Shown: piece after piece, positions 1 to 32,000 of the stretch | Layout: each line of letters opens with the position of its first letter | Position numbering within the stretch: the first letter of the stretch is position 1 | NCBI GenBank assembly: GCA_021498095.1 | Contig: JAIZWK010000001.1 | Coordinates: 3,060,001-3,092,000 of the forward strand | Direction: 5' to 3' | DNA length: 32,000 bases | Origin: Candidatus Harpocratesius repetitus | GTDB lineage: Archaea; Asgardarchaeota; Lokiarchaeia; Sigyniarchaeales; Promethearchaeaceae | Notes under the pieces: generated by a model | Databases searched by the model: none | What the model was told of the DNA's origin: nothing | Seen by the model: the letters and a program-made list of their open reading frames with translations, nothing else | Made by a program: the position numbers and the translations under genes

Positions 1-570
1 TTAATTTTTATTGGTGCTATTATTGCAATTCCTGGCACAATTGTCGCTTTAGTATTAGTTGAAATCATTTTTATTCCTTCACTGGTTTTGCTTGTAGCTG
101 CAGTTGGTTCTTTTTTTGTTGCTCTTGCATATTCTAAAAATACAGAAGTATCTTTTATTGTTCCTTATGAATGTTATCGATTAATAATACTGGATAAAAA
201 CGGTATTCCAGCATATTCTTACGACTTCATTGAAGGAACTGATCAACTTGAAGTTTTCATTAGTGGAGCTCTCTCAGCAATCAACACAGTAATGGAATCT
301 GCAGTTGGCTTTAAATCAAAAATAAAGACAATTTATTTGGAAAAAAGTGTTTTAATTATGGATTTGCAGGAACGTTTTGGAGCAGTGTTATTTGCTAATC
401 GTTCTTCTGTTCTTCTCCAAAACGCTTTGAAAACTTTCTTATCATTATTTTTAAAATATGTTGAAGAAAATGGTTTGATGACACAAAACGGAAAACAATT
501 GACAGAACAAATTAAAAAAGAGTTAGATTCATCCTTTCTTAAGCTTTTTAATTTTGTTTTAAAGAAATAG
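1..570 (+). CDS. 5'-truncated membrane protein with C-terminal longin/roadblock (profilin-fold)-like domain
   Basis: Frame is open from base 1 (LIFIGAIIAIPGTIVALVLVEIIFIPSLVLLVAAVGSFFVALAY, hydrophobic TM segments), so the TTG at 88 is not the true start. The soluble tail has RLIILDKNGIPAYSYDF and FISGALSAINTVME, a pattern typical of Asgard longin/roadblock-like domains. Confidence 0.6.
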   Translation, partial: LIFIGAIIAIPGTIVALVLVEIIFIPSLVLLVAAVGSFFVALAYSKNTEVSFIVPYECYRLIILDKNGIPAYSYDFIEGTDQLEVFISGALSAINTVMESAVGFKSKIKTIYLEKSVLIMDLQERFGAVLFANRSSVLLQNALKTFLSLFLKYVEENGLMTQNGKQLTEQIKKELDSSFLKLFNFVLKK

Positions 571-583
571 CGGGATATAGATA

Positions 584-1315
584 TTAATCACAATCGATAC
601 AAGCTTTTAAATTAGCACTTGGAAGAATAAAACTGACACTGTATATAACATTTCCAACAGCAATTAATCCGAAGAAAATTAAATCCAAAATTTGACCTGT
701 TGAAATATTAGATGCCATTTGTGATAGAACATTTACAAAAATTGCAATAAAATCTATAATTAACCCACTTTCAAATATTATTAATTTTTTCTTTGAATTC
801 CCGTGAGATTTTTTAATACCATGGACATAAGTTGTCCAAATAGATTGTGACAAATAATATAATAGAAGTATTACAACTATTGCTAAAACCCATAGATTAA
901 TTTGCGTATCAACATTTTCTGACTCTATAATTGTAATAAAATCAACCACATTGACCAATATTCCAAATATAACTAATATTATTATATGGATACCCCAATG
1001 CCACCAAACTGCCAACCAATGTGAACTATTTATGATTGTTTGCATTGTTAGGAATAAAAAGATGCTTGCACCCACAATGGCAATAATAGCTTGAGGATAA
1101 CTAAAATATATTATTTTAGGATTACCAGTTTGGAAAAAAGAAATATCATAAAGCATAATTAAAAATGCATAAAGTGCAATAAAGATCATAGAACTTGCCA
1201 TCAATTGGTTTGCGCGATATTTAGGATCACGATGTATTGCCGTAATTGCAGCTATTACACCACTGATTATCGCAACACTCTCAAAAATATACCCTAAAAT
1301 TTGAATCAATGCCAT
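584..1315 (-). CDS. Seven-transmembrane membrane protein with no soluble output domain, ending in CxxC (CIDCD)
   Basis: About seven hydrophobic 20-25 aa segments in 243 aa; short basic loops (HRDPKYRAN, KKSHGNSKKK). Confidence 0.7.
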   Translation of the reverse strand: MALIQILGYIFESVAIISGVIAAITAIHRDPKYRANQLMASSMIFIALYAFLIMLYDISFFQTGNPKIIYFSYPQAIIAIVGASIFLFLTMQTIINSSHWLAVWWHWGIHIIILVIFGILVNVVDFITIIESENVDTQINLWVLAIVVILLLYYLSQSIWTTYVHGIKKSHGNSKKKLIIFESGLIIDFIAIFVNVLSQMASNISTGQILDLIFFGLIAVGNVIYSVSFILPSANLKACIDCD

Positions 1316-1521
1316 ATATCTTATTAACTATTATACAAATTTCATATCTTTGATTATATCTTAATTTTAAAATAACATCAATGCTAATAATTCTAAATAA
1401 TTTATACTTTTTTATTTCTAAAAATCAATTTGGTTGCCAAAATTATATATTGCTATGATTAATTGAAAGTTACTTAAAAATTAGGTAGGATACGAAAGTA
1501 TGTACGAAAAAAAAATCAGCA

Positions 1522-1977
1522 TTAGTTTGGACTGATATTATCTAAATCTGACAAATCCAAACCTAAATCCATATCATCGGGCATCTCACTTAAAAATTCA
1601 TCTAAGATACTCCGTAATTCCTCGCCCGAACGTTTCAAAACCAAACGAATTAAGCCCAAATTCACATCTACATCAGAAATCAGACACAAAACACCTCTCA
1701 TTCCTGTTGCACAAGCAAATATTTTTCCTTGATCAAATTCACTTGTAACTATTTGGAGGGCACCAAGTTCTAAATTTCGCCCTTGTTCTTCAGATGCACA
1801 GAAAACGGCTGATGCAATGGCACCAATTCCATCTGCATCAACAGGTATGTAAGAAAATTTGGAAACATGTGCAATAGTTAAACCAGTTCGATCAACTAGG
1901 ATAACCTTTTTGATTCCAGATTCGGATTTGATAATTTTACTAAGGATATCATTAAATGATTTTGTGGATAATGACAT
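1522..1977 (-). CDS. Roadblock/LC7 (MglB/LAMTOR2-like) protein with acidic C-terminal tail
   Basis: VILVDRTGLTIA, GIGAIASAVFCASEEQGRNLELGALQIVTSEFDQGKIF and LGLIRLVLKR match the Roadblock fold pattern; tail EMPDDMDLGLDLSDLD. Confidence 0.85.
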   Translation of the reverse strand: MSLSTKSFNDILSKIIKSESGIKKVILVDRTGLTIAHVSKFSYIPVDADGIGAIASAVFCASEEQGRNLELGALQIVTSEFDQGKIFACATGMRGVLCLISDVDVNLGLIRLVLKRSGEELRSILDEFLSEMPDDMDLGLDLSDLDNISPN

Positions 1978-2004
1978 AAGAGTTTACCATCGATAATGTA
2001 TTCA

Positions 2005-2012
2005 TATATAAA
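2005..2012 (-). promoter_or_regulatory. Archaeal TATA box for the Roadblock gene
   Basis: TTTATATA on the minus strand, ending 28 nt before the ATG at 1977, consistent with a short-leader or leaderless transcript. Confidence 0.55.
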
Positions 2013-2226
2013 GGGTTGAATTTATTTCTTATTTATAACAATCTTGTTTATAGTATAAATAATTTTGGCTCATTAAGAAGAACCTATGAAAAGATAAGAA
2101 AGCATAACTTAAAAGCATTTAAATTGGAATTGTAGAATAATTTGCATTGCAAAATAAGAATATAAAGAATATAGTAAAAAGAATAGAAAAAGGTTGATTG
2201 ATTATTTATATTAAAAAAGTTCATAT

Positions 2227-4986
2227 ATGATCAAGCAAGCAAAAATTTTTGTAAACAGAAGTATATTTATATTTTTTTTGAGTATTTTGATATGGATGAT
2301 AATGAACAGAAAAAATCAGTTCATTCTGAGGCGTATTTTCTTGGGATTTTTTACTTTTTTAATTTTATATTCGAGTCTAGCATATATAAGTGAAAAAAGT
2401 GTTGTCTGCCCCTCAGATTACTCAAGAAATTCCTTAATAAAGAAAGAAATAGAATTTCCTTATCATTTACCACTAAAGATTTCAAATATAAGCCCTAATT
2501 TTATAGGTACATCCGTTTTTAATAGAAATAAAAAAGAATCAAGCGCATTTATGAATTTTGTAGAATCTAATACTAAAAATCAAAGTTTATCAATACGTGT
2601 AGGATATTATGAGAATTCTCCAAAAATTTATAAAGATAAAGAAAAAGGAATAACAGGCTTTTTCCCAGATTTATTAACATACATTGCATCACAAGAAAAT
2701 TGGAATATTATTTATGTAGAAGGATCTTGGAGTGAAGGTTTGGCTCGATTAAACTCAAGTGAGATCGACATTATGCCTGATGTAGGATATTCAGCAGAAC
2801 GAGACAAAATATATGATTTTAATAATATTTCTGCGATTACAAGCTGGGCTAGAATTTATACACTAGAAAAATCAGATATTGAGTCAATAATTGATTTAGA
2901 GCAAAAACGAATTGCCGTAATGCGTGATGATATTGATTATATAGGACCAATGGGCATCAAGCAGTTAACAAATGATTATTCGATTAATTGTACCTATATT
3001 GAGTTTTCTAATTATACTGAAGTATTTGAAGCCATTGAAAAAAAATCCGTAGATGCAGGGGTAATAAATGAACTATATGGAAACAGAAATGGTTATCGCT
3101 ATGCTGTGACAAAAACGCAAATTGTTTTTAGTCCTGTAAACTTTCATTTTGGATTTCCAAAAAATGCTACATTAAATCAAATTTTAATCAATAAAATCGA
3201 CTATTGGTTAAATAAATTGAAAAATGATCCACATTCATTTTATTATGAGAAATACCAAGAATATTTTGCCGAAATACCTCCAAAATCTGTGACGTTTCCG
3301 TATTGGATTCTTTATATTGCTTTAGGATTAAGTGGAGCGGTAATCTTTTTCGGGGGAACAACCATTTTTCTACGTTATCAAGTGTCTAAACGGACGAAAG
3401 AATTACATGAAAGTGAAACACGATTTCGATCTGTAATCGATTCGATGAAAGAATGGATTTGGGAAATTGACAAGAATGGAATATTTATATATGTCGGGCC
3501 ACAGATTTTCGATGTTTTAGGTTACCATCATGATGAAATTTTAGGAAAACCATTTTCATTTCTTCTTCCTAAAAAAATCAATAAAAATACAGAAGAAATA
3601 AATAATAATGATGAAGATGAGAGGTTATATTCATCAGATTCATTAATTGAAATGCTGTATGCTGGTTCTAAACCAAAATCAATTAATAATTTAGAGCATA
3701 TAAAAATCCATAAAAATGGTCAACGTCGAATTGTAGAATCAACAATTATCCCGTTATATGACAGACGTAAAAATTTCATAGGATTTCGTGGAATTGATCG
3801 CGATATCACAGAATTAAGAAAAACACAAGAATTTTTTCTTCAATCTCAAAAAATGAAAGCAATTGGACAATTAGCTGCAGGTATCGCTCATGAATTTAAC
3901 AATATCATGACAATAATTTTGGGTTTTACAAGCTTATTAAAAGATGATATTTCTAAGAAAACTCATGATGAATATATCCATGAAATATCTCTTGCTGGAA
4001 ACCAAGCAGCAGCATTAACAAAACAATTATTATCGTTTAGTAAAAAATATTCAAAATCAACAATCTCCATTGATATCAATGAAATCATCAAATCTATGGA
4101 GTTAATGATCAAAAAATTAGTTGGAGAAAAGATATTAATAATAATTAAATATCAGGAAAATATTTCTCAATTTTTAGGAGAAGTCCAAAAAATTCAACAA
4201 ATAATATTAAATCTGGTTATTAATGCCCGAGATGCAATGCCGAATGGAGGAATTTTATCCATTGAAAGTAGCGAAATTACTAAAAATAAAGAAAAAGTGG
4301 CATTAAATCCAAAATATGAGAAGTATATAAAAATTAATATTACAGATACAGGAAAAGGAATGTCGAAAGAGCAATTAACTCATATTTTTGAACCCTTCTA
4401 TACAACCAAGCCAAAAGGCAAAGGAACCGGCTTAGGAATGTATATTGTGTATGGTATTGTCCAACAATTTAATGGAACAATAGATATTTGTTCTAAAATT
4501 GGTAAAGGGACTAGGATTTCTTTATATTTTCCTTCCATCAATCAGAAAACAAACAAAATCATTACTACTCATCAAGAACTAAAAGATATTTCTGGAAAAG
4601 AGAGAATTCTATTAGTTGAAGATGATCCAAAATTATGTTCTTTAATTGAGAAAATTCTATTAGATTTTGGATATCAAGTAAGGAGCTTCATTCGTCCTCG
4701 AGATGCACTACAAGTATTTGAGTCATATCAAGAGAATTCAACAAATCATGAGGTTCAATTTGATCTAATTATTACAGATATTGTTATGCCTGAATTAAGT
4801 GGAAATGAAATGATCGACTTAATTTATAAAAAGTTTACTTATATCCCAGTAATTTATATCTCCGGATATTCAAAACACTCAAAATTTATTCAATCTATAT
4901 TAAATGATGGAACACATTTTCTCAAGAAGCCATTTACTCCTTATGAAATTGGTGCGAAAATTCGACAAGTCTTAGATAATAATTGA
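2227..4986 (+). CDS. Membrane hybrid sensor histidine kinase: TM, extracellular solute-binding (family 3-like) domain, TM, PAS/PAC, HisKA, HATPase_c, receiver
   Basis: SBP-like IRVGYYENSP...GFFPDLL...SWSEGLARL; TM YWILYIALGLSGAVIFFGG; PAS IWEIDKNG...LGYHHDEILGK; H-box AGIAHEFNN; N-box NLVINARDAM; G1 DTGKGM; F FEPFYTTK; G2 GTGLGM; receiver LLVEDD, TDIVMP, KKPF. The true start may be a later Met (MNRKNQF). Confidence 0.93.
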   Translation: MIKQAKIFVNRSIFIFFLSILIWMIMNRKNQFILRRIFLGFFTFLILYSSLAYISEKSVVCPSDYSRNSLIKKEIEFPYHLPLKISNISPNFIGTSVFNRNKKESSAFMNFVESNTKNQSLSIRVGYYENSPKIYKDKEKGITGFFPDLLTYIASQENWNIIYVEGSWSEGLARLNSSEIDIMPDVGYSAERDKIYDFNNISAITSWARIYTLEKSDIESIIDLEQKRIAVMRDDIDYIGPMGIKQLTNDYSINCTYIEFSNYTEVFEAIEKKSVDAGVINELYGNRNGYRYAVTKTQIVFSPVNFHFGFPKNATLNQILINKIDYWLNKLKNDPHSFYYEKYQEYFAEIPPKSVTFPYWILYIALGLSGAVIFFGGTTIFLRYQVSKRTKELHESETRFRSVIDSMKEWIWEIDKNGIFIYVGPQIFDVLGYHHDEILGKPFSFLLPKKINKNTEEINNNDEDERLYSSDSLIEMLYAGSKPKSINNLEHIKIHKNGQRRIVESTIIPLYDRRKNFIGFRGIDRDITELRKTQEFFLQSQKMKAIGQLAAGIAHEFNNIMTIILGFTSLLKDDISKKTHDEYIHEISLAGNQAAALTKQLLSFSKKYSKSTISIDINEIIKSMELMIKKLVGEKILIIIKYQENISQFLGEVQKIQQIILNLVINARDAMPNGGILSIESSEITKNKEKVALNPKYEKYIKINITDTGKGMSKEQLTHIFEPFYTTKPKGKGTGLGMYIVYGIVQQFNGTIDICSKIGKGTRISLYFPSINQKTNKIITTHQELKDISGKERILLVEDDPKLCSLIEKILLDFGYQVRSFIRPRDALQVFESYQENSTNHEVQFDLIITDIVMPELSGNEMIDLIYKKFTYIPVIYISGYSKHSKFIQSILNDGTHFLKKPFTPYEIGAKIRQVLDNN

Positions 4987-5033
4987 TTGATAATTTTTAA
5001 AAATTTAAAAAATATGGAGGGAATAAAAAAAAG

Positions 5034-5573
5034 TTAGTTAGTTTTGAAATAATTATGGAATCGAATGAATACAACAACAGGAAGTAATAATTGAAAGATT
5101 CCTTTCCCATATTGGGTAATTGAATAAGAAACTCGAATTGGTGAACCTTCATGGACCATTCTTTGAATAATTTTGTGCTTTTCGAGTTCTTTTAACCTCT
5201 TTGATAAAGTACCAGGGTTAATATAAGGAAGATTTTCCTTAATTTGATTAAAATATTGAAAAGACATTCCATTTAAGAGAAAAATTATATCTAGTGTATA
5301 TTTTCCTTGAAGAATTTCTAATCCAGGCCGTAATTCTTTGAGTTCATCTTGTAAATGAGTATTTTCATGATCATGATTATCAGATATATGCAATTGCATG
5401 CATGAATTGACCGCTTTTTGCATTTCAAGCATTTTTACGATCATTGGACGCCATGTTGCAAACTTTGGAGGAATTTTTTCTAAGATTTGATGGAATTCTT
5501 CAATCGTACTTTTCTCATCTTGATTTTGAGGTGATTTTTGTTTGCTCTCTTTTTTAGACATTTTGCTTACCAT
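5034..5573 (-). CDS. HxlR-family winged-helix transcriptional regulator with long N-terminal extension
   Basis: ILQGKYTLDIIFLL...FNQIKENLPYINPGTLSKRLKELEKHKIIQR...PIRVSYSITQYGK is the HxlR pattern. Confidence 0.88.
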   Translation of the reverse strand: MVSKMSKKESKQKSPQNQDEKSTIEEFHQILEKIPPKFATWRPMIVKMLEMQKAVNSCMQLHISDNHDHENTHLQDELKELRPGLEILQGKYTLDIIFLLNGMSFQYFNQIKENLPYINPGTLSKRLKELEKHKIIQRMVHEGSPIRVSYSITQYGKGIFQLLLPVVVFIRFHNYFKTN

Positions 5574-5630
5574 TTGACTTTATTTTTTTTTTTGGTATAG
5601 TTAGATATTATTATTTTTTAATAGTTTTTT

Positions 5631-5697
5631 TAATTTGTAGTAATTAGTTGTAATTTGTAGTAGTTTGTAGTAATTTTGGCATAATTTGTATTTGTAG
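5631..5697. repeat. Imperfect 10-bp tandem repeat (consensus TAATTTGTAG), about 6 units, upstream of the HxlR gene
   Basis: taatttgtag / taattagttg / taatttgtag / tagtttgtag / taattttggc / ataatttgta / tttgtag, read directly. Confidence 0.75.
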
Positions 5698-6015
5698 AAT
5701 CTTTTTTTTCAGAAATTTTACTATCAGTTAATAATTTTTAAGTGTTCTTTATAGTATCTTAAAATTTTTCTTAGTTCATGAAAGTTAACCATAGAAATAG
5801 ACAAAGTTCATCCAAATAGACTTAGATTACTTAGGTATCCTTATTTATTTATAAGGAAATAAACAATCTATTTCTTGTATTAAGTATTTTTTTTAGATTA
5901 ATAAATCTAATTAAATCCTTTAAATGGCTCCTTAATAATTAAAAATCAATCTTTACTATAATACTGAGTTAAAAAATTAGGAATAGAAAAGAAAAAAAAG
6001 AATGGGTGCAAAATA

Positions 6016-6609
6016 TTGAAACAGAACATAATTAATACCATAGATTTTAGATTAATGGCGTTTTTTTTAGAAAAAATGAAAAAACCTCAAAATGTAAAAA
6101 AATTACTAGAGAATTTAAAAATCCAACCAAATATGAAAATTTTGGACTATGCTTGCGGTCCTGGAATCTATACTATTCCTGCAGCAAAGATGGTGGGATC
6201 AGATGGATTTGTTTATTGTGCAGACATTAATCCAGAAGCTGAAAAATACATTAAGAATAAAATTCAAAAAAACGGACTTTTGAATGTTAAAATTCAAATA
6301 ACAGATTGGAAATTAAGCATTTTAGATGAAGAAATAGATATAGTATTATTATTTGATGCCATTCATGTTTTGAAAAATCGTGAAAAAGTATTAAGAGAGA
6401 TTCATCGAGTACTAAAACCGCGAGGTATTCTTGCAGTAGAAATACATCATATCTCTTTAGATGAAGGTATAATTAAGGTAAAAAGTGTAAAAGATAATGA
6501 AAAAAATAAGAATTTGTTTAAAGTTCATAAATGTAATTTATCAAATGATCCCGCATTACCGCGATTAGTGTTATTCAGTAAAGAACTTACAAAATTATCT
6601 CAAAATTGA
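6016..6609 (+). CDS. Class I SAM-dependent methyltransferase (UbiE-like), TTG start
   Basis: Motif I ILDYACGPGIYT, then VYCADIN, IDIVLLFDAIH and EIHRVLKPRGILAV. Confidence 0.85.
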   Translation: MKQNIINTIDFRLMAFFLEKMKKPQNVKKLLENLKIQPNMKILDYACGPGIYTIPAAKMVGSDGFVYCADINPEAEKYIKNKIQKNGLLNVKIQITDWKLSILDEEIDIVLLFDAIHVLKNREKVLREIHRVLKPRGILAVEIHHISLDEGIIKVKSVKDNEKNKNLFKVHKCNLSNDPALPRLVLFSKELTKLSQN

Positions 6610-6956
6610 TGAAGAATACTCAAATAAAACTCTAAAAAAGGTATTTGTTAATTTAGTAAAAAAGATATTCGAAAATAATATTGAATATTCTCCATTCAGC
6701 TTTTACTTTTAAGCTTTTTTCAATTTTTATAATCTAGAGAATAATAGTTATTGTTTTTTGATGTGCTATCAATTCTTTGGGATTTATTCGATGAATTATA
6801 CACATAAAATAACATTTCATCATATAAGTCAGAATCAAATATTAATGGATATCCGCTCATGTTGCTTAAGATCTTTACTCGAATACTCCTATTTAAAATT
6901 CTTTCATGGTCTTTTTTGTAAAAAAGTGGAAAATCGTCTTATATAGTTAAGTAATT

Positions 6957-7625
6957 TTACTCGTCAGTAATAATATGGATCCCTTTTCCTTTCATACTCA
7001 ATAAAGCACGTTCTATATTATTTTCAGGTTGATCAATTCCACGTGAAAGAAAACTCAGAAAATACACATCAAAACCTTCATCTCGTGCATCAACCGCACT
7101 ATAATAACAACAATAATCTAATGCTAAACCACAAATAAAAACTTTCGAAATATTGAGATTTTGTAATAAGCCTGTCAAGCCAGTAGGTGTTTTATGATCA
7201 TTCTCCAAAAAAGCAGAGTATGAGTCAATAGTTGGGCGATAGCCCTTTCTCAATATAGCAACAGCCAATCGAAGTGGAAGTTTATCATGAATTTGAGCTC
7301 CATGACTATCTTGTATGCAGTGGTCGGGCCATAAAACAGGCCCTAAACCTGGAGCTTCAATTGGATCTCCAGGAGATGAATTTGGATGTGCACTAGCAAA
7401 AGAAAGATGACCTTCAGGATGCCAATCTTGAGTAAAGATAATTTTTCCGTCTTGAGCAGCAAAATATTCTGCAAAATTGGCGATTGGAACAATTATTTCA
7501 TCTCCACTAGGAACAGGAAGTGCTCCTTTAGGGAGAAAATCATATTGCATATCAACAATTAGCAATACAGAATGATTATCAATAGGGAGTGAATCAAATT
7601 TCATTTGAATAAGAATTACATGCAC
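6957..7625 (-). CDS. pncA: Nicotinamidase (isochorismatase family)
   Basis: LLIVDMQYDFLPKGAL, TQDWHPEGHLSFAS, LWPDHCIQ, KG...DSYSAF, GLALDYCC: catalytic Asp/Lys/Cys and metal ligands are present. Confidence 0.93.
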   Translation of the reverse strand: MHVILIQMKFDSLPIDNHSVLLIVDMQYDFLPKGALPVPSGDEIIVPIANFAEYFAAQDGKIIFTQDWHPEGHLSFASAHPNSSPGDPIEAPGLGPVLWPDHCIQDSHGAQIHDKLPLRLAVAILRKGYRPTIDSYSAFLENDHKTPTGLTGLLQNLNISKVFICGLALDYCCYYSAVDARDEGFDVYFLSFLSRGIDQPENNIERALLSMKGKGIHIITDE

Positions 7626-8116
7626 GAATATAAAAAACCATCCTTTATTTTAGAACAAGAAATTTATGATTTTTAATTGAGGATATTTTATCTTTTTTAA
7701 TTTAAACGCTTTTTTGAATATCATTCATATATTTCCGACTTATATCTGAAATATCGCAATCTTCTTTTGTCGAACTCGTTTTTTTCAAAGAATTTGTTAA
7801 AAATATACCGTCTTGTTTATAAATTCTTCAATATGAAGTCGATTTTATTATAATTTTTGATTTACATATCTTGAATTTGGCACCTTGGTAAAATCGACAA
7901 AAAATAAAGAAGGCTATTTTGGATTTGAGTCTGAAGAATTAAGATGATGAAATGAAAAACTTCGAATTTTTGAAATTTAAAATACCCTCAATTATTTTTA
8001 ATTACACTACAAATCCTATTTCATAATCAAAATGCATAAAGAAGGAACTAAAAATTATTGTTTGTAAAAAAGTATGAATTCTAAAAAAGATCAAATCATT
8101 TATTTTCAGCTCGATA

Positions 8117-8506
8117 TTAAAACATCAATTGAATATCTGAATTTGTCGCAATCTCAACTAAATCTCCCATAGAACCGATTGTTACAAAATCTAAAAGGAT
8201 ATCTGTCGTAATTCCCCGCTTTTCACAACAAATTCCACAAGCAATAATTTTACCGCCTTCTTCATTGATATTTTTAAGCCATGTTTGCATATTTGGCCCT
8301 TCTTTTGGATCTTGACCTTTAATTGCTAAGGTTACTGCTGCACCTAAAAGAAAAACATTTACAATATGTTCTTGAACAAGGGCAGTTAAAGCAAAACGCA
8401 AACCAGAAAAACTTTTTTCGCTAGTATAAGCATCTTCAGTTATTATTATATAAAACCTCTTTTGTTTATTTTCACTCAATTTTTTTTCAACCCTTTCTTT
8501 TCTCAT
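8117..8506 (-). CDS. DsrE-family sulfur-relay protein, YchN-like, with CxxCC
   Basis: EDAYTSEKSFSGLRFA, VFLLGAAV, GQDPKEGPNMQTWL and ACGICCEKRGI follow the YchN/DsrE pattern. Confidence 0.85.
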   Translation of the reverse strand: MRKERVEKKLSENKQKRFYIIITEDAYTSEKSFSGLRFALTALVQEHIVNVFLLGAAVTLAIKGQDPKEGPNMQTWLKNINEEGGKIIACGICCEKRGITTDILLDFVTIGSMGDLVEIATNSDIQLMF

Positions 8507-8582
8507 AAAAAAAAAAATTTGTTATTTCAAAAAACAAAATTTTGATTATTCAATGGTGATGAATGTCTTTTTTTCAAAGGTC

Positions 8583-8819
8583 TTATTTTACACATTCAAA
8601 ATAGAGAAACCATCCTTCATCTTCATCATTTTCTTCTTTTCCTAAGAATTTATGCTTTGTTTTGGCTAAATCTCTTGGAACACTTTCTACTGCGGGTTCA
8701 TAGTCAAGAATTACTTTTAATACTTGCCCAGGACTCATTTTAAGCAGTTTTTTCTTCGTTTTCAAAGCAGGCATGGGACAAACCAAGCCACATACATCCA
8801 GTTCTTCATCATAATCCAT
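8583..8819 (-). CDS. tusA: TusA-family sulfur carrier (copy 1, in the hdr operon)
   Basis: LDVCGLVCPMP (CPxP motif), PGQVLKVILDYEPAVESVP; Shine-Dalgarno-like GAGGT upstream. Confidence 0.9.
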   Translation of the reverse strand: MDYDEELDVCGLVCPMPALKTKKKLLKMSPGQVLKVILDYEPAVESVPRDLAKTKHKFLGKEENDEDEGWFLYFECVK

Positions 8820-8863
8820 TTTACGTTTACCTCATATTCGATTAAAATATTTTATTTATGTAT

Positions 8864-9292
8864 TTATGTTGTTTTTAAAAAAATAGGATCTCTTTGGTTT
8901 GGAAGAATTTGAAATTCAACTTGATTTAATTCAACTAACCGCAGAGCTTCAAATCTCACTTTTATTGTGGATAAACCTAATAGGTCTGCTATTTTTGGAA
9001 TGGTGCTCTTAGGGTGTTCTTCAATAACTTTTAACACTTTTTCACGTGTGTTTAAAAAGTTTTCAGGATCTTTCTTTTTCCCTCGACGCACCATAGGACA
9101 GCTATTATAACAATTTCCACAAGCTAGACCAATTGTAGTCATAATACATTTCCCTTTTAGAAGTGGGGTTTTTTTTTTCTTCTCATTGACTGTTTCACTC
9201 ATTTCAATGTGTTTACATGATTTTGCACAAATCCCACAACCAATGCATTGATTTGTATCAATAATTTTAGTTTTTAAAAGTTCAAAGCTCAT
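8864..9292 (-). CDS. 2x[4Fe-4S] ferredoxin-like domain fused to a C-terminal winged-helix (HTH) domain
   Basis: CIGCGICAKSC and C...CGNCYNSCP; the N-terminus resembles the ferredoxin module of FrhB/FpoF-like proteins. C-terminal REKVLKVIEEHPKSTIPKIADLLGLSTIKVRFEALRLVELNQV is wHTH-like. Start overlaps the preceding gene by 11 nt. Confidence 0.7.
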   Translation of the reverse strand: MSFELLKTKIIDTNQCIGCGICAKSCKHIEMSETVNEKKKKTPLLKGKCIMTTIGLACGNCYNSCPMVRRGKKKDPENFLNTREKVLKVIEEHPKSTIPKIADLLGLSTIKVRFEALRLVELNQVEFQILPNQRDPIFLKTT

Positions 9293-10574
9293 AATTTTTA
9301 CTCTCCCAATTAGTTATTATACCTCGTGAATCGAGGGTAAATGTTACATTCTTTGAAGAAGAAGTATATGTTCCTTCTTGAATTGGTATAGGATGAGCCC
9401 GAAAATTATCAAAATTCTTAAAAGAATCCAATTTAATTTTCATGCCTCCAAAGTAGAGATTAGACAAATTCATGTTACCTGCTAATTTTCTGATATTTTC
9501 CGTGCTCTCAGCATACAAATTTGGATCCATATTTTCACATGCCAACTTGTATTTCTTTTCCAATTCTAATAGTTGTTCCCTTATTGTCTTTAACTCATTA
9601 TCTAATTCCAATTTAATACCCTTTTCATAAGCATCAAGGATATCAATAGTCATTGAAATGAAACTTTTTCCACCCATCATTCCTGTAATAAGCGGCAATT
9701 CTTCAATCGGTCGTCCAACCATAATATCTGCAATAATATTTCCAGAAGATGGTATTTTACCAGGTGGAATCGGTGAATTTGCCAAAGTAAATCGGAAAAA
9801 GGTACCAACCACATCAGAATAGGCACTTGAAATTTCATCTTCTTCATCAGCTAGCTTATCGGTAGCACCTTTTGAAGATGCTTCAGTGGCAACATCCATT
9901 TGACCCATGAGGGTTCCCATCATTCCAAGCATACGAATTGATGAATCGTCAATAAAGGGATTGCAACCTCGACATGGAGTTCCAAAATCAATACAACGCT
10001 CTTGACAATTATTTGCAATATATCCTGAACATGTATATCCAACATCATTAAAACATTGTTTTTCATCAAGCTCTTGAAGATCGATTTGATGGACAATTTC
10101 TTCTAAGAAGGAACAAGTTGATTCTCTTGGACATTTTTCACATAGTTTTTCAGATTGAAATTGATTATAATCTTTCAATAATGCTAAAAGATGATCACCA
10201 GAGGCTAAGCATCCCCTTATTTCTTGATCTACAGAAATAATTTTAGATATTGGAAAAATTTCTATCCCTTTTTGATATGCTAATCCAAAAATTCCTCCGT
10301 CAGTCGCACAAGATCCAAAAGTAAAAACTTGATTAGCAATTTTTCGAATTTCTTGTAAACAATGAAGATTTTCTGAAGTAGCATATCCTGAGAAAATCGC
10401 AATATCTATTGATGAAGGAAGATTATATTCATCTGTACACCAAATTAACTTCACATCTGTTTCTTCTTCATAATCTTTAACATTACGAACGATTAATTCT
10501 GGATTCCCAATCAGATTAATAATTTCGTTGCGACATTTTGTGCATCCATTTAATTGAAATATTCCAATTTTCAT
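9282..10574 (-). CDS. mvhG: MvhG-like hydrogenase small subunit (3 Fe-S clusters) fused to a degenerate MvhA-like fragment lacking Ni ligands
   Basis: GCTKC, GSCATDGGIFGL, RGC, LCEKCPR, CFNDVGYTC, CQERC, PCRGC and DVVGTFFRFTL align with MvhG (aa 1-272). aa 273-430 contain GRPIEELPLI, as in MvhA just before the L1 motif, but no CxxC. Confidence 0.8.
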   Translation of the reverse strand: MKIGIFQLNGCTKCRNEIINLIGNPELIVRNVKDYEEETDVKLIWCTDEYNLPSSIDIAIFSGYATSENLHCLQEIRKIANQVFTFGSCATDGGIFGLAYQKGIEIFPISKIISVDQEIRGCLASGDHLLALLKDYNQFQSEKLCEKCPRESTCSFLEEIVHQIDLQELDEKQCFNDVGYTCSGYIANNCQERCIDFGTPCRGCNPFIDDSSIRMLGMMGTLMGQMDVATEASSKGATDKLADEEDEISSAYSDVVGTFFRFTLANSPIPPGKIPSSGNIIADIMVGRPIEELPLITGMMGGKSFISMTIDILDAYEKGIKLELDNELKTIREQLLELEKKYKLACENMDPNLYAESTENIRKLAGNMNLSNLYFGGMKIKLDSFKNFDNFRAHPIPIQEGTYTSSSKNVTFTLDSRGIITNWESKNYEL

Positions 10575-10990
10575 TGCTTCAAAACTCCTTTATTTTCAAT
10601 AGCTTGTTTTAATTTTTCCAAAATATCTTCGAAATCACCTACAGCAGTTTCTCCTTCAGCGGCTCGAGCCGTATATTGGTTTAAAATTAACTCGCTGTAA
10701 CCCATTTCTTTGATAAATTTTTTGAGCAATTTCACACGGCGCAAAGAGACCAAATTACCATTGAAGAAATGGCAGGCACCAAAACAACAACCAATTACAG
10801 CAACGGAATCTGCTCCATTTTTATATGCATCCATGATTTGAATAGGGCCAACTTGGCCTGCACATTTTACTCGAATTATCTTAATTGAAGTATCATATTG
10901 CATTCGAGCAACTCCAGCAGTATTTGCTGCCCCTTGACCACATTCAGCACACATAAAGCAAACAACATTCTTTTTTGTTTTTGTTTCCAT
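10571..10990 (-). CDS. mvhD: MvhD/FlpD [2Fe-2S] adaptor subunit (Cys form)
   Basis: FMCAEC...ANTAGVARMQY...IIRVKCAG...GADSVAVIGCCFGACHF.NGN; stop overlaps the next start (ATGA). Confidence 0.92.
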   Translation of the reverse strand: METKTKKNVVCFMCAECGQGAANTAGVARMQYDTSIKIIRVKCAGQVGPIQIMDAYKNGADSVAVIGCCFGACHFFNGNLVSLRRVKLLKKFIKEMGYSELILNQYTARAAEGETAVGDFEDILEKLKQAIENKGVLKQ

Positions 10991-10998
10991 TATAATAT

Positions 10999-12999
10999 TT
11001 ACACCCCTTTTTCTAAGATTGGATGCGCCACGGCTTCAATTTCATCTCTTAGTTGTTCTTCTCTATAATTTATCACTTGAATCGCATGTGTTGGACAAGC
11101 AGGCATGCAAATTCCACAGCCTTTGCACCCAACTTCATTTACAACAGGTTTACCATTTTCCCATAAAATTGCTGAAGGTGAACATGCAGTGATGCATGCA
11201 CGACATTTTGTACAAAGATCATAGTCAATTTTTGCAATTATCATCTCTTTTTCTATATATCCTTTTACCAAAGAAGAAACTGCTCCAACAGCAGCTGCAC
11301 TTCCTTGGGCTACTGATTGGGTTATATCTTTTGGTCCTTGAATTGCACCAGCAATAAATATTCCATCTCGACTTGATCTTGTTGGATCCATTTTAATATG
11401 GAATTCTTTAATAAACCCTTCTTTCCCACGAAGCAATTGCAGTCGTGAACCTAATAAACCAACACCTTTTGGGGCAACCATTGCTGCTGAAAGAATTACC
11501 AAATCTGCATGTAATTCCATAGGTTCTGCCATAAAAGTATCTTCAACGTAGACTTTCAAACAATCATTTTCCGGATCTGCCTCAATTTCAGATGGTCTTC
11601 CACGAATGAAGAGTACCCCTTTCTTTTGACATGCTTTATAATATTCTTCATAATATAAACCAGGTGTTCGTATATCAATATAACAAATATATACGTTTGA
11701 ATCTGGATAAGTATCTTTTATAATACCAGCATTTTTAATTGCAAACATGCAACAAACACCTGTACAATATTCATTGCCAACTAATTCATTCCTTGATCCA
11801 ACACATTGAATTATGACTACATTTTTTGGAATCCTTCCATCAGATGGTCTCAATAGTTGACCTCCAGTAAGAGATGTTGGACCCATCATTCTTTCAAATT
11901 GGAGTTGAGTTATTATATTCTCATAACCCGGTATTTTGTAATGATAAGCTTCTATTTCACTGGGATCATATTCTTCATATCCTGTAGCAACAATAATTGA
12001 TCCGACTTTGATTTTAGTTTTACTCTTCTTAAGTGAAAAATCTATTGCATTTACGGGACAAGTCTCAACGCAACGCCCACAATCAATACAATTCTTTCGA
12101 TCAACTACAAATGTTGAAGGAATTGCTTGAGGATATAATTTATAAATTGCCTTTCTAATTCCCATCCCAGAATCCCATTCTGCAGGTAATTCAACCGGAC
12201 ATACACTTGCACATTCTCCACATGAAGTACAATTAGACTTTACATATCGCGGTTTGGTTGTGATTGTGACTGTAAAATTTCCTATACTTCCATCTACAGA
12301 ACTAACTATTGAATTTGTAAATAATGTCACATTTTCATGAGTTGCTACTGCATTCGTAAGTGGTGAAATACTACATTGAGGGCATTCATTTGTTGGAAAT
12401 GTTTTATTTAATTGAGTCATATGTCCACCAATACTTGATTCTCGTTCAACTAAATATACCGGAATTCCTGAATCAGCTGTATCTCGAGCGGCTCTAAGTC
12501 CAGCAATGCCTCCACCAATGACCAATACTGCTTTGGTAATTTGAATTTTCTGTGTTCTAACTTCTTCTAATGTTCGAGCCCGATTAACTCCTGCTTTAAC
12601 TAGTTGTTTTGCTTTTTCAGTGGCTTCAACATGATCTTTTTGATGAACCCAACTATCATGTTCTCGAATATTAACTTGTTGATGAAGATGTTTATTTAAT
12701 CCGACTTCAGAAATTGCACGAGCAAAAGTAGGTCCGTGCTGCGTTTTAGAACAAGAAGCCACCACAGTTCTGGTTAAATTATATTCTTTCACTGCATTTT
12801 TTATTAATTCAATACCTTGTTTAGAGCACATAAACATATTATCTGTAGAAAATTCAACATTTGGAAGAGTTTTTGCATATTCAGCAACTGCTTTTACATC
12901 GACAACATCAGCAATATTATGCCCACAGTGACAAACGAAAACTCCAATACGTTCATTACTTTTCGGATTGTTTTTTTTGTCTTTCTCTTTTTCGACCAT
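10999..12999 (-). CDS. hdrA: Heterodisulfide reductase subunit A (FAD, Fe-S), methanogen-type, Cys form
   Basis: IGVFVCHCG, NIREHDSWVH, VIGGGIAG, KTFPTNECPQC, two inserted CxxCxxCxxxCP, QFERM, CVGSR...YCTGVCCMFAIKNA, GPKDI, C-terminal 2x[4Fe-4S]. Confidence 0.97.
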   Translation of the reverse strand: MVEKEKDKKNNPKSNERIGVFVCHCGHNIADVVDVKAVAEYAKTLPNVEFSTDNMFMCSKQGIELIKNAVKEYNLTRTVVASCSKTQHGPTFARAISEVGLNKHLHQQVNIREHDSWVHQKDHVEATEKAKQLVKAGVNRARTLEEVRTQKIQITKAVLVIGGGIAGLRAARDTADSGIPVYLVERESSIGGHMTQLNKTFPTNECPQCSISPLTNAVATHENVTLFTNSIVSSVDGSIGNFTVTITTKPRYVKSNCTSCGECASVCPVELPAEWDSGMGIRKAIYKLYPQAIPSTFVVDRKNCIDCGRCVETCPVNAIDFSLKKSKTKIKVGSIIVATGYEEYDPSEIEAYHYKIPGYENIITQLQFERMMGPTSLTGGQLLRPSDGRIPKNVVIIQCVGSRNELVGNEYCTGVCCMFAIKNAGIIKDTYPDSNVYICYIDIRTPGLYYEEYYKACQKKGVLFIRGRPSEIEADPENDCLKVYVEDTFMAEPMELHADLVILSAAMVAPKGVGLLGSRLQLLRGKEGFIKEFHIKMDPTRSSRDGIFIAGAIQGPKDITQSVAQGSAAAVGAVSSLVKGYIEKEMIIAKIDYDLCTKCRACITACSPSAILWENGKPVVNEVGCKGCGICMPACPTHAIQVINYREEQLRDEIEAVAHPILEKGV

Positions 13000-13001
13000 T
13001 T

Positions 13002-13955
13002 TTACCCAGCCCCTTCAATAGATTTTTCCTTTATCGATACTTTCTCCATAGGTTCCTTTAATTCTTTAAATTGATAATCTTTTCCATGGGCTTGATATTG
13101 TAAGCCTATTTTCTCCATATCCATTCCCATACACCATGCAGTTAATTGAGACATATGTATTACAGGAATATCAAAATTAGTTCCATAAATTTCGTTTACA
13201 GTAGTTTGGCCACCATCAAATTGTAATTGGCAAAATGGACATGTATCAAAAATAAAATCCGGATTAGCTGCCTGCATATGACCTAATTTTTCTTTCAAAA
13301 TCTTCATAGATGTATTTTTATCAAAGCTAAGAACACCTCCACCTGCACCACAACATGTTAATTTTTGAGCAAAATCAACAGATTTAACACCTAAGGCTTC
13401 GACATATTCCTCCAGAAAGGTTGGAATTTCAGGTGAAGCAAGTTGGCGAATTCTAGAAGGTTTTAAAAGATGGCATCCATAATGAACAGCAGCTCTTGCC
13501 TCTGCTTTTCGAACAATGTATTTCTGAATTTCAGTGGGTCCTACTTCAAAACCGAGAATTTCGGCAATGTGGCGGACTCGAATTGTTCCTTTCCATTGAT
13601 AATCACCCATTTCTTTTAATTTTTCATTAACTTTTGCAGCCATCTCTGGATCAGATTTTAGATGCTTATTTACATCAATTAAAGTTCCAAAGCAACCATT
13701 ACATACGGTTAAAATGTCTGCGTCGTTCTTTTCAGCAATCGCAATATTGCGTGCAGCTGCAACCATCCAATCACTTTTATCAAAAGAACGAAAAACCCCA
13801 GGAGCTGGACAACATGTTGCACGTTCCATTTCCATAAGCGTAAAACCTAATTTTTTCATAACAAACCGGGTTGCAGATTCAATTTGCGGGTAACGATTAG
13901 GCATAATGCATCCTAAAAAGAATGAAAATGTATTTTCTTTTACCATTTCTTTCAC
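13002..13955 (-). CDS. hdrB: Heterodisulfide reductase subunit B (two CCG domains)
   Basis: FLGCIMPNRYP, TCCPAPG, VCNGCFGTL, HYGCHLLKP, TCCGAGGG, CPFCQLQFD. Confidence 0.97.
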   Translation of the reverse strand: MKEMVKENTFSFFLGCIMPNRYPQIESATRFVMKKLGFTLMEMERATCCPAPGVFRSFDKSDWMVAAARNIAIAEKNDADILTVCNGCFGTLIDVNKHLKSDPEMAAKVNEKLKEMGDYQWKGTIRVRHIAEILGFEVGPTEIQKYIVRKAEARAAVHYGCHLLKPSRIRQLASPEIPTFLEEYVEALGVKSVDFAQKLTCCGAGGGVLSFDKNTSMKILKEKLGHMQAANPDFIFDTCPFCQLQFDGGQTTVNEIYGTNFDIPVIHMSQLTAWCMGMDMEKIGLQYQAHGKDYQFKELKEPMEKVSIKEKSIEGAG

Positions 13956-14070
13956 TTTATTTAAAATTTTTATTTATTTTTTAGCAAACTATATATTTTT
14001 TTTGTCAATTTCGTCTTAATATTTAAAAATTTATTTACTAAATGCTTTTTTTCTTTAATTATTAAGATTT

Positions 14071-14661
14071 TTAACTTAATTTTTCAAAACCATCCAAATT
14101 TTTTCTGGAATTTGCTTTTCTTTCTTTATATTCCTTACCTCTTTCAACAACTCTGAAAAGTTTATGGAAAGGGATAATTTCAGAATTTTCTTCATCGCGA
14201 TATTTATATAATGTTGGTGGAATCGGATCCAATCCTAAGGCTTCTCTTTGCCTTATAATTTTATCATTTATCGGAACCGCATGCCCTGTTGATCGCAGAT
14301 AACCAACAACTGCGGTATGATTAGGACTCATATTCCCAATTTCACTGGCATAATTTCTTAAATCTATTATTACGTCAGTTGGACGAACATCACGTGGACA
14401 ACGTTCATAGCAATTGTAACATGTAGTACAAAGCCAAATGTCTGGATCTTCTAAGACAGATAGATCGCCCAAAGCAGCTTTTCTAACAATTTGCCGTGTA
14501 CGGATAGCAGTCCAACGCCCACTCTCACAAGAAGCTGTACAAGTGCCACATTGAATACAAGAAAAAATATTACTCCTCCGAGCAATATTTTCAAAAAATT
14601 GAGGGTCAAAATCCTCTAATTTTTTATATTTTCGCTTAATTGATATTTCACTTTCAGTCAT
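14071..14661 (-). CDS. hdrC: Heterodisulfide reductase subunit C
   Basis: CIQCGTCTASC and WLCTTCYNCYERCPRDV; TGHAVP. Confidence 0.95.
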   Translation of the reverse strand: MTESEISIKRKYKKLEDFDPQFFENIARRSNIFSCIQCGTCTASCESGRWTAIRTRQIVRKAALGDLSVLEDPDIWLCTTCYNCYERCPRDVRPTDVIIDLRNYASEIGNMSPNHTAVVGYLRSTGHAVPINDKIIRQREALGLDPIPPTLYKYRDEENSEIIPFHKLFRVVERGKEYKERKANSRKNLDGFEKLS

Positions 14662-14885
14662 TATTCATAACTCCAAAATGGATTTTTTACAAAGTATTTC
14701 ATAGACTCCTTTAATTCCTTTTGATTTTCATAAGTTTCTTCTTTTAATTTTCATGTGCTGATCTTGATTTTAAAATACTAAATTTATTCTTTACATTTTT
14801 ATCTACATAATTCTTTTATCATTTTATTTTAAAAGCAATTCTGAATCCTTTTTTAAAACAAATGAATATAAGAATTCAATAATTT

Positions 14886-14970
14886 GCATCATTCGTGTCG
14901 GTCTATGGATAAAAAGCCGTCGAATGTACAATGTGTTATATTAATCTGAATGCAACTTATAAATATTTGT
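14886..14970 (-). promoter_or_regulatory. hdr operon promoter: BRE/TATA plus TGTACATT-N29-AATG element (copy 1)
   Basis: Minus strand: ACAAATA-TTTATAA (TATA 14963-14957), TGTACATT at 14930-14923, AATGATGC from 14893. The 16-mer ATTGTACATTCGACGG is identical to the one at 16238-16223. Confidence 0.7.
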
Positions 14971-15007
14971 TCCACTAATCTAAAAAAAAAGTGACAAAAT
15001 TTCTTTA

Positions 15008-15553
15008 TCAAGGAATTGATATCCTTATATCTTCTTTAACACATTGCAACACAACTTGTGTGTGAATTTCTTCGATGCCTGGAATAAATTTCACTTTTTC
15101 CAATAATTGAATTTGATCCTCTTTTTCAATACATTTTGCCATACAAAATATTGAATAATTTCCAGAAATCTGGTATATTGAATTAATTTTCTCAATTTCA
15201 ATTAATTTATTAAAAATATCTTGAATTGGAATAACATTGTTTACCCGAATTGAGAGTAACAACATTTCTTTATATCCAATCTTGCAACAATCAATTAATG
15301 CAGAATAAGCTTTAATTACACCAGTTTCAGTCAATTTATCTACATGATTTTTTATTGTTGAAACAGATGAATTCAATTTTTTGGCAATTTTTCGAAATGA
15401 AGCTTTTCCATCTTCTTGTAAAATTTGAAGGATCTTTTTATCTATATCACTCAATTCAATTTCTTTATGCATTAGTGATGAATTTTTTATATTGTTTGAG
15501 TTAACTGATTTTTGGACATTATTCAAAATCGGTTCACGAGGCATAATTTTCAC
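15008..15553 (-). CDS. Lrp/AsnC-family transcriptional regulator with five Cys
   Basis: LSDIDKKILQILQEDGKASFRKIAKKLNSSVSTIKNHVDKLTETGVI (HTH) and a RAM-like domain (YQISGNYSIF). The true start may be M28. Confidence 0.9.
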   Translation of the reverse strand: MKIMPREPILNNVQKSVNSNNIKNSSLMHKEIELSDIDKKILQILQEDGKASFRKIAKKLNSSVSTIKNHVDKLTETGVIKAYSALIDCCKIGYKEMLLLSIRVNNVIPIQDIFNKLIEIEKINSIYQISGNYSIFCMAKCIEKEDQIQLLEKVKFIPGIEEIHTQVVLQCVKEDIRISIP

Positions 15554-15563
15554 GAGAAATTAG

Positions 15564-15596
15564 ATTTGATTCATATTTGATTCATATTTGATTCAT
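15564..15596. repeat. Perfect 11-bp tandem repeat x3 (ATTTGATTCAT) just upstream of the Lrp gene
   Basis: Exact copies at 15564-15574, 15575-15585 and 15586-15596; a minus-strand TATA (TTTATATA) lies at 15633-15626. Confidence 0.9.
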
Positions 15597-15674
15597 TACT
15601 AAATAGAAAAATATAAAATGAAGTATATATAAAAAATAACTACATCTAAAACTGCTTAAATATTTCTGTTTTAT

Positions 15675-16094
15675 CTATAAAGAAATTACTTGATCTGCAT
15701 CATCAACCATTTCGATAAATTTTGCGGCACCGATAGGTTCTTCGCAGAAATCATGAATCTGTTCTTTCTTTACTCCCATTAAATCCATTGTCATTGAACA
15801 AGGATAGAGTTTAATATTACCTTCTTCAATTCCATCTTTAACCATTTCCCACATATCTTCATATCCAAAGGATTTCAATTTCTTTTTGAACATCATTGCA
15901 GCCATCCCCTTCATAGGGAAGGGCATACCTGCTACTTTTGGTTTAAAATTCTTTTTTAACAAGTTTATACCCCAGAAAGTGAAGAAAAAATTCATTTTTG
16001 TTTCCATTGCGGCACCAGTTGTGCCAAGGATTACCATCATTCCAAATTTCTCAAAACTTTGTTCGGATACGATAAAATTCATAACTTTTGGCAT
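15675..16094 (-). CDS. DsrE2-type (DrsE_2-like) sulfur carrier / peroxiredoxin-like family protein
   Basis: FFFTFWGINLLKK and IKLYPCSMTMDLMGV...GAAKFIE are characteristic of this family. Confidence 0.88.
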   Translation of the reverse strand: MPKVMNFIVSEQSFEKFGMMVILGTTGAAMETKMNFFFTFWGINLLKKNFKPKVAGMPFPMKGMAAMMFKKKLKSFGYEDMWEMVKDGIEEGNIKLYPCSMTMDLMGVKKEQIHDFCEEPIGAAKFIEMVDDADQVISL

Positions 16095-16191
16095 AATTTC
16101 TCACGTTTTTTTATTTTTAGTTATTTTGAATTTGTTGTTCATTTACATGTCATACTTAAAAAAACAAATGTAACAAAAGAAGAGTAGACAA

Positions 16192-16274
16192 GTAACATTT
16201 GTAACAGTTTCGATAGAAAAAACCGTCGAATGTACAATATAAGTATTATTTGCATTCGCCATATAAATCTTTGT
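16192..16274 (-). promoter_or_regulatory. dsrE2 promoter: BRE/TATA plus TGTACATT-N29-AATG element (copy 2)
   Basis: Minus strand: ACAAAGA-TTTATAT (TATA 16267-16261), TGTACATT at 16236-16229, AATGTTAC from 16199. Confidence 0.7.
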
Positions 16275-16412
16275 GATAAAATAGAGAGAATTAAGTGAAA
16301 ATAAAATCAAAAGGACTTTCATTTATCTTTAGGCCCACTTATCTGATTAAATGAAATAGTTAATTTACATTAATTACCTCAATTAATATCATCGAAATAA
16401 AAATGATGTGAA

Positions 16413-17234
16413 ATGGAACGAATACAATTCGCAGAAGAACAAATTCGTCGCTATTCTCGACATATTATATTGCAAGATATAGGATCAACTGGCGTGAAAA
16501 AATTAATTGGATCCACTATAGGCATAGTTGGCGCTGGAGGATTAGGATGTCCAGTAGTTCAAATGTTAGCCGCTGCTGGAATCGGACATCTTAAAATTAT
16601 TGATGGTGATAATGTAGAGCTTTCTAACCTTCCCCGACAACCATTGCATTTCACAACTGATGTTGGACGAAAAAAAGTTGATAGTATTTTAGAAAAAATC
16701 ATTGCTTTAAATTCAGAGATTCAAGTTGAAATTTTTCCAGAATATTTAACAAAAGCAAATGCAATTAAATTCTTGCAAGGTTGTGATTATGTAGTTGATG
16801 CCAGTGATAATTTTGCTACGAAATTTTTGATAAATGATGTTTGCATTCATTTAGGGATACCATTTAATATCGCTGGAGTAGTACAATGGATGGGGCAAAT
16901 TTTATCGGTTGATCCAGGAAAAACAACTTGTTATCGGTGCATTTTTCATACAATCTCTTCTGGGGATGAGTCTATGTCTTGTTCTGCTGCAGGGTTTATC
17001 AACACAGTTCCTAGTTTTGCAGGAATATTGCAAGCAAATGAAGCAATAAAATCAATTGTCGGATTACATCAAAAATTCACTAACGGATTATTTACATTTG
17101 ATTTAAGAGAAAATTCTTTTGATTTCATTCCAATTAAACAAAATCCAGAATGCGCGGCTTGCTCTCATCCAGAAATTCCTTTTTATAAAACAGAAAATTA
17201 TAATGTTGACTTAGATCAATGTAATATTCAGTAA
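16413..17234 (+). CDS. ThiF/MoeB/UbaA-type E1-like adenylyltransferase, no rhodanese domain
   Basis: RYSRHIIL, VGAGGLGC, IDGDNVELSNLPRQ, DASDNFATKFLIND, Zn motifs CYRC and CAAC, candidate catalytic Cys in SCSAAG. Confidence 0.93.
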   Translation: MERIQFAEEQIRRYSRHIILQDIGSTGVKKLIGSTIGIVGAGGLGCPVVQMLAAAGIGHLKIIDGDNVELSNLPRQPLHFTTDVGRKKVDSILEKIIALNSEIQVEIFPEYLTKANAIKFLQGCDYVVDASDNFATKFLINDVCIHLGIPFNIAGVVQWMGQILSVDPGKTTCYRCIFHTISSGDESMSCSAAGFINTVPSFAGILQANEAIKSIVGLHQKFTNGLFTFDLRENSFDFIPIKQNPECAACSHPEIPFYKTENYNVDLDQCNIQ

Positions 17235-17354
17235 TCGATAAAAAGAAAGAAAAATGGGATTCAATATATAAAAAAAAAGTATCTCAAAAATGATTAGATT
17301 AAAAGAATGAATTGAAATTGATGAAAATGCTTAAACTTATCAACACTTGATATA

Positions 17355-17633
17355 TCAAATACGTTCAATCCAAATTGTTTTCACTCCTCTTTTTTCAACG
17401 GAGTGAAGTATTTTTCCTAACTTTTGCTTGGTTACATTTTGTGGAACATTTGTAAATGCAGATGGAAAATCTAAAATCACTCTCAGAATTTCACCCGATT
17501 CCATTTCTTCTAATGCTACTTTAGTGTACACGAATGTCATAGGACACTGCACTCCAATTAGGTCCAACTCTTTACCTTTTTGCATCCATTTAATATTTGA
17601 GTCACTCATATGCATCTTGATCCATCTTTGCAT
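17355..17633 (-). CDS. TusA-family sulfur carrier (copy 2, variant CPMT motif)
   Basis: LDLIGVQCPMTFVYTKVALEEMESGEILRVILD; the true start is probably an internal Met. Confidence 0.85.
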   Translation of the reverse strand: MQRWIKMHMSDSNIKWMQKGKELDLIGVQCPMTFVYTKVALEEMESGEILRVILDFPSAFTNVPQNVTKQKLGKILHSVEKRGVKTIWIERI

Positions 17634-17770
17634 ATAATTTCATTTAATCCTTTGGATTGTTAAAAATCATATAAGAATCTTCATTTCATGAAAATTTATC
17701 AATCAATTTAAAGAAGGAATGGAAAAATCTGCATTTTTAAACACGAACCTTTTACAATATAGCGAGAGCC

Positions 17771-17778
17771 TTTATATG
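17771..17778 (+). promoter_or_regulatory. TATA box for iscS, probably a leaderless transcript
   Basis: TTTATATG begins 30 nt before the ATG at 17801. Confidence 0.5.
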
Positions 17779-17800
17779 TTGGATCTTTTTTTTCCTAAAT

Positions 17801-18988
17801 ATGGAAAAAGATATAGAAAACACCTATATATATTTGGATCATGCAGCCACAACACCTTTAGATCCAATAGTTTTTTCTGAAATGATTCCCTACTTACAAA
17901 ATTACTATGGAAATGCATCTTCAATGCATGGTATTGGCAGATTCTCTAGAAAAGCCATTGAATCTGCCCGCCAACGAATCGCTCAATGTATTGGGGCACA
18001 ACCTGAAGAAATTATATTTACAGGCAGTGGAACAGAAGCAGACAATATTGCCATTATTGGAACTGCTATGAAAATGAAGCGATATGGAAAGCATGTGATT
18101 ACAACAACAATCGAACATCCCGCTGTGCGGAATTGTTTTCGAAAATTGCAGATTGAAGGTTTTGAAGTATCTTATCTTTCTGTTGATAGTGAAGGACGCA
18201 TTTCTGTAGATGAATTTAAGAGACTAATTCGAAAAGATACCATTTTAGTATCTATCATGTATGCAAATAATGAAATCGGAAGTATTCAGCCAATTCAAGA
18301 CATTGCTGAAATAACCAACCAACACGGTATTATTTTTCACACAGATGCGGTTCAAGCTTTTGGAAAATTACCAATAAATGTTCAAAATGAAAAATTTGAT
18401 TTATTATCTGCTTCTGCTCATAAAATTTACGGCCCTAAAGGAATTGGAATGTTGTACATTCGAAATAGAGGTAGAAATCCAAAAAGGGGTGTTTATATTA
18501 TTCCAATTACTTATGGTGGAGGTCAAGAATTTGGATTTCGTTCAGCTACCGAAAATGTGGCAAATATCATTGGATTTGCGAAAGCAGTTGAATTATGTTA
18601 TGAAAATATGGATAAAATTGAAGCTCGATTGAAAAACATGCGCGATGACTTAATAAAATGGATTCTAACTAATATACCAGGAAGTTTTATCAATGGAGGA
18701 TTAAATCACAGACTACCAAATAATATTAATGTTGGATTTGAAGGAATTCAGGGAACAGACTTGCTGAAAAAATTAGATCAAGAGAAAATTGCTGTATCTG
18801 TCGGTTCTGCTTGCCATTCGAAATCTCAAGATGTCTCTTTTGTGCTCACTGCAATAGGATTATCTGAAGAGTTGGCAGCCTCATCCATACGATTAACTTT
18901 AGGAAAAAATACCACAAATGCTCAGCTTGAATATGTTAAAAATACTTTAAAACGTTGTGTGGAAGAATTACGCTTGAAAAATAAATAA
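17801..18988 (+). CDS. iscS: Class I cysteine desulfurase (IscS/NifS-type)
   Basis: YLDHAATTP, GNASSMH, EHPAV, NNEIGSIQP, HTDAVQ, PLP Lys in SAHKIYGPKG, catalytic Cys in SVGSACHS. Confidence 0.96.
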   Translation: MEKDIENTYIYLDHAATTPLDPIVFSEMIPYLQNYYGNASSMHGIGRFSRKAIESARQRIAQCIGAQPEEIIFTGSGTEADNIAIIGTAMKMKRYGKHVITTTIEHPAVRNCFRKLQIEGFEVSYLSVDSEGRISVDEFKRLIRKDTILVSIMYANNEIGSIQPIQDIAEITNQHGIIFHTDAVQAFGKLPINVQNEKFDLLSASAHKIYGPKGIGMLYIRNRGRNPKRGVYIIPITYGGGQEFGFRSATENVANIIGFAKAVELCYENMDKIEARLKNMRDDLIKWILTNIPGSFINGGLNHRLPNNINVGFEGIQGTDLLKKLDQEKIAVSVGSACHSKSQDVSFVLTAIGLSEELAASSIRLTLGKNTTNAQLEYVKNTLKRCVEELRLKNK

Positions 18989-19124
18989 TAACTCAATCAT
19001 TCTTCATCAATATGTGAAAAATTAAGTTCGTTTTGAAAAATTTTTCTGATAGAAATTAAAAATACATCAAAAAGAACATTGAAAAAAATCAACTTATATC
19101 AATAGAATCTTTGCACTTGGTCGA

Positions 19125-19433
19125 TTATAACCAAGACATCAATTTTTCTGCAGCTTCAATTAAATCGATTAAAGTTCCATAGGAAATAGGCTTGATAAAT
19201 TCAAATATTTTTTCTTTTTTTATCCCTCGAGCTTCAAGATCTTCAAGTAAAACGCTAATGGTCCAACCTTGTTTATCAAAATCAATAAATTCTGATTCGC
19301 CTTTGATTGCGCCAAATACTCCATCTTGCATTAAAACTAAATGACAATCTTCCCAATTTTTAGTGAACATTAACAAATCTTGAATTTTTTGATGCTCTAC
19401 TCCAGATTGTCCATATAATATTAAGTGTTTCAT
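19125..19433 (-). CDS. dsrH: DsrH/TusB-family subunit
   Basis: LVLMQDGVFGAI...VLLEDLEARGI...ISYGTLIDLIE; GGAGG ribosome-binding site; third gene of the dsrE-F-H run. Confidence 0.85.
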   Translation of the reverse strand: MKHLILYGQSGVEHQKIQDLLMFTKNWEDCHLVLMQDGVFGAIKGESEFIDFDKQGWTISVLLEDLEARGIKKEKIFEFIKPISYGTLIDLIEAAEKLMSWL

Positions 19434-19454
19434 ACATTCATTCCTCCATTTTTT

Positions 19455-19820
19455 TTACATATGGAACACCATCGAATATTCATCGATGATTCCGGGAAGG
19501 TCGTCTCGATTTACTACAGTCAACGCTTCATAATCAATAAGATCTTCTTCTGAAAATCCAAATTGGAAAAGGTCTTCACGAACAACGACAATTGGAAGTT
19601 CAGTTAAATCGGCCATCTCTATACCTTCGTCCATAGCATCCATATTAACTCTTTCTGGATTTAGATTATTTACTAGGTTAGTCACACCAGCTTGATAAAA
19701 TACTAATTTGCAATCTATATCTTCCCCTAAGCCCAAATATCCTGCACCTAATCTTATTGCTTCAACACCGGAATTTGTACCAAAGGGACCATTCTTGCAT
19801 AAAATTAAAACAGATTCCAC
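19455..19820 (-). CDS. dsrF: DsrF/TusC-family subunit
   Basis: ILCKNGPFGTNSGVEAIRLGAG, LVFYQAGV, VVREDL..FG; GTG start with GGAGG upstream. Confidence 0.85.
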   Translation of the reverse strand: MESVLILCKNGPFGTNSGVEAIRLGAGYLGLGEDIDCKLVFYQAGVTNLVNNLNPERVNMDAMDEGIEMADLTELPIVVVREDLFQFGFSEEDLIDYEALTVVNRDDLPGIIDEYSMVFHM

Positions 19821-19860
19821 TTTTTTGCCTCCATACTATTTAATGAAATACTATCATGCA

Positions 19861-20214
19861 TTAAGCATGATTACCAAAAACAATCACCTTATCTGCTGTT
19901 GCAGTTAAATTTGATAATTCACCTAAACCAGTTATATCTGCTCCATCAATTGCATTCTCTTTAAAAATTGCAAAATTATCTGCCCATGTTTGGCATGCTA
20001 TGATTGGAACACCTAACTTTTCTAATTCTGAGGGAATATTACGAGTATTTTTCCCTAAATGAGCACCTTTTTGAATATTAAGAACACCACTTCCAAAAAA
20101 GAAAATGCCCAAAATTTCGTGGTTTTTTTCTTTTGCAGCATGTACAATATTCAAGAGAGTATAAACAGGTTGAAATTTTAGGAATTCAGTCATTACAACA
20201 AAAGCTAGCTTCAT
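19861..20214 (-). CDS. dsrE: DsrE/TusD-family subunit carrying the conserved sulfur-accepting Cys
   Basis: HEILGIFFFGSGVLN, IIACQTWA, GLGELSNLTATADKVIVF. The start is placed at M18 of the 19861-20265 ORF (GGAG upstream); the extra N-terminus overlaps a T-rich tract. Confidence 0.85.
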   Translation of the reverse strand: MKLAFVVMTEFLKFQPVYTLLNIVHAAKEKNHEILGIFFFGSGVLNIQKGAHLGKNTRNIPSELEKLGVPIIACQTWADNFAIFKENAIDGADITGLGELSNLTATADKVIVFGNHA

Positions 20215-20261
20215 TTGTTCATTCTCCATCAATATGATTGAAAAAAAAAGAAAAAATAAAA

Positions 20262-20486
20262 TCAATCTTTTTTAATTAAAAACGTAAAAACACCATTATC
20301 TTCCTTCATCTCTACCAGGGTGCATCCTGTCTTTTTTAATAACGGAGGTATATCGACTTTTGCACCTGCATCATCAGCCACAAACTCGAAAGTTTGTCCT
20401 GAAGTCATTTTTTTGATTATTTTTTTTGTTTTCAGGACGGGCATGGGACATTTGAGTCCTTTAAAATCTTCTGTAAAATCTGCCAT
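20262..20486 (-). CDS. tusA: TusA-family sulfur carrier (copy 3, heading the dsrEFH run)
   Basis: EDFKGLKCPMPVLKTKK...SGQTFEFVADDAGAKVDIP; the start is placed at M13 of the 20262-20522 ORF. Confidence 0.9.
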   Translation of the reverse strand: MADFTEDFKGLKCPMPVLKTKKIIKKMTSGQTFEFVADDAGAKVDIPPLLKKTGCTLVEMKEDNGVFTFLIKKD

Positions 20487-20546
20487 ATAATTCACGTCAT
20501 ATAAGATTGTATAAATCGACAATCGTCACCGATTCTCGAATAAAAG

Positions 20547-20630
20547 TGCACATTTGTTTTAGTCTTAAAATAAAAGACCAAAAAATGTACAGTTAGTAAT
20601 TTATTTATACAGATCTTAATAAATCTTTTT
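20547..20630 (-). promoter_or_regulatory. tusA-dsrEFH promoter: BRE/TATA plus TGTACATT-N29-AATG element (copy 3)
   Basis: Minus strand: AAAAAGA-TTTATTAA (TATA 20623-20616), TGTACATT at 20591-20584, AATGTGCA at 20554-20547. Confidence 0.7.
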
Positions 20631-20641
20631 TCATTCTTTTT

Positions 20642-21166
20642 TCACTTTTTACTGAAATATTCAGCATAATATTGAATATATCCAGCATAAGCCATCAATG
20701 CTTCTGGGCTTTTAAAAACAATTTGAAAAGATTGAGTATTAATTGGCAAAAAATGAATATCAGAATGAATATAACGATAATTTTCTTGAAGTAATTCCAT
20801 CATTAAGTTTGCATTATTATTAGGAAATTCAATTAAAAAAATCAATCCTGATTTTGGAAAAAATGCAATTATATCAGATAATTTGAAGAAAATATTTTCT
20901 TGAAAATTTATTTGTTCTGGTTGAATTTTTCTGAACAAATTACTTCGTTCTTGATATGTTTTAATAATATTTTGCTCACTTGTTCCAAAAATGATGAAAC
21001 CTTTATCGAAAAACTCTAAAAATAGAGGAGATCTTGCTTTTTGTAAATTTTCGTTTAAGAATCTTTCGAAACGTTGTATATACGCAATTATTTCCCGTTG
21101 AGTGGTGCTCACCATTAAAAACATAATTTGGGAACTTGCGTCTGCCATACTCTTTTGACCGATCAA
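20642..21166 (-). CDS. Hypothetical protein
   Basis: 174-aa ORF filling the gap between pncB and tusA, on the same strand; no recognised motif. Confidence 0.65.
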   Translation of the reverse strand: MIGQKSMADASSQIMFLMVSTTQREIIAYIQRFERFLNENLQKARSPLFLEFFDKGFIIFGTSEQNIIKTYQERSNLFRKIQPEQINFQENIFFKLSDIIAFFPKSGLIFLIEFPNNNANLMMELLQENYRYIHSDIHFLPINTQSFQIVFKSPEALMAYAGYIQYYAEYFSKK

Positions 21167-21238
21167 TAACTTATAAATTTAAGCACCATAACTAAAAAAA
21201 AAGAAAAATTCTGAAAAAAAATTGGGGCGTTTTTAACG

Positions 21239-22408
21239 CTACTGTGAGGTAAAAACACGTTTCAGATAATTTAGATATTGAACATCTTCACACATTCCCT
21301 TTTCGGGAGTATCAGATATTTTTGCTACTGGTTGATGATTACAACGAACCATTTTAATAACAATTTGAATGGGTTTTGTTTCAGGAAAATCATTTGTGAG
21401 ATTGGTGCCGATACCAAAAGAAACACCAATCCTATCACCAAAAGTGGTAAGTAAAGATTTTGCCCGTTCAAAATCCAATCCATCAGAAAAGATTACAACT
21501 TTTGTTTTAGGATCAATATTTAGATTTTGATAATGTTTTATGATTTTTTCGCAAGATTCTATAGGATCTCCGCTATCTTGGCGCACCCCATCATATAACT
21601 TCGCAAAATATTTATCAAAATCCCGCAGAAAGGCATCGATTCCTAGGGTATCAGATAGTGCAATACCTAAATCACCTCGATATTCATCAACCCACTTTTG
21701 AAGCATGTATTTTTGACTATCGACCAAGCGCACACCTATTGCTTGACCTGCTTGAATGAATTCATGAGCCATCGTCCCTATCGGCTTAATATCAAATTCT
21801 TTTGCAAAGAACACGTTACTGGTTCCCACAAAATTTCGTTTGTTAATTTTTGATTGAACCAAAATTTTGAGAAGATTTCGCTGCCATTCAAAAGAAAATC
21901 GACGTCGGGTACCAAAATCTGCAAATCGATAATTATTTCCGAGAGAATAAGACAACTCAATCTTTTCTTGAAGTCGAGCAATGGCTCCATCATAATCAGG
22001 TTTTATTACATGGTGGTTAAAATAAATTTCATTTACAATAGCTAAAATAGGAACTTCAAATAAGATAGTCAAAAACCAAGGTCCTGCAATTCTAATTTGT
22101 AATTCCTTATCTTCCTCATAAATTTTAACGTGTTCACGATTAAGTTGGAGTAATTGTAAGAAATCAATAAAATCCTTTTTAATAAAAGGAAGACTTTGCA
22201 AGTATTCCAATTCATCTTTTGAAAAGCGTAATTTACAAAGAAAATCCACTTCTTCTCGAATTTCATCAATATATGGAAGAAGATTAACTTCAGGAGTGCG
22301 ACATTTAAATTTATATTCCACATCAATCTCTGGAAAGTGGTGCAGTACTACCTGCTGCATGGTAAATTTATATAAATCATTATCCAGCAATGAATTAATT
22401 ATCGGCAT
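21239..22408 (-). CDS. pncB: Nicotinate phosphoribosyltransferase
   Basis: LLDNDLYKFTMQ, DFGTRRRFS, GTSNV, GTMAHE, GVRQDSGDP, IFSDGLD, FGIGTNLTND; the start is placed at M12 of the 21239-22441 ORF. Confidence 0.96.
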   Translation of the reverse strand: MPIINSLLDNDLYKFTMQQVVLHHFPEIDVEYKFKCRTPEVNLLPYIDEIREEVDFLCKLRFSKDELEYLQSLPFIKKDFIDFLQLLQLNREHVKIYEEDKELQIRIAGPWFLTILFEVPILAIVNEIYFNHHVIKPDYDGAIARLQEKIELSYSLGNNYRFADFGTRRRFSFEWQRNLLKILVQSKINKRNFVGTSNVFFAKEFDIKPIGTMAHEFIQAGQAIGVRLVDSQKYMLQKWVDEYRGDLGIALSDTLGIDAFLRDFDKYFAKLYDGVRQDSGDPIESCEKIIKHYQNLNIDPKTKVVIFSDGLDFERAKSLLTTFGDRIGVSFGIGTNLTNDFPETKPIQIVIKMVRCNHQPVAKISDTPEKGMCEDVQYLNYLKRVFTSQ

Positions 22409-22550
22409 AATGAACACATGAAAAATAATTGTTATATTCACAAGACATTTAATATTTAGTAATAGATGGAAGGAACTCCTTATTAACTGTGTGTGCTAGA
22501 ATTATATTATGATCTATTACTAATAAATAAATGAAGTAAAGGAAAAAAAA

Positions 22551-23075
22551 ATGAAGAAAAAAGGATTAAAAAATGAAAAACATTTATTCAATTCATCAGA
22601 TTCACCAAATCATAATGAAGATGAATTTGACTTGTTTGTTTCAGAATTACAAATGAAGATCGATGAAGAAAATAGGAAAGATTTTTCAAAACATGCTTTA
22701 GAGCTTGGTGATAATCCTTACCACCACCAGATTCCAGAAAACTCTGAAAAAATGATCCAAGGTGAATGGAGAGGACCTTGTGGTGATTCTGTGCGTTGGT
22801 ATCTTGATATCAAAAATAATTCCCAAAAAAAACCCTATATAAAGGCAGCTTATTACACTACAGATGGATGCACAACAACATCTATTGCGAGTTCTCAAAC
22901 AGCATTATTGGTTGAAAATCTAACAATTTCACAAGCCCGTAAAATTAATGATGACATTGTTCTCAAAGCTTTAGGAAATTTTCCAGAAAAAGATCATCAT
23001 TGTGTAACGCTTGCATTAACTTCCCTAAATATAGCTTTAGATAACTTTGAAAAAAAAATCAATAAGAGGGTTTAA
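22551..23075 (+). CDS. iscU: IscU/NifU-N-type Fe-S cluster scaffold
   Basis: Three conserved Cys in GPCGD, DGCTTTSIASS and DHHCVTLA. Confidence 0.9.
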   Translation: MKKKGLKNEKHLFNSSDSPNHNEDEFDLFVSELQMKIDEENRKDFSKHALELGDNPYHHQIPENSEKMIQGEWRGPCGDSVRWYLDIKNNSQKKPYIKAAYYTTDGCTTTSIASSQTALLVENLTISQARKINDDIVLKALGNFPEKDHHCVTLALTSLNIALDNFEKKINKRV

Positions 23076-23383
23076 AGATAACCTTCTTCATCCATTTCAT
23101 CTATTTGATAATAATATTGCTTCAAACTATCTTTTGCTTCTTGCCACTGCTGTTCATCTCCACTGAGCAATGCATCTAAATGCCTTTCAAGCATTTTCAT
23201 AGCAGCCAAACGCTCTCTTGGTGGAACTTTATTTAAACAAATTTCTAAATCAACAAGATCATAAATTCCTATAGATTGTAGAATATCCCGCGTAAGATCT
23301 CGATCAGGATATGAAAGTTTTTTAAATTGAGCAATTTTTGCTAAAATTGCTTCTTTATCTAATTTTTGAGCTATTTTACTCAC
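23072..23383 (-). CDS. Small helical hypothetical protein with acidic C-terminus
   Basis: 103-aa ORF downstream of aspS; its stop overlaps the iscU stop by 4 nt. Confidence 0.65.
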   Translation of the reverse strand: MSKIAQKLDKEAILAKIAQFKKLSYPDRDLTRDILQSIGIYDLVDLEICLNKVPPRERLAAMKMLERHLDALLSGDEQQWQEAKDSLKQYYYQIDEMDEEGYL

Positions 23384-23464
23384 CTGTTATCCATGAACTT
23401 TCATTATTAAGCATATTTTAAAGAGATCCAAAAGATATAAAAAAAAATTTCGAGTAAAGAAAAA

Positions 23465-24859
23465 TTAAGGATCAAGGCGATCAGGGGTGCGGGGATACAT
23501 TACACATTCCTTAATTTGATCAACACCTGTAATTATTTGGAGCCATCTGGCGACTCCCATACCTAAACCGGCATGAGGAGGCATTCCATATTCAAATGCT
23601 TGTAAGTGACTTTTAAAACTATCAGGGTTAAGACCTTTTTCGCGCAGATTTTTCTCTAACAAATCTCGTTCATGCACTCGAGTGCCACCAGATGCCAACT
23701 CCAACCAACCTTTTTGAAGATCAAAGCCGTGACTTAAAGTTGGATTCTCAGGATCATAATGAATATAAAATGGTTTAGATTCCATTGGCCACTTGATGAT
23801 GAAATAATATCCTGGAAGAAGAGAATCCAATTTTCGATAAGCTTCTGTAGAGATATCTTTACCAAATTCTATTTTTATTCCTAATTTTTCATCAAGCATC
23901 TTAAGAATATCTTCATAAGTGTATCGAGGTAGAGGTAACTCTGGAATTTCAAATTTTTCCCATTGATTTAATTTTTTCAAATCTTCACTGCATCTTTCTT
24001 TAATTTTTGTTAAAACATGAACTACCATTCGCTCTACCATTTTTAAAACATCGGTGTAATCTGCAAATCCCATTTCCATATCGATTTGATAGATTTCACA
24101 GAGATGTCTGTTTGTAAAGGATTTTTCTGCCCTAAAACATGGTCCAATTTCAAAAACTCGCTCATAAACGCTACATAATCGTTCTTTGTATAATTGGGCG
24201 CTTTGTGATAAATAAGCATCTCGATCGAAATATTTGATTGGGAACAACTCAGTCCCTCCTTCGGTGGCGCTGCCAATGATTTTAGGTGTAATTATTTCAG
24301 TAAAATGCTCTGATATCAAGAAATTTCGTGTTTCTTCCAATAATACAGACTGTATATGGAAAATTGCTAAATTTCGGGGATGTCGCAGATCTAAAGCCCT
24401 GTGATTTAAGCGAGTATCCAAGTCAGACATTGTTTTTCCAGTCATATCTAATGGAAGTTGTTCAACTGCTGAATTCATAATACGAATTTCTATTGGAATC
24501 AATTCTACACCATGAGGTGCTTTAGCAAATGCTTTCAGACTTCCTCGAATAATAACTGACCATTGATGACCGATGGATTTCATTTTTTCAAATAATTCAT
24601 CGCTAACAACTCCTTTTTTGGCTGTTACTTGAACTTGTCCGTATTTATCTTGAAGAACCATAAAAATCATTGCACCGAGTTTTCGGACTCTAGAAACCCA
24701 TCCTGCAACAACTACTTCCTGATCGGCTAATTTCGGGGTTAAATCAGTTGAAAAATGTGTTTTTCGAAGATTGCCGAGAGGTTCATAAATTTCATTGCCC
24801 ATAGATCTCTCAATGAACATTATTTCATTAACTTTTTCATCCTTTTTCACTTTTTTCAA
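23465..24859 (-). CDS. aspS: Archaeal-type aspartyl-tRNA synthetase, probably non-discriminating
   Basis: OB-fold VAGWV...LGAMIFMVLQD; GSATEGGTELF; QSAQLYK; motif 2 FRAEKSFTNRHLCE; motif 3 GMPPHAGLGMG. The true start is probably M20 (24802). Confidence 0.93.
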   Translation of the reverse strand: MKKVKKDEKVNEIMFIERSMGNEIYEPLGNLRKTHFSTDLTPKLADQEVVVAGWVSRVRKLGAMIFMVLQDKYGQVQVTAKKGVVSDELFEKMKSIGHQWSVIIRGSLKAFAKAPHGVELIPIEIRIMNSAVEQLPLDMTGKTMSDLDTRLNHRALDLRHPRNLAIFHIQSVLLEETRNFLISEHFTEIITPKIIGSATEGGTELFPIKYFDRDAYLSQSAQLYKERLCSVYERVFEIGPCFRAEKSFTNRHLCEIYQIDMEMGFADYTDVLKMVERMVVHVLTKIKERCSEDLKKLNQWEKFEIPELPLPRYTYEDILKMLDEKLGIKIEFGKDISTEAYRKLDSLLPGYYFIIKWPMESKPFYIHYDPENPTLSHGFDLQKGWLELASGGTRVHERDLLEKNLREKGLNPDSFKSHLQAFEYGMPPHAGLGMGVARWLQIITGVDQIKECVMYPRTPDRLDP

Positions 24860-24904
24860 CTTTTGAACACTTTAGTAACTTGTTAATGAATTGATCCTTC
24901 GTAA

Positions 24905-26314
24905 TTAAAAATAGCCGATATCAATAAAGTGTTTCCGCAGCTCTGCAAGTAACATAGTCGCATACGTGCCTTTTGGAAGAGAAAATTCAAGCTTTACGCC
25001 ATTTGGATCCAATTCGGGATATTTATTCAAGATATAAGCCTGCTGGACTTTTAAGTTAGTGGGAAAATTGTTTATAGCTCGAAATGTCCCCTCAAAAAGA
25101 AATAATTTAGGAAATTTATGATCAAAAAAATCTAATGGAAACTCATGCTTTTCCAATAAAGATGAATAAATTGGCTTAAAATAGGAAAATTTTTCTAAAT
25201 TTGTTTTGTAACCTATAATTGGAGCAACAATTGCAGCACGATGATGTTTAAACGCCTTAATGATATTAGGATCATTCCAACCATCGCCCCCATGATATTG
25301 ATAAAATATTAAAGAAGGATGCCCTTTTGGATCTTTTAATATTGAGACAATATCACCATTTACAGGTTTATGTAGAAAGTCATTACGCTCTAATCGTTCG
25401 GATACTGCCAAATTGAACAAATAAGATTGATATGAAGATAAAATTAAATTAATTAGGGAAGGTGGTAGACTTAAAATAGCCCCTTTGTAATCATTAGGAT
25501 GATGATTTAAATATTGAACCATTCTTTTTTCATAATGAAGAGAGCGTGGTAAATCATCAGACCAAATACCATTCTGAGCATTTTCTGCCAATTTTTTCCT
25601 TGCTTCTCGAATTTTTTCGTACTCAAGTGGATATATTGTAAATAAAAATTCTTCAACTGCCTCTTTGTATTGATGACAGAATAAATATCGCCCAACCAAA
25701 TGAGAATTCGGTCGATGTTGCCCGAATCGCTGCATTCCATAATAGTTGGGAAATCCCCGCTCATTTATTTGATCTTTCCATTTTGTTATAATCGGCTCGA
25801 TTTCAGAAAAAGGTCGTTCCGTATGTCGAATGTTAATTGTAAAACGATTTCCCCATAATCTTCCTAGTTTGACGTAATGGCGACTAGGTACGATTTGACA
25901 AATATCAATATTAGGATGCCGAAAATGGTGTAATCTTTCGATAAAATCACCACGAACAGAAAATCTTTGAGAAGTAATGGCGGTATGATCCTTAATTCCT
26001 GCCCATTGAATATCAGATTCAGAAACATGTAAAAAATCTCGAATAACTTCCGCGGCATAAATTGTATCTGTATTTTTTTTTATCACTGTAAATTGAGTAA
26101 ATTTACCAGAAGTAGTAAAGGAAAGATCTTGAGTAGAGGATTCTCTTGTGGTTAAAACTTCACCATTTGGAAGTATTTCCTGAACAATAAAATCAGCAAT
26201 ATCTTCCTTAATTCTTCCACCTATTGGAGGTGTATCTGTTGTATATCCCCTGATACCAACAAATCGACGCATTTGATCGTATATATTTCCATTCACAGTT
26301 GGTGAAAACGCCAT
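24905..26314 (-). CDS. truD: tRNA pseudouridine(13) synthase TruD/Pus7
   Basis: GGRIKE...DFIVQEI, AGIKDHTAITSQ (catalytic Asp), GNRFTINIR, PNYYGMQRFG, FSLPKGTYAT. Confidence 0.95.
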   Translation of the reverse strand: MAFSPTVNGNIYDQMRRFVGIRGYTTDTPPIGGRIKEDIADFIVQEILPNGEVLTTRESSTQDLSFTTSGKFTQFTVIKKNTDTIYAAEVIRDFLHVSESDIQWAGIKDHTAITSQRFSVRGDFIERLHHFRHPNIDICQIVPSRHYVKLGRLWGNRFTINIRHTERPFSEIEPIITKWKDQINERGFPNYYGMQRFGQHRPNSHLVGRYLFCHQYKEAVEEFLFTIYPLEYEKIREARKKLAENAQNGIWSDDLPRSLHYEKRMVQYLNHHPNDYKGAILSLPPSLINLILSSYQSYLFNLAVSERLERNDFLHKPVNGDIVSILKDPKGHPSLIFYQYHGGDGWNDPNIIKAFKHHRAAIVAPIIGYKTNLEKFSYFKPIYSSLLEKHEFPLDFFDHKFPKLFLFEGTFRAINNFPTNLKVQQAYILNKYPELDPNGVKLEFSLPKGTYATMLLAELRKHFIDIGYF

Positions 26315-26401
26315 AAAAACTCCGAAATCTCCTGAAACTTGATCACTAGAAATAAGTATAAAAAAAGAAAAAGGAAAAGGATAAACGATATTTAAATATA
26401 T

Positions 26402-26806
26402 TTAAACTCGTCGACCGCGTCGGCCACCAGCTCGCCGCGTTCCATCATGTGGTAATGGAGTTACTTCTTCAATTCGCCCAATTCGTAATCCCGAACGTGC
26501 TAAACCACGAATTGCTGCTTGAGCTCCAGGTCCAGGTGTTTTGGCACCCCTTCCTCCAGGTGCACGCACTTTAATATGTATACCACCAATGCCTTTATCC
26601 TTTAAAGTCATTGAAGCACGAGACGCCATTGACATTGCAGCATAAGGTTTAGCTTCATCACGATCACTTTTTACAACCATACCTCCAGAAATTCGGGTGA
26701 TTGTTTCAGCTCCACTTAAATCGGTAATTGTTAAAATTGTATCATTATAACTTGCGAAGAGATGAGCCACAGCCCATTTAATTCTTCTAGATGTAGACTT
26801 TACCAT
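26402..26806 (-). CDS. rps11: 30S ribosomal protein uS11 (archaeal type)
   Basis: [49 protein letters not shown]. Confidence 0.98.
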
Positions 26807-26807
26807 A

Positions 26808-27365
26808 TTAATCTTCCTCCGCTCCAGCTACTTCTTCAGATGCTTTATCTTTTCTGGCAGCTCCGCCCCAAATCTTGCTGGCATCGATTTTAAAGGGTGA
26901 ATTTGCAGCATAATCAACTTGATCATCCTTTTTAACTAAATATGAAGGAGAATCAATAATCGCCCCATTAACTGCAATATGCCCGTGAGTTACAAATTGT
27001 CTGGCTTGCTGAATGGTTTTTGCCAAGCCATTTTTATGAACTATTGTTTGCAGTCGTCGTTCTAAAATGTGCTCTACTGTGAGTGATAAGATATCATCTG
27101 TTGTGGCGTCTGCACCAACTAATCCAAGCTTTTCCAATCCAGAACGAATTTCTGCAAATCGCTCTTCTCTTATCCCATCTGGTAAAGTACGATTGGCTCG
27201 GGCTAACTGTCGATAATGTGATAATTGATATTTATGCTTTCGAAACTCCTTTTTATTTCTAAGGCCATATTTACCTAAATAGGTAAACTCTTCGACAATC
27301 CGATCTTTCTCAAAAGGATTGTTAGGAGTTGCATATTTCTTTTTTAATCGTCGTGGATCTCCCAT
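26808..27365 (-). CDS. rps4: 30S ribosomal protein uS4 (archaeal type)
   Basis: MGDPRR...YGLRNKKE...[10 protein letters not shown]...[11 protein letters not shown]. The GTG at 27374 is part of the AGGTGA ribosome-binding site, so the start is ATG 27365. Confidence 0.97.
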
Positions 27366-27382
27366 TATATTCACCTATTTAA

Positions 27383-27880
27383 TTATTTCCCACCTTTAGC
27401 GGTCTTTCTCATATATCCAACGACAAGACCATGTCGACCGGTGGTTCTGGTGCGTTGACCCCGTACTTTCAATCCATACATATGGCGGATACCCTTCCAA
27501 GAGCGAGTACGTTTCATTCGATCTAAATCCATCTTGGTAATAAGTTCTAAATCATTTCCTGTTATATGACGATACTCGCCTGTGCGCAAATCTTTTTGAC
27601 GATTGACCATCCATTTAGGAATTCCATATTTAACTGGATCGCGGATAATTTCCACTAATTTTTCTTGCTGTTCTTCAGTTAACAGACCAATTCTAATGTT
27701 GGGATCTAATCCACTAACACGAATGATCGCGGTTGCCAACCTGCGTCCAATTCCCCGTATCTTTGAAAGCCCAAATTCAAGTCTTCGATGTCCTTCAATA
27801 GATGTTCCAATAATCCGCAGGAGATTTCGGAATTCTGGGGTTTTTTGATAATATTTTCTATCGAATAAGTTTTCAGGCAT
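27383..27880 (-). CDS. rps13: 30S ribosomal protein uS13 (archaeal type)
   Basis: GLSKIRGIGRR, IPKWMVNRQKD..TG, SWKGIRH..GLKVRGQRTRTTGR. The start is placed at MPEN (GGGGA upstream); the ORF track starts at 27928. Confidence 0.97.
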   Translation of the reverse strand: MPENLFDRKYYQKTPEFRNLLRIIGTSIEGHRRLEFGLSKIRGIGRRLATAIIRVSGLDPNIRIGLLTEEQQEKLVEIIRDPVKYGIPKWMVNRQKDLRTGEYRHITGNDLELITKMDLDRMKRTRSWKGIRHMYGLKVRGQRTRTTGRHGLVVGYMRKTAKGGK

Positions 27881-28076
27881 ATTCATATTCCCCGCGCGAT
27901 TAGTTTCGCAAAATAAAGAAGAATGCATTGAATTTAGAATTTGCGAAAAAATAATGTAATGCAGAAAGATAGATAACTATGAAAATAATCAAGATTACCA
28001 TCTTTGGTAAAATCAACGAATTTAAATTTTATGATTATCATGAAAAAAAGATTACAGATAAAATCTCTTGATTGCA

Positions 28077-29333
28077 TTAAGAAGGAATTATTATTTTCAG
28101 TTTAATATCTTGTCCTGTTTCCGTTTTTACGGCTTCTTGTAATTCTTCACGTTCAGATTTTACTTTGTTTAACAAATCTTTGTAATCGCGTCTGTATCTT
28201 GCAACATCATTTTCAAAATGTTCTAAATCAACTGTTGCAATGGAAATTTTTTCTTTTAAATCATTTCTTTGCGACTCAAGACCTTTGGATTTCATTAATT
28301 TTCGAATTTCTTCCTTTTTCTCTTCCAATTCCAAAATTTTCTGAATCTCGTGTTCAAGAGAATTATTTGAAACAATATCATTAATATTTTCGATAACACG
28401 TGTTTTTAGATCTGATTTTAATTGAAGAGAATCCTTTTCATCTTCTAGCATTATCCTAGTTTTGATTAAAAGCTGACGTAGATGGGGGATTTTGGGTCCT
28501 TCACTTAATATTGCTGCAACAGAGTCCTTTAGATAAGGTTTCAGATCAGATTCAGAAATATCACGAAGAGAAATAGTGCCTTTTTCTAAATATTTTTTCA
28601 TTTTTTTAAAAGCTTTTTTAAATTTGAGTTTTTCTCTAAATTCGCGCTTAGCGATTTCCAGATCATGCTCGATTTTTTGGAATTTTTGTAAATCTGGATC
28701 CTCATTGAGTTTATCCAATTTTTCTTCCATATCTTTCAATTTTGATTTCATAGATTCAAACGTAGATTCTAATTCATCTAATTTCTTTTTAGTTATTGCT
28801 AAACGCTCAATATTGTTCTGTAATAAGGGAATTCGTTTAAGTAAACTTTCTGCTTCTTTTCCATCTTGATAATTTTTCAACAAGAATTTGTTAATCTTTT
28901 GGCTGTAATTCCCAATTTTTCGCAGATGTAGATCTATTTCTTTAATTTCAAGTTTAAATTGTTTGTAAAATCGTCGAATTGTCTTTTTTCCTTGTGAATT
29001 ATAAATAAAATAAACTTTCTTAACGCCATCATTAAATTTTTGACACGTTTCATAAGAAATGGAATTGTGGATAGTGGGAATTTGCATCTCATCAATTGAA
29101 TTTAGCACAGTATCAACAAAACGCTCCATAATCTTCTGGGTTTTCTCATCTAATTTTTCTTCGTCTTTTTCAGGTTTATAAGATCGCCAAGCTTTTAAAG
29201 CATTTTTAGCTTGAGCAACTTCATCAGCAATTTTAGCAAAAATTTTGGATAGTAATTTATGTTCACGCTTAAATCGCTCTTGTAATTGTTCTAAATACCA
29301 TGATTCCAAATCTACCAAATTCACTTCGAACAT
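28077..29333 (-). CDS. Lys/Glu-rich helical coiled-coil protein of unknown function
   Basis: Heptad-like stretches (LERLAITKKKLDELESTFESMKSKLKDMEEKLDKL; LESQRNDLKEKISIATVDLEHFENDV); no Walker A motif seen; ATG at 29333. Confidence 0.7.
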   Translation of the reverse strand: MFEVNLVDLESWYLEQLQERFKREHKLLSKIFAKIADEVAQAKNALKAWRSYKPEKDEEKLDEKTQKIMERFVDTVLNSIDEMQIPTIHNSISYETCQKFNDGVKKVYFIYNSQGKKTIRRFYKQFKLEIKEIDLHLRKIGNYSQKINKFLLKNYQDGKEAESLLKRIPLLQNNIERLAITKKKLDELESTFESMKSKLKDMEEKLDKLNEDPDLQKFQKIEHDLEIAKREFREKLKFKKAFKKMKKYLEKGTISLRDISESDLKPYLKDSVAAILSEGPKIPHLRQLLIKTRIMLEDEKDSLQLKSDLKTRVIENINDIVSNNSLEHEIQKILELEEKKEEIRKLMKSKGLESQRNDLKEKISIATVDLEHFENDVARYRRDYKDLLNKVKSEREELQEAVKTETGQDIKLKIIIPS

Positions 29334-29445
29334 TTTCAACGATCAGTTTGAATAATTAAGGAGAATATATAAAACTTAATCACACTTAAAGAAATTCAAA
29401 AAAAAATTAGATTTTAAAAGTTAAAGCTAAAAAAATAACAAAAAA

Positions 29446-31197
29446 CTATTCAGATTCCTTAATAAATTTACGTAATGCATCCATATCTATTCCTAAATAG
29501 CCTTGTTCAGCATACTCTTTTGCACGAATTCGATTCATCGATTTATCTTCATCACTGATGAATAGAATTCCTTTCTTAAGAAAGCCATCAATGTAATTTT
29601 GAAAATGCATTGTATCACTAATAAATTCATCAGATGGAGGTTCTTCATATGTCTGAATTATTGGGTTTCCATTTTCATCGGCTTTCATACCTTTCATTCC
29701 TACAAAAAGTGCACCCAATGTTGCAATAAAGGGTAATTGATGAGCCATGTCGCTCATTTTTAAAAAGGCTTGAATATTCTTCATAGATAAATATTCTGAT
29801 AGTAAATCGATATTAAATCCAAAACAACCACTATAGTGGGTTTTTAGAGTATTTTCAATACCTTCTTTTATTGCTTGAAGTCTTGCAAATTTATCGGTGG
29901 GAGACTTGCGGAATAATTCCCGATAATCCGCAGTATTAAGTAATTTCATCGAATACTTTCCTTCATCATAACTCATTTCAACTAAAGCTTCATATGGTTT
30001 AGTTTCATCTTCGATATTATCTTGAAAAGTTACAATAAGTATCTTTTTAAAATAACGGGTAACAGTTTTGAATGCATTTGAAAATTCAGTGATACCTGTA
30101 CCTAATTCCAATCCAAATAATTTCAGAAAAGAATTAATTAAAGAATCAGGACAAAAAGTTGATGAAAAAACAATTTCAAACAAATTTGAGAAAAAAGCGA
30201 ACATTCCCATATCAGATTCACGAAAACGATTAAAATGGAATTTAAAACTTTTCATATCTAATACAGCCGTTCGTAATCCTGTTCTTTCATAAACTTTTCT
30301 CCCAATATCCAGAAGTGACAATTCTGGTTTTAGCACATCTTTAAAGATATGATTTGGAAGTGCGGCGATCTTCATACGATTGTGATCTACCATTAATTTT
30401 ATACCAAATAAAATCTTTTGATGATTTTCTGAAACCAAAATCATGTTCATTAAAAGATCATCAAGTAGGGTTGTAACAATAATTAACCATTGTTGAACAT
30501 CAACATTGTTCCAAGATTGAATCCATTTTTTCAAAGTTTTCAAATTAGATTTATTATGTATATTTTGAGAAATAATATAATATTGTAAATTAGCAGGATC
30601 ATCATTAAATCCTTCTAAAATGTAACCTTTCCACCGTAGAATTTTAGAAATTGCCAAAAGAACGTTAGTGTTGAAGGAAGGAAGTTTTAATGATGCAATA
30701 TCCTCTTTTAAAGTCCATGGTATTATTAAACTCCGTACATTCGAATATCCATATTTTGCTGAGAAGTATTCTTTTATTAATTGGTTGATTGGTTTCAGTT
30801 GTTTGATCGAAGTTTGAAGTTTTTCGAAAAATTCGCTTTTTTCTTGAAATTCACTTATGAATTCTACTTCAAATTCTAAAAATGATTTTAATTCCCCCTT
30901 TTCATCTTGATCAGTAAATTTATCAATATGAATTATAAATCCATCAAGAATATTCATAGACTTATCGATCAAAACAATAAGATTATCCTTAAATGGCTCT
31001 TTTTCATAGAAATAATGTAAAAGATTGTATACTTGGGTTAAATTCCATGAAATAGGTAATCCAGAATATAAAACCTTCGGAATAGTCACTTTTTCAAATG
31101 GATTTAAGGCAATTCGATTAAATATCTGAATAGAGAGCTCGACGGTTCTATGGAATTTCTGAATTTCATTCAAACTTAAACAATTTTCCTTTAACAT
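29446..31197 (-). CDS. Large hypothetical protein (583 aa)
   Basis: Long uninterrupted ORF in AT-rich DNA; no recognised motif. Confidence 0.75.
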   Translation of the reverse strand: MLKENCLSLNEIQKFHRTVELSIQIFNRIALNPFEKVTIPKVLYSGLPISWNLTQVYNLLHYFYEKEPFKDNLIVLIDKSMNILDGFIIHIDKFTDQDEKGELKSFLEFEVEFISEFQEKSEFFEKLQTSIKQLKPINQLIKEYFSAKYGYSNVRSLIIPWTLKEDIASLKLPSFNTNVLLAISKILRWKGYILEGFNDDPANLQYYIISQNIHNKSNLKTLKKWIQSWNNVDVQQWLIIVTTLLDDLLMNMILVSENHQKILFGIKLMVDHNRMKIAALPNHIFKDVLKPELSLLDIGRKVYERTGLRTAVLDMKSFKFHFNRFRESDMGMFAFFSNLFEIVFSSTFCPDSLINSFLKLFGLELGTGITEFSNAFKTVTRYFKKILIVTFQDNIEDETKPYEALVEMSYDEGKYSMKLLNTADYRELFRKSPTDKFARLQAIKEGIENTLKTHYSGCFGFNIDLLSEYLSMKNIQAFLKMSDMAHQLPFIATLGALFVGMKGMKADENGNPIIQTYEEPPSDEFISDTMHFQNYIDGFLKKGILFISDEDKSMNRIRAKEYAEQGYLGIDMDALRKFIKESE

Positions 31198-31356
31198 TAA
31201 GTTTTGGTTATTTGAACTCTATAAAAAAACTTATTTTCATTTTCTTACTCAAATTATAGAAATGATGAGAAAAAATTTTTCTAAAAAAAGTTTTTAAAAA
31301 AGGAATTTATCTAAAATTAGATAAATACAAATTTTTGCAAACATTTTTGTAACTTA

Positions 31357-32000
31357 ATGAATTCCGGTGATATGAAAATAACAATTCCCTCTGAAATTGA
31401 AGAACAACTTATAAAAGACTATAATATTCTATTAAAAAATCCCAAACCGGAAGAGGAAGAACGCATTCATAACGAATTGTTACAAATATTTCAAAAATTA
31501 TCAGTAAATTTGCCTCAAGATTCTGAAATTTGTGTTAAAAGCGAAGTCATTCTCGAATTAATTCGTTCATGGGATCCATTAGATTATTGGTTTGTCGAAC
31601 TCCCAGAATTACCAATAAAATTGAGGAATTTCCTGATTTCTTTTACTAAATTTCAGGCACCAGATAATATAAAGAAATTACTTTCAACTGAAGCAAAAAA
31701 ATTAACTAATCTTATTGGTCAAAAACCAGAAAAGAAAGAAACAAACAAAGAAGAGGAAATAATCGAATTAGAAAGCAATTTAGATAAAATTGAAAGTATA
31801 AAAGGGAATATGTCTGTTAGTTTTGAAGAATCAAATAGAATTAATAAACGAATAGAAATTCTTCAAGAAAAAATGAAAAAATTGCAATTGAATGCTGTAA
31901 AAAAGCTAAAAACACCTACTATTACAGTACAAAACTTAAACGGAAACAAAAAACAACAAATTAAATCGAAGAATGAGCGGTTAAAACCACCTGTTCTTAA
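31357..32000 (+). CDS. 3'-truncated hypothetical protein, helical/coiled-coil (not in the ORF track)
   Basis: ATG at 31357 or in-frame 31372; frame stays open to the window end (MKITIPSEIEEQLIKDYNILLKNP...LIRSWDPLDYWF...RLKPPVL). Confidence 0.7.
   Translation, partial: MNSGDMKITIPSEIEEQLIKDYNILLKNPKPEEEERIHNELLQIFQKLSVNLPQDSEICVKSEVILELIRSWDPLDYWFVELPELPIKLRNFLISFTKFQAPDNIKKLLSTEAKKLTNLIGQKPEKKETNKEEEIIELESNLDKIESIKGNMSVSFEESNRINKRIEILQEKMKKLQLNAVKKLKTPTITVQNLNGNKKQQIKSKNERLKPPVL

Follow-up and report, generated by a model that had tools for sequence, protein, structure and literature searches.

A methanogen-type Hdr cluster linked to TusA- and DsrE-type sulfur carriers in an Asgard archaeon, with a truncated electron-donor subunit

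The nearest characterised systems to the gene cluster described here are the Mvh-Hdr and Elp-Hdr complexes of methanogens and, for its sulfur carriers, sHdr. In the ElpABC-HdrABC of methanogens, a cofactor-less catalytic-subunit remnant, an FrhB/FdhB-like flavoprotein and an MvhD homologue together feed Hdr (PMC12350162), and in sulfur oxidisers TusA interacts with sHdr proteins (PMC11094781). For a different Asgard archaeon, a 2025 preprint (bioRxiv 10.1101/2025.07.22.663070) already draws Hdr acting through persulfides bound to TusA and DsrE, as a hypothesis without biochemistry, so that the first-pass annotation of the present locus as an undescribed system was too broad. A literature search found no published biochemistry on such an Hdr-carrier cluster.

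In the window (the whole 32,000-nt stretch analysed), a methanogen-type HdrABC with MvhD and an MvhG-like protein, MvhG', is bracketed by TusA- and DsrE-type carriers. These genes all lie on the minus strand, in the order hdrC (14071-14661; 196 aa, Pfam Fer4_8/Fer4_17), hdrB (13002-13955; 317 aa, two CCG domains matched by Pfam CCG in two stretches), hdrA (10999-12999; 666 aa), mvhD (10571-10990; a [2Fe-2S] connector of the FlpD family, Pfam PF02662, E 2.8e-31), mvhG' (9282-10574; 430 aa, phmmer matches to MvhG 9sw2_E and 5odc_E), fd-wH (8864-9292; 142 aa), tusA_a (8583-8819; 78 aa, active-site Cys14-Pro, Pfam TusA, E 4e-22) and dsrE_a (8117-8506; a DsrE/YchN-family carrier, Pfam DsrE, E 8e-21). 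Pfam and NCBIfam confirmed every gene named in this co-oriented series. The close packing described earlier was also seen, with overlaps of 4 nt (mvhD/mvhG') and 11 nt (mvhG'/fd-wH) and gaps of 2 nt (hdrB/hdrA) and 8 nt (hdrA/mvhD); the other gaps are 115 nt (hdrC/hdrB), 44 nt (fd-wH/tusA_a) and 76 nt (tusA_a/dsrE_a, with a T11 run inside). The locus is not an assembly artefact: an independent study of 2025 yielded a 59.7-kb contig that runs collinearly with positions 7991-16500 at ~98% identity.

HdrA is a full-length flavoprotein of the bifurcating type that has ferredoxin domains at its N terminus, in an insertion and at its C terminus, and its residues 14-657 match methanogen HdrA (9sfi_A, E 7.5e-195; 5odc_A, E 3.3e-191). 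The match to sHdrA (6tjr_A), in contrast, is limited to residues 328-575, and the cluster has no hdrC2B2 and no lipoate-binding protein nearby, in agreement with the original assignment to the methanogen type and not to sHdr. The Glu and Lys expected near the bifurcating FAD are kept: the lysine of the 'IKNA' motif aligned to Lys409, the FAD-N5 lysine (PMC6405883), and the glutamate of 'ERM' is conserved. HdrB resembles methanogen HdrB (8rvu_b, E 1.6e-92), the CCPAPGVF motif included, and possesses all ten cysteines of the non-cubane clusters; across 38 orthologues no change is seen at Cys 16, 48, 49, 85, 88, 201, 202, 239 and 242, and hardly any at Cys161. Compared with the methanogen subunits of solved structure, HdrA and HdrB are matches of the 55-60% type, and no cofactor ligand is lacking in either. 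HdrC has eight cysteines, for two [4Fe-4S] clusters, and is 61-74% identical to orthologues in the clusters of relatives. Cofactor ligands are likewise intact in HdrC, MvhD, MvhG' and the ferredoxin domain of fd-wH.

The cluster is present in some Asgard archaea, chiefly one Lokiarchaeia-type family, and its distribution is patchy: of 301 genomes sampled from the phylum, 43 have MvhG'. Across ~60 related Asgard loci the genes are arranged as a single unit, tusA-dsrEFH-dsrE2-hdrCBA-mvhD-mvhG'-donor-tusA, and a second family keeps the linkage in another gene order, dsrE-hdrCBA-mvhD-mvhG'-frhB-tusA-dsrEFH. Absence of hdr-tus/dsr linkage in relatives had been put forward as a refutation; instead, the linkage is tight in both orders: in 44 of 45 loci hdrC has a DsrE-type gene no more than 400 nt upstream, and in 45 of 49 a tusA follows mvhG' at a distance of at most 3 kb. 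In the present genome the single ancestral operon is split in three (tusA-dsrEFH, dsrE2 and hdrCBA-mvhD-mvhG'-fd-tusA), iscS, tusA_b and thiF have been inserted, and the donor flavoprotein has been shortened by an in-frame loss that left its two ends, the ferredoxin and the winged helix.

The locus is the local version of a conserved Asgard cluster in which, with a probability of about 0.5, energy splitting by Hdr would be coupled to sulfur supplied by TusA and DsrE. NAD(P)H or F420H2 would deliver mid-potential electrons to an FrhB-type flavoprotein, from which they would pass via the clusters of MvhG' and the [2Fe-2S] cluster of MvhD to HdrA and its bifurcating FAD. At this flavin the flow would divide: ferredoxin would be reduced on one side, and on the other HdrC would pass electrons to HdrB with its two non-cubane clusters. 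HdrB would then reduce not CoM-S-S-CoB but a sulfane-sulfur or disulfide species delivered by TusA/DsrE; run backwards, by confurcation, it would form that species. In the genome checks raised earlier, mcrA, comA, dsrC and sulfite reductase were not found in the closed genome (rated 93.6% complete), which makes the classical Hdr and Dsr substrates unlikely. Turnover of carrier-bound sulfur by HdrB is suggested by the gene linkage, and a bifurcating Hdr that lacks a working hydrogenase and is joined to carriers makes such sulfur a testable candidate substrate.

Several points count against a carrier as substrate. HdrB is very near to methanogen HdrB, whose active site accepts two small thiol cofactors, and the cysteine loop of TusA or DsrE would have to reach the buried HdrB clusters. 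S0/H2S-type couples lie at ~ -270 mV, and bifurcation from NAD(P)H would have far less driving force with them than with CoM-S-S-CoB, which speaks against carrier sulfur as the bifurcation acceptor. It is conceivable, if rather improbable, that Hdr acts on a low-molecular-weight thiol/disulfide pair replacing CoM/CoB, and that TusA/DsrE serve cofactor making, HdrB cluster building or general sulfur trafficking and are not the direct HdrB substrate. The resemblance to methanogen HdrB with its conserved motifs fits such a pair. So does the gathering of biosynthetic genes (iscS, thiF and an iscU-like gene) at the cluster in this genome. The presence of six hdrB-containing loci, one of them mvhG-hdrC-hdrB-mvhA without hdrA, suggests a pool-type thiol/disulfide carrier common to several enzymes. 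However, the CoM pathway marker comA and mcrA are missing as described above, and no candidate cofactor is known. A general supply role predicts a different pattern from that observed, in which carriers are linked, in two gene orders, to one hdr paralogue only; the genome's five remaining hdr loci have no tusA or dsrE close by.

The donor that would feed the coupled complex is much altered in this genome, which counts against the carrier-coupled reading, as does the patchy distribution of the cluster. The fd-wH gene had been described as a ferredoxin/wHTH gene, and both domains are indeed present; its origin was missed, as the sequence identifies it as an in-frame remnant of an FrhB-type electron-donor subunit. 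Residues 1-82 are ~42% identical to residues 1-86, and residues 83-138 ~43% identical to residues 762-817, of an 822-aa orthologue with the domains FrhB_N, Fer4_20, Pyr_redox_2 and FrhB_C; ~675 residues have been deleted internally. The donor subunit measures 345-822 aa in relatives versus 142 aa here; in most it is an FrhB::NfnB/GltD-like protein with an inserted NAD(P)H module, and in some an FrhB-only form of 345-380 aa. The remnant keeps the 2x[4Fe-4S]-type ferredoxin domain, with eight invariant cysteines, and a C-terminal winged helix (TMt 0.87-0.91 and rmsd 1.1-1.8 A to Z-alpha, with MarR/ArsR matches as well), and lacks the portions for FAD/F420 and for NAD(P)H. The short gene is also found in the independent strain. 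Given this truncation, electrons would have to come from another partner through the 2x[4Fe-4S] domain, or the complex would work in a reduced, possibly non-bifurcating mode.

MvhG' consists of an MvhG small-subunit domain (~residues 1-276), which keeps its FeS cysteines, and a ~150-aa, Ni-less remnant of the [NiFe] large subunit. In structure comparisons, residues 1-215 of the model match 5odc_E (Z 12.8) and the tail, residues 278-430, matches FrhA 6qgt_A (Z 8.7, rmsd 2.8 over 130 aa). The hhalign match of tail residues 278-335 to residues 42-99 of the genome's own MvhA is weak (E 0.012) and places MMGGKS where RICGIC stands. The single cysteine of the tail, Cys346, is not conserved; with FeS ligands kept and an essentially cysteine-less large-subunit stub, MvhG' could carry electrons and cannot split H2. 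The claim that no hydrogenase active site is present thus holds for the cluster; the genome does encode a sole [NiFe(Se)] hydrogenase, a group-3c-like, Vhu-type [NiFeSe] enzyme, at the separate mvhG-hdrC-hdrB-mvhA locus.

A motif common to three promoters, reported in the first-pass annotation, proved to be real. The operator-like element TGTACATT-N29-AATG has exactly three copies in the 4.36-Mb genome (both strands searched; 0.72 expected), all on the minus strand: ~230-270 nt upstream of hdrC (14890..14930), where it lies downstream of a TATA-like box, upstream of dsrE2 (16196..16236) and upstream of tusA_c of tusA-dsrEFH (20551..20591). The 16-mer ATTGTACATTCGACGG occurs twice genome-wide, upstream of hdrC and of dsrE2. 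As each of the three split units keeps the element, they are probably still co-regulated, perhaps by the adjacent Lrp/AsnC-family regulator (15008-15553, minus strand; Pfam HTH_24/HTH_AsnC/AsnC_trans_reg). This protein is a candidate binder of the element; whichever of the two gene orders relatives have, a homologue lies divergently next to their cluster.

The shortened donor and the rearranged cluster could also mean that the locus is a decaying remnant which has lost energy coupling and is disappearing as in its congeners; two other genomes of the genus lack MvhG' (with this query) and orthologous HdrA. Proteins encoded here deviate at 10-14% of the positions invariant in relatives (37% for DsrE_c), and among the strain differences listed fd-wH has at least five non-synonymous versus at least two synonymous changes, although these numbers are small. 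On the other hand, the divergence appears mostly phylogenetic, since the window stands at roughly the same distance from either group of relatives (HdrA identity 60-68%) and AspRS distances are similar. The ~98%-identical strain keeps all reading frames, without a frameshift or stop in ~6.3 kb of coding sequence; its indels accumulate in the spacers, except for one in the dsrE_a N-terminus. Among the differences listed, MvhG' has at least ten synonymous versus at least six non-synonymous changes, and tusA_a at least two versus none. Together with the intact cofactor ligands and the genome-unique element retained by each unit, these data make decay unlikely.

The genes reported upstream of hdrC were all confirmed by Pfam and NCBIfam. 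They are dsrE2 (15675-16094, minus; DrsE_2 family with Cys99, Pfam PF13686, E 1.7e-20), an E1-like adenylyltransferase of the MoeB/ThiF/UbaA type (16413-17234, plus; Pfam ThiF, E 1.6e-71), tusA_b (17355-17633, minus; Cys30-Pro-Met-Thr, Pfam TusA, E 1.6e-15), a NifS/IscS-type cysteine desulfurase (17801-18988, plus; Pfam Aminotran_5) and tusA_c-dsrE_c-dsrF-dsrH (19125-20522, minus; Pfam TusA, DsrE, DsrE, DsrH), a TusA (20262-20522, Pfam TusA) with a TusD/C/B-like trio (19125-20265, Pfam/NCBIfam). The last four are the first cluster genes in f2-type relatives, where dsrE2 lies immediately upstream of hdrC; dsrE2 orthologues adjoin hdrC in 39 loci (57-71% identity). At the other end, relatives conserve tusA_a as the final gene of their hdr operon; its 38 orthologues are 61-74% identical, with column identity averaging 87%. 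NCBIfam matches stay under the curated cut-off for DsrE2, under the equivalog cut-offs for the E1-like gene and mostly so for the TusB/C/D-type trio, and at 474 bits versus a cut-off of 530 for IscS (NifS), which is one of three genomic paralogues, the others lying at 0.41 and 2.62 Mb. The first-pass annotation had counted IscS, the E1-like protein and a second TusA as members of the system. The E1-like gene and tusA_b were not found in the clusters of relatives, and the three genes are lineage-specific insertions outside the conserved cluster and without the shared motif, so that a route from cysteine via IscS to Hdr has no comparative support.

Weak NCBIfam matches of TusA_a, TusA_b and DsrE_a to YedF, a TusA+DsrE-like 'selenium metabolism' protein, raise the question of whether the carriers move selenium instead of, or besides, sulfur, with Hdr providing the reductant for selenide, and so for selenophosphate, in a selenoprotein-rich organism. 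Selenocysteine does occur in proteins of this genome, one being a VhuU-like peptide (DCU..C..H) beside mvhA; in-frame TGA occurs in HdrA paralogues of relatives, and Asgard selenoproteomes are large (PMC13188914). However, the YedF matches reach 33-45 bits versus cut-offs of 79-110 and stand beside similar TusA/TusD matches, no selD, selA/B or other selenium-specific gene was found in the cluster, and its HdrA uses Cys, making a selenium role very improbable.

The position of dsrE_a after tusA_a has no counterpart in f2-type relatives; in f9-type clusters a homologue (25-33% identity) lies directly upstream of hdrC. The true start of dsrE_a is likely the TTG at codon 10, and the strain indel, at codon 8, falls inside the doubtful N-terminus. 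For tusA_c, Met13 (20486) is the likely start.

The window lies at 3.060–3.092 Mb of a 4.36-Mb, one-contig genome (G+C about 30%, completeness rating 93.6%), and the closest public loci were all from Asgard MAGs, labelled Promethearchaeota, Promethearchaeia, Hermod-, Hod- or Odinarchaeota. Every gene named in the first-pass annotation was confirmed by Pfam and NCBIfam. On the minus strand these are hdrC, hdrB, hdrA, mvhD, an mvhG-like gene (mvhG', 430 aa), a ferredoxin gene (fd-wH, 142 aa), tusA (tusA_a) and a dsrE-family gene (dsrE_a), with junctions from hdrC to dsrE that lie between an 11-nt overlap and a 115-nt gap. Upstream of hdrC are genes for an Lrp/AsnC regulator, DsrE2, an E1-like protein (thiF), a second TusA (tusA_b) and NifS/IscS, and the group tusA-dsrE-dsrF-dsrH, whose first gene is tusA_c. 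Window positions 7991–16500 were collinear, at about 98% identity, with a contig from a 2025 study made independently, so the gene arrangement is not an assembly artefact and the original observation is real. Repeats flanking the operon, suspected from an alignment joint (7993 to 15093), were rejected as a contig-end artefact, as the flanks share no word of 11 nt or longer. No known riboswitch or leader was matched in the long 5' region of hdrC in an Rfam gathering scan of the window.

The Hdr proteins had been described as methanogen-type, and this description was borne out. HdrA (666 aa, four Fe-S domains) was matched end to end by solved methanogen HdrA, its residues 14–657 aligning to 9sfi_A 2–649 (E 7.5e-195) and also to 5odc_A (E 3.3e-191). 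The motif FAIKNA aligned with FALKNA, whose lysine is Lys409 of 5ODC and touches the bifurcating FAD at N5 (PMC6405883); the ERM motif beside it was kept too. The full-length protein therefore has this lysine together with the N-terminal, inserted and C-terminal Fe-S domains, while sHdrA of sulfur oxidisers (6tjr_A) covered residues 328–575 only. HdrB matched methanogen HdrB (E 1.6e-92) and kept all ten cluster cysteines, in two CCG domains with the ligands for two non-cubane [4Fe-4S] clusters. HdrC has eight cysteines, corresponding to two [4Fe-4S] clusters, and MvhD is a clear member of the FlpD family (E 2.8e-31).

Residues 1–276 of MvhG' are an MvhG small subunit with three Fe-S clusters (E 5.6e-20), whose ligands were invariant among 34 orthologues, and the AlphaFold model matched MvhG (5odc_E) with a Z score of 12.8. 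The best-predicted part of this model was the C-terminal 150 residues, which matched the [NiFe] large subunit FrhA (6qgt_A; Z 8.7, rmsd 2.8 A over 130 residues). Profile comparison placed MvhG' 278–335 on residues 42–99 of the genome's own MvhA, a match that is weak alone (E 0.012) and that agrees with the large-subunit fold match and with the gene order mvhG-mvhA. By this weak match MMGGKS stands in place of the Ni-binding RICGIC, and the tail has a single, non-conserved cysteine. An MvhA with the L1 (RxCGxC) and L2 (DPCxxC) Ni-Fe ligands was not found within the unit, which holds only the stub of about 150 aa, in agreement with the earlier claim that the cluster has no hydrogenase active site. 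Since the stub lacks the Ni ligands and the Fe-S ligands are kept, MvhG' can wire electrons but cannot bind nickel. Such genes have been labelled MvhADG-HdrABC in published Asgard work (PMC7015854), and caution is warranted in annotating these loci as an "MvhADG-HdrABC hydrogenase".

In the relatives, the gene between mvhG' and tusA encodes a donor flavoprotein, usually of 822 aa with FrhB_N, Fer4_20, Pyr_redox_2 and FrhB_C domains. Its middle part matches NAD(P)H flavoproteins of the NfnB/GltD type (E 2e-71 to 4ylf_B) and its ends match FrhB and Fsr. Residues 1–82 of the 142-aa fd-wH protein match residues 1–86 of this donor and residues 83–138 match its residues 762–817; judged from this alignment, fd-wH is an in-frame remnant of the donor gene. 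The eight ferredoxin cysteines are invariant. The C-terminal part has a winged-helix fold (TMt about 0.9 to Z-alpha domains, and matches to MarR/ArsR), so that the fold named in the first-pass annotation was right, but it represents the C-terminal end conserved in donor subunits, and no regulator in its own right. fd-wH has lost the FAD/F420 and NAD(P)H parts, and the independent strain carries this short gene as well. An FrhB/FdhB-like FAD subunit of the F420H2-oxidising kind, present in the relatives as FrhB_N and FrhB_C, was not found in the window, and the genome has one more FrhB-like gene, at 2.344 Mb, which is unlinked. The donor arm is thus modular, consisting of FrhB, of an FrhB::NfnB-like fusion, or of almost nothing.

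For the survey of relatives, 55 Asgard loci were fetched by an HdrA search, and the window proteins were mapped on them by tblastn. The common order was a divergent Lrp gene followed by tusA-dsrE-dsrF-dsrH-dsrE2-hdrC-hdrB-hdrA-mvhD-mvhG'-donor-tusA; a second family of the phylum has the order dsrE-hdrCBA-mvhD-mvhG'-frhB (345 aa)-tusA-dsrEFH. A DsrE-type gene was found on the same strand at most 400 nt upstream of hdrC in 44 of the 45 loci with enough flank, and tusA followed mvhG' within 3 kb in 45 of 49, counts that do not represent independent events because the loci were picked by HdrA similarity and are mutually related. The linkage of hdr with tus/dsr genes thus extends to the relatives, and its retention across two gene orders is, at the level of synteny, good evidence that the genes work together. 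No tusA or dsrE neighbours were found at the five other hdr loci of the window genome.

Two loci (L036:6440-9379 and L058:1955-4963) have a short, FrhB-only donor (380 aa in L036), then tusA, then a second hdrC-hdrB pair that resembles hdrCB of the hydrogenase locus of the window genome (38–50% identity). In four same-family genomes (G094, G089, G165 and G234; loci L063–L066), HdrA paralogues with 41–42% identity to the window HdrA have in-frame TGA, at one codon or two, which would fit selenocysteine, where the HdrA of the window cluster uses cysteine. Accelerated evolution of the window copy was suspected, as HdrA of G234 is 83% identical to the more common cluster type and the window HdrA 65%, and is not claimed: the window HdrA is equally far (60–65%) from clusters of the second gene order, AspRS identity is 55–61% among all three lineages, and a long-separate lineage, or transfer into G234, accounts for the figures as well.

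The MvhG' marker was present in 43 of 301 sampled genomes of the phylum and, within one family, in 34 of 69. It is missing, along with an orthologous HdrA, from the two other genomes of the same genus; the system is dispensable and patchy. This absence would also fit a cluster that is a decaying remnant in the window genome, which is quite unlikely given that all cofactor ligands of the cluster proteins are intact and that two strains differed by no indel in about 6.3 kb of hdr/mvh coding sequence, with seven in the spacers. One further indel affects codon 8 of dsrE_a and precedes an alternative start at a TTG. Among the strain differences listed, mvhG' had 10 synonymous and 6 non-synonymous, tusA_a 2 and none, and the fd-wH remnant 2 and 5. 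Together these data argue for a core that is still under selection, and for a remnant in which selection is perhaps relaxed.

In the window genome the ancestral operon has been split into three units, tusA-dsrEFH, dsrE2 and hdrCBA-mvhD-mvhG'-fd-tusA; the genes lrp, thiF, tusA_b and iscS were inserted, and a dsrE-family gene was added at the end. The pattern TGTACATT-N29-AATG occurs in three copies genome-wide (0.72 expected), each on the coding strand upstream of one split unit and directly past a TATA-like box. The whole-genome pattern search did not place it at the inserted iscS, thiF or tusA_b. With these three genome-unique copies, the former operon seems still to form one regulon, every piece having kept the operator after the break-up. 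Lrp, which accompanies the cluster in all relatives, would be the obvious candidate for its regulator. Tracing of the operator across genomes failed, as the tusA promoters of relatives have, downstream of their TATA box, inverted repeats with a sequence unlike that of the window element. A triple tandem repeat (ATGAATCAAAT x3) lies upstream of the Lrp gene at window 15554–15674; the independent strain has a 22-nt deletion there, and the copy number is strain-variable.

Among known systems, MvhADG-HdrABC of hydrogenotrophic methanogens (PDB 5ODC, 9SW2) shares HdrA, HdrB, HdrC, MvhD and the MvhG domain with the cluster, in matching families and with the cofactor ligands. It differs in that MvhA is absent from the cluster, with a Cys-less stub fused to MvhG instead, and that sulfur-carrier genes flank the Asgard operon, to which the relatives add an FrhB-type flavoprotein. 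Furthermore, the one-contig genome (93.6% complete) gave no match to mcrA (MCR_alpha) or comA, so the organism probably has no CoM-S-S-CoB. Lacking MvhA and CoM/CoB, the window unit is not a member of this system.

A closer parallel is the ElpABC-HdrABC complex of Methanothermobacter marburgensis, in which ElpA is a truncated FdhA without cofactor, and ElpB (an FrhB/FdhB-like flavoprotein) and ElpC (an MvhD homologue) feed HdrABC (PMC12350162; PDB 8RVU). The clusters of the relatives follow a like logic, with a dead donor remnant, an FrhB-type flavoprotein and MvhD, and the window unit itself has the cofactor-less remnant (the MvhA stub) and MvhD. The dead remnant derives from a [NiFe] hydrogenase, where ElpA derives from Fdh, and the resemblance is therefore one of analogy, without orthology to ElpA. 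Most Asgard relatives differ by an NfnB/GltD-like NAD(P)H module inserted in FrhB, whereas in the window the flavoprotein is deleted and the substrate is probably not CoM-S-S-CoB. By analogy, the window unit would work most like ElpABC-HdrABC, its Ni-less hydrogenase relic being a counterpart to what methanogens have in Elp-Hdr.

TusA and DsrE-family sulfur transferases always accompany sHdr, and TusA contacts sHdr proteins (PMC11094781, PMC6067878); transferases of these families likewise stand alongside the Hdr-type enzyme of the window. In contrast to the 666-aa HdrA found here, sHdrA is short (roughly 350 aa) and lacks ferredoxin domains, and its genes follow the layout hdrC1B1A-hyp-C2B2 with lbpA and lipoate-ligase genes, whereas the window cluster has a single hdrCBA, mvhD and mvhG'. 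As the first-pass annotation had proposed, the genome was checked for lbpA, and GcvH-family matches lay only at 1.207 and 1.601 Mb, more than 1 Mb from the cluster. The hosts of sHdr-LbpA are sulfur oxidisers, while the window organism is of the anaerobic fermenter type. With another HdrA, another layout and no LbpA, the window unit is not a member of this system.

The DsrMKJOP complex of sulfate reducers is membrane-bound, non-bifurcating and quinone-linked, and its catalytic subunit DsrK, a CCG-domain protein like HdrD/HdrB, reduces the DsrC trisulfide. It is alike in principle, as a CCG subunit acting on sulfur bound to a TusE/DsrC-type protein, and gives a precedent for a protein-bound Hdr substrate. 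The window genome differs in that neither an acceptor of the DsrC/TusE family nor a sulfite-reductase (NIR_SIR) domain, as DsrAB would have, was matched genome-wide. In the cluster, TusA does have the Cys-Pro motif and the DsrE/F/H trio the DsrE cysteine, and all are above the Pfam cut-offs. The NCBIfam equivalog cut-offs for Tus/Dsr were not reached, save for the TusB domain, so the carriers are family members whose orthology is not established.

HdrABC genes are present in Asgard genomes, often in several sets. To our knowledge, Asgard archaea make no methane and no substrate has been shown for their HdrABC. In the relatives, electrons from NAD(P)H or F420H2 would pass through FrhB (or its NfnB-like fusion), MvhG' and MvhD to the HdrA flavin, where they would be split, one branch going to ferredoxin and the other through HdrC to HdrB, and HdrB would act on sulfane-sulfur or disulfide species brought by TusA/DsrE. 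In the window genome the input would have to come from another partner through the remaining 2x[4Fe-4S] domain. We give sulfur supplied by the carriers about an even chance of being the HdrB substrate. Against it stand the low redox potential of sulfur couples and an HdrB active site of the small-molecule type. A complex prediction for HdrB (38-row alignment) with TusA_a (39-row alignment) scored 0.01, the mark being 0.32, and weighs neither for nor against it. A small thiol pair of another kind as the substrate is unlikely, and that the carriers traffic selenium is highly improbable.

The full reading, to which we assign a probability of roughly 0.3, is that of an Asgard bifurcating complex with sulfane sulfur carried by TusA/DsrE as the acceptor and a donor arm independent of H2. 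A TusA/DsrE persulfide, or a di- or trisulfide between carriers, would be the high-potential acceptor. The donor arm would be hydrogenase-derived and, in the window variant, its flavoprotein input replaced by docking of a partner on the leftover ferredoxin/winged-helix subunit. The system would run as a sink or as a source of sulfane sulfur, a direction that the sequence does not give. Models of Asgard syntrophy and eukaryogenesis assume a route of electron disposal (H2, formate or sulfur). The conserved, probably co-regulated set of methanogen-type Hdr and sulfur carriers offers a concrete substrate candidate that is testable in cultured strains and, if the reading is true, a new sulfur-linked way of coupling energy among the prokaryotes most closely related to eukaryotes.

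The first-pass annotation had proposed the system as undescribed, which does not apply to its central idea: the model for Nerearchaeum marumarumayae, as given in the Fig. 5 legend of a preprint (bioRxiv 10.1101/2025.07.22.663070), is the same Hdr-TusA/DsrE persulfide idea. There the electrons come from a group 3c [NiFe] hydrogenase, and the passages of the preprint covered by a term search make no mention of a Ni-less MvhG' fusion, an FrhB-type donor or conserved synteny. A search of the full-text literature found no biochemical study of, or further paper on, the Asgard Hdr-TusA/DsrE arrangement. The idea of Hdr acting on carrier-bound sulfur is sound and not new, and the window adds a donor-less, split, probably co-regulated variant.

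Hydrogenase genes are found elsewhere in the genome, comprising two for [FeFe] enzymes and one [NiFe] large subunit 1.57 Mb from the cluster; the organism can thus handle H2, though not via the window complex. The [NiFe] locus (G000:C1:1495707-1499960; L002:5707-9960) has the order mvhG (455 aa)-hdrC-hdrB-mvhA (445 aa), without hdrA or mvhD, and a hydrogenase wired straight to HdrBC without HdrA is unusual. Its MvhA ends in LPDPWLK, without the C-terminal Ni ligands. These are supplied by a small ORF about 40 nt downstream, which encodes a VhuU-like peptide (DCU-LS-C-AA-H) with an in-frame TGA (selenocysteine); the [NiFeSe] large subunit is thus split in the manner of the Vhu type (VhuA + VhuU-like). 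A second, large hdr locus (G000:C1:2831000-2840000) contains hdrC and hdrB, two mvhD genes and several HdrA-like frames, among them one of 1002 aa. Positions 0.31, 2.31 and 3.16 Mb carry further loci with hdrA-mvhD or hdrBC, and hdrB-containing loci total six.

Other sulfur-related genes were also observed. At G000:C1:4269032-4270294 a YeeE/TsuA-type thiosulfate-transporter gene is present as two adjacent frames (184 and 173 aa), adjoined by a TusA-like gene 41% identical to tusA_a; sulfur derived from thiosulfate could be imported through this locus. An 835-aa open frame (G000:C1:2199717-2200751) has a DsrE2 paralogue (33% identity) beside a rhodanese domain; it may be an NAD(P)H persulfide or polysulfide reductase of the CoA-disulfide-reductase/rhodanese type, and thus a second candidate sulfane-sulfur reductase. 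Within the window, a NifU_N/IscU-like protein with an N-terminal extension of about 45 aa is encoded 2 kb past the sulfur island (22551–23075), and a 174-aa ORF without a Pfam match (20642–21166) lies between tusA_c and a nicotinate phosphoribosyltransferase gene. At 1522–4986 a Roadblock/LC7-domain protein adjoins a 919-aa hybrid histidine kinase with an N-terminal SBP_bac_3 (solute-binding) domain, a PAS domain and a receiver domain.

Follow-up and report, generated by a model that had tools for sequence, protein, structure and literature searches.

Asgard archaea hold a central place in models that explain eukaryote origin by syntrophy and hydrogen. The Hdr/Mvh genes that they carry are commonly interpreted as an 'MvhADG-HdrABC hydrogenase'. 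The cultured MK-D1, for example, has been described with one MvhADG-HdrABC hydrogenase (PMC7015854). In the stretch of 32,000 nucleotides from Candidatus Harpocratesius repetitus analysed here (the window), the MvhG-type small subunit encoded beside hdrABC and mvhD carries a C-terminal tail of about 160 residues, which raises the question of what this tail is and whether such a complex can handle H2 at all. A preliminary description had read the tail as a vestigial, nickel-less and circularly permuted piece of the [NiFe]-hydrogenase large subunit (LSU). Its basic observation, an MvhG with a Ni-less LSU piece at its C-terminus, is confirmed by the open reading frame and by our fold and profile results, and the proposed register at the L1 motif, the conservation of the fusion and the fit of an Fe-S wire with a cap also stand; the circular permutation and the term 'vestigial' do not. 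On balance, it is fairly probable that the protein is an MvhG-type three-cluster small subunit joined to a colinear, about 65%-deleted, Cys-free derivative of a group-3 [NiFe] LSU and that it works as an H2-independent donor arm of Hdr. The gene and its parts are located as follows.

9282..10574, minus strand: the fusion gene, an MvhG-type small subunit joined to a mini large subunit (430 aa plus stop)
9759..10574, minus strand: MvhG-type core, aa 1-272, with flavodoxin-like domain, nine-Cys part and MvhG C-terminal helix region
9285..9758, minus strand: tail, aa 273-430, a Ni-less, internally deleted LSU core of four helices and a three-stranded meander
9663..9716, minus strand: L1-equivalent segment GRPIEELPLITGMMGGKS, aa 287-304, both Ni-ligand Cys replaced, here by G and S
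9441..9482, minus strand: loop AGNMNLSN...FGGM, aa 365-378, invariant alignment columns, register inferred by spacing
9300..9383, minus strand: three-stranded meander at the end of the tail, aa 398-425, structural counterpart of the LSU 'APRG' meander, residue register inferred

Residues 51-134 of the fusion protein match Oxidored_q6 (Pfam PF01058, E 7e-12), and its best NCBIfam match is VhuG, at 64 bits well under the cut-off of 450. The solved MvhG chains 5odc_E and 9sw2_E match at E of about 1e-23, only to about residue 270, and the match stops a few residues short of the ends of those chains themselves. Since MvhG homology runs out at about residue 270, near the ends of the solved chains, residues 273-430 represent a genuine extra domain of 158 aa. 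In the MvhG part, 13 Cys residues (C11, C14, C89, C122, C145, C148, C154, C174, C182, C190, C194, C201 and C204) are kept in 39-40 of the 40 aligned homologues. The first four are the proximal-cluster Cys and the remaining nine are available for the medial and distal clusters, and these 13 residues suffice for three [4Fe-4S] clusters. Foldseek with the model of the whole protein (pTM 0.84) returned small subunits only, and the tail was for that reason modelled separately.

The AF2 model of the tail has a pLDDT of 91.6, and in a Foldseek search, a check suggested by the preliminary description, its best matches are all LSUs. Among 48,161 PDB chains searched exhaustively for the fold, the best 15 are all LSU, NuoD, NdhH, MbhL, MbsL or HycE (Z 8.8-12.6), and directly after these chains of the LSU superfamily the score falls to Z 5.3. 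VIA-align superposes 150-152 of the 163 residues on LSUs with Z 11-13.6 and an rmsd of 2.8-3.0 Å, so that over all comparisons the LSU core fold is found with Z 8.8-13.6 and 147-163 residues aligned. Profile searches point in the same direction. A tail profile run with hmmsearch against 1.84 billion proteins recovered two Pfam-confirmed LSUs (E 1.8e-4 and 4.8e-4), and hhalign placed residues 11-73 of the tail on residues 37-99 of P0264, a true LSU found with this profile, with 95.6% probability (P 1e-8) and in a register that agrees with the structural alignment. Against the VhuA of the same genome (P 0.013) and a 24-sequence Asgard VhuA-family profile (P 0.003) the register is right and the match weak. 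The tail is a real homologue of the [NiFe]-hydrogenase LSU superfamily, and its assignment as a nickel-less LSU derivative is borne out by the fold search, the profile matches and the missing L1 and L2 Cys residues described below.

Convergence, with the tail as an unrelated helical bundle carrying a beta hairpin, is already disfavoured and to us scarcely credible. It would explain why Pfam and NCBIfam give no meaningful family for the tail alone, why PF00374 is not among the 25 listed of the 51 Pfam families matched by any of 40 tails (E <= 10), and why in hmmsearch of PDB sequences the tail profile finds FrhA alone, correctly placed and at a non-significant E of 1.5. However, generic helical bundles reach only Z 5.3 over about 85 residues as compared to Z 9-13 over about 151 residues for LSUs, and the profile matches to true LSUs are significant and identical in register.

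All strings quoted in the preliminary description are present in the protein, GRPIEELPLITGMMGGKS at residues 287-304, the loop at 365-378 and IQEGT...GIITNW at 398-423. As had been claimed, MMGGKS falls on the L1 motif of the LSU: hhalign sets it against RICGIC of the VhuA of this genome and against RICGAC of a group-3b-like LSU. In all 40 aligned family members the columns of the L1 motif RxCGxC are without Cys, and in divergent members the Ni-ligand columns hold Y/F and K/R (IYGSK, IYGSR, VFGVR). The sole Cys of the tail, C346, is non-conserved (2 of 40 members); no Cys of the tail is conserved among the 40 aligned members, and L2 DPCxxC is absent from all of them. The fusion protein stops about 5 residues past its last strand and is therefore without L2, in keeping with what had been noted before.

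The most invariant motif of the whole family, GNMNLSN, is located in the tail. Counted by spacing from GGM, the loop AGNMNLSN...GGM is probably the counterpart of the LSU loop GGK..HP....GGM, in which case the position of the LSU-loop His would be taken by Asn369 or Leu370. This invariant His (His229) points at and touches the proximal cluster in the LSU (PMC3940037). The position of the canopy Arg of the 'APRG' meander would read E-G in the fusion protein. No constellation of Cys, His or Tyr is kept in the tail across divergent members.

Alignment of the tail in sequence order by VIA-align starts at the L1 region (chain residue about 38-41) and ends at the close of the APRG meander, which corresponds to residue 379 of 428 in SHI alpha and residue 400 in MvhA 5odc_F, and the sequence-order alignments close at the APRG meander in every LSU tested. 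Because this superposition covers the strands up to the end of the APRG meander, the terminal strands replace that meander and not the N-terminal one. The modelled tail retains the LSU core only, consisting of the L1 helix, the next three helices, the Gly-rich loop and an APRG-type meander. The LSU N-terminal meander, the central domain and the L2 C-terminus are gone, and the tail is thus unable to bind Ni-Fe.

According to the preliminary description the piece would be circularly permuted, its last 30 residues being the extreme N-terminal strands of the LSU relocated to the end. The resemblance in motif is real (..EG.. followed by strand-D..G-strand), and hhalign of the terminal beta part slightly favours LSU residues 4-39 at the N-terminus (12.9) over the APRG region (11.8), but both scores lack significance (P 0.03 and 0.07), and sequence does not discriminate between the LSU's N-terminus, its middle region and its APRG region. 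The sequence-order superposition already accounts for 150-152 of the 163 residues, strands included, with which a relocated meander could not align. We consider a permutation quite unlikely, and a colinear deletion describes the tail better.

Nor does the tail behave as a vestige. With pN of 0.089 and pS of 0.655 its dN/dS is 0.06, against 0.08 for the Fe-S core, its mean column identity is 59% as compared to 61% for the whole protein, and it is the tail that carries the most invariant motif of the family. More than 100 full-length fusion proteins of 406-437 aa could be identified, and of the 201 genomes of the phylum that were sampled, 22 carry the fusion, in one copy each, MK-D1 included. 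The conservation of the fusion under purifying selection, which the preliminary description had proposed to examine in homologues, is therefore established, and misassembly or a pseudogene is rejected, as more than 100 clusters and the 22 sampled genomes carry the fusion intact. In the literature searched we found no description of an MvhG-mini-LSU fusion.

The following genes surround the fusion gene in the window.

8117..8506, minus strand: dsrE-family gene
8583..8819, minus strand: tusA
8864..9292, minus strand: 2x[4Fe-4S] ferredoxin with wHTH, 142 aa, overlapping the stop of the fusion gene by 11 nt
10571..10990, minus strand: mvhD (FlpD, [2Fe-2S] connector), overlapping the start of the fusion gene
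10999..12999, minus strand: hdrA, 666 aa
13002..13955, minus strand: hdrB, two CCG domains
14071..14661, minus strand: hdrC

The fusion gene is always preceded by hdr(C)BA-mvhD, and in each of the lineages examined the operon has tusA and dsrE genes beside it. Downstream, an 820-aa FrhB_N-GltD-FrhB_C protein is encoded in MK-D1 (L003) and in L006, a 345-aa FrhB in L004, and the Fer4/wHTH protein in the window and in L008-L010; the ferredoxin-wHTH gene of the window's clade thus occupies the slot held by FrhB/GltD-type genes in other clades. The operon of the window has no FrhB-type gene, which counts against the donor-arm reading, and the sole FrhB-family gene of the genome is an orphan 0.7 Mb away.

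Neither in the window nor in the stretches of L003, L004, L006, L008, L009 and L010 examined around the fusion gene is there an LSU gene (L007, a fragment of 2.9 kb, shows the upstream gene, mvhD and the fusion gene only). Among the window ORFs scanned with Pfam, which include the complete hdr operon and its flanking genes, there is no Hyp or LSU family, consistent with the earlier statement that the window holds no mvhA or hyp gene. The only PF00374 match of the genome is 1.56 Mb from the window. Of large subunits the genome has a single one, of the Sec type (VhuA plus VhuU), alongside two proteins of the small-subunit type, from which one might suppose that the fusion protein pairs in trans with this single VhuA/VhuU large subunit and serves a real hydrogenase. 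However, that LSU already has a small subunit within its own operon, the docking face of the fusion protein is presumably filled by its own mini-LSU, and no LSU gene accompanies the fusion gene in any of the stretches listed above; pairing in trans is very unlikely.

For the donor arm that we favour, the mini-LSU would occupy the usual LSU seat on the small subunit, where, by means of the invariant GNMNLSN loop that replaces the His loop, it would cover and tune the proximal cluster. Its placement over this cluster is suggested by homology and by the pTM of the whole-protein model. As the LSU is largely missing, the proximal end would be open to electrons delivered by a further redox module. 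This donor would in most lineages be the next-encoded FrhB/GltD-type protein, oxidising F420H2 or NAD(P)H, and in the window's clade the 2x[4Fe-4S] ferredoxin-wHTH protein; a complex prediction of the latter with the fusion protein, run without controls, scored 0.00 and speaks neither way on binding. Electrons would pass from the proximal to the medial and distal clusters, to the [2Fe-2S] cluster of MvhD and to the flavin of HdrA, which would bifurcate them to ferredoxin and to the disulfide or persulfide site of HdrBC, the latter probably served by the neighbouring TusA and DsrE proteins. In Frh it is the distal cluster at which FrhB is docked, and the truncated ElpA of Elp-Hdr sits off the main electron path; by analogy, the proximal and medial clusters of the fusion protein could be a side branch and not the route. 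The H2-independent wire with a cap, a role already suggested in the preliminary description, is compatible with the gene neighbourhoods, and the most likely reading of the hdrABC-mvhD-fusion gene cluster is that F420H2, NAD(P)H or ferredoxin feeds it and that it is tied to a sulfur relay.

It is also conceivable, though in our view doubtful, that the mini-LSU and the proximal [4Fe-4S] cluster together form a catalytic or docking site of their own, which would make the fusion protein an enzyme and not a wire. By analogy with cluster-catalysed sulfane-sulfur reduction in MBS and with the quinone site of complex I, its substrate would be a persulfide borne by TusA or DsrE or a small molecule. Such a reading is favoured by the presence of the Ni-less, site-forming MbsL and NuoD among the structural matches (6u8y_l with Z 9.9, NuoD chains with Z 10-12), by the position of GNMNLSN at the contact of the LSU loop with the proximal cluster, and by the TusA and DsrE genes that accompany the operon in the lineages examined. 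However, the CCG domains of HdrB already provide a disulfide or persulfide site, the dedicated FrhB/GltD dehydrogenase encoded next in most lineages suits an input arm, and the divergent members share no constellation of Cys, His or Tyr in the tail. In its more specific form, in which a soluble bifurcating complex would hold a new active or docking site free of nickel and the cluster would catalyse, for instance, reduction or oxidation of a TusA/DsrE-borne persulfide much as MBS acts on polysulfide, we regard this proposal as unlikely. If true, the Asgard Hdr complex would have two sulfur-handling ends, and the fusion would record, in a soluble enzyme, the transition from hydrogenase to non-hydrogenase that yielded complex I.

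The H2-independent donor arm has a close parallel in ElpABC-HdrABC of Methanothermobacter marburgensis, where a truncated FdhA without cofactor is retained in a donor arm that depends on F420H2 (PMC12350162). In both arms a catalytic subunit survives as a remnant that lacks its cofactor, accompanied by an MvhD homologue, in our locus beside hdrABC. ElpABC-Hdr has an F420H2-oxidising subunit of the FdhB/FrhB type, and L003, L004 and L006 likewise have an FrhB-type gene, whereas the window's clade has the ferredoxin-wHTH gene instead. ElpA is derived from the formate dehydrogenase subunit FdhA and is a separate polypeptide, in contrast to the hydrogenase-derived, fused tail. By this analogy the fusion protein with Hdr is most likely a hydrogenase-derived counterpart of ElpABC-Hdr that shares its H2-independent input logic. 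The conserved cluster, that of MK-D1 included, cannot be a hydrogenase, and metabolic reconstructions in which MvhG or MvhD serves as a marker for H2 metabolism would arrive at too high a count.

Among true hydrogenases, MvhAG/VhuAG of Mvh-Hdr (group 3c; PDB 5ODC, 9SW2) resembles the fusion protein most closely in the small subunit, which matches MvhG best (E of about 1e-23, Foldseek E 7e-13), and in its operon partners mvhD and hdrABC. The tail has the core fold of MvhA (5odc_F, Z 11.2, 152 residues, rmsd 2.9 Å). As compared to MvhAG, the large subunit has shrunk from about 450 to about 160 aa and is fused to MvhG, the L1 and L2 Cys and hence the Ni-Fe site are missing, and the operon has no LSU gene. 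NuoD/49-kDa of complex I, NdhH and MbsL of MBS belong to the same superfamily as the tail (Z 9-12), have likewise lost the Ni-ligand Cys and, as the tail does, pair with a [4Fe-4S] protein of the NuoB/small-subunit type. They are near full-length (370-590 aa), separate or NuoC-fused, and reside in membrane complexes with quinone or polysulfide sites, whereas the tail is a soluble core of 160 aa fused to the small subunit.

The tail, which parallels both ElpA and NuoD, represents a minimal LSU core retained after catalysis was lost, reduced to the L1 helix bundle, the proximal-cluster loop and the APRG meander, and is in effect a natural experiment on what the LSU contributes to the small subunit's proximal cluster. 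Its best structural match is the alpha subunit of P. furiosus SHI (Z 13.6; group 3b sulfhydrogenase, PDB 9NEZ and 9E15), which unlike the tail is a complete Ni-Fe enzyme subunit; P0264, too, is closest to SHI alpha (E 1.6e-60). The small-subunit half of the fusion protein is nearer to MvhG than to SHI delta.

The gene mvhG*, which encodes the protein P0001 (MvhG*), is a member of a co-oriented and tightly packed operon with the order hdrC-hdrB-hdrA-mvhD-mvhG*-ferredoxin/wHTH-tusA-dsrE. The genes are located in the window as follows.

14071-14661, minus strand: hdrC
13002-13955, minus strand: hdrB
10999-12999, minus strand: hdrA
10571-10990, minus strand: mvhD, directly before mvhG*
9282..10574, minus strand: mvhG*, an ORF of 430 aa whose last 158 codons are the subject here
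8864-9292, minus strand: 142-aa 2x[4Fe-4S] ferredoxin with a winged helix, overlapping mvhG* by 11 nt
8583-8819, minus strand: tusA, after the ferredoxin-wHTH gene
8117-8506, minus strand: dsrE-family gene, after tusA

Oxidored_q6 is the sole domain seen in P0001 with Pfam, and the best NCBIfam model, VhuG, scores far under its cut-off. The match of a profile of 40 homologues to the solved MvhG chains 9sw2_E and 5odc_E (E ~1e-23) extends to roughly residue 270 in P0001, a few residues short of the ends of these chains. Because the MvhG homology stops there, residues 273-430 are extra to a full MvhG domain, in agreement with the preliminary description, whose quoted motifs are all present in P0001. 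In the 40-sequence alignment, the MvhG part has 13 conserved cysteines, each present in 39-40 sequences; the tail holds a single, non-conserved one.

The AlphaFold2 model of the tail, generated from the family alignment (pLDDT 91.6), consists of four helices, a loop and a three-stranded meander; in the whole-protein model (pTM 0.84) the tail also remains above pLDDT 90. The leading Foldseek matches of the tail in the PDB were all large subunits (LSUs) of [NiFe]-hydrogenases, among them SHI alpha, FrhA, HoxH and MvhA, or NuoD (E 0.01-0.04, TM 0.5), on which VIA-align superposed 150-152 of 163 residues with Z-scores of 11-13.6 and an rmsd of 2.8-3.0 A. Independently of Foldseek, an exhaustive fold search of 48,161 representative chains placed LSUs or their homologues from complex I, NDH, Mbh, MBS and FHL at all of the top 15 positions (Z 8.8-12.6, 147-163 residues aligned), below which scores drop to Z 5.3 with generic helical bundles and ~85 aligned residues. 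The tail profile also matches two proteins confirmed by Pfam as NiFeSe_Hases (library-wide E 1.8e-4 and 4.8e-4). One of these genuine LSUs, P0264, is closest to the P. furiosus sulfhydrogenase alpha subunit (E 1.6e-60), and hhalign aligned tail residues 11-73 to its residues 37-99 with 95.6% probability (P 1e-8), starting in the register seen by structure, where model residues 10-11 fall on chain residues 38-41. The tail is a piece of the [NiFe]-hydrogenase LSU, as had been claimed; with fold search, profile matches and hhalign in agreement, a likeness that arose by convergence and not by descent is extremely improbable.

The nickel site has been lost. The hhalign alignment sets MMGGKS of the tail opposite the L1 motif RICG(I/A)C, so the earlier assignment of L1 is correct, and divergent fusion members carry Y/F and K/R at the two L1 cysteine positions. 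There is no L2 motif because the chain stops before it.

The terminal strands of the tail had been described as resembling the N-terminal meander of the LSU, moved to the end by an apparent circular permutation. However, alignments in sequence order still include these strands, and the aligned LSU range always stops directly past strand three of the 'APRG' meander (379/428 in SHI alpha, 400 in MvhA 5odc_F and 503 in Hyd-2). The spacing from E400-G401 to the end of the tail is 25-29 residues, compared to ~24 from the canopy arginine (R479 in Hyd-2) to the end of the meander; in P0264, EAPRG lies at 343 and ITPT at 367. From these alignments and this spacing, the tail corresponds to LSU residues ~37-165 (with ~27 residues lost inside), a 19-residue linker and residues ~340-370; what has been deleted is the meander at the N-terminus (1-36), the central domain (~165-340) and the C-terminus with L2. 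The two LSU meanders share similar patterns, which makes the earlier impression understandable, and hhalign scored the terminal strands at 12.9 against the N-terminal meander and 11.8 against APRG, neither being significant. Given the sequence-order superpositions, we regard a permutation as unlikely.

More than 100 full-length relatives of the fusion (406-437 aa) were found by word-indexed search, named as MAGs of Promethearchaeota/Lokiarchaeota, Hodarchaeota, Thorarchaeota and Odinarchaeota. The cultured Promethearchaeum syntrophicum MK-D1 encodes one copy, DSAG12_01149, listed as 'hypothetical protein', and some homologues carry the JGI label 'coenzyme F420-reducing hydrogenase gamma subunit'. 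When one genome per species was surveyed with the tail profile, the tail was present in 22 of the 201 genomes sampled from the phylum (21 of the 86 that are of high quality), spread over three families, and is lacking from two genomes sampled within the genus of the window. It is always in single copy and, except at contig ends, within an open frame of ~410-450 aa. When 1.84 billion representatives were searched exhaustively with HMMER, only 23 clusters were returned. The domain is thus rare; as far as seen, it is attached to an MvhG-type small subunit in every case, and the shorter matches look like fragments. Mean column identity in the 40-sequence alignment is 59% for the tail and 61% for the Fe-S core, and the strings GR.IEE.PLI.G..GG, AYE and AGNMNLSN..(F/Y)GG(F/M/I) are invariant. 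Comparison with the closest relative (85% aa identity) gave pN 0.089, pS 0.655 and a dN/dS of ~0.06 for the tail against 0.08 for the core, values that are approximate since dS is near saturation. The tail is thus clearly under purifying selection, and the term 'vestigial' used earlier understates a strongly constrained domain. P0249, P0251 (L004:8001-9266), P0253 and P0260 represent a divergent clade with a conserved ending, ..GI(I/L)REWSCE(L/F), whose cysteine, located three residues before the C-terminus, is missing in the window's clade; P0252 and P0255 end in ..GWENEIL and ..GWEYEIY, and P0251, P0252 and P0255 keep GCPP at the fourth proximal-cluster cysteine.

The genome contains a single LSU, a VhuA of 445 aa with RICGIC present, 1.56 Mb from mvhG*. 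After it comes a VhuU-like peptide of 49 aa, in which ..RCYDC-U-LSCAAH.. contains an in-frame TGA (selenocysteine); this is a Methanococcus-style split (L002:10495-12015, G000:C1 ~1,498,494-1,500,014) in which VhuA ends ..LPDPWLK. Pairing of MvhG* with this VhuA in trans is disfavoured and very unlikely; the vhuA operon carries its own 455-aa small subunit together with hdrC and hdrB. The order there (L002:7708-11829) is unusual, namely small subunit, hdrC, hdrB, vhuA, vhuU, with mvhD and hdrA absent from the locus, and in the small subunit a ~150-aa insert separates the proximal-cluster domain from the medial/distal cysteine region. Genome-wide there are two genes of the small-subunit type and five MvhD domains. 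An MvhD/FlpD domain with two in-frame TGA codons ~64 kb past the window end (G000:C1:3155960-3156328, minus strand) is probably a selenocysteine VhuD-type protein.

Within the stretches examined on either side of mvhG*, no LSU gene is present in the window or in six full related loci (a seventh, L007, is a 2.9-kb fragment). Consistent with the earlier statement that mvhA and hyp genes are missing, no Hyp or LSU family was detected among the window ORFs scanned with Pfam, which took in the entire hdr operon with its flanking genes. mvhG* always follows mvhD, with hdr genes upstream wherever the contig reaches far enough, and the downstream gene varies with lineage. In MK-D1 (L003:9260-11719) and a 474-kb Asgard contig (L006:8239-10707), which have tusA-dsrEFH-dsrE2 upstream, it encodes an 820-aa protein (FrhB_N / Fer4_20 / Pyr_redox_2 (GltD-type) / FrhB_C) and is followed by tusA. 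A GltD/NfnB-type module (Fer4_20 + Pyr_redox_2) is here inserted between the FrhB halves, and the protein is a candidate module for NAD(P)H/F420 input. A 345-aa FrhB occupies this position in a divergent lineage, and a 142-144-aa ferredoxin-wHTH, then tusA, in the four genomes of the window's clade. In one of these (GCA_029935835.1, L008:2692-4549) hdrA is uncalled in a gap of the right size between hdrB and mvhD; a frameshift, or a TGA read as selenocysteine, could account for this. Upstream of its hdr operon, the window carries a sulfur-relay island (16413-20265), in addition to two further genes.

15008-15553: AsnC/Lrp regulator, in addition to the island
15675-16094: DsrE2-type gene, in addition to the island
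16413-17234: ThiF/E1-like gene, in the island
17801-18988: IscS-type cysteine desulfurase, in the island
19125-20265: dsrE-dsrE-dsrH, in the island

FrhB/FdhB proteins oxidize F420H2 and pass the electrons on to Fe-S chains, and MvhD links donor arms to HdrA. In hydrogenases, an invariant histidine of the LSU loop GGK..HP....GG points at the proximal cluster (PMC3940037). The invariant tail loop GNMNLSN appears to occupy the place of this LSU loop, being one residue shorter, with Asn or Leu at the His position; therefore the LSU portion that was retained, under the tightest conservation, seems to be the one covering the proximal cluster. The favoured reading, plausible as a mechanism, is that MvhG* acts as a wire of three clusters that carries its own cap. 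Loss of two thirds of the LSU would open the proximal end to a new donor, which might be FrhB/GltD or, in the window's clade, the ferredoxin-wHTH protein; alternatively, the donor could dock at the distal cluster as in Frh, leaving the proximal end as a side branch. From the wire, electrons would flow through MvhD to the HdrA flavin and on to ferredoxin and the HdrBC site. Since CoM-S-S-CoB synthesis is not known in Asgard archaea, the HdrBC substrate would probably be a sulfur-relay persulfide or disulfide.

The main rival to a capped wire is that the mini-LSU and the proximal cluster form a catalytic or docking site like that of MBS or complex I, which we consider rather improbable. LSU homologues without nickel are already known (NuoD, NdhH and MbsL). 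ElpA is likewise a known case of a shortened catalytic subunit kept in a donor arm of Hdr: the F420H2-dependent arm that takes the place of Mvh in Elp-Hdr retains a truncated, cofactor-less FdhA (PMC12350162). A soluble Hdr operon encoding a small subunit fused to an LSU core of 160 aa is a new variation on these cases, and the fusion is not mentioned in the literature searched, which included the MK-D1 paper, a survey of archaeal fusions, a comparative genomics study of ANME and papers on Hdr supercomplexes. The only FrhB-family gene of the genome (L011:7755-8861, G000:C1 ~2,343,754-2,344,860) encodes 369 aa with FrhB_FdhB_C and two 4Fe-4S motifs, and is an orphan among unrelated genes (thiolase, helicase).

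What the first reader, a model, noticed from the sequence alone, without database searches (positions are those of the whole stretch)
8864..9292. Ferredoxin-winged-helix fusion translationally coupled to the MvhG fusion
Seen: eight Cys in two ferredoxin-type motifs (the first ends CK rather than CP), a basic linker (RRGKKK), then a wHTH-like domain; 11-nt overlap with mvhG'. Inference: either an Fe-S redox-sensing transcription factor reading the state of the Hdr complex, or the electron partner replacing MvhA, with the HTH tethering it to nucleic acid or protein. It is one of two candidates for binding the shared promoter element.
Basis: partly seen in the sequence, partly recalled or inferred. 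Interest (0 to 1): 0.65.

Follow-up and report, generated by a model that had tools for sequence, protein, structure and literature searches.

The report
Stripped-down ferredoxin subunit of Asgard Hdr
This small iron-sulfur protein with a winged-helix tail is real and conserved, but it is most likely a cut-down subunit of an Asgard archaeal heterodisulfide-reductase (Hdr) complex, left after the roughly 680-residue enzyme core between its two ends was lost, and not a redox-sensing transcription factor.

Summary
ORF 8864-9292 (-) encodes 142 aa with eight Cys in two ferredoxin motifs, a basic linker and a confidently predicted winged helix (wH). It overlaps mvhG' by 11 nt.

The new result is its origin. 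In all 18 related Asgard genomes that carry mvhG', the gene directly downstream (called X here) starts with this ferredoxin domain. In the about 20 such genes read in full, X also ends with this wH. Usually about 820 aa lie between the two ends: an FrhB-type flavin module carrying an NfnB/GltD-like NAD(P)H module. Some genomes have only FrhB there (about 385 aa). The target is a rare core-less form. About ten divergent lineages of it exist, and nine of them sit in the same hdrCBA-mvhD-mvhG'-X-tusA context.

A tree of the adjacent mvhG' rejects a single origin of the short-form loci (AU p 4e-164), so the core was lost repeatedly. The short gene is under purifying selection (dN/dS 0.09).

Best reading (about 0.6): an Fe-S wire and docking subunit of the Hdr complex that now depends on an external electron donor. 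A transcription-factor role is unlikely (about 0.12). The wH is shared with the 820-aa enzyme forms, where it is acidic to neutral with an acidic wing, and a conserved Lrp/AsnC regulator sits in the cluster. No binding was shown.

The parts
8864..9292 (-). The whole gene, called X-min here: a 142-aa ferredoxin plus winged-helix protein
   Evidence: ORF list; homologues; dN/dS 0.09
9095..9292 (-). N-terminal 2x[4Fe-4S]-type ferredoxin domain (residues 1-66). It carries a Lys-rich loop (residues 32-48) between the two Cys motifs.
   Evidence: Pfam Fer4 families above cut-off. A profile of the family matches the N-terminal ferredoxin domain of Fsr (7npa/7np8 residues 7-64, E 4e-9) and of the FrhB-like chain 8rja_E. 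It is 46% identical to residues 1-86 of the 821-aa form.
9047..9094 (-). Basic helical linker (residues 67-82, MVRRGKKKDPENFLNT). This is the junction where relatives carry the roughly 685-residue catalytic core.
   Evidence: Pairwise alignment to the 821-aa form: query 1-91 against 1-86 and query 83-138 against 760-815. AF2 helices 66-74 and 76-79.
8864..9046 (-). C-terminal winged helix (residues 83-142 plus the stop). Conserved residues are R83, T97-I98, R113-F114, L117-R118-L119 and P136-x-F138.
   Evidence: AF2 model; Foldseek; 46% identity to the last 56 residues of the 821-aa form; alignment
9282..9292 (-). 11-nt overlap of the mvhG' stop with the X start (translational coupling). An SD-like GGGAGAG lies at 9301-9307.
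   Evidence: Sequence. The same 11-nt overlap is seen in L043, L059 and L060. In the other loci the two genes are joined by 1-14-nt overlaps or gaps of 0-2 nt.
9282..10574 (-). mvhG': a full MvhG-like small subunit (residues 1-276) plus a 150-aa tail
   Evidence: Pfam Oxidored_q6. PDB MvhG chains 9sw2_E and 5odc_E. The tail has no PDB sequence match.
10571..10990 (-). mvhD
   Evidence: Pfam FlpD, 2.8e-31
10999..12999 (-). hdrA
   Evidence: Pfam FAD and Fer4 domains
13002..13955 (-). hdrB
   Evidence: Pfam CCG x2
14071..14661 (-). hdrC
   Evidence: Pfam Fer4_8 and Fer4_17
8583..8819 (-). tusA, conserved directly downstream of X
   Evidence: Pfam TusA. The same position is seen in L011, L012, L021-24, L026, L029, L042, L043, L059 and L060.
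8117..8506 (-). dsrE-like gene
   Evidence: Pfam DsrE
15008..15553 (-). Lrp/AsnC-type regulator, the better candidate for the cluster's transcription factor
   Evidence: Pfam HTH_24 and HTH_AsnC. A regulator of the same kind sits between dsrE2 and hdrC in L026.

Best explanation
The gene encodes the minimal, core-less version of the sixth subunit (X) of an Asgard HdrCBA-MvhD-MvhG'-X complex whose operon is embedded in TusA/DsrE sulfur-relay genes.

Shown:
- X always starts with this 2x[4Fe-4S] ferredoxin domain and ends with this winged helix.
- Most Asgard genomes carry an FrhB-type flavin module between the two ends, split by an NfnB/GltD-like NAD(P)H module (about 820 aa). Some carry FrhB alone (about 385 aa).
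- In this genome and about ten other lineages the whole core is missing. The two ends are joined in frame and kept under purifying selection.
- Loci with the short form do not form one clade, so the core was removed several times.

Inferred:
- The ferredoxin domain is the wire that in Fsr-type and FrhB-type enzymes links the flavin site to the partner enzyme. Here it would plug into the Fe-S chain MvhG' -> MvhD -> HdrA FAD -> HdrCB.
- The winged helix is a protein-docking module, not a DNA reader.
- Without its own dehydrogenase, X-min cannot oxidise NAD(P)H or F420H2. It would act as an Fe-S entry port that takes electrons from a diffusible carrier, most likely ferredoxin, or from an unlinked oxidoreductase.
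- The shift of short forms to positive charge would suit docking of an acidic ferredoxin. In the target it sits in a Lys-rich loop of the ferredoxin domain and in the linker.
For: - Architecture and homology: target residues 1-91 and 83-138 align with residues 1-86 and 760-815 of an 821-aa protein at 46% identity. That protein has Fd + FrhB_N + Fer4_20 + Pyr_redox_2 + FrhB_C, and its insert matches NfnB/NfnI chains at 1e-63 to 5e-85.
- Intermediate form: 380-390-aa Fd-FrhB-wH proteins occupy the same operon slot.
- Position: the X match starts within about 25 nt of the end of mvhG' in 18 of 18 related genomes that have mvhG'. Four genomes without X also gave no mvhG' match.
- Short-form context: mvhG' lies upstream and/or tusA downstream for P0001-P0006, P0008, P0009 and P0011.
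- Repeated loss: on the mvhG' tree (412 columns) the short-form loci are not one clade (AU p 4.5e-164; at least 3 changes forced by well-supported branches). The P0006 locus is sister to a long-form locus with 100/99 support. X's own tree agrees.
- Direction of change: distant FrhB-wH proteins (P0016, P0029) keep the core.
- Selection: dN/dS is 0.086 overall, 0.095 for the Fd part and 0.075 for linker plus wH, against 0.071 for mvhG'. All 8 Cys are kept in 9 of 10 short lineages.
- Wire role: the family profile hits the N-terminal ferredoxin domains of Fsr (E 4e-9) and 8rja_E. 8rja comes from the F420-reducing CODH/Fwd complexes of ethane oxidisers (PMC11493965).
- Charge: short forms carry +4 to +10, except the recently derived P0006 at -1. 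The long-form end domains carry -4 to 0 (Fd) and -5 to +1 (wH).
Against: - No physical evidence shows that X-min sits in the complex.
- The winged-helix fold is the one used by many DNA-binding regulators, and HTH_24 similarity is detectable, though weak.
- The short forms' basic charge would also suit nucleic-acid binding.
- One short-form copy (P0007) lies outside any hdr context and has lost a Cys.
- No external electron donor is identified. The genome's stand-alone NfnAB-like pair and FrhB paralogue are unlinked.
- The tree argument assumes that mvhG' and X are inherited together. Allele exchange by recombination, in place of independent deletions, is not excluded.
Confidence: 0.6

Rival explanations
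1. X-min is an Fe-S redox-sensing transcription factor, or an autoregulator in the manner of a trigger enzyme. The two clusters report the redox state, and the winged helix binds the shared promoter or leader element of the sulfur/hdr operons.
For: The winged-helix fold most resembles MarR, ArsR and Zalpha domains. There is a weak HTH_24 match (P0016 reaches 22.6 bits). The short forms are net basic with a basic linker. Three Arg residues (R83, R113, R118) are conserved in the wH. JGI annotates some long forms as 'predicted transcriptional regulator' in addition to oxidoreductase.
Against: The same wH, with the same conserved residues, ends the 385-aa and 820-aa enzyme forms, where it carries -5 to +1 net charge and an acidic wing such as E-E-P-M-F. 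In the target the wH proper is only +2, and the basic residues sit in the ferredoxin loop and the linker. Tight translational coupling inside a structural operon is universal. No dimerisation domain is evident. A conserved Lrp/AsnC regulator is already in the cluster. HTH_24 reaches E 0.01 in only 4 of 26 wH-bearing rows.
Confidence: 0.12
2. X-min is a structural cap only. It is kept because MvhG' or the complex needs the two end domains for folding, assembly or shielding of an exposed cluster, and no electrons enter through it. Electrons would reach HdrA by another route.
For: Both end domains are retained after every core loss, and they are translationally coupled to mvhG'. No donor module is linked to the operon.
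Against: All eight cluster ligands are conserved under strong purifying selection. That is not needed for a mere cap, though Fe-S clusters can be structural. The MvhG' Fe-S chain would then have no input.
Confidence: 0.15
3. X-min is a decaying remnant of a deleted gene with no function of its own.
For: It arose by loss of the catalytic core. One orphan copy (P0007) has lost a Cys and its operon context. Against the 96%-identical orthologue there are 5 non-synonymous and 2 synonymous differences, too few to interpret.
Against: dN/dS is 0.09 over dS of about 1.1, equal to that of mvhG'. The short form persists down to 36% identity with intact motifs and unchanged context. It arose and was kept in several lineages.
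Confidence: 0.05

Closest known systems
Asgard 812-830-aa 'FAD-dependent oxidoreductase' encoded after mvhG' (for example the Promethearchaeum syntrophicum MK-D1 protein next to DSAG12_01149, and the Lokiarchaeum ossiferum orthologue)
   Same: It occupies the same operon slot and has the same N-terminal ferredoxin domain (about 46-54% identity) and the same C-terminal winged helix (about 46%).
   Different: The target lacks the roughly 685-residue FrhB plus NfnB/GltD-like core, so it has no flavin or nicotinamide site. Its ferredoxin domain carries an extra Lys-rich loop, and the protein is net basic.
FrhB/FdhB-family F420-oxidoreductase modules with an N-terminal ferredoxin domain: the Fsr N-terminal half (7NP8/7NPA) and the F420-reductase subunit of CODH/Fwd in ethane oxidisers (8RJA/8RIU, PMC11493965)
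   Same: The ferredoxin domain is homologous (profile E 4e-9 to 3e-5) and lies at the very N-terminus, where it wires the flavin module to a partner enzyme. The wiring role comes from the cited structures and from my own knowledge.
   Different: The target has no FrhB_N or FrhB_C domains. Its first motif ends CK, not CP. It has an added winged helix, which did not appear in the sequence alignments to the solved chains.
MvhB polyferredoxin, encoded last in methanogen mvhDGAB operons (own knowledge)
   Same: It is an all-Fe-S protein encoded right after the Mvh structural genes and is assumed to pass electrons to or from the Mvh/Hdr complex.
   Different: MvhB has twelve [4Fe-4S] motifs and no winged helix. 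The target has two motifs and derives from an FrhB-type subunit. The relationship was not tested by sequence here.
Fe-S winged-helix regulators of the Rrf2 family (IscR, NsrR, RsrR) (own knowledge)
   Same: They combine a winged helix with Cys-ligated Fe-S.
   Different: In Rrf2 proteins the wHTH is N-terminal and a single cluster is bound by 3-4 C-terminal ligands of a dimer. There was no Rrf2 Pfam match. The target has the domains in the reverse order and a two-cluster ferredoxin fold.
NfnB-like insertions in HdrA of ANME-1 (PMC9012536)
   Same: This is a precedent for an NfnB module inserted in frame into an Fe-S domain of an Hdr-associated protein, as in the long form of X.
   Different: There the insertion is in HdrA, not in an FrhB-type subunit. 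It concerns the long form of X, not the target.

Membership tests
2x[4Fe-4S] ferredoxin domain (Pfam Fer4 clan) | Two Cys motifs of the CxxCxxCxxxC(P) type giving eight ligands | tested here: met
   C16/19/22/26 form a canonical motif followed by K. C49/58/61/65 form a variant, C-x8-C-x2-C-x3-CP. The ligands are conserved in the long, mid and 9 of 10 short forms.
2x[4Fe-4S] ferredoxin domain (Pfam Fer4 clan) | Profile score above the curated cut-off | tested here: met
   Fer4_8 30.6/27, Fer4_6 27.9/25, Fer4_10 27.2/25.5, Fer4_2 25.2/24.5, Fer4 23.7/21.1
2x[4Fe-4S] ferredoxin domain (Pfam Fer4 clan) | Actually binds two cubane clusters | not testable with these tools
   Needs reconstitution, UV-vis and EPR
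FrhB/FdhB family (F420 hydrogenase/dehydrogenase beta) | FrhB_FdhB_N and FrhB_FdhB_C domains (flavin/F420 site) | tested here: not met
   Neither domain is found in the target. Both are present in the 380-390-aa and 820-aa forms in the same slot. The target is a derivative of the family, not a member.
Asgard X subunit (unnamed family: the gene after mvhG') | Start abuts or overlaps the end of mvhG' in an hdrCBA-mvhD-mvhG' operon | tested here: met
   11-nt overlap. The position holds in 18 of 18 related genomes that have mvhG'.
Asgard X subunit (unnamed family: the gene after mvhG') | N-terminal MSFxLL...CxGCGxC...CKH ferredoxin domain and C-terminal (V/I)R(Y/F)xALRL...EPxF winged helix | tested here: met
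   Alignments
Winged-helix DNA-binding transcription factors (MarR, ArsR, Lrp HTH_24 types) | Winged-helix fold | tested here: met
   AF2 H82-92, H98-105, H109-121, E125-128, E137-140 at pLDDT about 90. Foldseek hits to MarR, SmtB, Zalpha and PapI.
Winged-helix DNA-binding transcription factors (MarR, ArsR, Lrp HTH_24 types) | Profile score above the curated cut-off for a DNA-binding HTH family | tested here: not met
   HTH_24 18.0 bits against a cut-off of 21.9. Only 4 of 26 wH-bearing rows reach E 0.01.
Winged-helix DNA-binding transcription factors (MarR, ArsR, Lrp HTH_24 types) | Basic recognition helix and wing; dimerisation element | tested here: inconclusive
   R113 and R118 are conserved in helix 3. 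However, the wing is acidic in most family members, the long-form wH net charge is -5 to +1, and the target wH proper is +2. No dimerisation domain was recognised.
Winged-helix DNA-binding transcription factors (MarR, ArsR, Lrp HTH_24 types) | Sequence-specific DNA binding | not testable with these tools
   Needs EMSA or DAP-seq
Rrf2-type Fe-S regulators | Rrf2 profile match with an N-terminal wHTH followed by Cys ligands | tested here: not met
   No Rrf2 hit at E 0.1, and the domain order is reversed

The most novel reading that the evidence does not exclude
After losing its enzyme core, X-min was recruited as a new kind of regulator. It would be a two-cluster ferredoxin fused to a winged helix that binds DNA or the leader RNA of the hdr/sulfur operons according to its redox or assembly state. 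The long forms would then be trigger enzymes. This would be an Fe-S sensor class unrelated to Rrf2, FNR, SoxR or Wbl proteins.
Probability: 0.1. Interest if true: 0.8.

Novelty: new variant of a known kind. Interest (0 to 1): 0.5.

Why it matters
Asgard archaea are the closest known relatives of eukaryotes, and their syntrophic electron disposal is central to models of eukaryogenesis. This work shows three things:

- A widespread Asgard Hdr-MvhD-MvhG' complex has no hydrogenase large subunit. In its place it has a modular input subunit with constant ferredoxin and winged-helix ends.
- The usual input module combines an FrhB-type flavin module with an NfnB-like NAD(P)H module.
- Some lineages, including this complete genome, threw the input module away several times yet kept the two ends under selection.

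This gives a natural experiment for asking what feeds these complexes, what the end domains bind, and whether the core-less complexes are ferredoxin-driven persulfide or disulfide reductases. It also corrects a tempting mis-annotation as an Fe-S transcription factor.

Tried and rejected
- Complex prediction of MvhG' (alignment A3) with X-min (alignment A2) gave no verdict (ipSAE 0.00 in two runs, controls not run). It counts neither for nor against binding.
- The ESM Atlas feature search gave only a generic Fer4 cluster at 0.86 and was not informative.
- I tested the hypothesis that the core was lost because the organism lost F420, and rejected it. The genome has CofE (F420 ligase, E 1e-58) and another FrhB paralogue.
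- I looked for a long or mid form of X elsewhere in this genome and found none. There is only a stand-alone NfnAB/SudAB-like pair and an unrelated FrhB with a C-terminal ferredoxin domain.
- The AU test on X's own 136-column tree did not formally reject a single origin of the short forms (p 0.078). The claim of repeated loss therefore rests on the mvhG' tree together with the concordant placements.
- A PDB sequence search of the MvhG' tail (residues 270-430) gave nothing below E 0.5.
- Literature searches for the MK-D1 locus tags, and for Asgard with FrhB/Hdr/TusA, found no description of this subunit. Only open-access full text was searched.
- The 145-aa ORF in G012 looked like a second short form. 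It is in fact the N-terminal piece of a split paralogue, followed by a 639-aa NfnB-FrhB_C gene.

Full report
**1. The observation**

The minus-strand ORF 8864-9292 encodes 142 aa. It has eight Cys. C16/19/22/26 form a canonical CxxCxxCxxxC motif followed by Lys. C49/58/61/65 form a C-x8-C-x2-C-x3-CP motif. The linker MVRRGKKKDPENFLNT follows.

Several Pfam Fer4 families score above their cut-offs. HTH_24 scores just below its cut-off, at residues 82-112. An AlphaFold2 model built on a 38-row alignment has mean pLDDT 83.5. Its last 60 residues fold as three helices and a two-stranded wing at about pLDDT 90. Foldseek's best PDB matches are MarR, SmtB, Zalpha and PapI winged helices (E about 2e-3; TM by target up to 0.85).

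The ATG (9292-9290) lies inside the last codons of the upstream 430-aa gene, whose TGA is at 9284-9282. The upstream protein aligns over residues 1-276 with solved MvhG chains.

**2. The surroundings**

The gene sits in a co-oriented row:
- hdrC (14071-14661)
- hdrB (13002-13955)
- hdrA (10999-12999)
- mvhD (10571-10990)
- mvhG' (9282-10574)
- X (8864-9292)
- tusA (8583-8819)
- dsrE (8117-8506)

Upstream lie an Lrp/AsnC regulator (15008-15553), dsrE2, a ThiF-like E1, a second tusA, an IscS-like desulfurase and dsrEFH-like genes.

The genome is a 4.36-Mb single contig of an Asgard archaeon. It belongs to the same family as Promethearchaeum syntrophicum MK-D1 (G011) and Lokiarchaeum ossiferum (G010).

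**3. What the protein derives from**

A six-frame search of 40 related genomes gave an unexpected pattern. Residues 1-90 of the target matched the start, and residues 72-138 matched the end, of one open frame of about 820 aa.

In those genomes the frame lies exactly where the target lies, directly after mvhG' in hdrC-hdrB-hdrA-mvhD-mvhG'. Pfam reads it as:
- ferredoxin (residues 1-70)
- FrhB_FdhB_N
- Fer4_20 plus Pyr_redox_2
- FrhB_FdhB_C
- a C-terminal stretch of about 60 residues

The inserted part matches NfnB/NfnI chains at 1e-63 to 5e-85, and the flanks match FrhB-type chains. BLASTP aligns target 1-91 with residues 1-86 and target 83-138 with residues 760-815, each at 46% identity.

A third form of 380-390 aa (ferredoxin, FrhB_N, FrhB_C, winged helix) occupies the same slot in G025 and in a metagenomic contig.

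The slot after mvhG' therefore holds one subunit family, called X here. It has constant ends and a variable middle: an FrhB plus NfnB-like core, FrhB alone, or nothing.

The long form is the common one. The best 120 clusters in a 5.8-billion-protein search are all 806-830 aa, from Loki-, Thor-, Heimdall-, Hod-, Odin- and Hermod-type bins. They are annotated merely as 'FAD-dependent oxidoreductase' or 'glutamate synthase beta-like'.

The short form is rare. An exhaustive HMMER scan of 1.8 billion representatives found about ten clusters of 133-149 aa, at 36-83% identity.

**4. Is the short form functional, and did it arise once?**

*Context.* mvhG' lies directly upstream and/or tusA directly downstream for P0001 to P0006, P0008, P0009 and P0011. 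Only P0007 sits in an unrelated context, and it has also lost one Cys.

*Selection.* Against the 83%-identical orthologue, dN/dS is 0.086 at dS of about 1.1. It is the same in the ferredoxin part (0.095) and in the linker plus wH part (0.075), and it matches mvhG' (0.071).

*Phylogeny of X.* A tree of the two end domains places P0006 beside the long form of G009 (97/88). It places P0007 with the long form of G007 and the mid form P0013. The target falls in a well-supported clade of five short forms. On those 136 columns the AU test does not reject a single origin (p 0.078).

*Phylogeny of the neighbour.* The adjacent mvhG' gives 412 columns. There the short-form loci are not one clade (AU p 4.5e-164), and well-supported branches force at least three changes. 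The P0006 locus is sister to G009's long-form locus (100/99), and the G025 mid form is nested among long forms.

*Direction.* Distant FrhB-wH proteins (P0016, P0029) have the core, and the N-terminal ferredoxin domain is a feature of FrhB/Fsr-type proteins. The direction is therefore loss of the core. Recombinational exchange of alleles, in place of independent deletions, is not excluded. Either way, selection repeatedly kept the two ends without the middle.

**5. Co-occurrence**

mvhG' is present in 18 of 41 related genomes. In all 18, the X match begins within about 25 nt of its end. Genomes without X, including the two of the same genus (87% and 92% complete), gave no mvhG' match with this query.

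**6. How it most likely works**

In Fsr and in the F420-reducing CODH/Fwd complexes, the homologous N-terminal ferredoxin domain links the FrhB flavin to the partner enzyme (PMC11493965; the wiring role in Fsr is from my own knowledge). In MvhADG-HdrABC, electrons run MvhA -> MvhG clusters -> MvhD -> HdrA FAD (own knowledge of the 5ODC structure; the sequence match is).

I infer that long-form X feeds NAD(P)H-derived or deazaflavin-derived electrons through its N-terminal clusters into MvhG'. X-min keeps only that wire. It cannot oxidise a hydride donor itself, so it needs a diffusible or unlinked donor.

The short forms have shifted to a net charge of +4 to +10, except the recently derived P0006 at -1. 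The long-form end domains carry -4 to 0 (Fd) and -5 to +1 (wH). In the target the extra positive charge sits in a Lys-rich loop inserted in the ferredoxin domain and in the linker. The wH proper is only +2. This would suit docking of an acidic ferredoxin, but it would also suit nucleic acid.

I could not assign the partner of the wH. Three points argue for a protein-docking role:
- It is constant across the enzyme and core-less forms.
- It has invariant R83, R113-F/Y114, L117-R118-L119 and P136-x-F138.
- It has a mostly acidic wing.

These points do not prove that role.

**7. The transcription-factor reading**

This reading would have to hold for the 820-aa enzyme as well, making it a trigger enzyme. 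The following count against it:
- the acidic long-form wH
- weak HTH profile scores
- universal translational coupling inside the structural operon
- a conserved Lrp/AsnC gene between dsrE2 and hdrC, both here and in a distant locus

It is not excluded, and I give it about 0.12.

**8. Known or new**

I found no description of this subunit in open-access full text. The MK-D1 paper mentions only MvhADG-HdrABC in general terms. The parts are all known kinds: ferredoxin, FrhB, NfnB and winged helix. NfnB insertions into Hdr proteins have a precedent in ANME-1.

The new points are the bookend architecture of X, its strict pairing with an MvhA-less MvhG', and the repeated in-frame loss of the whole catalytic core. 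I rate it a new variant of a known kind, of moderate interest.

**9. Limits**

- No binding, cofactor or activity was measured.
- The one complex prediction returned no verdict.
- Many metagenomic contigs are short.
- The tree-based count of losses assumes that mvhG' and X share a history.

Noticed in passing
L011:3653-4090 (-) and L011:1647-3566 (-) (G012 contig C357): Downstream of the long-form X and tusA, this genome carries a second copy of X that is split in two. One ORF of 145 aa starts with the N-terminal ferredoxin domain. The other, of 639 aa, holds Fer4_20, Pyr_redox_2 and FrhB_C.
   Followed up: partly
L025:1086-1493 (P0007): An orphan short-form copy lies outside any hdr/mvh context. 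One cluster ligand is replaced (CGNS where the family has CGNC). It is sister to the long form of G007.
   Followed up: partly
window 9282-9758 (MvhG' residues 277-430): The 150-aa tail fused to MvhG has no sequence match in the PDB (best E 0.5). It is highly conserved, with many invariant residues across 46 homologues. The family has about 295 clusters at E<1e-10 across Asgard bins, mostly annotated as hypothetical.
   Followed up: partly
G000:C1:3155960-3156328 (-), outside the window: One of five MvhD/FlpD-like matches in this genome has two in-frame TGA codons. It could be a selenocysteine gene or a pseudogene.
   Followed up: no
L047:3422-6603 (G000:C1:311421-314602): A stand-alone NfnAB/SudAB-like pair (298 aa with DHODB_Fe-S_bind, and 488 aa with Fer4_20 plus Pyr_redox_2) lies next to a Ras/Roc-family small GTPase gene.
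   Followed up: no
window 2227-4986 (+) and 1522-1977 (-): There is a hybrid histidine kinase with a periplasmic-type solute-binding domain, PAS, HisKA/HATPase and a receiver domain. A Roadblock/LC7 protein gene lies nearby.
   Followed up: no
L029:3144-5474: In one short-form locus (P0011), an NfnA/SudB-like and a GltD/NfnB-like gene lie about 2.6 kb downstream, after dsrEFH. They could be an in-trans NAD(P)H module for a core-less X.
   Followed up: no
P0013 (335 aa) and P0020 (345 aa): These mid-size X proteins have a shortened FrhB core. In P0013, FrhB_N is no longer detected by Pfam. This suggests stepwise erosion as well as clean deletions.
   Followed up: no

Follow-up and report, generated by a model that had tools for sequence, protein, structure and literature searches.

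Three promoters of a sulfur-gene locus in the Asgard archaeon Candidatus Harpocratesius repetitus (Lokiarchaeia) share an element of fixed geometry that is unique in the 4.36-Mb genome and whose arms and spacer pair as a hairpin, with compensatory changes among copies and relatives. From these sequence comparisons we favour, with moderate confidence, the reading that the element is a 5'-terminal RNA stem-loop; the genes that it precedes are probably pieces of a split operon under common control.

A shared, genome-unique element at three sulfur-gene promoters

Within the window (the whole stretch of 32,000 nucleotides that was analysed), the element lies on the minus strand upstream of hdrC (copy 1), dsrE2 (copy 2) and tusA (copy 3). 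At each promoter (A/C)AAA(T/G)A-TTTAT is followed by TGTACATT (at 14930, 16236 and 20591), which begins 33, 31 and 32 nt, respectively, after the first T of TTTAT; exactly 29 nt past TGTACATT stand AATGATGC, AATGTTAC and AATGTGCA in copies 1, 2 and 3, and copies 1 and 2 have the 16-mer ATTGTACATTCGACGG in common. An earlier note had described this TATA-TGTACATT-N29-AATG geometry, and on re-reading, its coordinates, TATA distances, 29-nt gap and 16-mer were all as claimed. Two features go beyond that description: a third box, A', 62 nt from the first box, and a spacer that is self-complementary in nearly every copy. The features are listed in Table 1.

Table 1. Genes, promoter elements and predicted leader features of the locus, with positions in the window
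Feature	Position	Strand	Description	Source
Unit 1	19125-20486	-	tusA 20262-20486, dsrE 19861-20265, dsrF-like 19455-19820, dsrH 19125-19433	Pfam
Unit 2	15008-16094	-	dsrE2 15675-16094, Lrp/FFRP-type regulator 15008-15553	
Unit 3, start	8864-14661	-	hdrC 14071-14661, hdrB 13002-13955, hdrA 10999-12999	Pfam, NCBIfam
Unit 3, rest		-	mvhD 10571-10990, MvhG-like 9282-10574, ferredoxin-domain protein 8864-9292	Pfam, NCBIfam
Inserted cassette	16413-18988	mixed	thiF (+) 16413-17234, second tusA (-) 17355-17633, class-V cysteine desulfurase (+) 17801-18988	
BRE/TATA, hdrC promoter	14956-14972	-	GAACAAATA-TTTATAAG; first T of TTTAT 14963	
Hairpin copy 1, hdrC leader	14883-14932	-	arms ATTGTACATTCG / CGAATGATGCAAAT, inner CGG/CCG stem	
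Third box A', copy 1	14859-14865	-	TCATTTG, one mismatch to ACATTTG; 62 nt after box A	
T9 tract	14982-14990	-	directly past lrp stop codon; putative terminator of dsrE2-lrp unit	
BRE/TATA, dsrE2 promoter	16260-16275	-	CACAAAGA-TTTATATG; first T of TTTAT 16267	
Hairpin copy 2, dsrE2 leader	16192-16238	-	inner stem ACGGTTT/AAACTGT, including one G-U pair	
Third box A', copy 2	16158-16171	-	ACATTTG 62 nt after box A, then T7 run	
BRE/TATA, tusA-dsrEFH promoter	20616-20630	-	AAAAAGA-TTTATTAA; first T of TTTAT 20623	
Hairpin copy 3, tusA leader	20547-20593	-	about 18 bp, inner stem GGTCTT/AAGACT, 7-nt U-rich loop	

On its own, TGTACATT occurs 113 times on both strands of the genome. The combination TGTACATT-N29-AATG was found three times against 0.72 expected, always at the sulfur-gene promoters, and three such sites falling within 5.7 kb on a single strand have a joint probability of about 5e-8. 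A whole-genome search with a covariance model (R1) recovered only these three copies (51, 60 and 64 bits for copies 1, 2 and 3), the next match scoring 23 bits (E = 3). The genome scan for which the earlier note had called thus places all three copies at the sulfur locus and shows that the element is not common at random positions. A dispersed palindromic repeat of the REP or MITE type is ruled out by the three copies and the absence of genome-wide spread. We found no sign in this genome of a wider regulon marked by the short box ACATT-N8-AATGT (8 found versus about 21 expected), and there is likewise no genome-wide enrichment of the 9-mer GTACATTYG (49 on both strands versus about 79, a hand estimate from base frequencies).

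In sister genera, tusA-dsrE-dsrF-dsrH-dsrE2-lrp-hdrC-hdrB-hdrA-mvhD form one contiguous, co-oriented cluster without the thiF/tusA/cysteine-desulfurase cassette, which here carries no copy of the element. The contiguous cluster, the cassette and the tripled module together make co-regulation of one system well supported. That the reductase and the sulfur carriers act as one system, as the earlier note had argued from the promoters, is therefore borne out, and the sister-genus cluster is the stronger, independent evidence for it; the link from TusA/DsrE to Hdr has so far been only a hypothesis, in a preprint on another Asgard archaeon (10.1101/2025.07.22.663070).

We suggest that the ancestral cluster tusA-dsrEFH-dsrE2-lrp-hdrCBA-mvhD had a single leader, before tusA, that the cassette would have split the cluster in this genus, and that the module may then have been copied before dsrE2 and hdrC. 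With a module before each of them, all three fragments would keep common control. T-runs terminate archaeal transcription, and the T9 tract past lrp would end the dsrE2-lrp unit and make hdrC a separate one; this conserved run is distinct from the hairpin and precedes the hdrC promoter, and TTGTCAC plus the T-run downstream of lrp is conserved 15/15 between this genome (G000) and the metagenome contig L111. The element itself was rejected as an intrinsic terminator of the upstream gene, as no co-oriented gene precedes copy 2, whose upstream neighbour thiF is divergently oriented.

Hairpin structure and conservation in relatives

The 29-nt spacer is self-complementary, and its sequence varies among copies while pairing is kept through compensatory changes. 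Copies 1 and 2 are identical in their 5' halves and differ in their 3' halves, each of which still pairs with the 5' half. Spacer-shuffle tests gave P = 0.002-0.16 per copy (combined P = 4e-6 by Fisher's method, which is optimistic, the copies being related). In an alignment of nine sequences, 81.7% of cells are paired versus 28-46% with partners slid, changes on both sides affect 10 of the 17 pairs, and the covariation score of 0.361 (0.227 in shuffles) was reached by none of 500 shuffles; these statistics overstate independence, as all copies come from one ancestor and only about four to five lineages were sampled. Exchanges of whole pairs include G-C to A-U and C-G to U-A in the tusA hairpin between G000 and its close relative G002, C-G to U-A and A-U to G-C in the dsrE2 hairpin between G002 and L216, and U-A to A-U in the tusA hairpin between G002 and L219.

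Folding is strand-specific: the sense strand has the lower minimum free energy (MFE) in 10 of 10 hairpins, with 14 G-U pairs on the sense strand versus 4 on the antisense strand (P = 0.015, binomial test). MFE values are -13.6 for copy 1 (z = -2.8), -9.9 for copy 2 and -16.6 for copy 3 (z = -4.5; none of 200 shuffles was equally stable). Segments at +29 to +81 of 576 BRE/TATA-like sites have a mean MFE of -4.5 (sd 2.9), and among these sites copy 3 ranks second and copy 1 about fifth; such hairpins are not a general feature of promoters here. When whole leaders are folded, the hairpin stays the dominant structure. Two marks of a structured cis-regulatory leader RNA, support from compensatory changes and sense-strand specificity, were found. 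No Rfam family matched, either at gathering thresholds over the whole window or at E up to 1 over 14600-20700; a bacterial sigma-70/terminator scan is inapplicable, as the host is an archaeon.

The earlier note had also proposed a comparison of orthologous upstream regions. Among the genomes treated as close relatives, the element stands in the same geometry at all three promoters in G002 (contig C110; L111), at those of dsrE2 and hdrC in L216 and at that of tusA in L219, so it is not absent from orthologues; the GAACAAAnATTTAnA block of the hdrC promoter is likewise kept in L111 and L216. G000 and G002 differ strongly in the flanking intergenic DNA but retain arms, spacing, pairing and A'. 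Further away, the hairpin of L220 (TusA 86% identical) and that of L221 (81%) are of equal size and TATA offset with different arms, and the G010 cluster (L188) has a weaker one at the same offset (-8.9 kcal/mol, 37 nt), a less certain case. A covariance model search did not find the element in 59 other related genomes; R1 hairpin-like matches in other family members (L187-L191, L218) were weak (E above 0.2), and G005, G010 and L218 carry TGATCA-type palindromes near the start site instead. Exact matches to TGTACATT-N27-31-AATG in 60 relatives were at chance level, equal to a reversed-pattern control, and among more than 120 matches to a degenerate 17-base pattern in metagenomes only L111 was genuine by R1, the rest lacking the inner stem.

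RNA stem-loop or DNA operator

Each copy may be a promoter-plus-leader module, in which a BRE/TATA is followed some 30 nt on by a 45-nt stretch that would be the extreme 5' end of the mRNA. Transcription would start just upstream of the 5' arm, as its distance of 31-34 nt from the conserved BRE/TATA suggests, and the leader would fold with an outer stem GUACAUU/AAUGURC, an inner stem that is variable in sequence yet paired, and a U-rich apex. At the RNA level, the hairpin would either bind a trans-acting regulator through the conserved base of its stem or help to determine 5'-end stability; the ACATTYG boxes (arms A and B, and A' at +62) may in addition be read on DNA by the Lrp-type regulator of the cluster. 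Selection on a sense-strand hairpin is favoured by the self-pairing spacer, the strand bias, the swap of arms in L220 and L221, and a gap of 29 nt between arms that is unlike a dimer site. However, the RNA reading needs to be taken cautiously. Between the proposed TATA and the element there are AT-rich stretches that resemble a TATA box, for example the conserved TGTATAAAT upstream of tusA, and if one of these were the real TATA, transcription would begin inside the 5' arm. Even where the RNA has no function, template-switch correction of a DNA quasi-palindrome can produce what looks like compensatory change; the start codons are 60-270 nt away from the hairpin, which sequesters no ribosome-binding site; the cluster has no evident RNA-binding candidate but does have a DNA-binding regulator; and A', like the heptamers upstream of TATA in relatives, is unexplained by a hairpin alone.

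An alternative to which we give appreciably less weight is that an oligomer of the cluster-encoded Lrp/FFRP regulator binds double-stranded DNA at box A (about +5), at the inverted box B (about +37) and at box A' (about +67), that wrapping blocks initiation or promoter escape at all three promoters, and that the RNA hairpin is a by-product. The box centres follow one another at 32 and 30 bp, about three helical turns, which matches the spacing of the contacts that Lrp-family octamers make with wrapped DNA. Several helically phased, promoter-overlapping sites are present (32 nt from the start of A to that of B and 30 nt from B to A', spanning about +5 to +70), at a predicted transcription start that suits a repressor. 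Exactly 62 nt past box A, five of nine genus copies have A' as a perfect ACATTTG, two have it with one mismatch and two lack it; the L111 orthologue of the hdrC copy has ACATTTG at this offset. In an unbiased count, ACATTTG is the rarest by background expectation among the 7-mers present in at least four of five tusA upstream regions of other genera, with 6 occurrences versus 0.36 expected on the G000 background (Poisson P = 8e-5 on the loci's own background), although heptamer counts are noisy in AT-rich intergenic DNA and one genus supplies two of the five genomes. Some boxes precede the likely TATA (L190, L188, the lrp-hdrC spacer of L216, L221) and hence would be DNA sites, and L220 and L221 have the short palindrome ACATT-N8-AATG(T/A). 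Of 10 clusters examined, 9 keep lrp in synteny, and the gene encodes a full-length FFRP (closest solved structure FL11/PH1519, E = 2e-23) with a recognition helix, SSVSxxKNHxDxL, that is nearly invariant across genera, and with invariant cysteines (conserved DCCK motif, C141). On the other hand, an operator needs neither a self-complementary spacer nor compensatory changes in it nor a sense-strand G-U bias, and L220 has swapped its arm sequence while keeping the hairpin. Boxes A and B, 29 nt apart (ACATT, AATGT), make no dimer site, and single boxes are palindromic only over GTAC; a 13-15-bp palindromic one-dimer box with an AT-rich centre was not found at the three promoters, short ACATT-N8-AATGT boxes being confined to the relatives L220 and L221, and the lack of enrichment of ACATT-N8-AATGT and GTACATTYG in this genome also counts against an operator. 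A DNA role of the ACATTYG boxes read by Lrp thus remains a serious rival to the RNA stem-loop, or a layer that may be added to it. The earlier note had proposed that a single regulator, the Lrp or a ferredoxin-wHTH protein, co-controls the reductase and the sulfur carriers from a typical repressor position. Common control of reductase and sulfur carriers is a sound conclusion from an element that is genome-unique and kept at orthologous promoters; a DNA operator for either protein is not established.

Two further readings seem improbable. In an attenuator with alternative pairings, box B (CAAAUGU) would pair either with A, in the long 5' hairpin, or with the downstream A'; B:A' pairing plus a U-run would lead to early termination, and a factor stabilising A:B to read-through. 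The heptamers A and A' indeed have the same sense, and each complements B; among the three boxes, B shows the strongest conservation (seven of eight copies match ACATTYG as the reverse complement). T6-T7 follows A' in copy 2 as well as in the dsrE2 copy of G002, and G010 has the same > < > arrangement made from a different repeat, AAGATCAAA. However, a U-run follows A' in only about three of six copies, A' is missing from the G000 tusA and L216 dsrE2 copies, B:A' pairing is never part of the minimum-free-energy fold of full leaders, and archaeal termination relies on U-tracts rather than hairpins. We give equally little credence to a neutral relic, a quasi-palindrome carried along in promoter duplication and kept paired by DNA template-switch repair, with no regulatory role. 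The single ancestor of all copies and the restriction of the element to one genus plus a few relatives would suit such a relic; its retention amid diverged surroundings (G000 versus G002), the tolerance of G-U pairs on the sense strand only, and the upkeep of position and size in relatives with different arms would not. A leader peptide from the AUG inside box B was rejected, as the frames differ in length and sequence and that of the G002 dsrE2 copy stops after one codon.

Comparison with known systems and significance

In the operators of archaeal FFRPs such as FL11/PH1519 (Pyrococcus) and Ss-LrpB (Sulfolobus), a single dimer reads a palindrome of 13-15 bp. The locus resembles these systems in encoding a full-length FFRP within the regulated cluster and in boxes that overlap the predicted start with phasing of about three turns; it differs in having single 7-mers 30-32 bp apart and, between the first two, self-complementary DNA that evolves by compensatory change. 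SurR of Thermococcales is a sulfur-responsive redox-switch regulator of ArsR type with the motif GTTn3AAC(n5GTT). Its regulon, like the present one, is archaeal, related to sulfur and hydrogen, and marked by a shared promoter-proximal motif of three half-sites, and the candidate regulator here has invariant cysteines; however, that candidate is of the Lrp/FFRP family, the motifs are unrelated, and SurR sites are much shorter and form no hairpin leaders. REP and MITE-like hairpin repeats are also imperfect palindromes of 40-50 nt in several copies with maintained pairing, but the element has only three copies, each at a fixed promoter distance before a fragment of one ancestral operon.

The predicted stem-loop is similar in kind to the 5'-terminal stabilising stem-loops of bacterial mRNAs (the ompA leader) and to protein-bound 5' hairpins (eukaryotic IRE/IRP), with which it would share a stable 5'-end structure on functionally linked mRNAs, conserved in sequence at the stem base and in structure elsewhere, though without any sequence or Rfam relationship. 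We tentatively raise, as a rather unlikely extension, an Asgard post-transcriptional regulon in which a sensor protein would read the stem base on every persulfide-relay/Hdr transcript and which would have spread by duplication as the operon broke up, a logic analogous to that of the IRE/IRP circuit. We know of no archaeal precedent for such a 5'-hairpin regulon; to our knowledge, only a handful of structured cis-regulatory RNAs have been described in archaea, and gene regulation in Asgard archaea is almost unexplored. The locus offers a compact, testable case, with a genome-unique promoter-leader module that shows clear covariation and a traceable history, in which one operon would have been split and its control module triplicated, adjoining a conserved, cysteine-bearing Lrp-type regulator. 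For this family, synteny bears out the grouping of the TusA/DsrE sulfur carriers with the HdrABC-MvhD complex in a single functional unit.

Distribution of the promoter element

The promoters of hdrC, dsrE2 and tusA-dsrEFH in the genome under study (4.36-Mb, single-contig, 31% G+C) share a 45-nt inverted repeat, in which a 5' arm (box A) and a 3' arm (box B) flank a 29-nt spacer; the sequence at these three sites (copies 1 to 3) reads exactly as an earlier note claimed. Public homologues of its DsrE2 carry the names Promethearchaeota/Lokiarchaeum, and the host is probably an Asgard archaeon of the Lokiarchaeia type. A genome-wide count of TGTACATT-N29-AATG gives three occurrences where 0.72 would be expected, every one of them at these sites, and the joint chance of three sites so placed is about 5e-8. 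The genome-wide scan and the comparison of orthologous promoters that the note proposed both bear the element out. A covariance model of it matches these three sites only in this genome and, across 60 relatives, only two further copies, both on one syntenic contig of the congener G002. All three orthologous copies are present on L111, a metagenome contig extending that locus, and two Logan contigs hold more upstream of orthologues, L216 (dsrE2 and hdrC) and L219 (tusA). In every copy the element begins 31-34 nt from the first T of TTTAT. It matches no Rfam family, and literature searches directed at the TusA/DsrE-Hdr link and at Asgard promoters and transcription starts, rather than at the element, yielded no description of it.

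At the tusA promoter a 9-mer, TGTATAAAT, located 3' of the TATA box and 5' of the hairpin, is identical in G002 and one base different in L219; it may serve as a proximal promoter element or as an alternative TATA box, which bears on the position of the transcription start.

Features of the locus and of related sequences (window, C1:3060001-3092000 of the studied genome, G000; strand given where reported)
Feature	Sequence	Positions	Strand
ferredoxin-domain protein	window	8864-9292	-
MvhG-like protein	window	9282-10574	-
mvhD	window	10571-10990	-
hdrA	window	10999-12999	-
hdrB	window	13002-13955	-
hdrC	window	14071-14661	-
hdrC upstream ORF	window	14661-14702	-
T9 run	window	14982-14990	
Lrp/FFRP regulator	window	15008-15553	-
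dsrE2	window	15675-16094	-
inserted cassette	window	16413-18988	
thiF	window	16413-17234	+
second tusA	window	17355-17633	-
cysteine desulfurase	window	17801-18988	+
dsrH	window	19125-19433	-
dsrF-like	window	19455-19820	-
dsrE	window	19861-20265	-
tusA	window	20262-20486	-
9-mer	window	20602-20610	-
174-aa ORF	window	20642-21166	-
9-mer	L111	about 92-100	
tusA copy	L111	122-174	
dsrE2 copy	L111	4250-4302	
hdrC copy	L111	5488-5540	
short palindrome	L220	8947-8966	
short palindrome	L221	about 8811-8828	
TGATCA-N0-4-TGATCA pairs, e.g.	G000:C1	1753136 + 1754047; 2352692 + 2353604; 3286595 + 3287102	

Pairing and covariation on the sense strand

Every copy folds into a long hairpin on the sense strand. 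With the arms held fixed, the spacer is self-complementary beyond chance (per-copy P = 0.002-0.16; Fisher combined P = 4e-6, which is optimistic because the copies are related). The three hairpins have minimum free energies of -16.6, -13.6 and -9.9 kcal/mol, whereas 576 BRE/TATA-like sites of the genome average -4.5 (sd 2.9), and such hairpins are not typical of its promoters. The sense strand is the more stable in all ten hairpins (G-U pairs, 14 versus 4).

Among nine sequences, a narrow phylogenetic sample, inner-stem sequence varies and pairing is retained: 81.7% of cells are paired, compared with 28-46% when partners are slid, 10 of 17 pairs have changed on both sides, and none of 500 shuffles equalled the covariation score. 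Double changes separate tusA orthologues of the studied genome and G002 (G-C to A-U, C-G to U-A), those of G002 and L219 (U-A to A-U), and dsrE2 orthologues of G002 and L216 (C-G to U-A, A-U to G-C). Copies 1 and 2 have identical 5' halves and differing 3' halves, each of which pairs with the common 5' half.

Hairpins with altered arms are found further afield. L220, whose cluster is contiguous and whose TusA is 86% identical, carries a hairpin of 45 nt whose offset from a TATA of identical type is 33, with different arms (AGAACAAT/CATTTGTTCT); the L221 hairpin (offset about 30) has ACATATG arms, a both-sided change within the heptamer itself. The G010 cluster (L188) has one at a matching offset, counted as uncertain because it is weaker (-8.9 kcal/mol).

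Near the tusA promoter, a short ACATT-N8-AATG(T/A) palindrome lies just 3' of the hairpin in L220 and just 5' of BRE/TATA in L221. Separately, TGATCA-N0-4-TGATCA occurs 32 times in the studied genome, where roughly 2-3 copies would be expected, and many copies come in pairs with a spacing of 0.5-1.9 kb. In other genera (G005, L218) the same TGATCAATTGATCA palindrome is present at tusA or hdrC promoters. A common regulator may bind it, or it may mark mobile-element termini.

RNA stem-loop or DNA operator

The earlier note read the element as a repressor operator bound by the Lrp-type protein or the ferredoxin-wHTH. Some results do speak for a role on DNA. A third box, A' (ACATTTG), begins exactly 62 nt after box A (perfect in five of nine genus copies, with one mismatch in two, absent in two), and the intervals between the starts of A (forward), B (reverse) and A' (forward) are 32 and 30 nt, each close to three helical turns. 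When 7-mers were enumerated upstream of tusA in five genomes of other genera, ACATTTG came first, with the lowest background expectation among those present in at least four of the five (six occurrences versus 0.36 expected on the studied genome's background; Poisson P = 8e-5 on the loci's own), and some of these sites lie upstream of a likely TATA. The regulator is a full-length FFRP, most similar in sequence to FL11/PH1519 among solved structures; it is syntenic in nine of ten clusters, and its recognition helix is nearly invariant. The cysteines of its DCCK motif and C141 are invariant in ten orthologues from several genera and suggest that its effector domain senses thiols or persulfides.

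An operator array acting on DNA only, the main rival, seems rather improbable: an operator needs neither a self-complementary spacer nor compensatory changes nor a sense-strand stability bias, and the L220 hairpin keeps its size and offset with changed arms. A stem-loop at the 5' end of the transcript, acting at the RNA level, would explain all of the hairpin properties described above, none of which an operator requires, and we lean modestly towards a mechanism that involves it. An attenuator with alternative pairing and a neutral relic both seem very unlikely. The element is probably a promoter-proximal cis-regulatory hairpin or operator. A dual arrangement, in which the Lrp-type regulator would read the boxes on DNA and selection at the RNA level would act separately on the transcribed hairpin, is plausible given the A' phasing, the heptamer enrichment, the sites upstream of TATA and the conserved regulator.

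History of the locus

Elsewhere in the family, five genomes together with three further contigs have one co-oriented cluster, tusA-dsrE-dsrF-dsrH-dsrE2-lrp-hdrC-hdrB-hdrA-mvhD-MvhG-like. Only the genus of the studied genome and G002 departs from it: a cassette of thiF, a second tusA and a cysteine desulfurase between dsrH and dsrE2 is a genus-specific insertion (compared with L187-L191, L218, L220 and L221), and the lrp-hdrC spacer measures 350-470 nt, versus 58-176 nt elsewhere. A conserved T9 run 3' of lrp fits a separate hdrC unit.

Some observations concern single genes. The congener G001 keeps the cassette (L052), and DsrE2 or DsrE was not found there with the queries used. The long hdrC leader (about 270 nt) contains a 13-codon upstream ORF preceded by AAAGGAG, whose stop codon (UAA) overlaps the AUG annotated for hdrC (UAAUG) and whose conservation in L111 is not obvious. 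The NAPRTase gene is separated from the tusA promoter by a 174-aa ORF that matches nothing in Pfam or NCBIfam; in L219 a 173-aa ORF without Pfam match takes the corresponding place upstream of tusA, and G002 lacks the ORF, its NAPRTase gene lying directly 5' of the tusA promoter.

On the simplest reading, an ancestral single operon would have been split and its promoter-plus-leader module triplicated, one before each fragment. That the reductase and the sulfur carriers are co-regulated as one system, as the earlier note proposed, is well supported by contiguous synteny in relatives together with the shared element; of these two lines of evidence, the synteny argues more strongly for one system.
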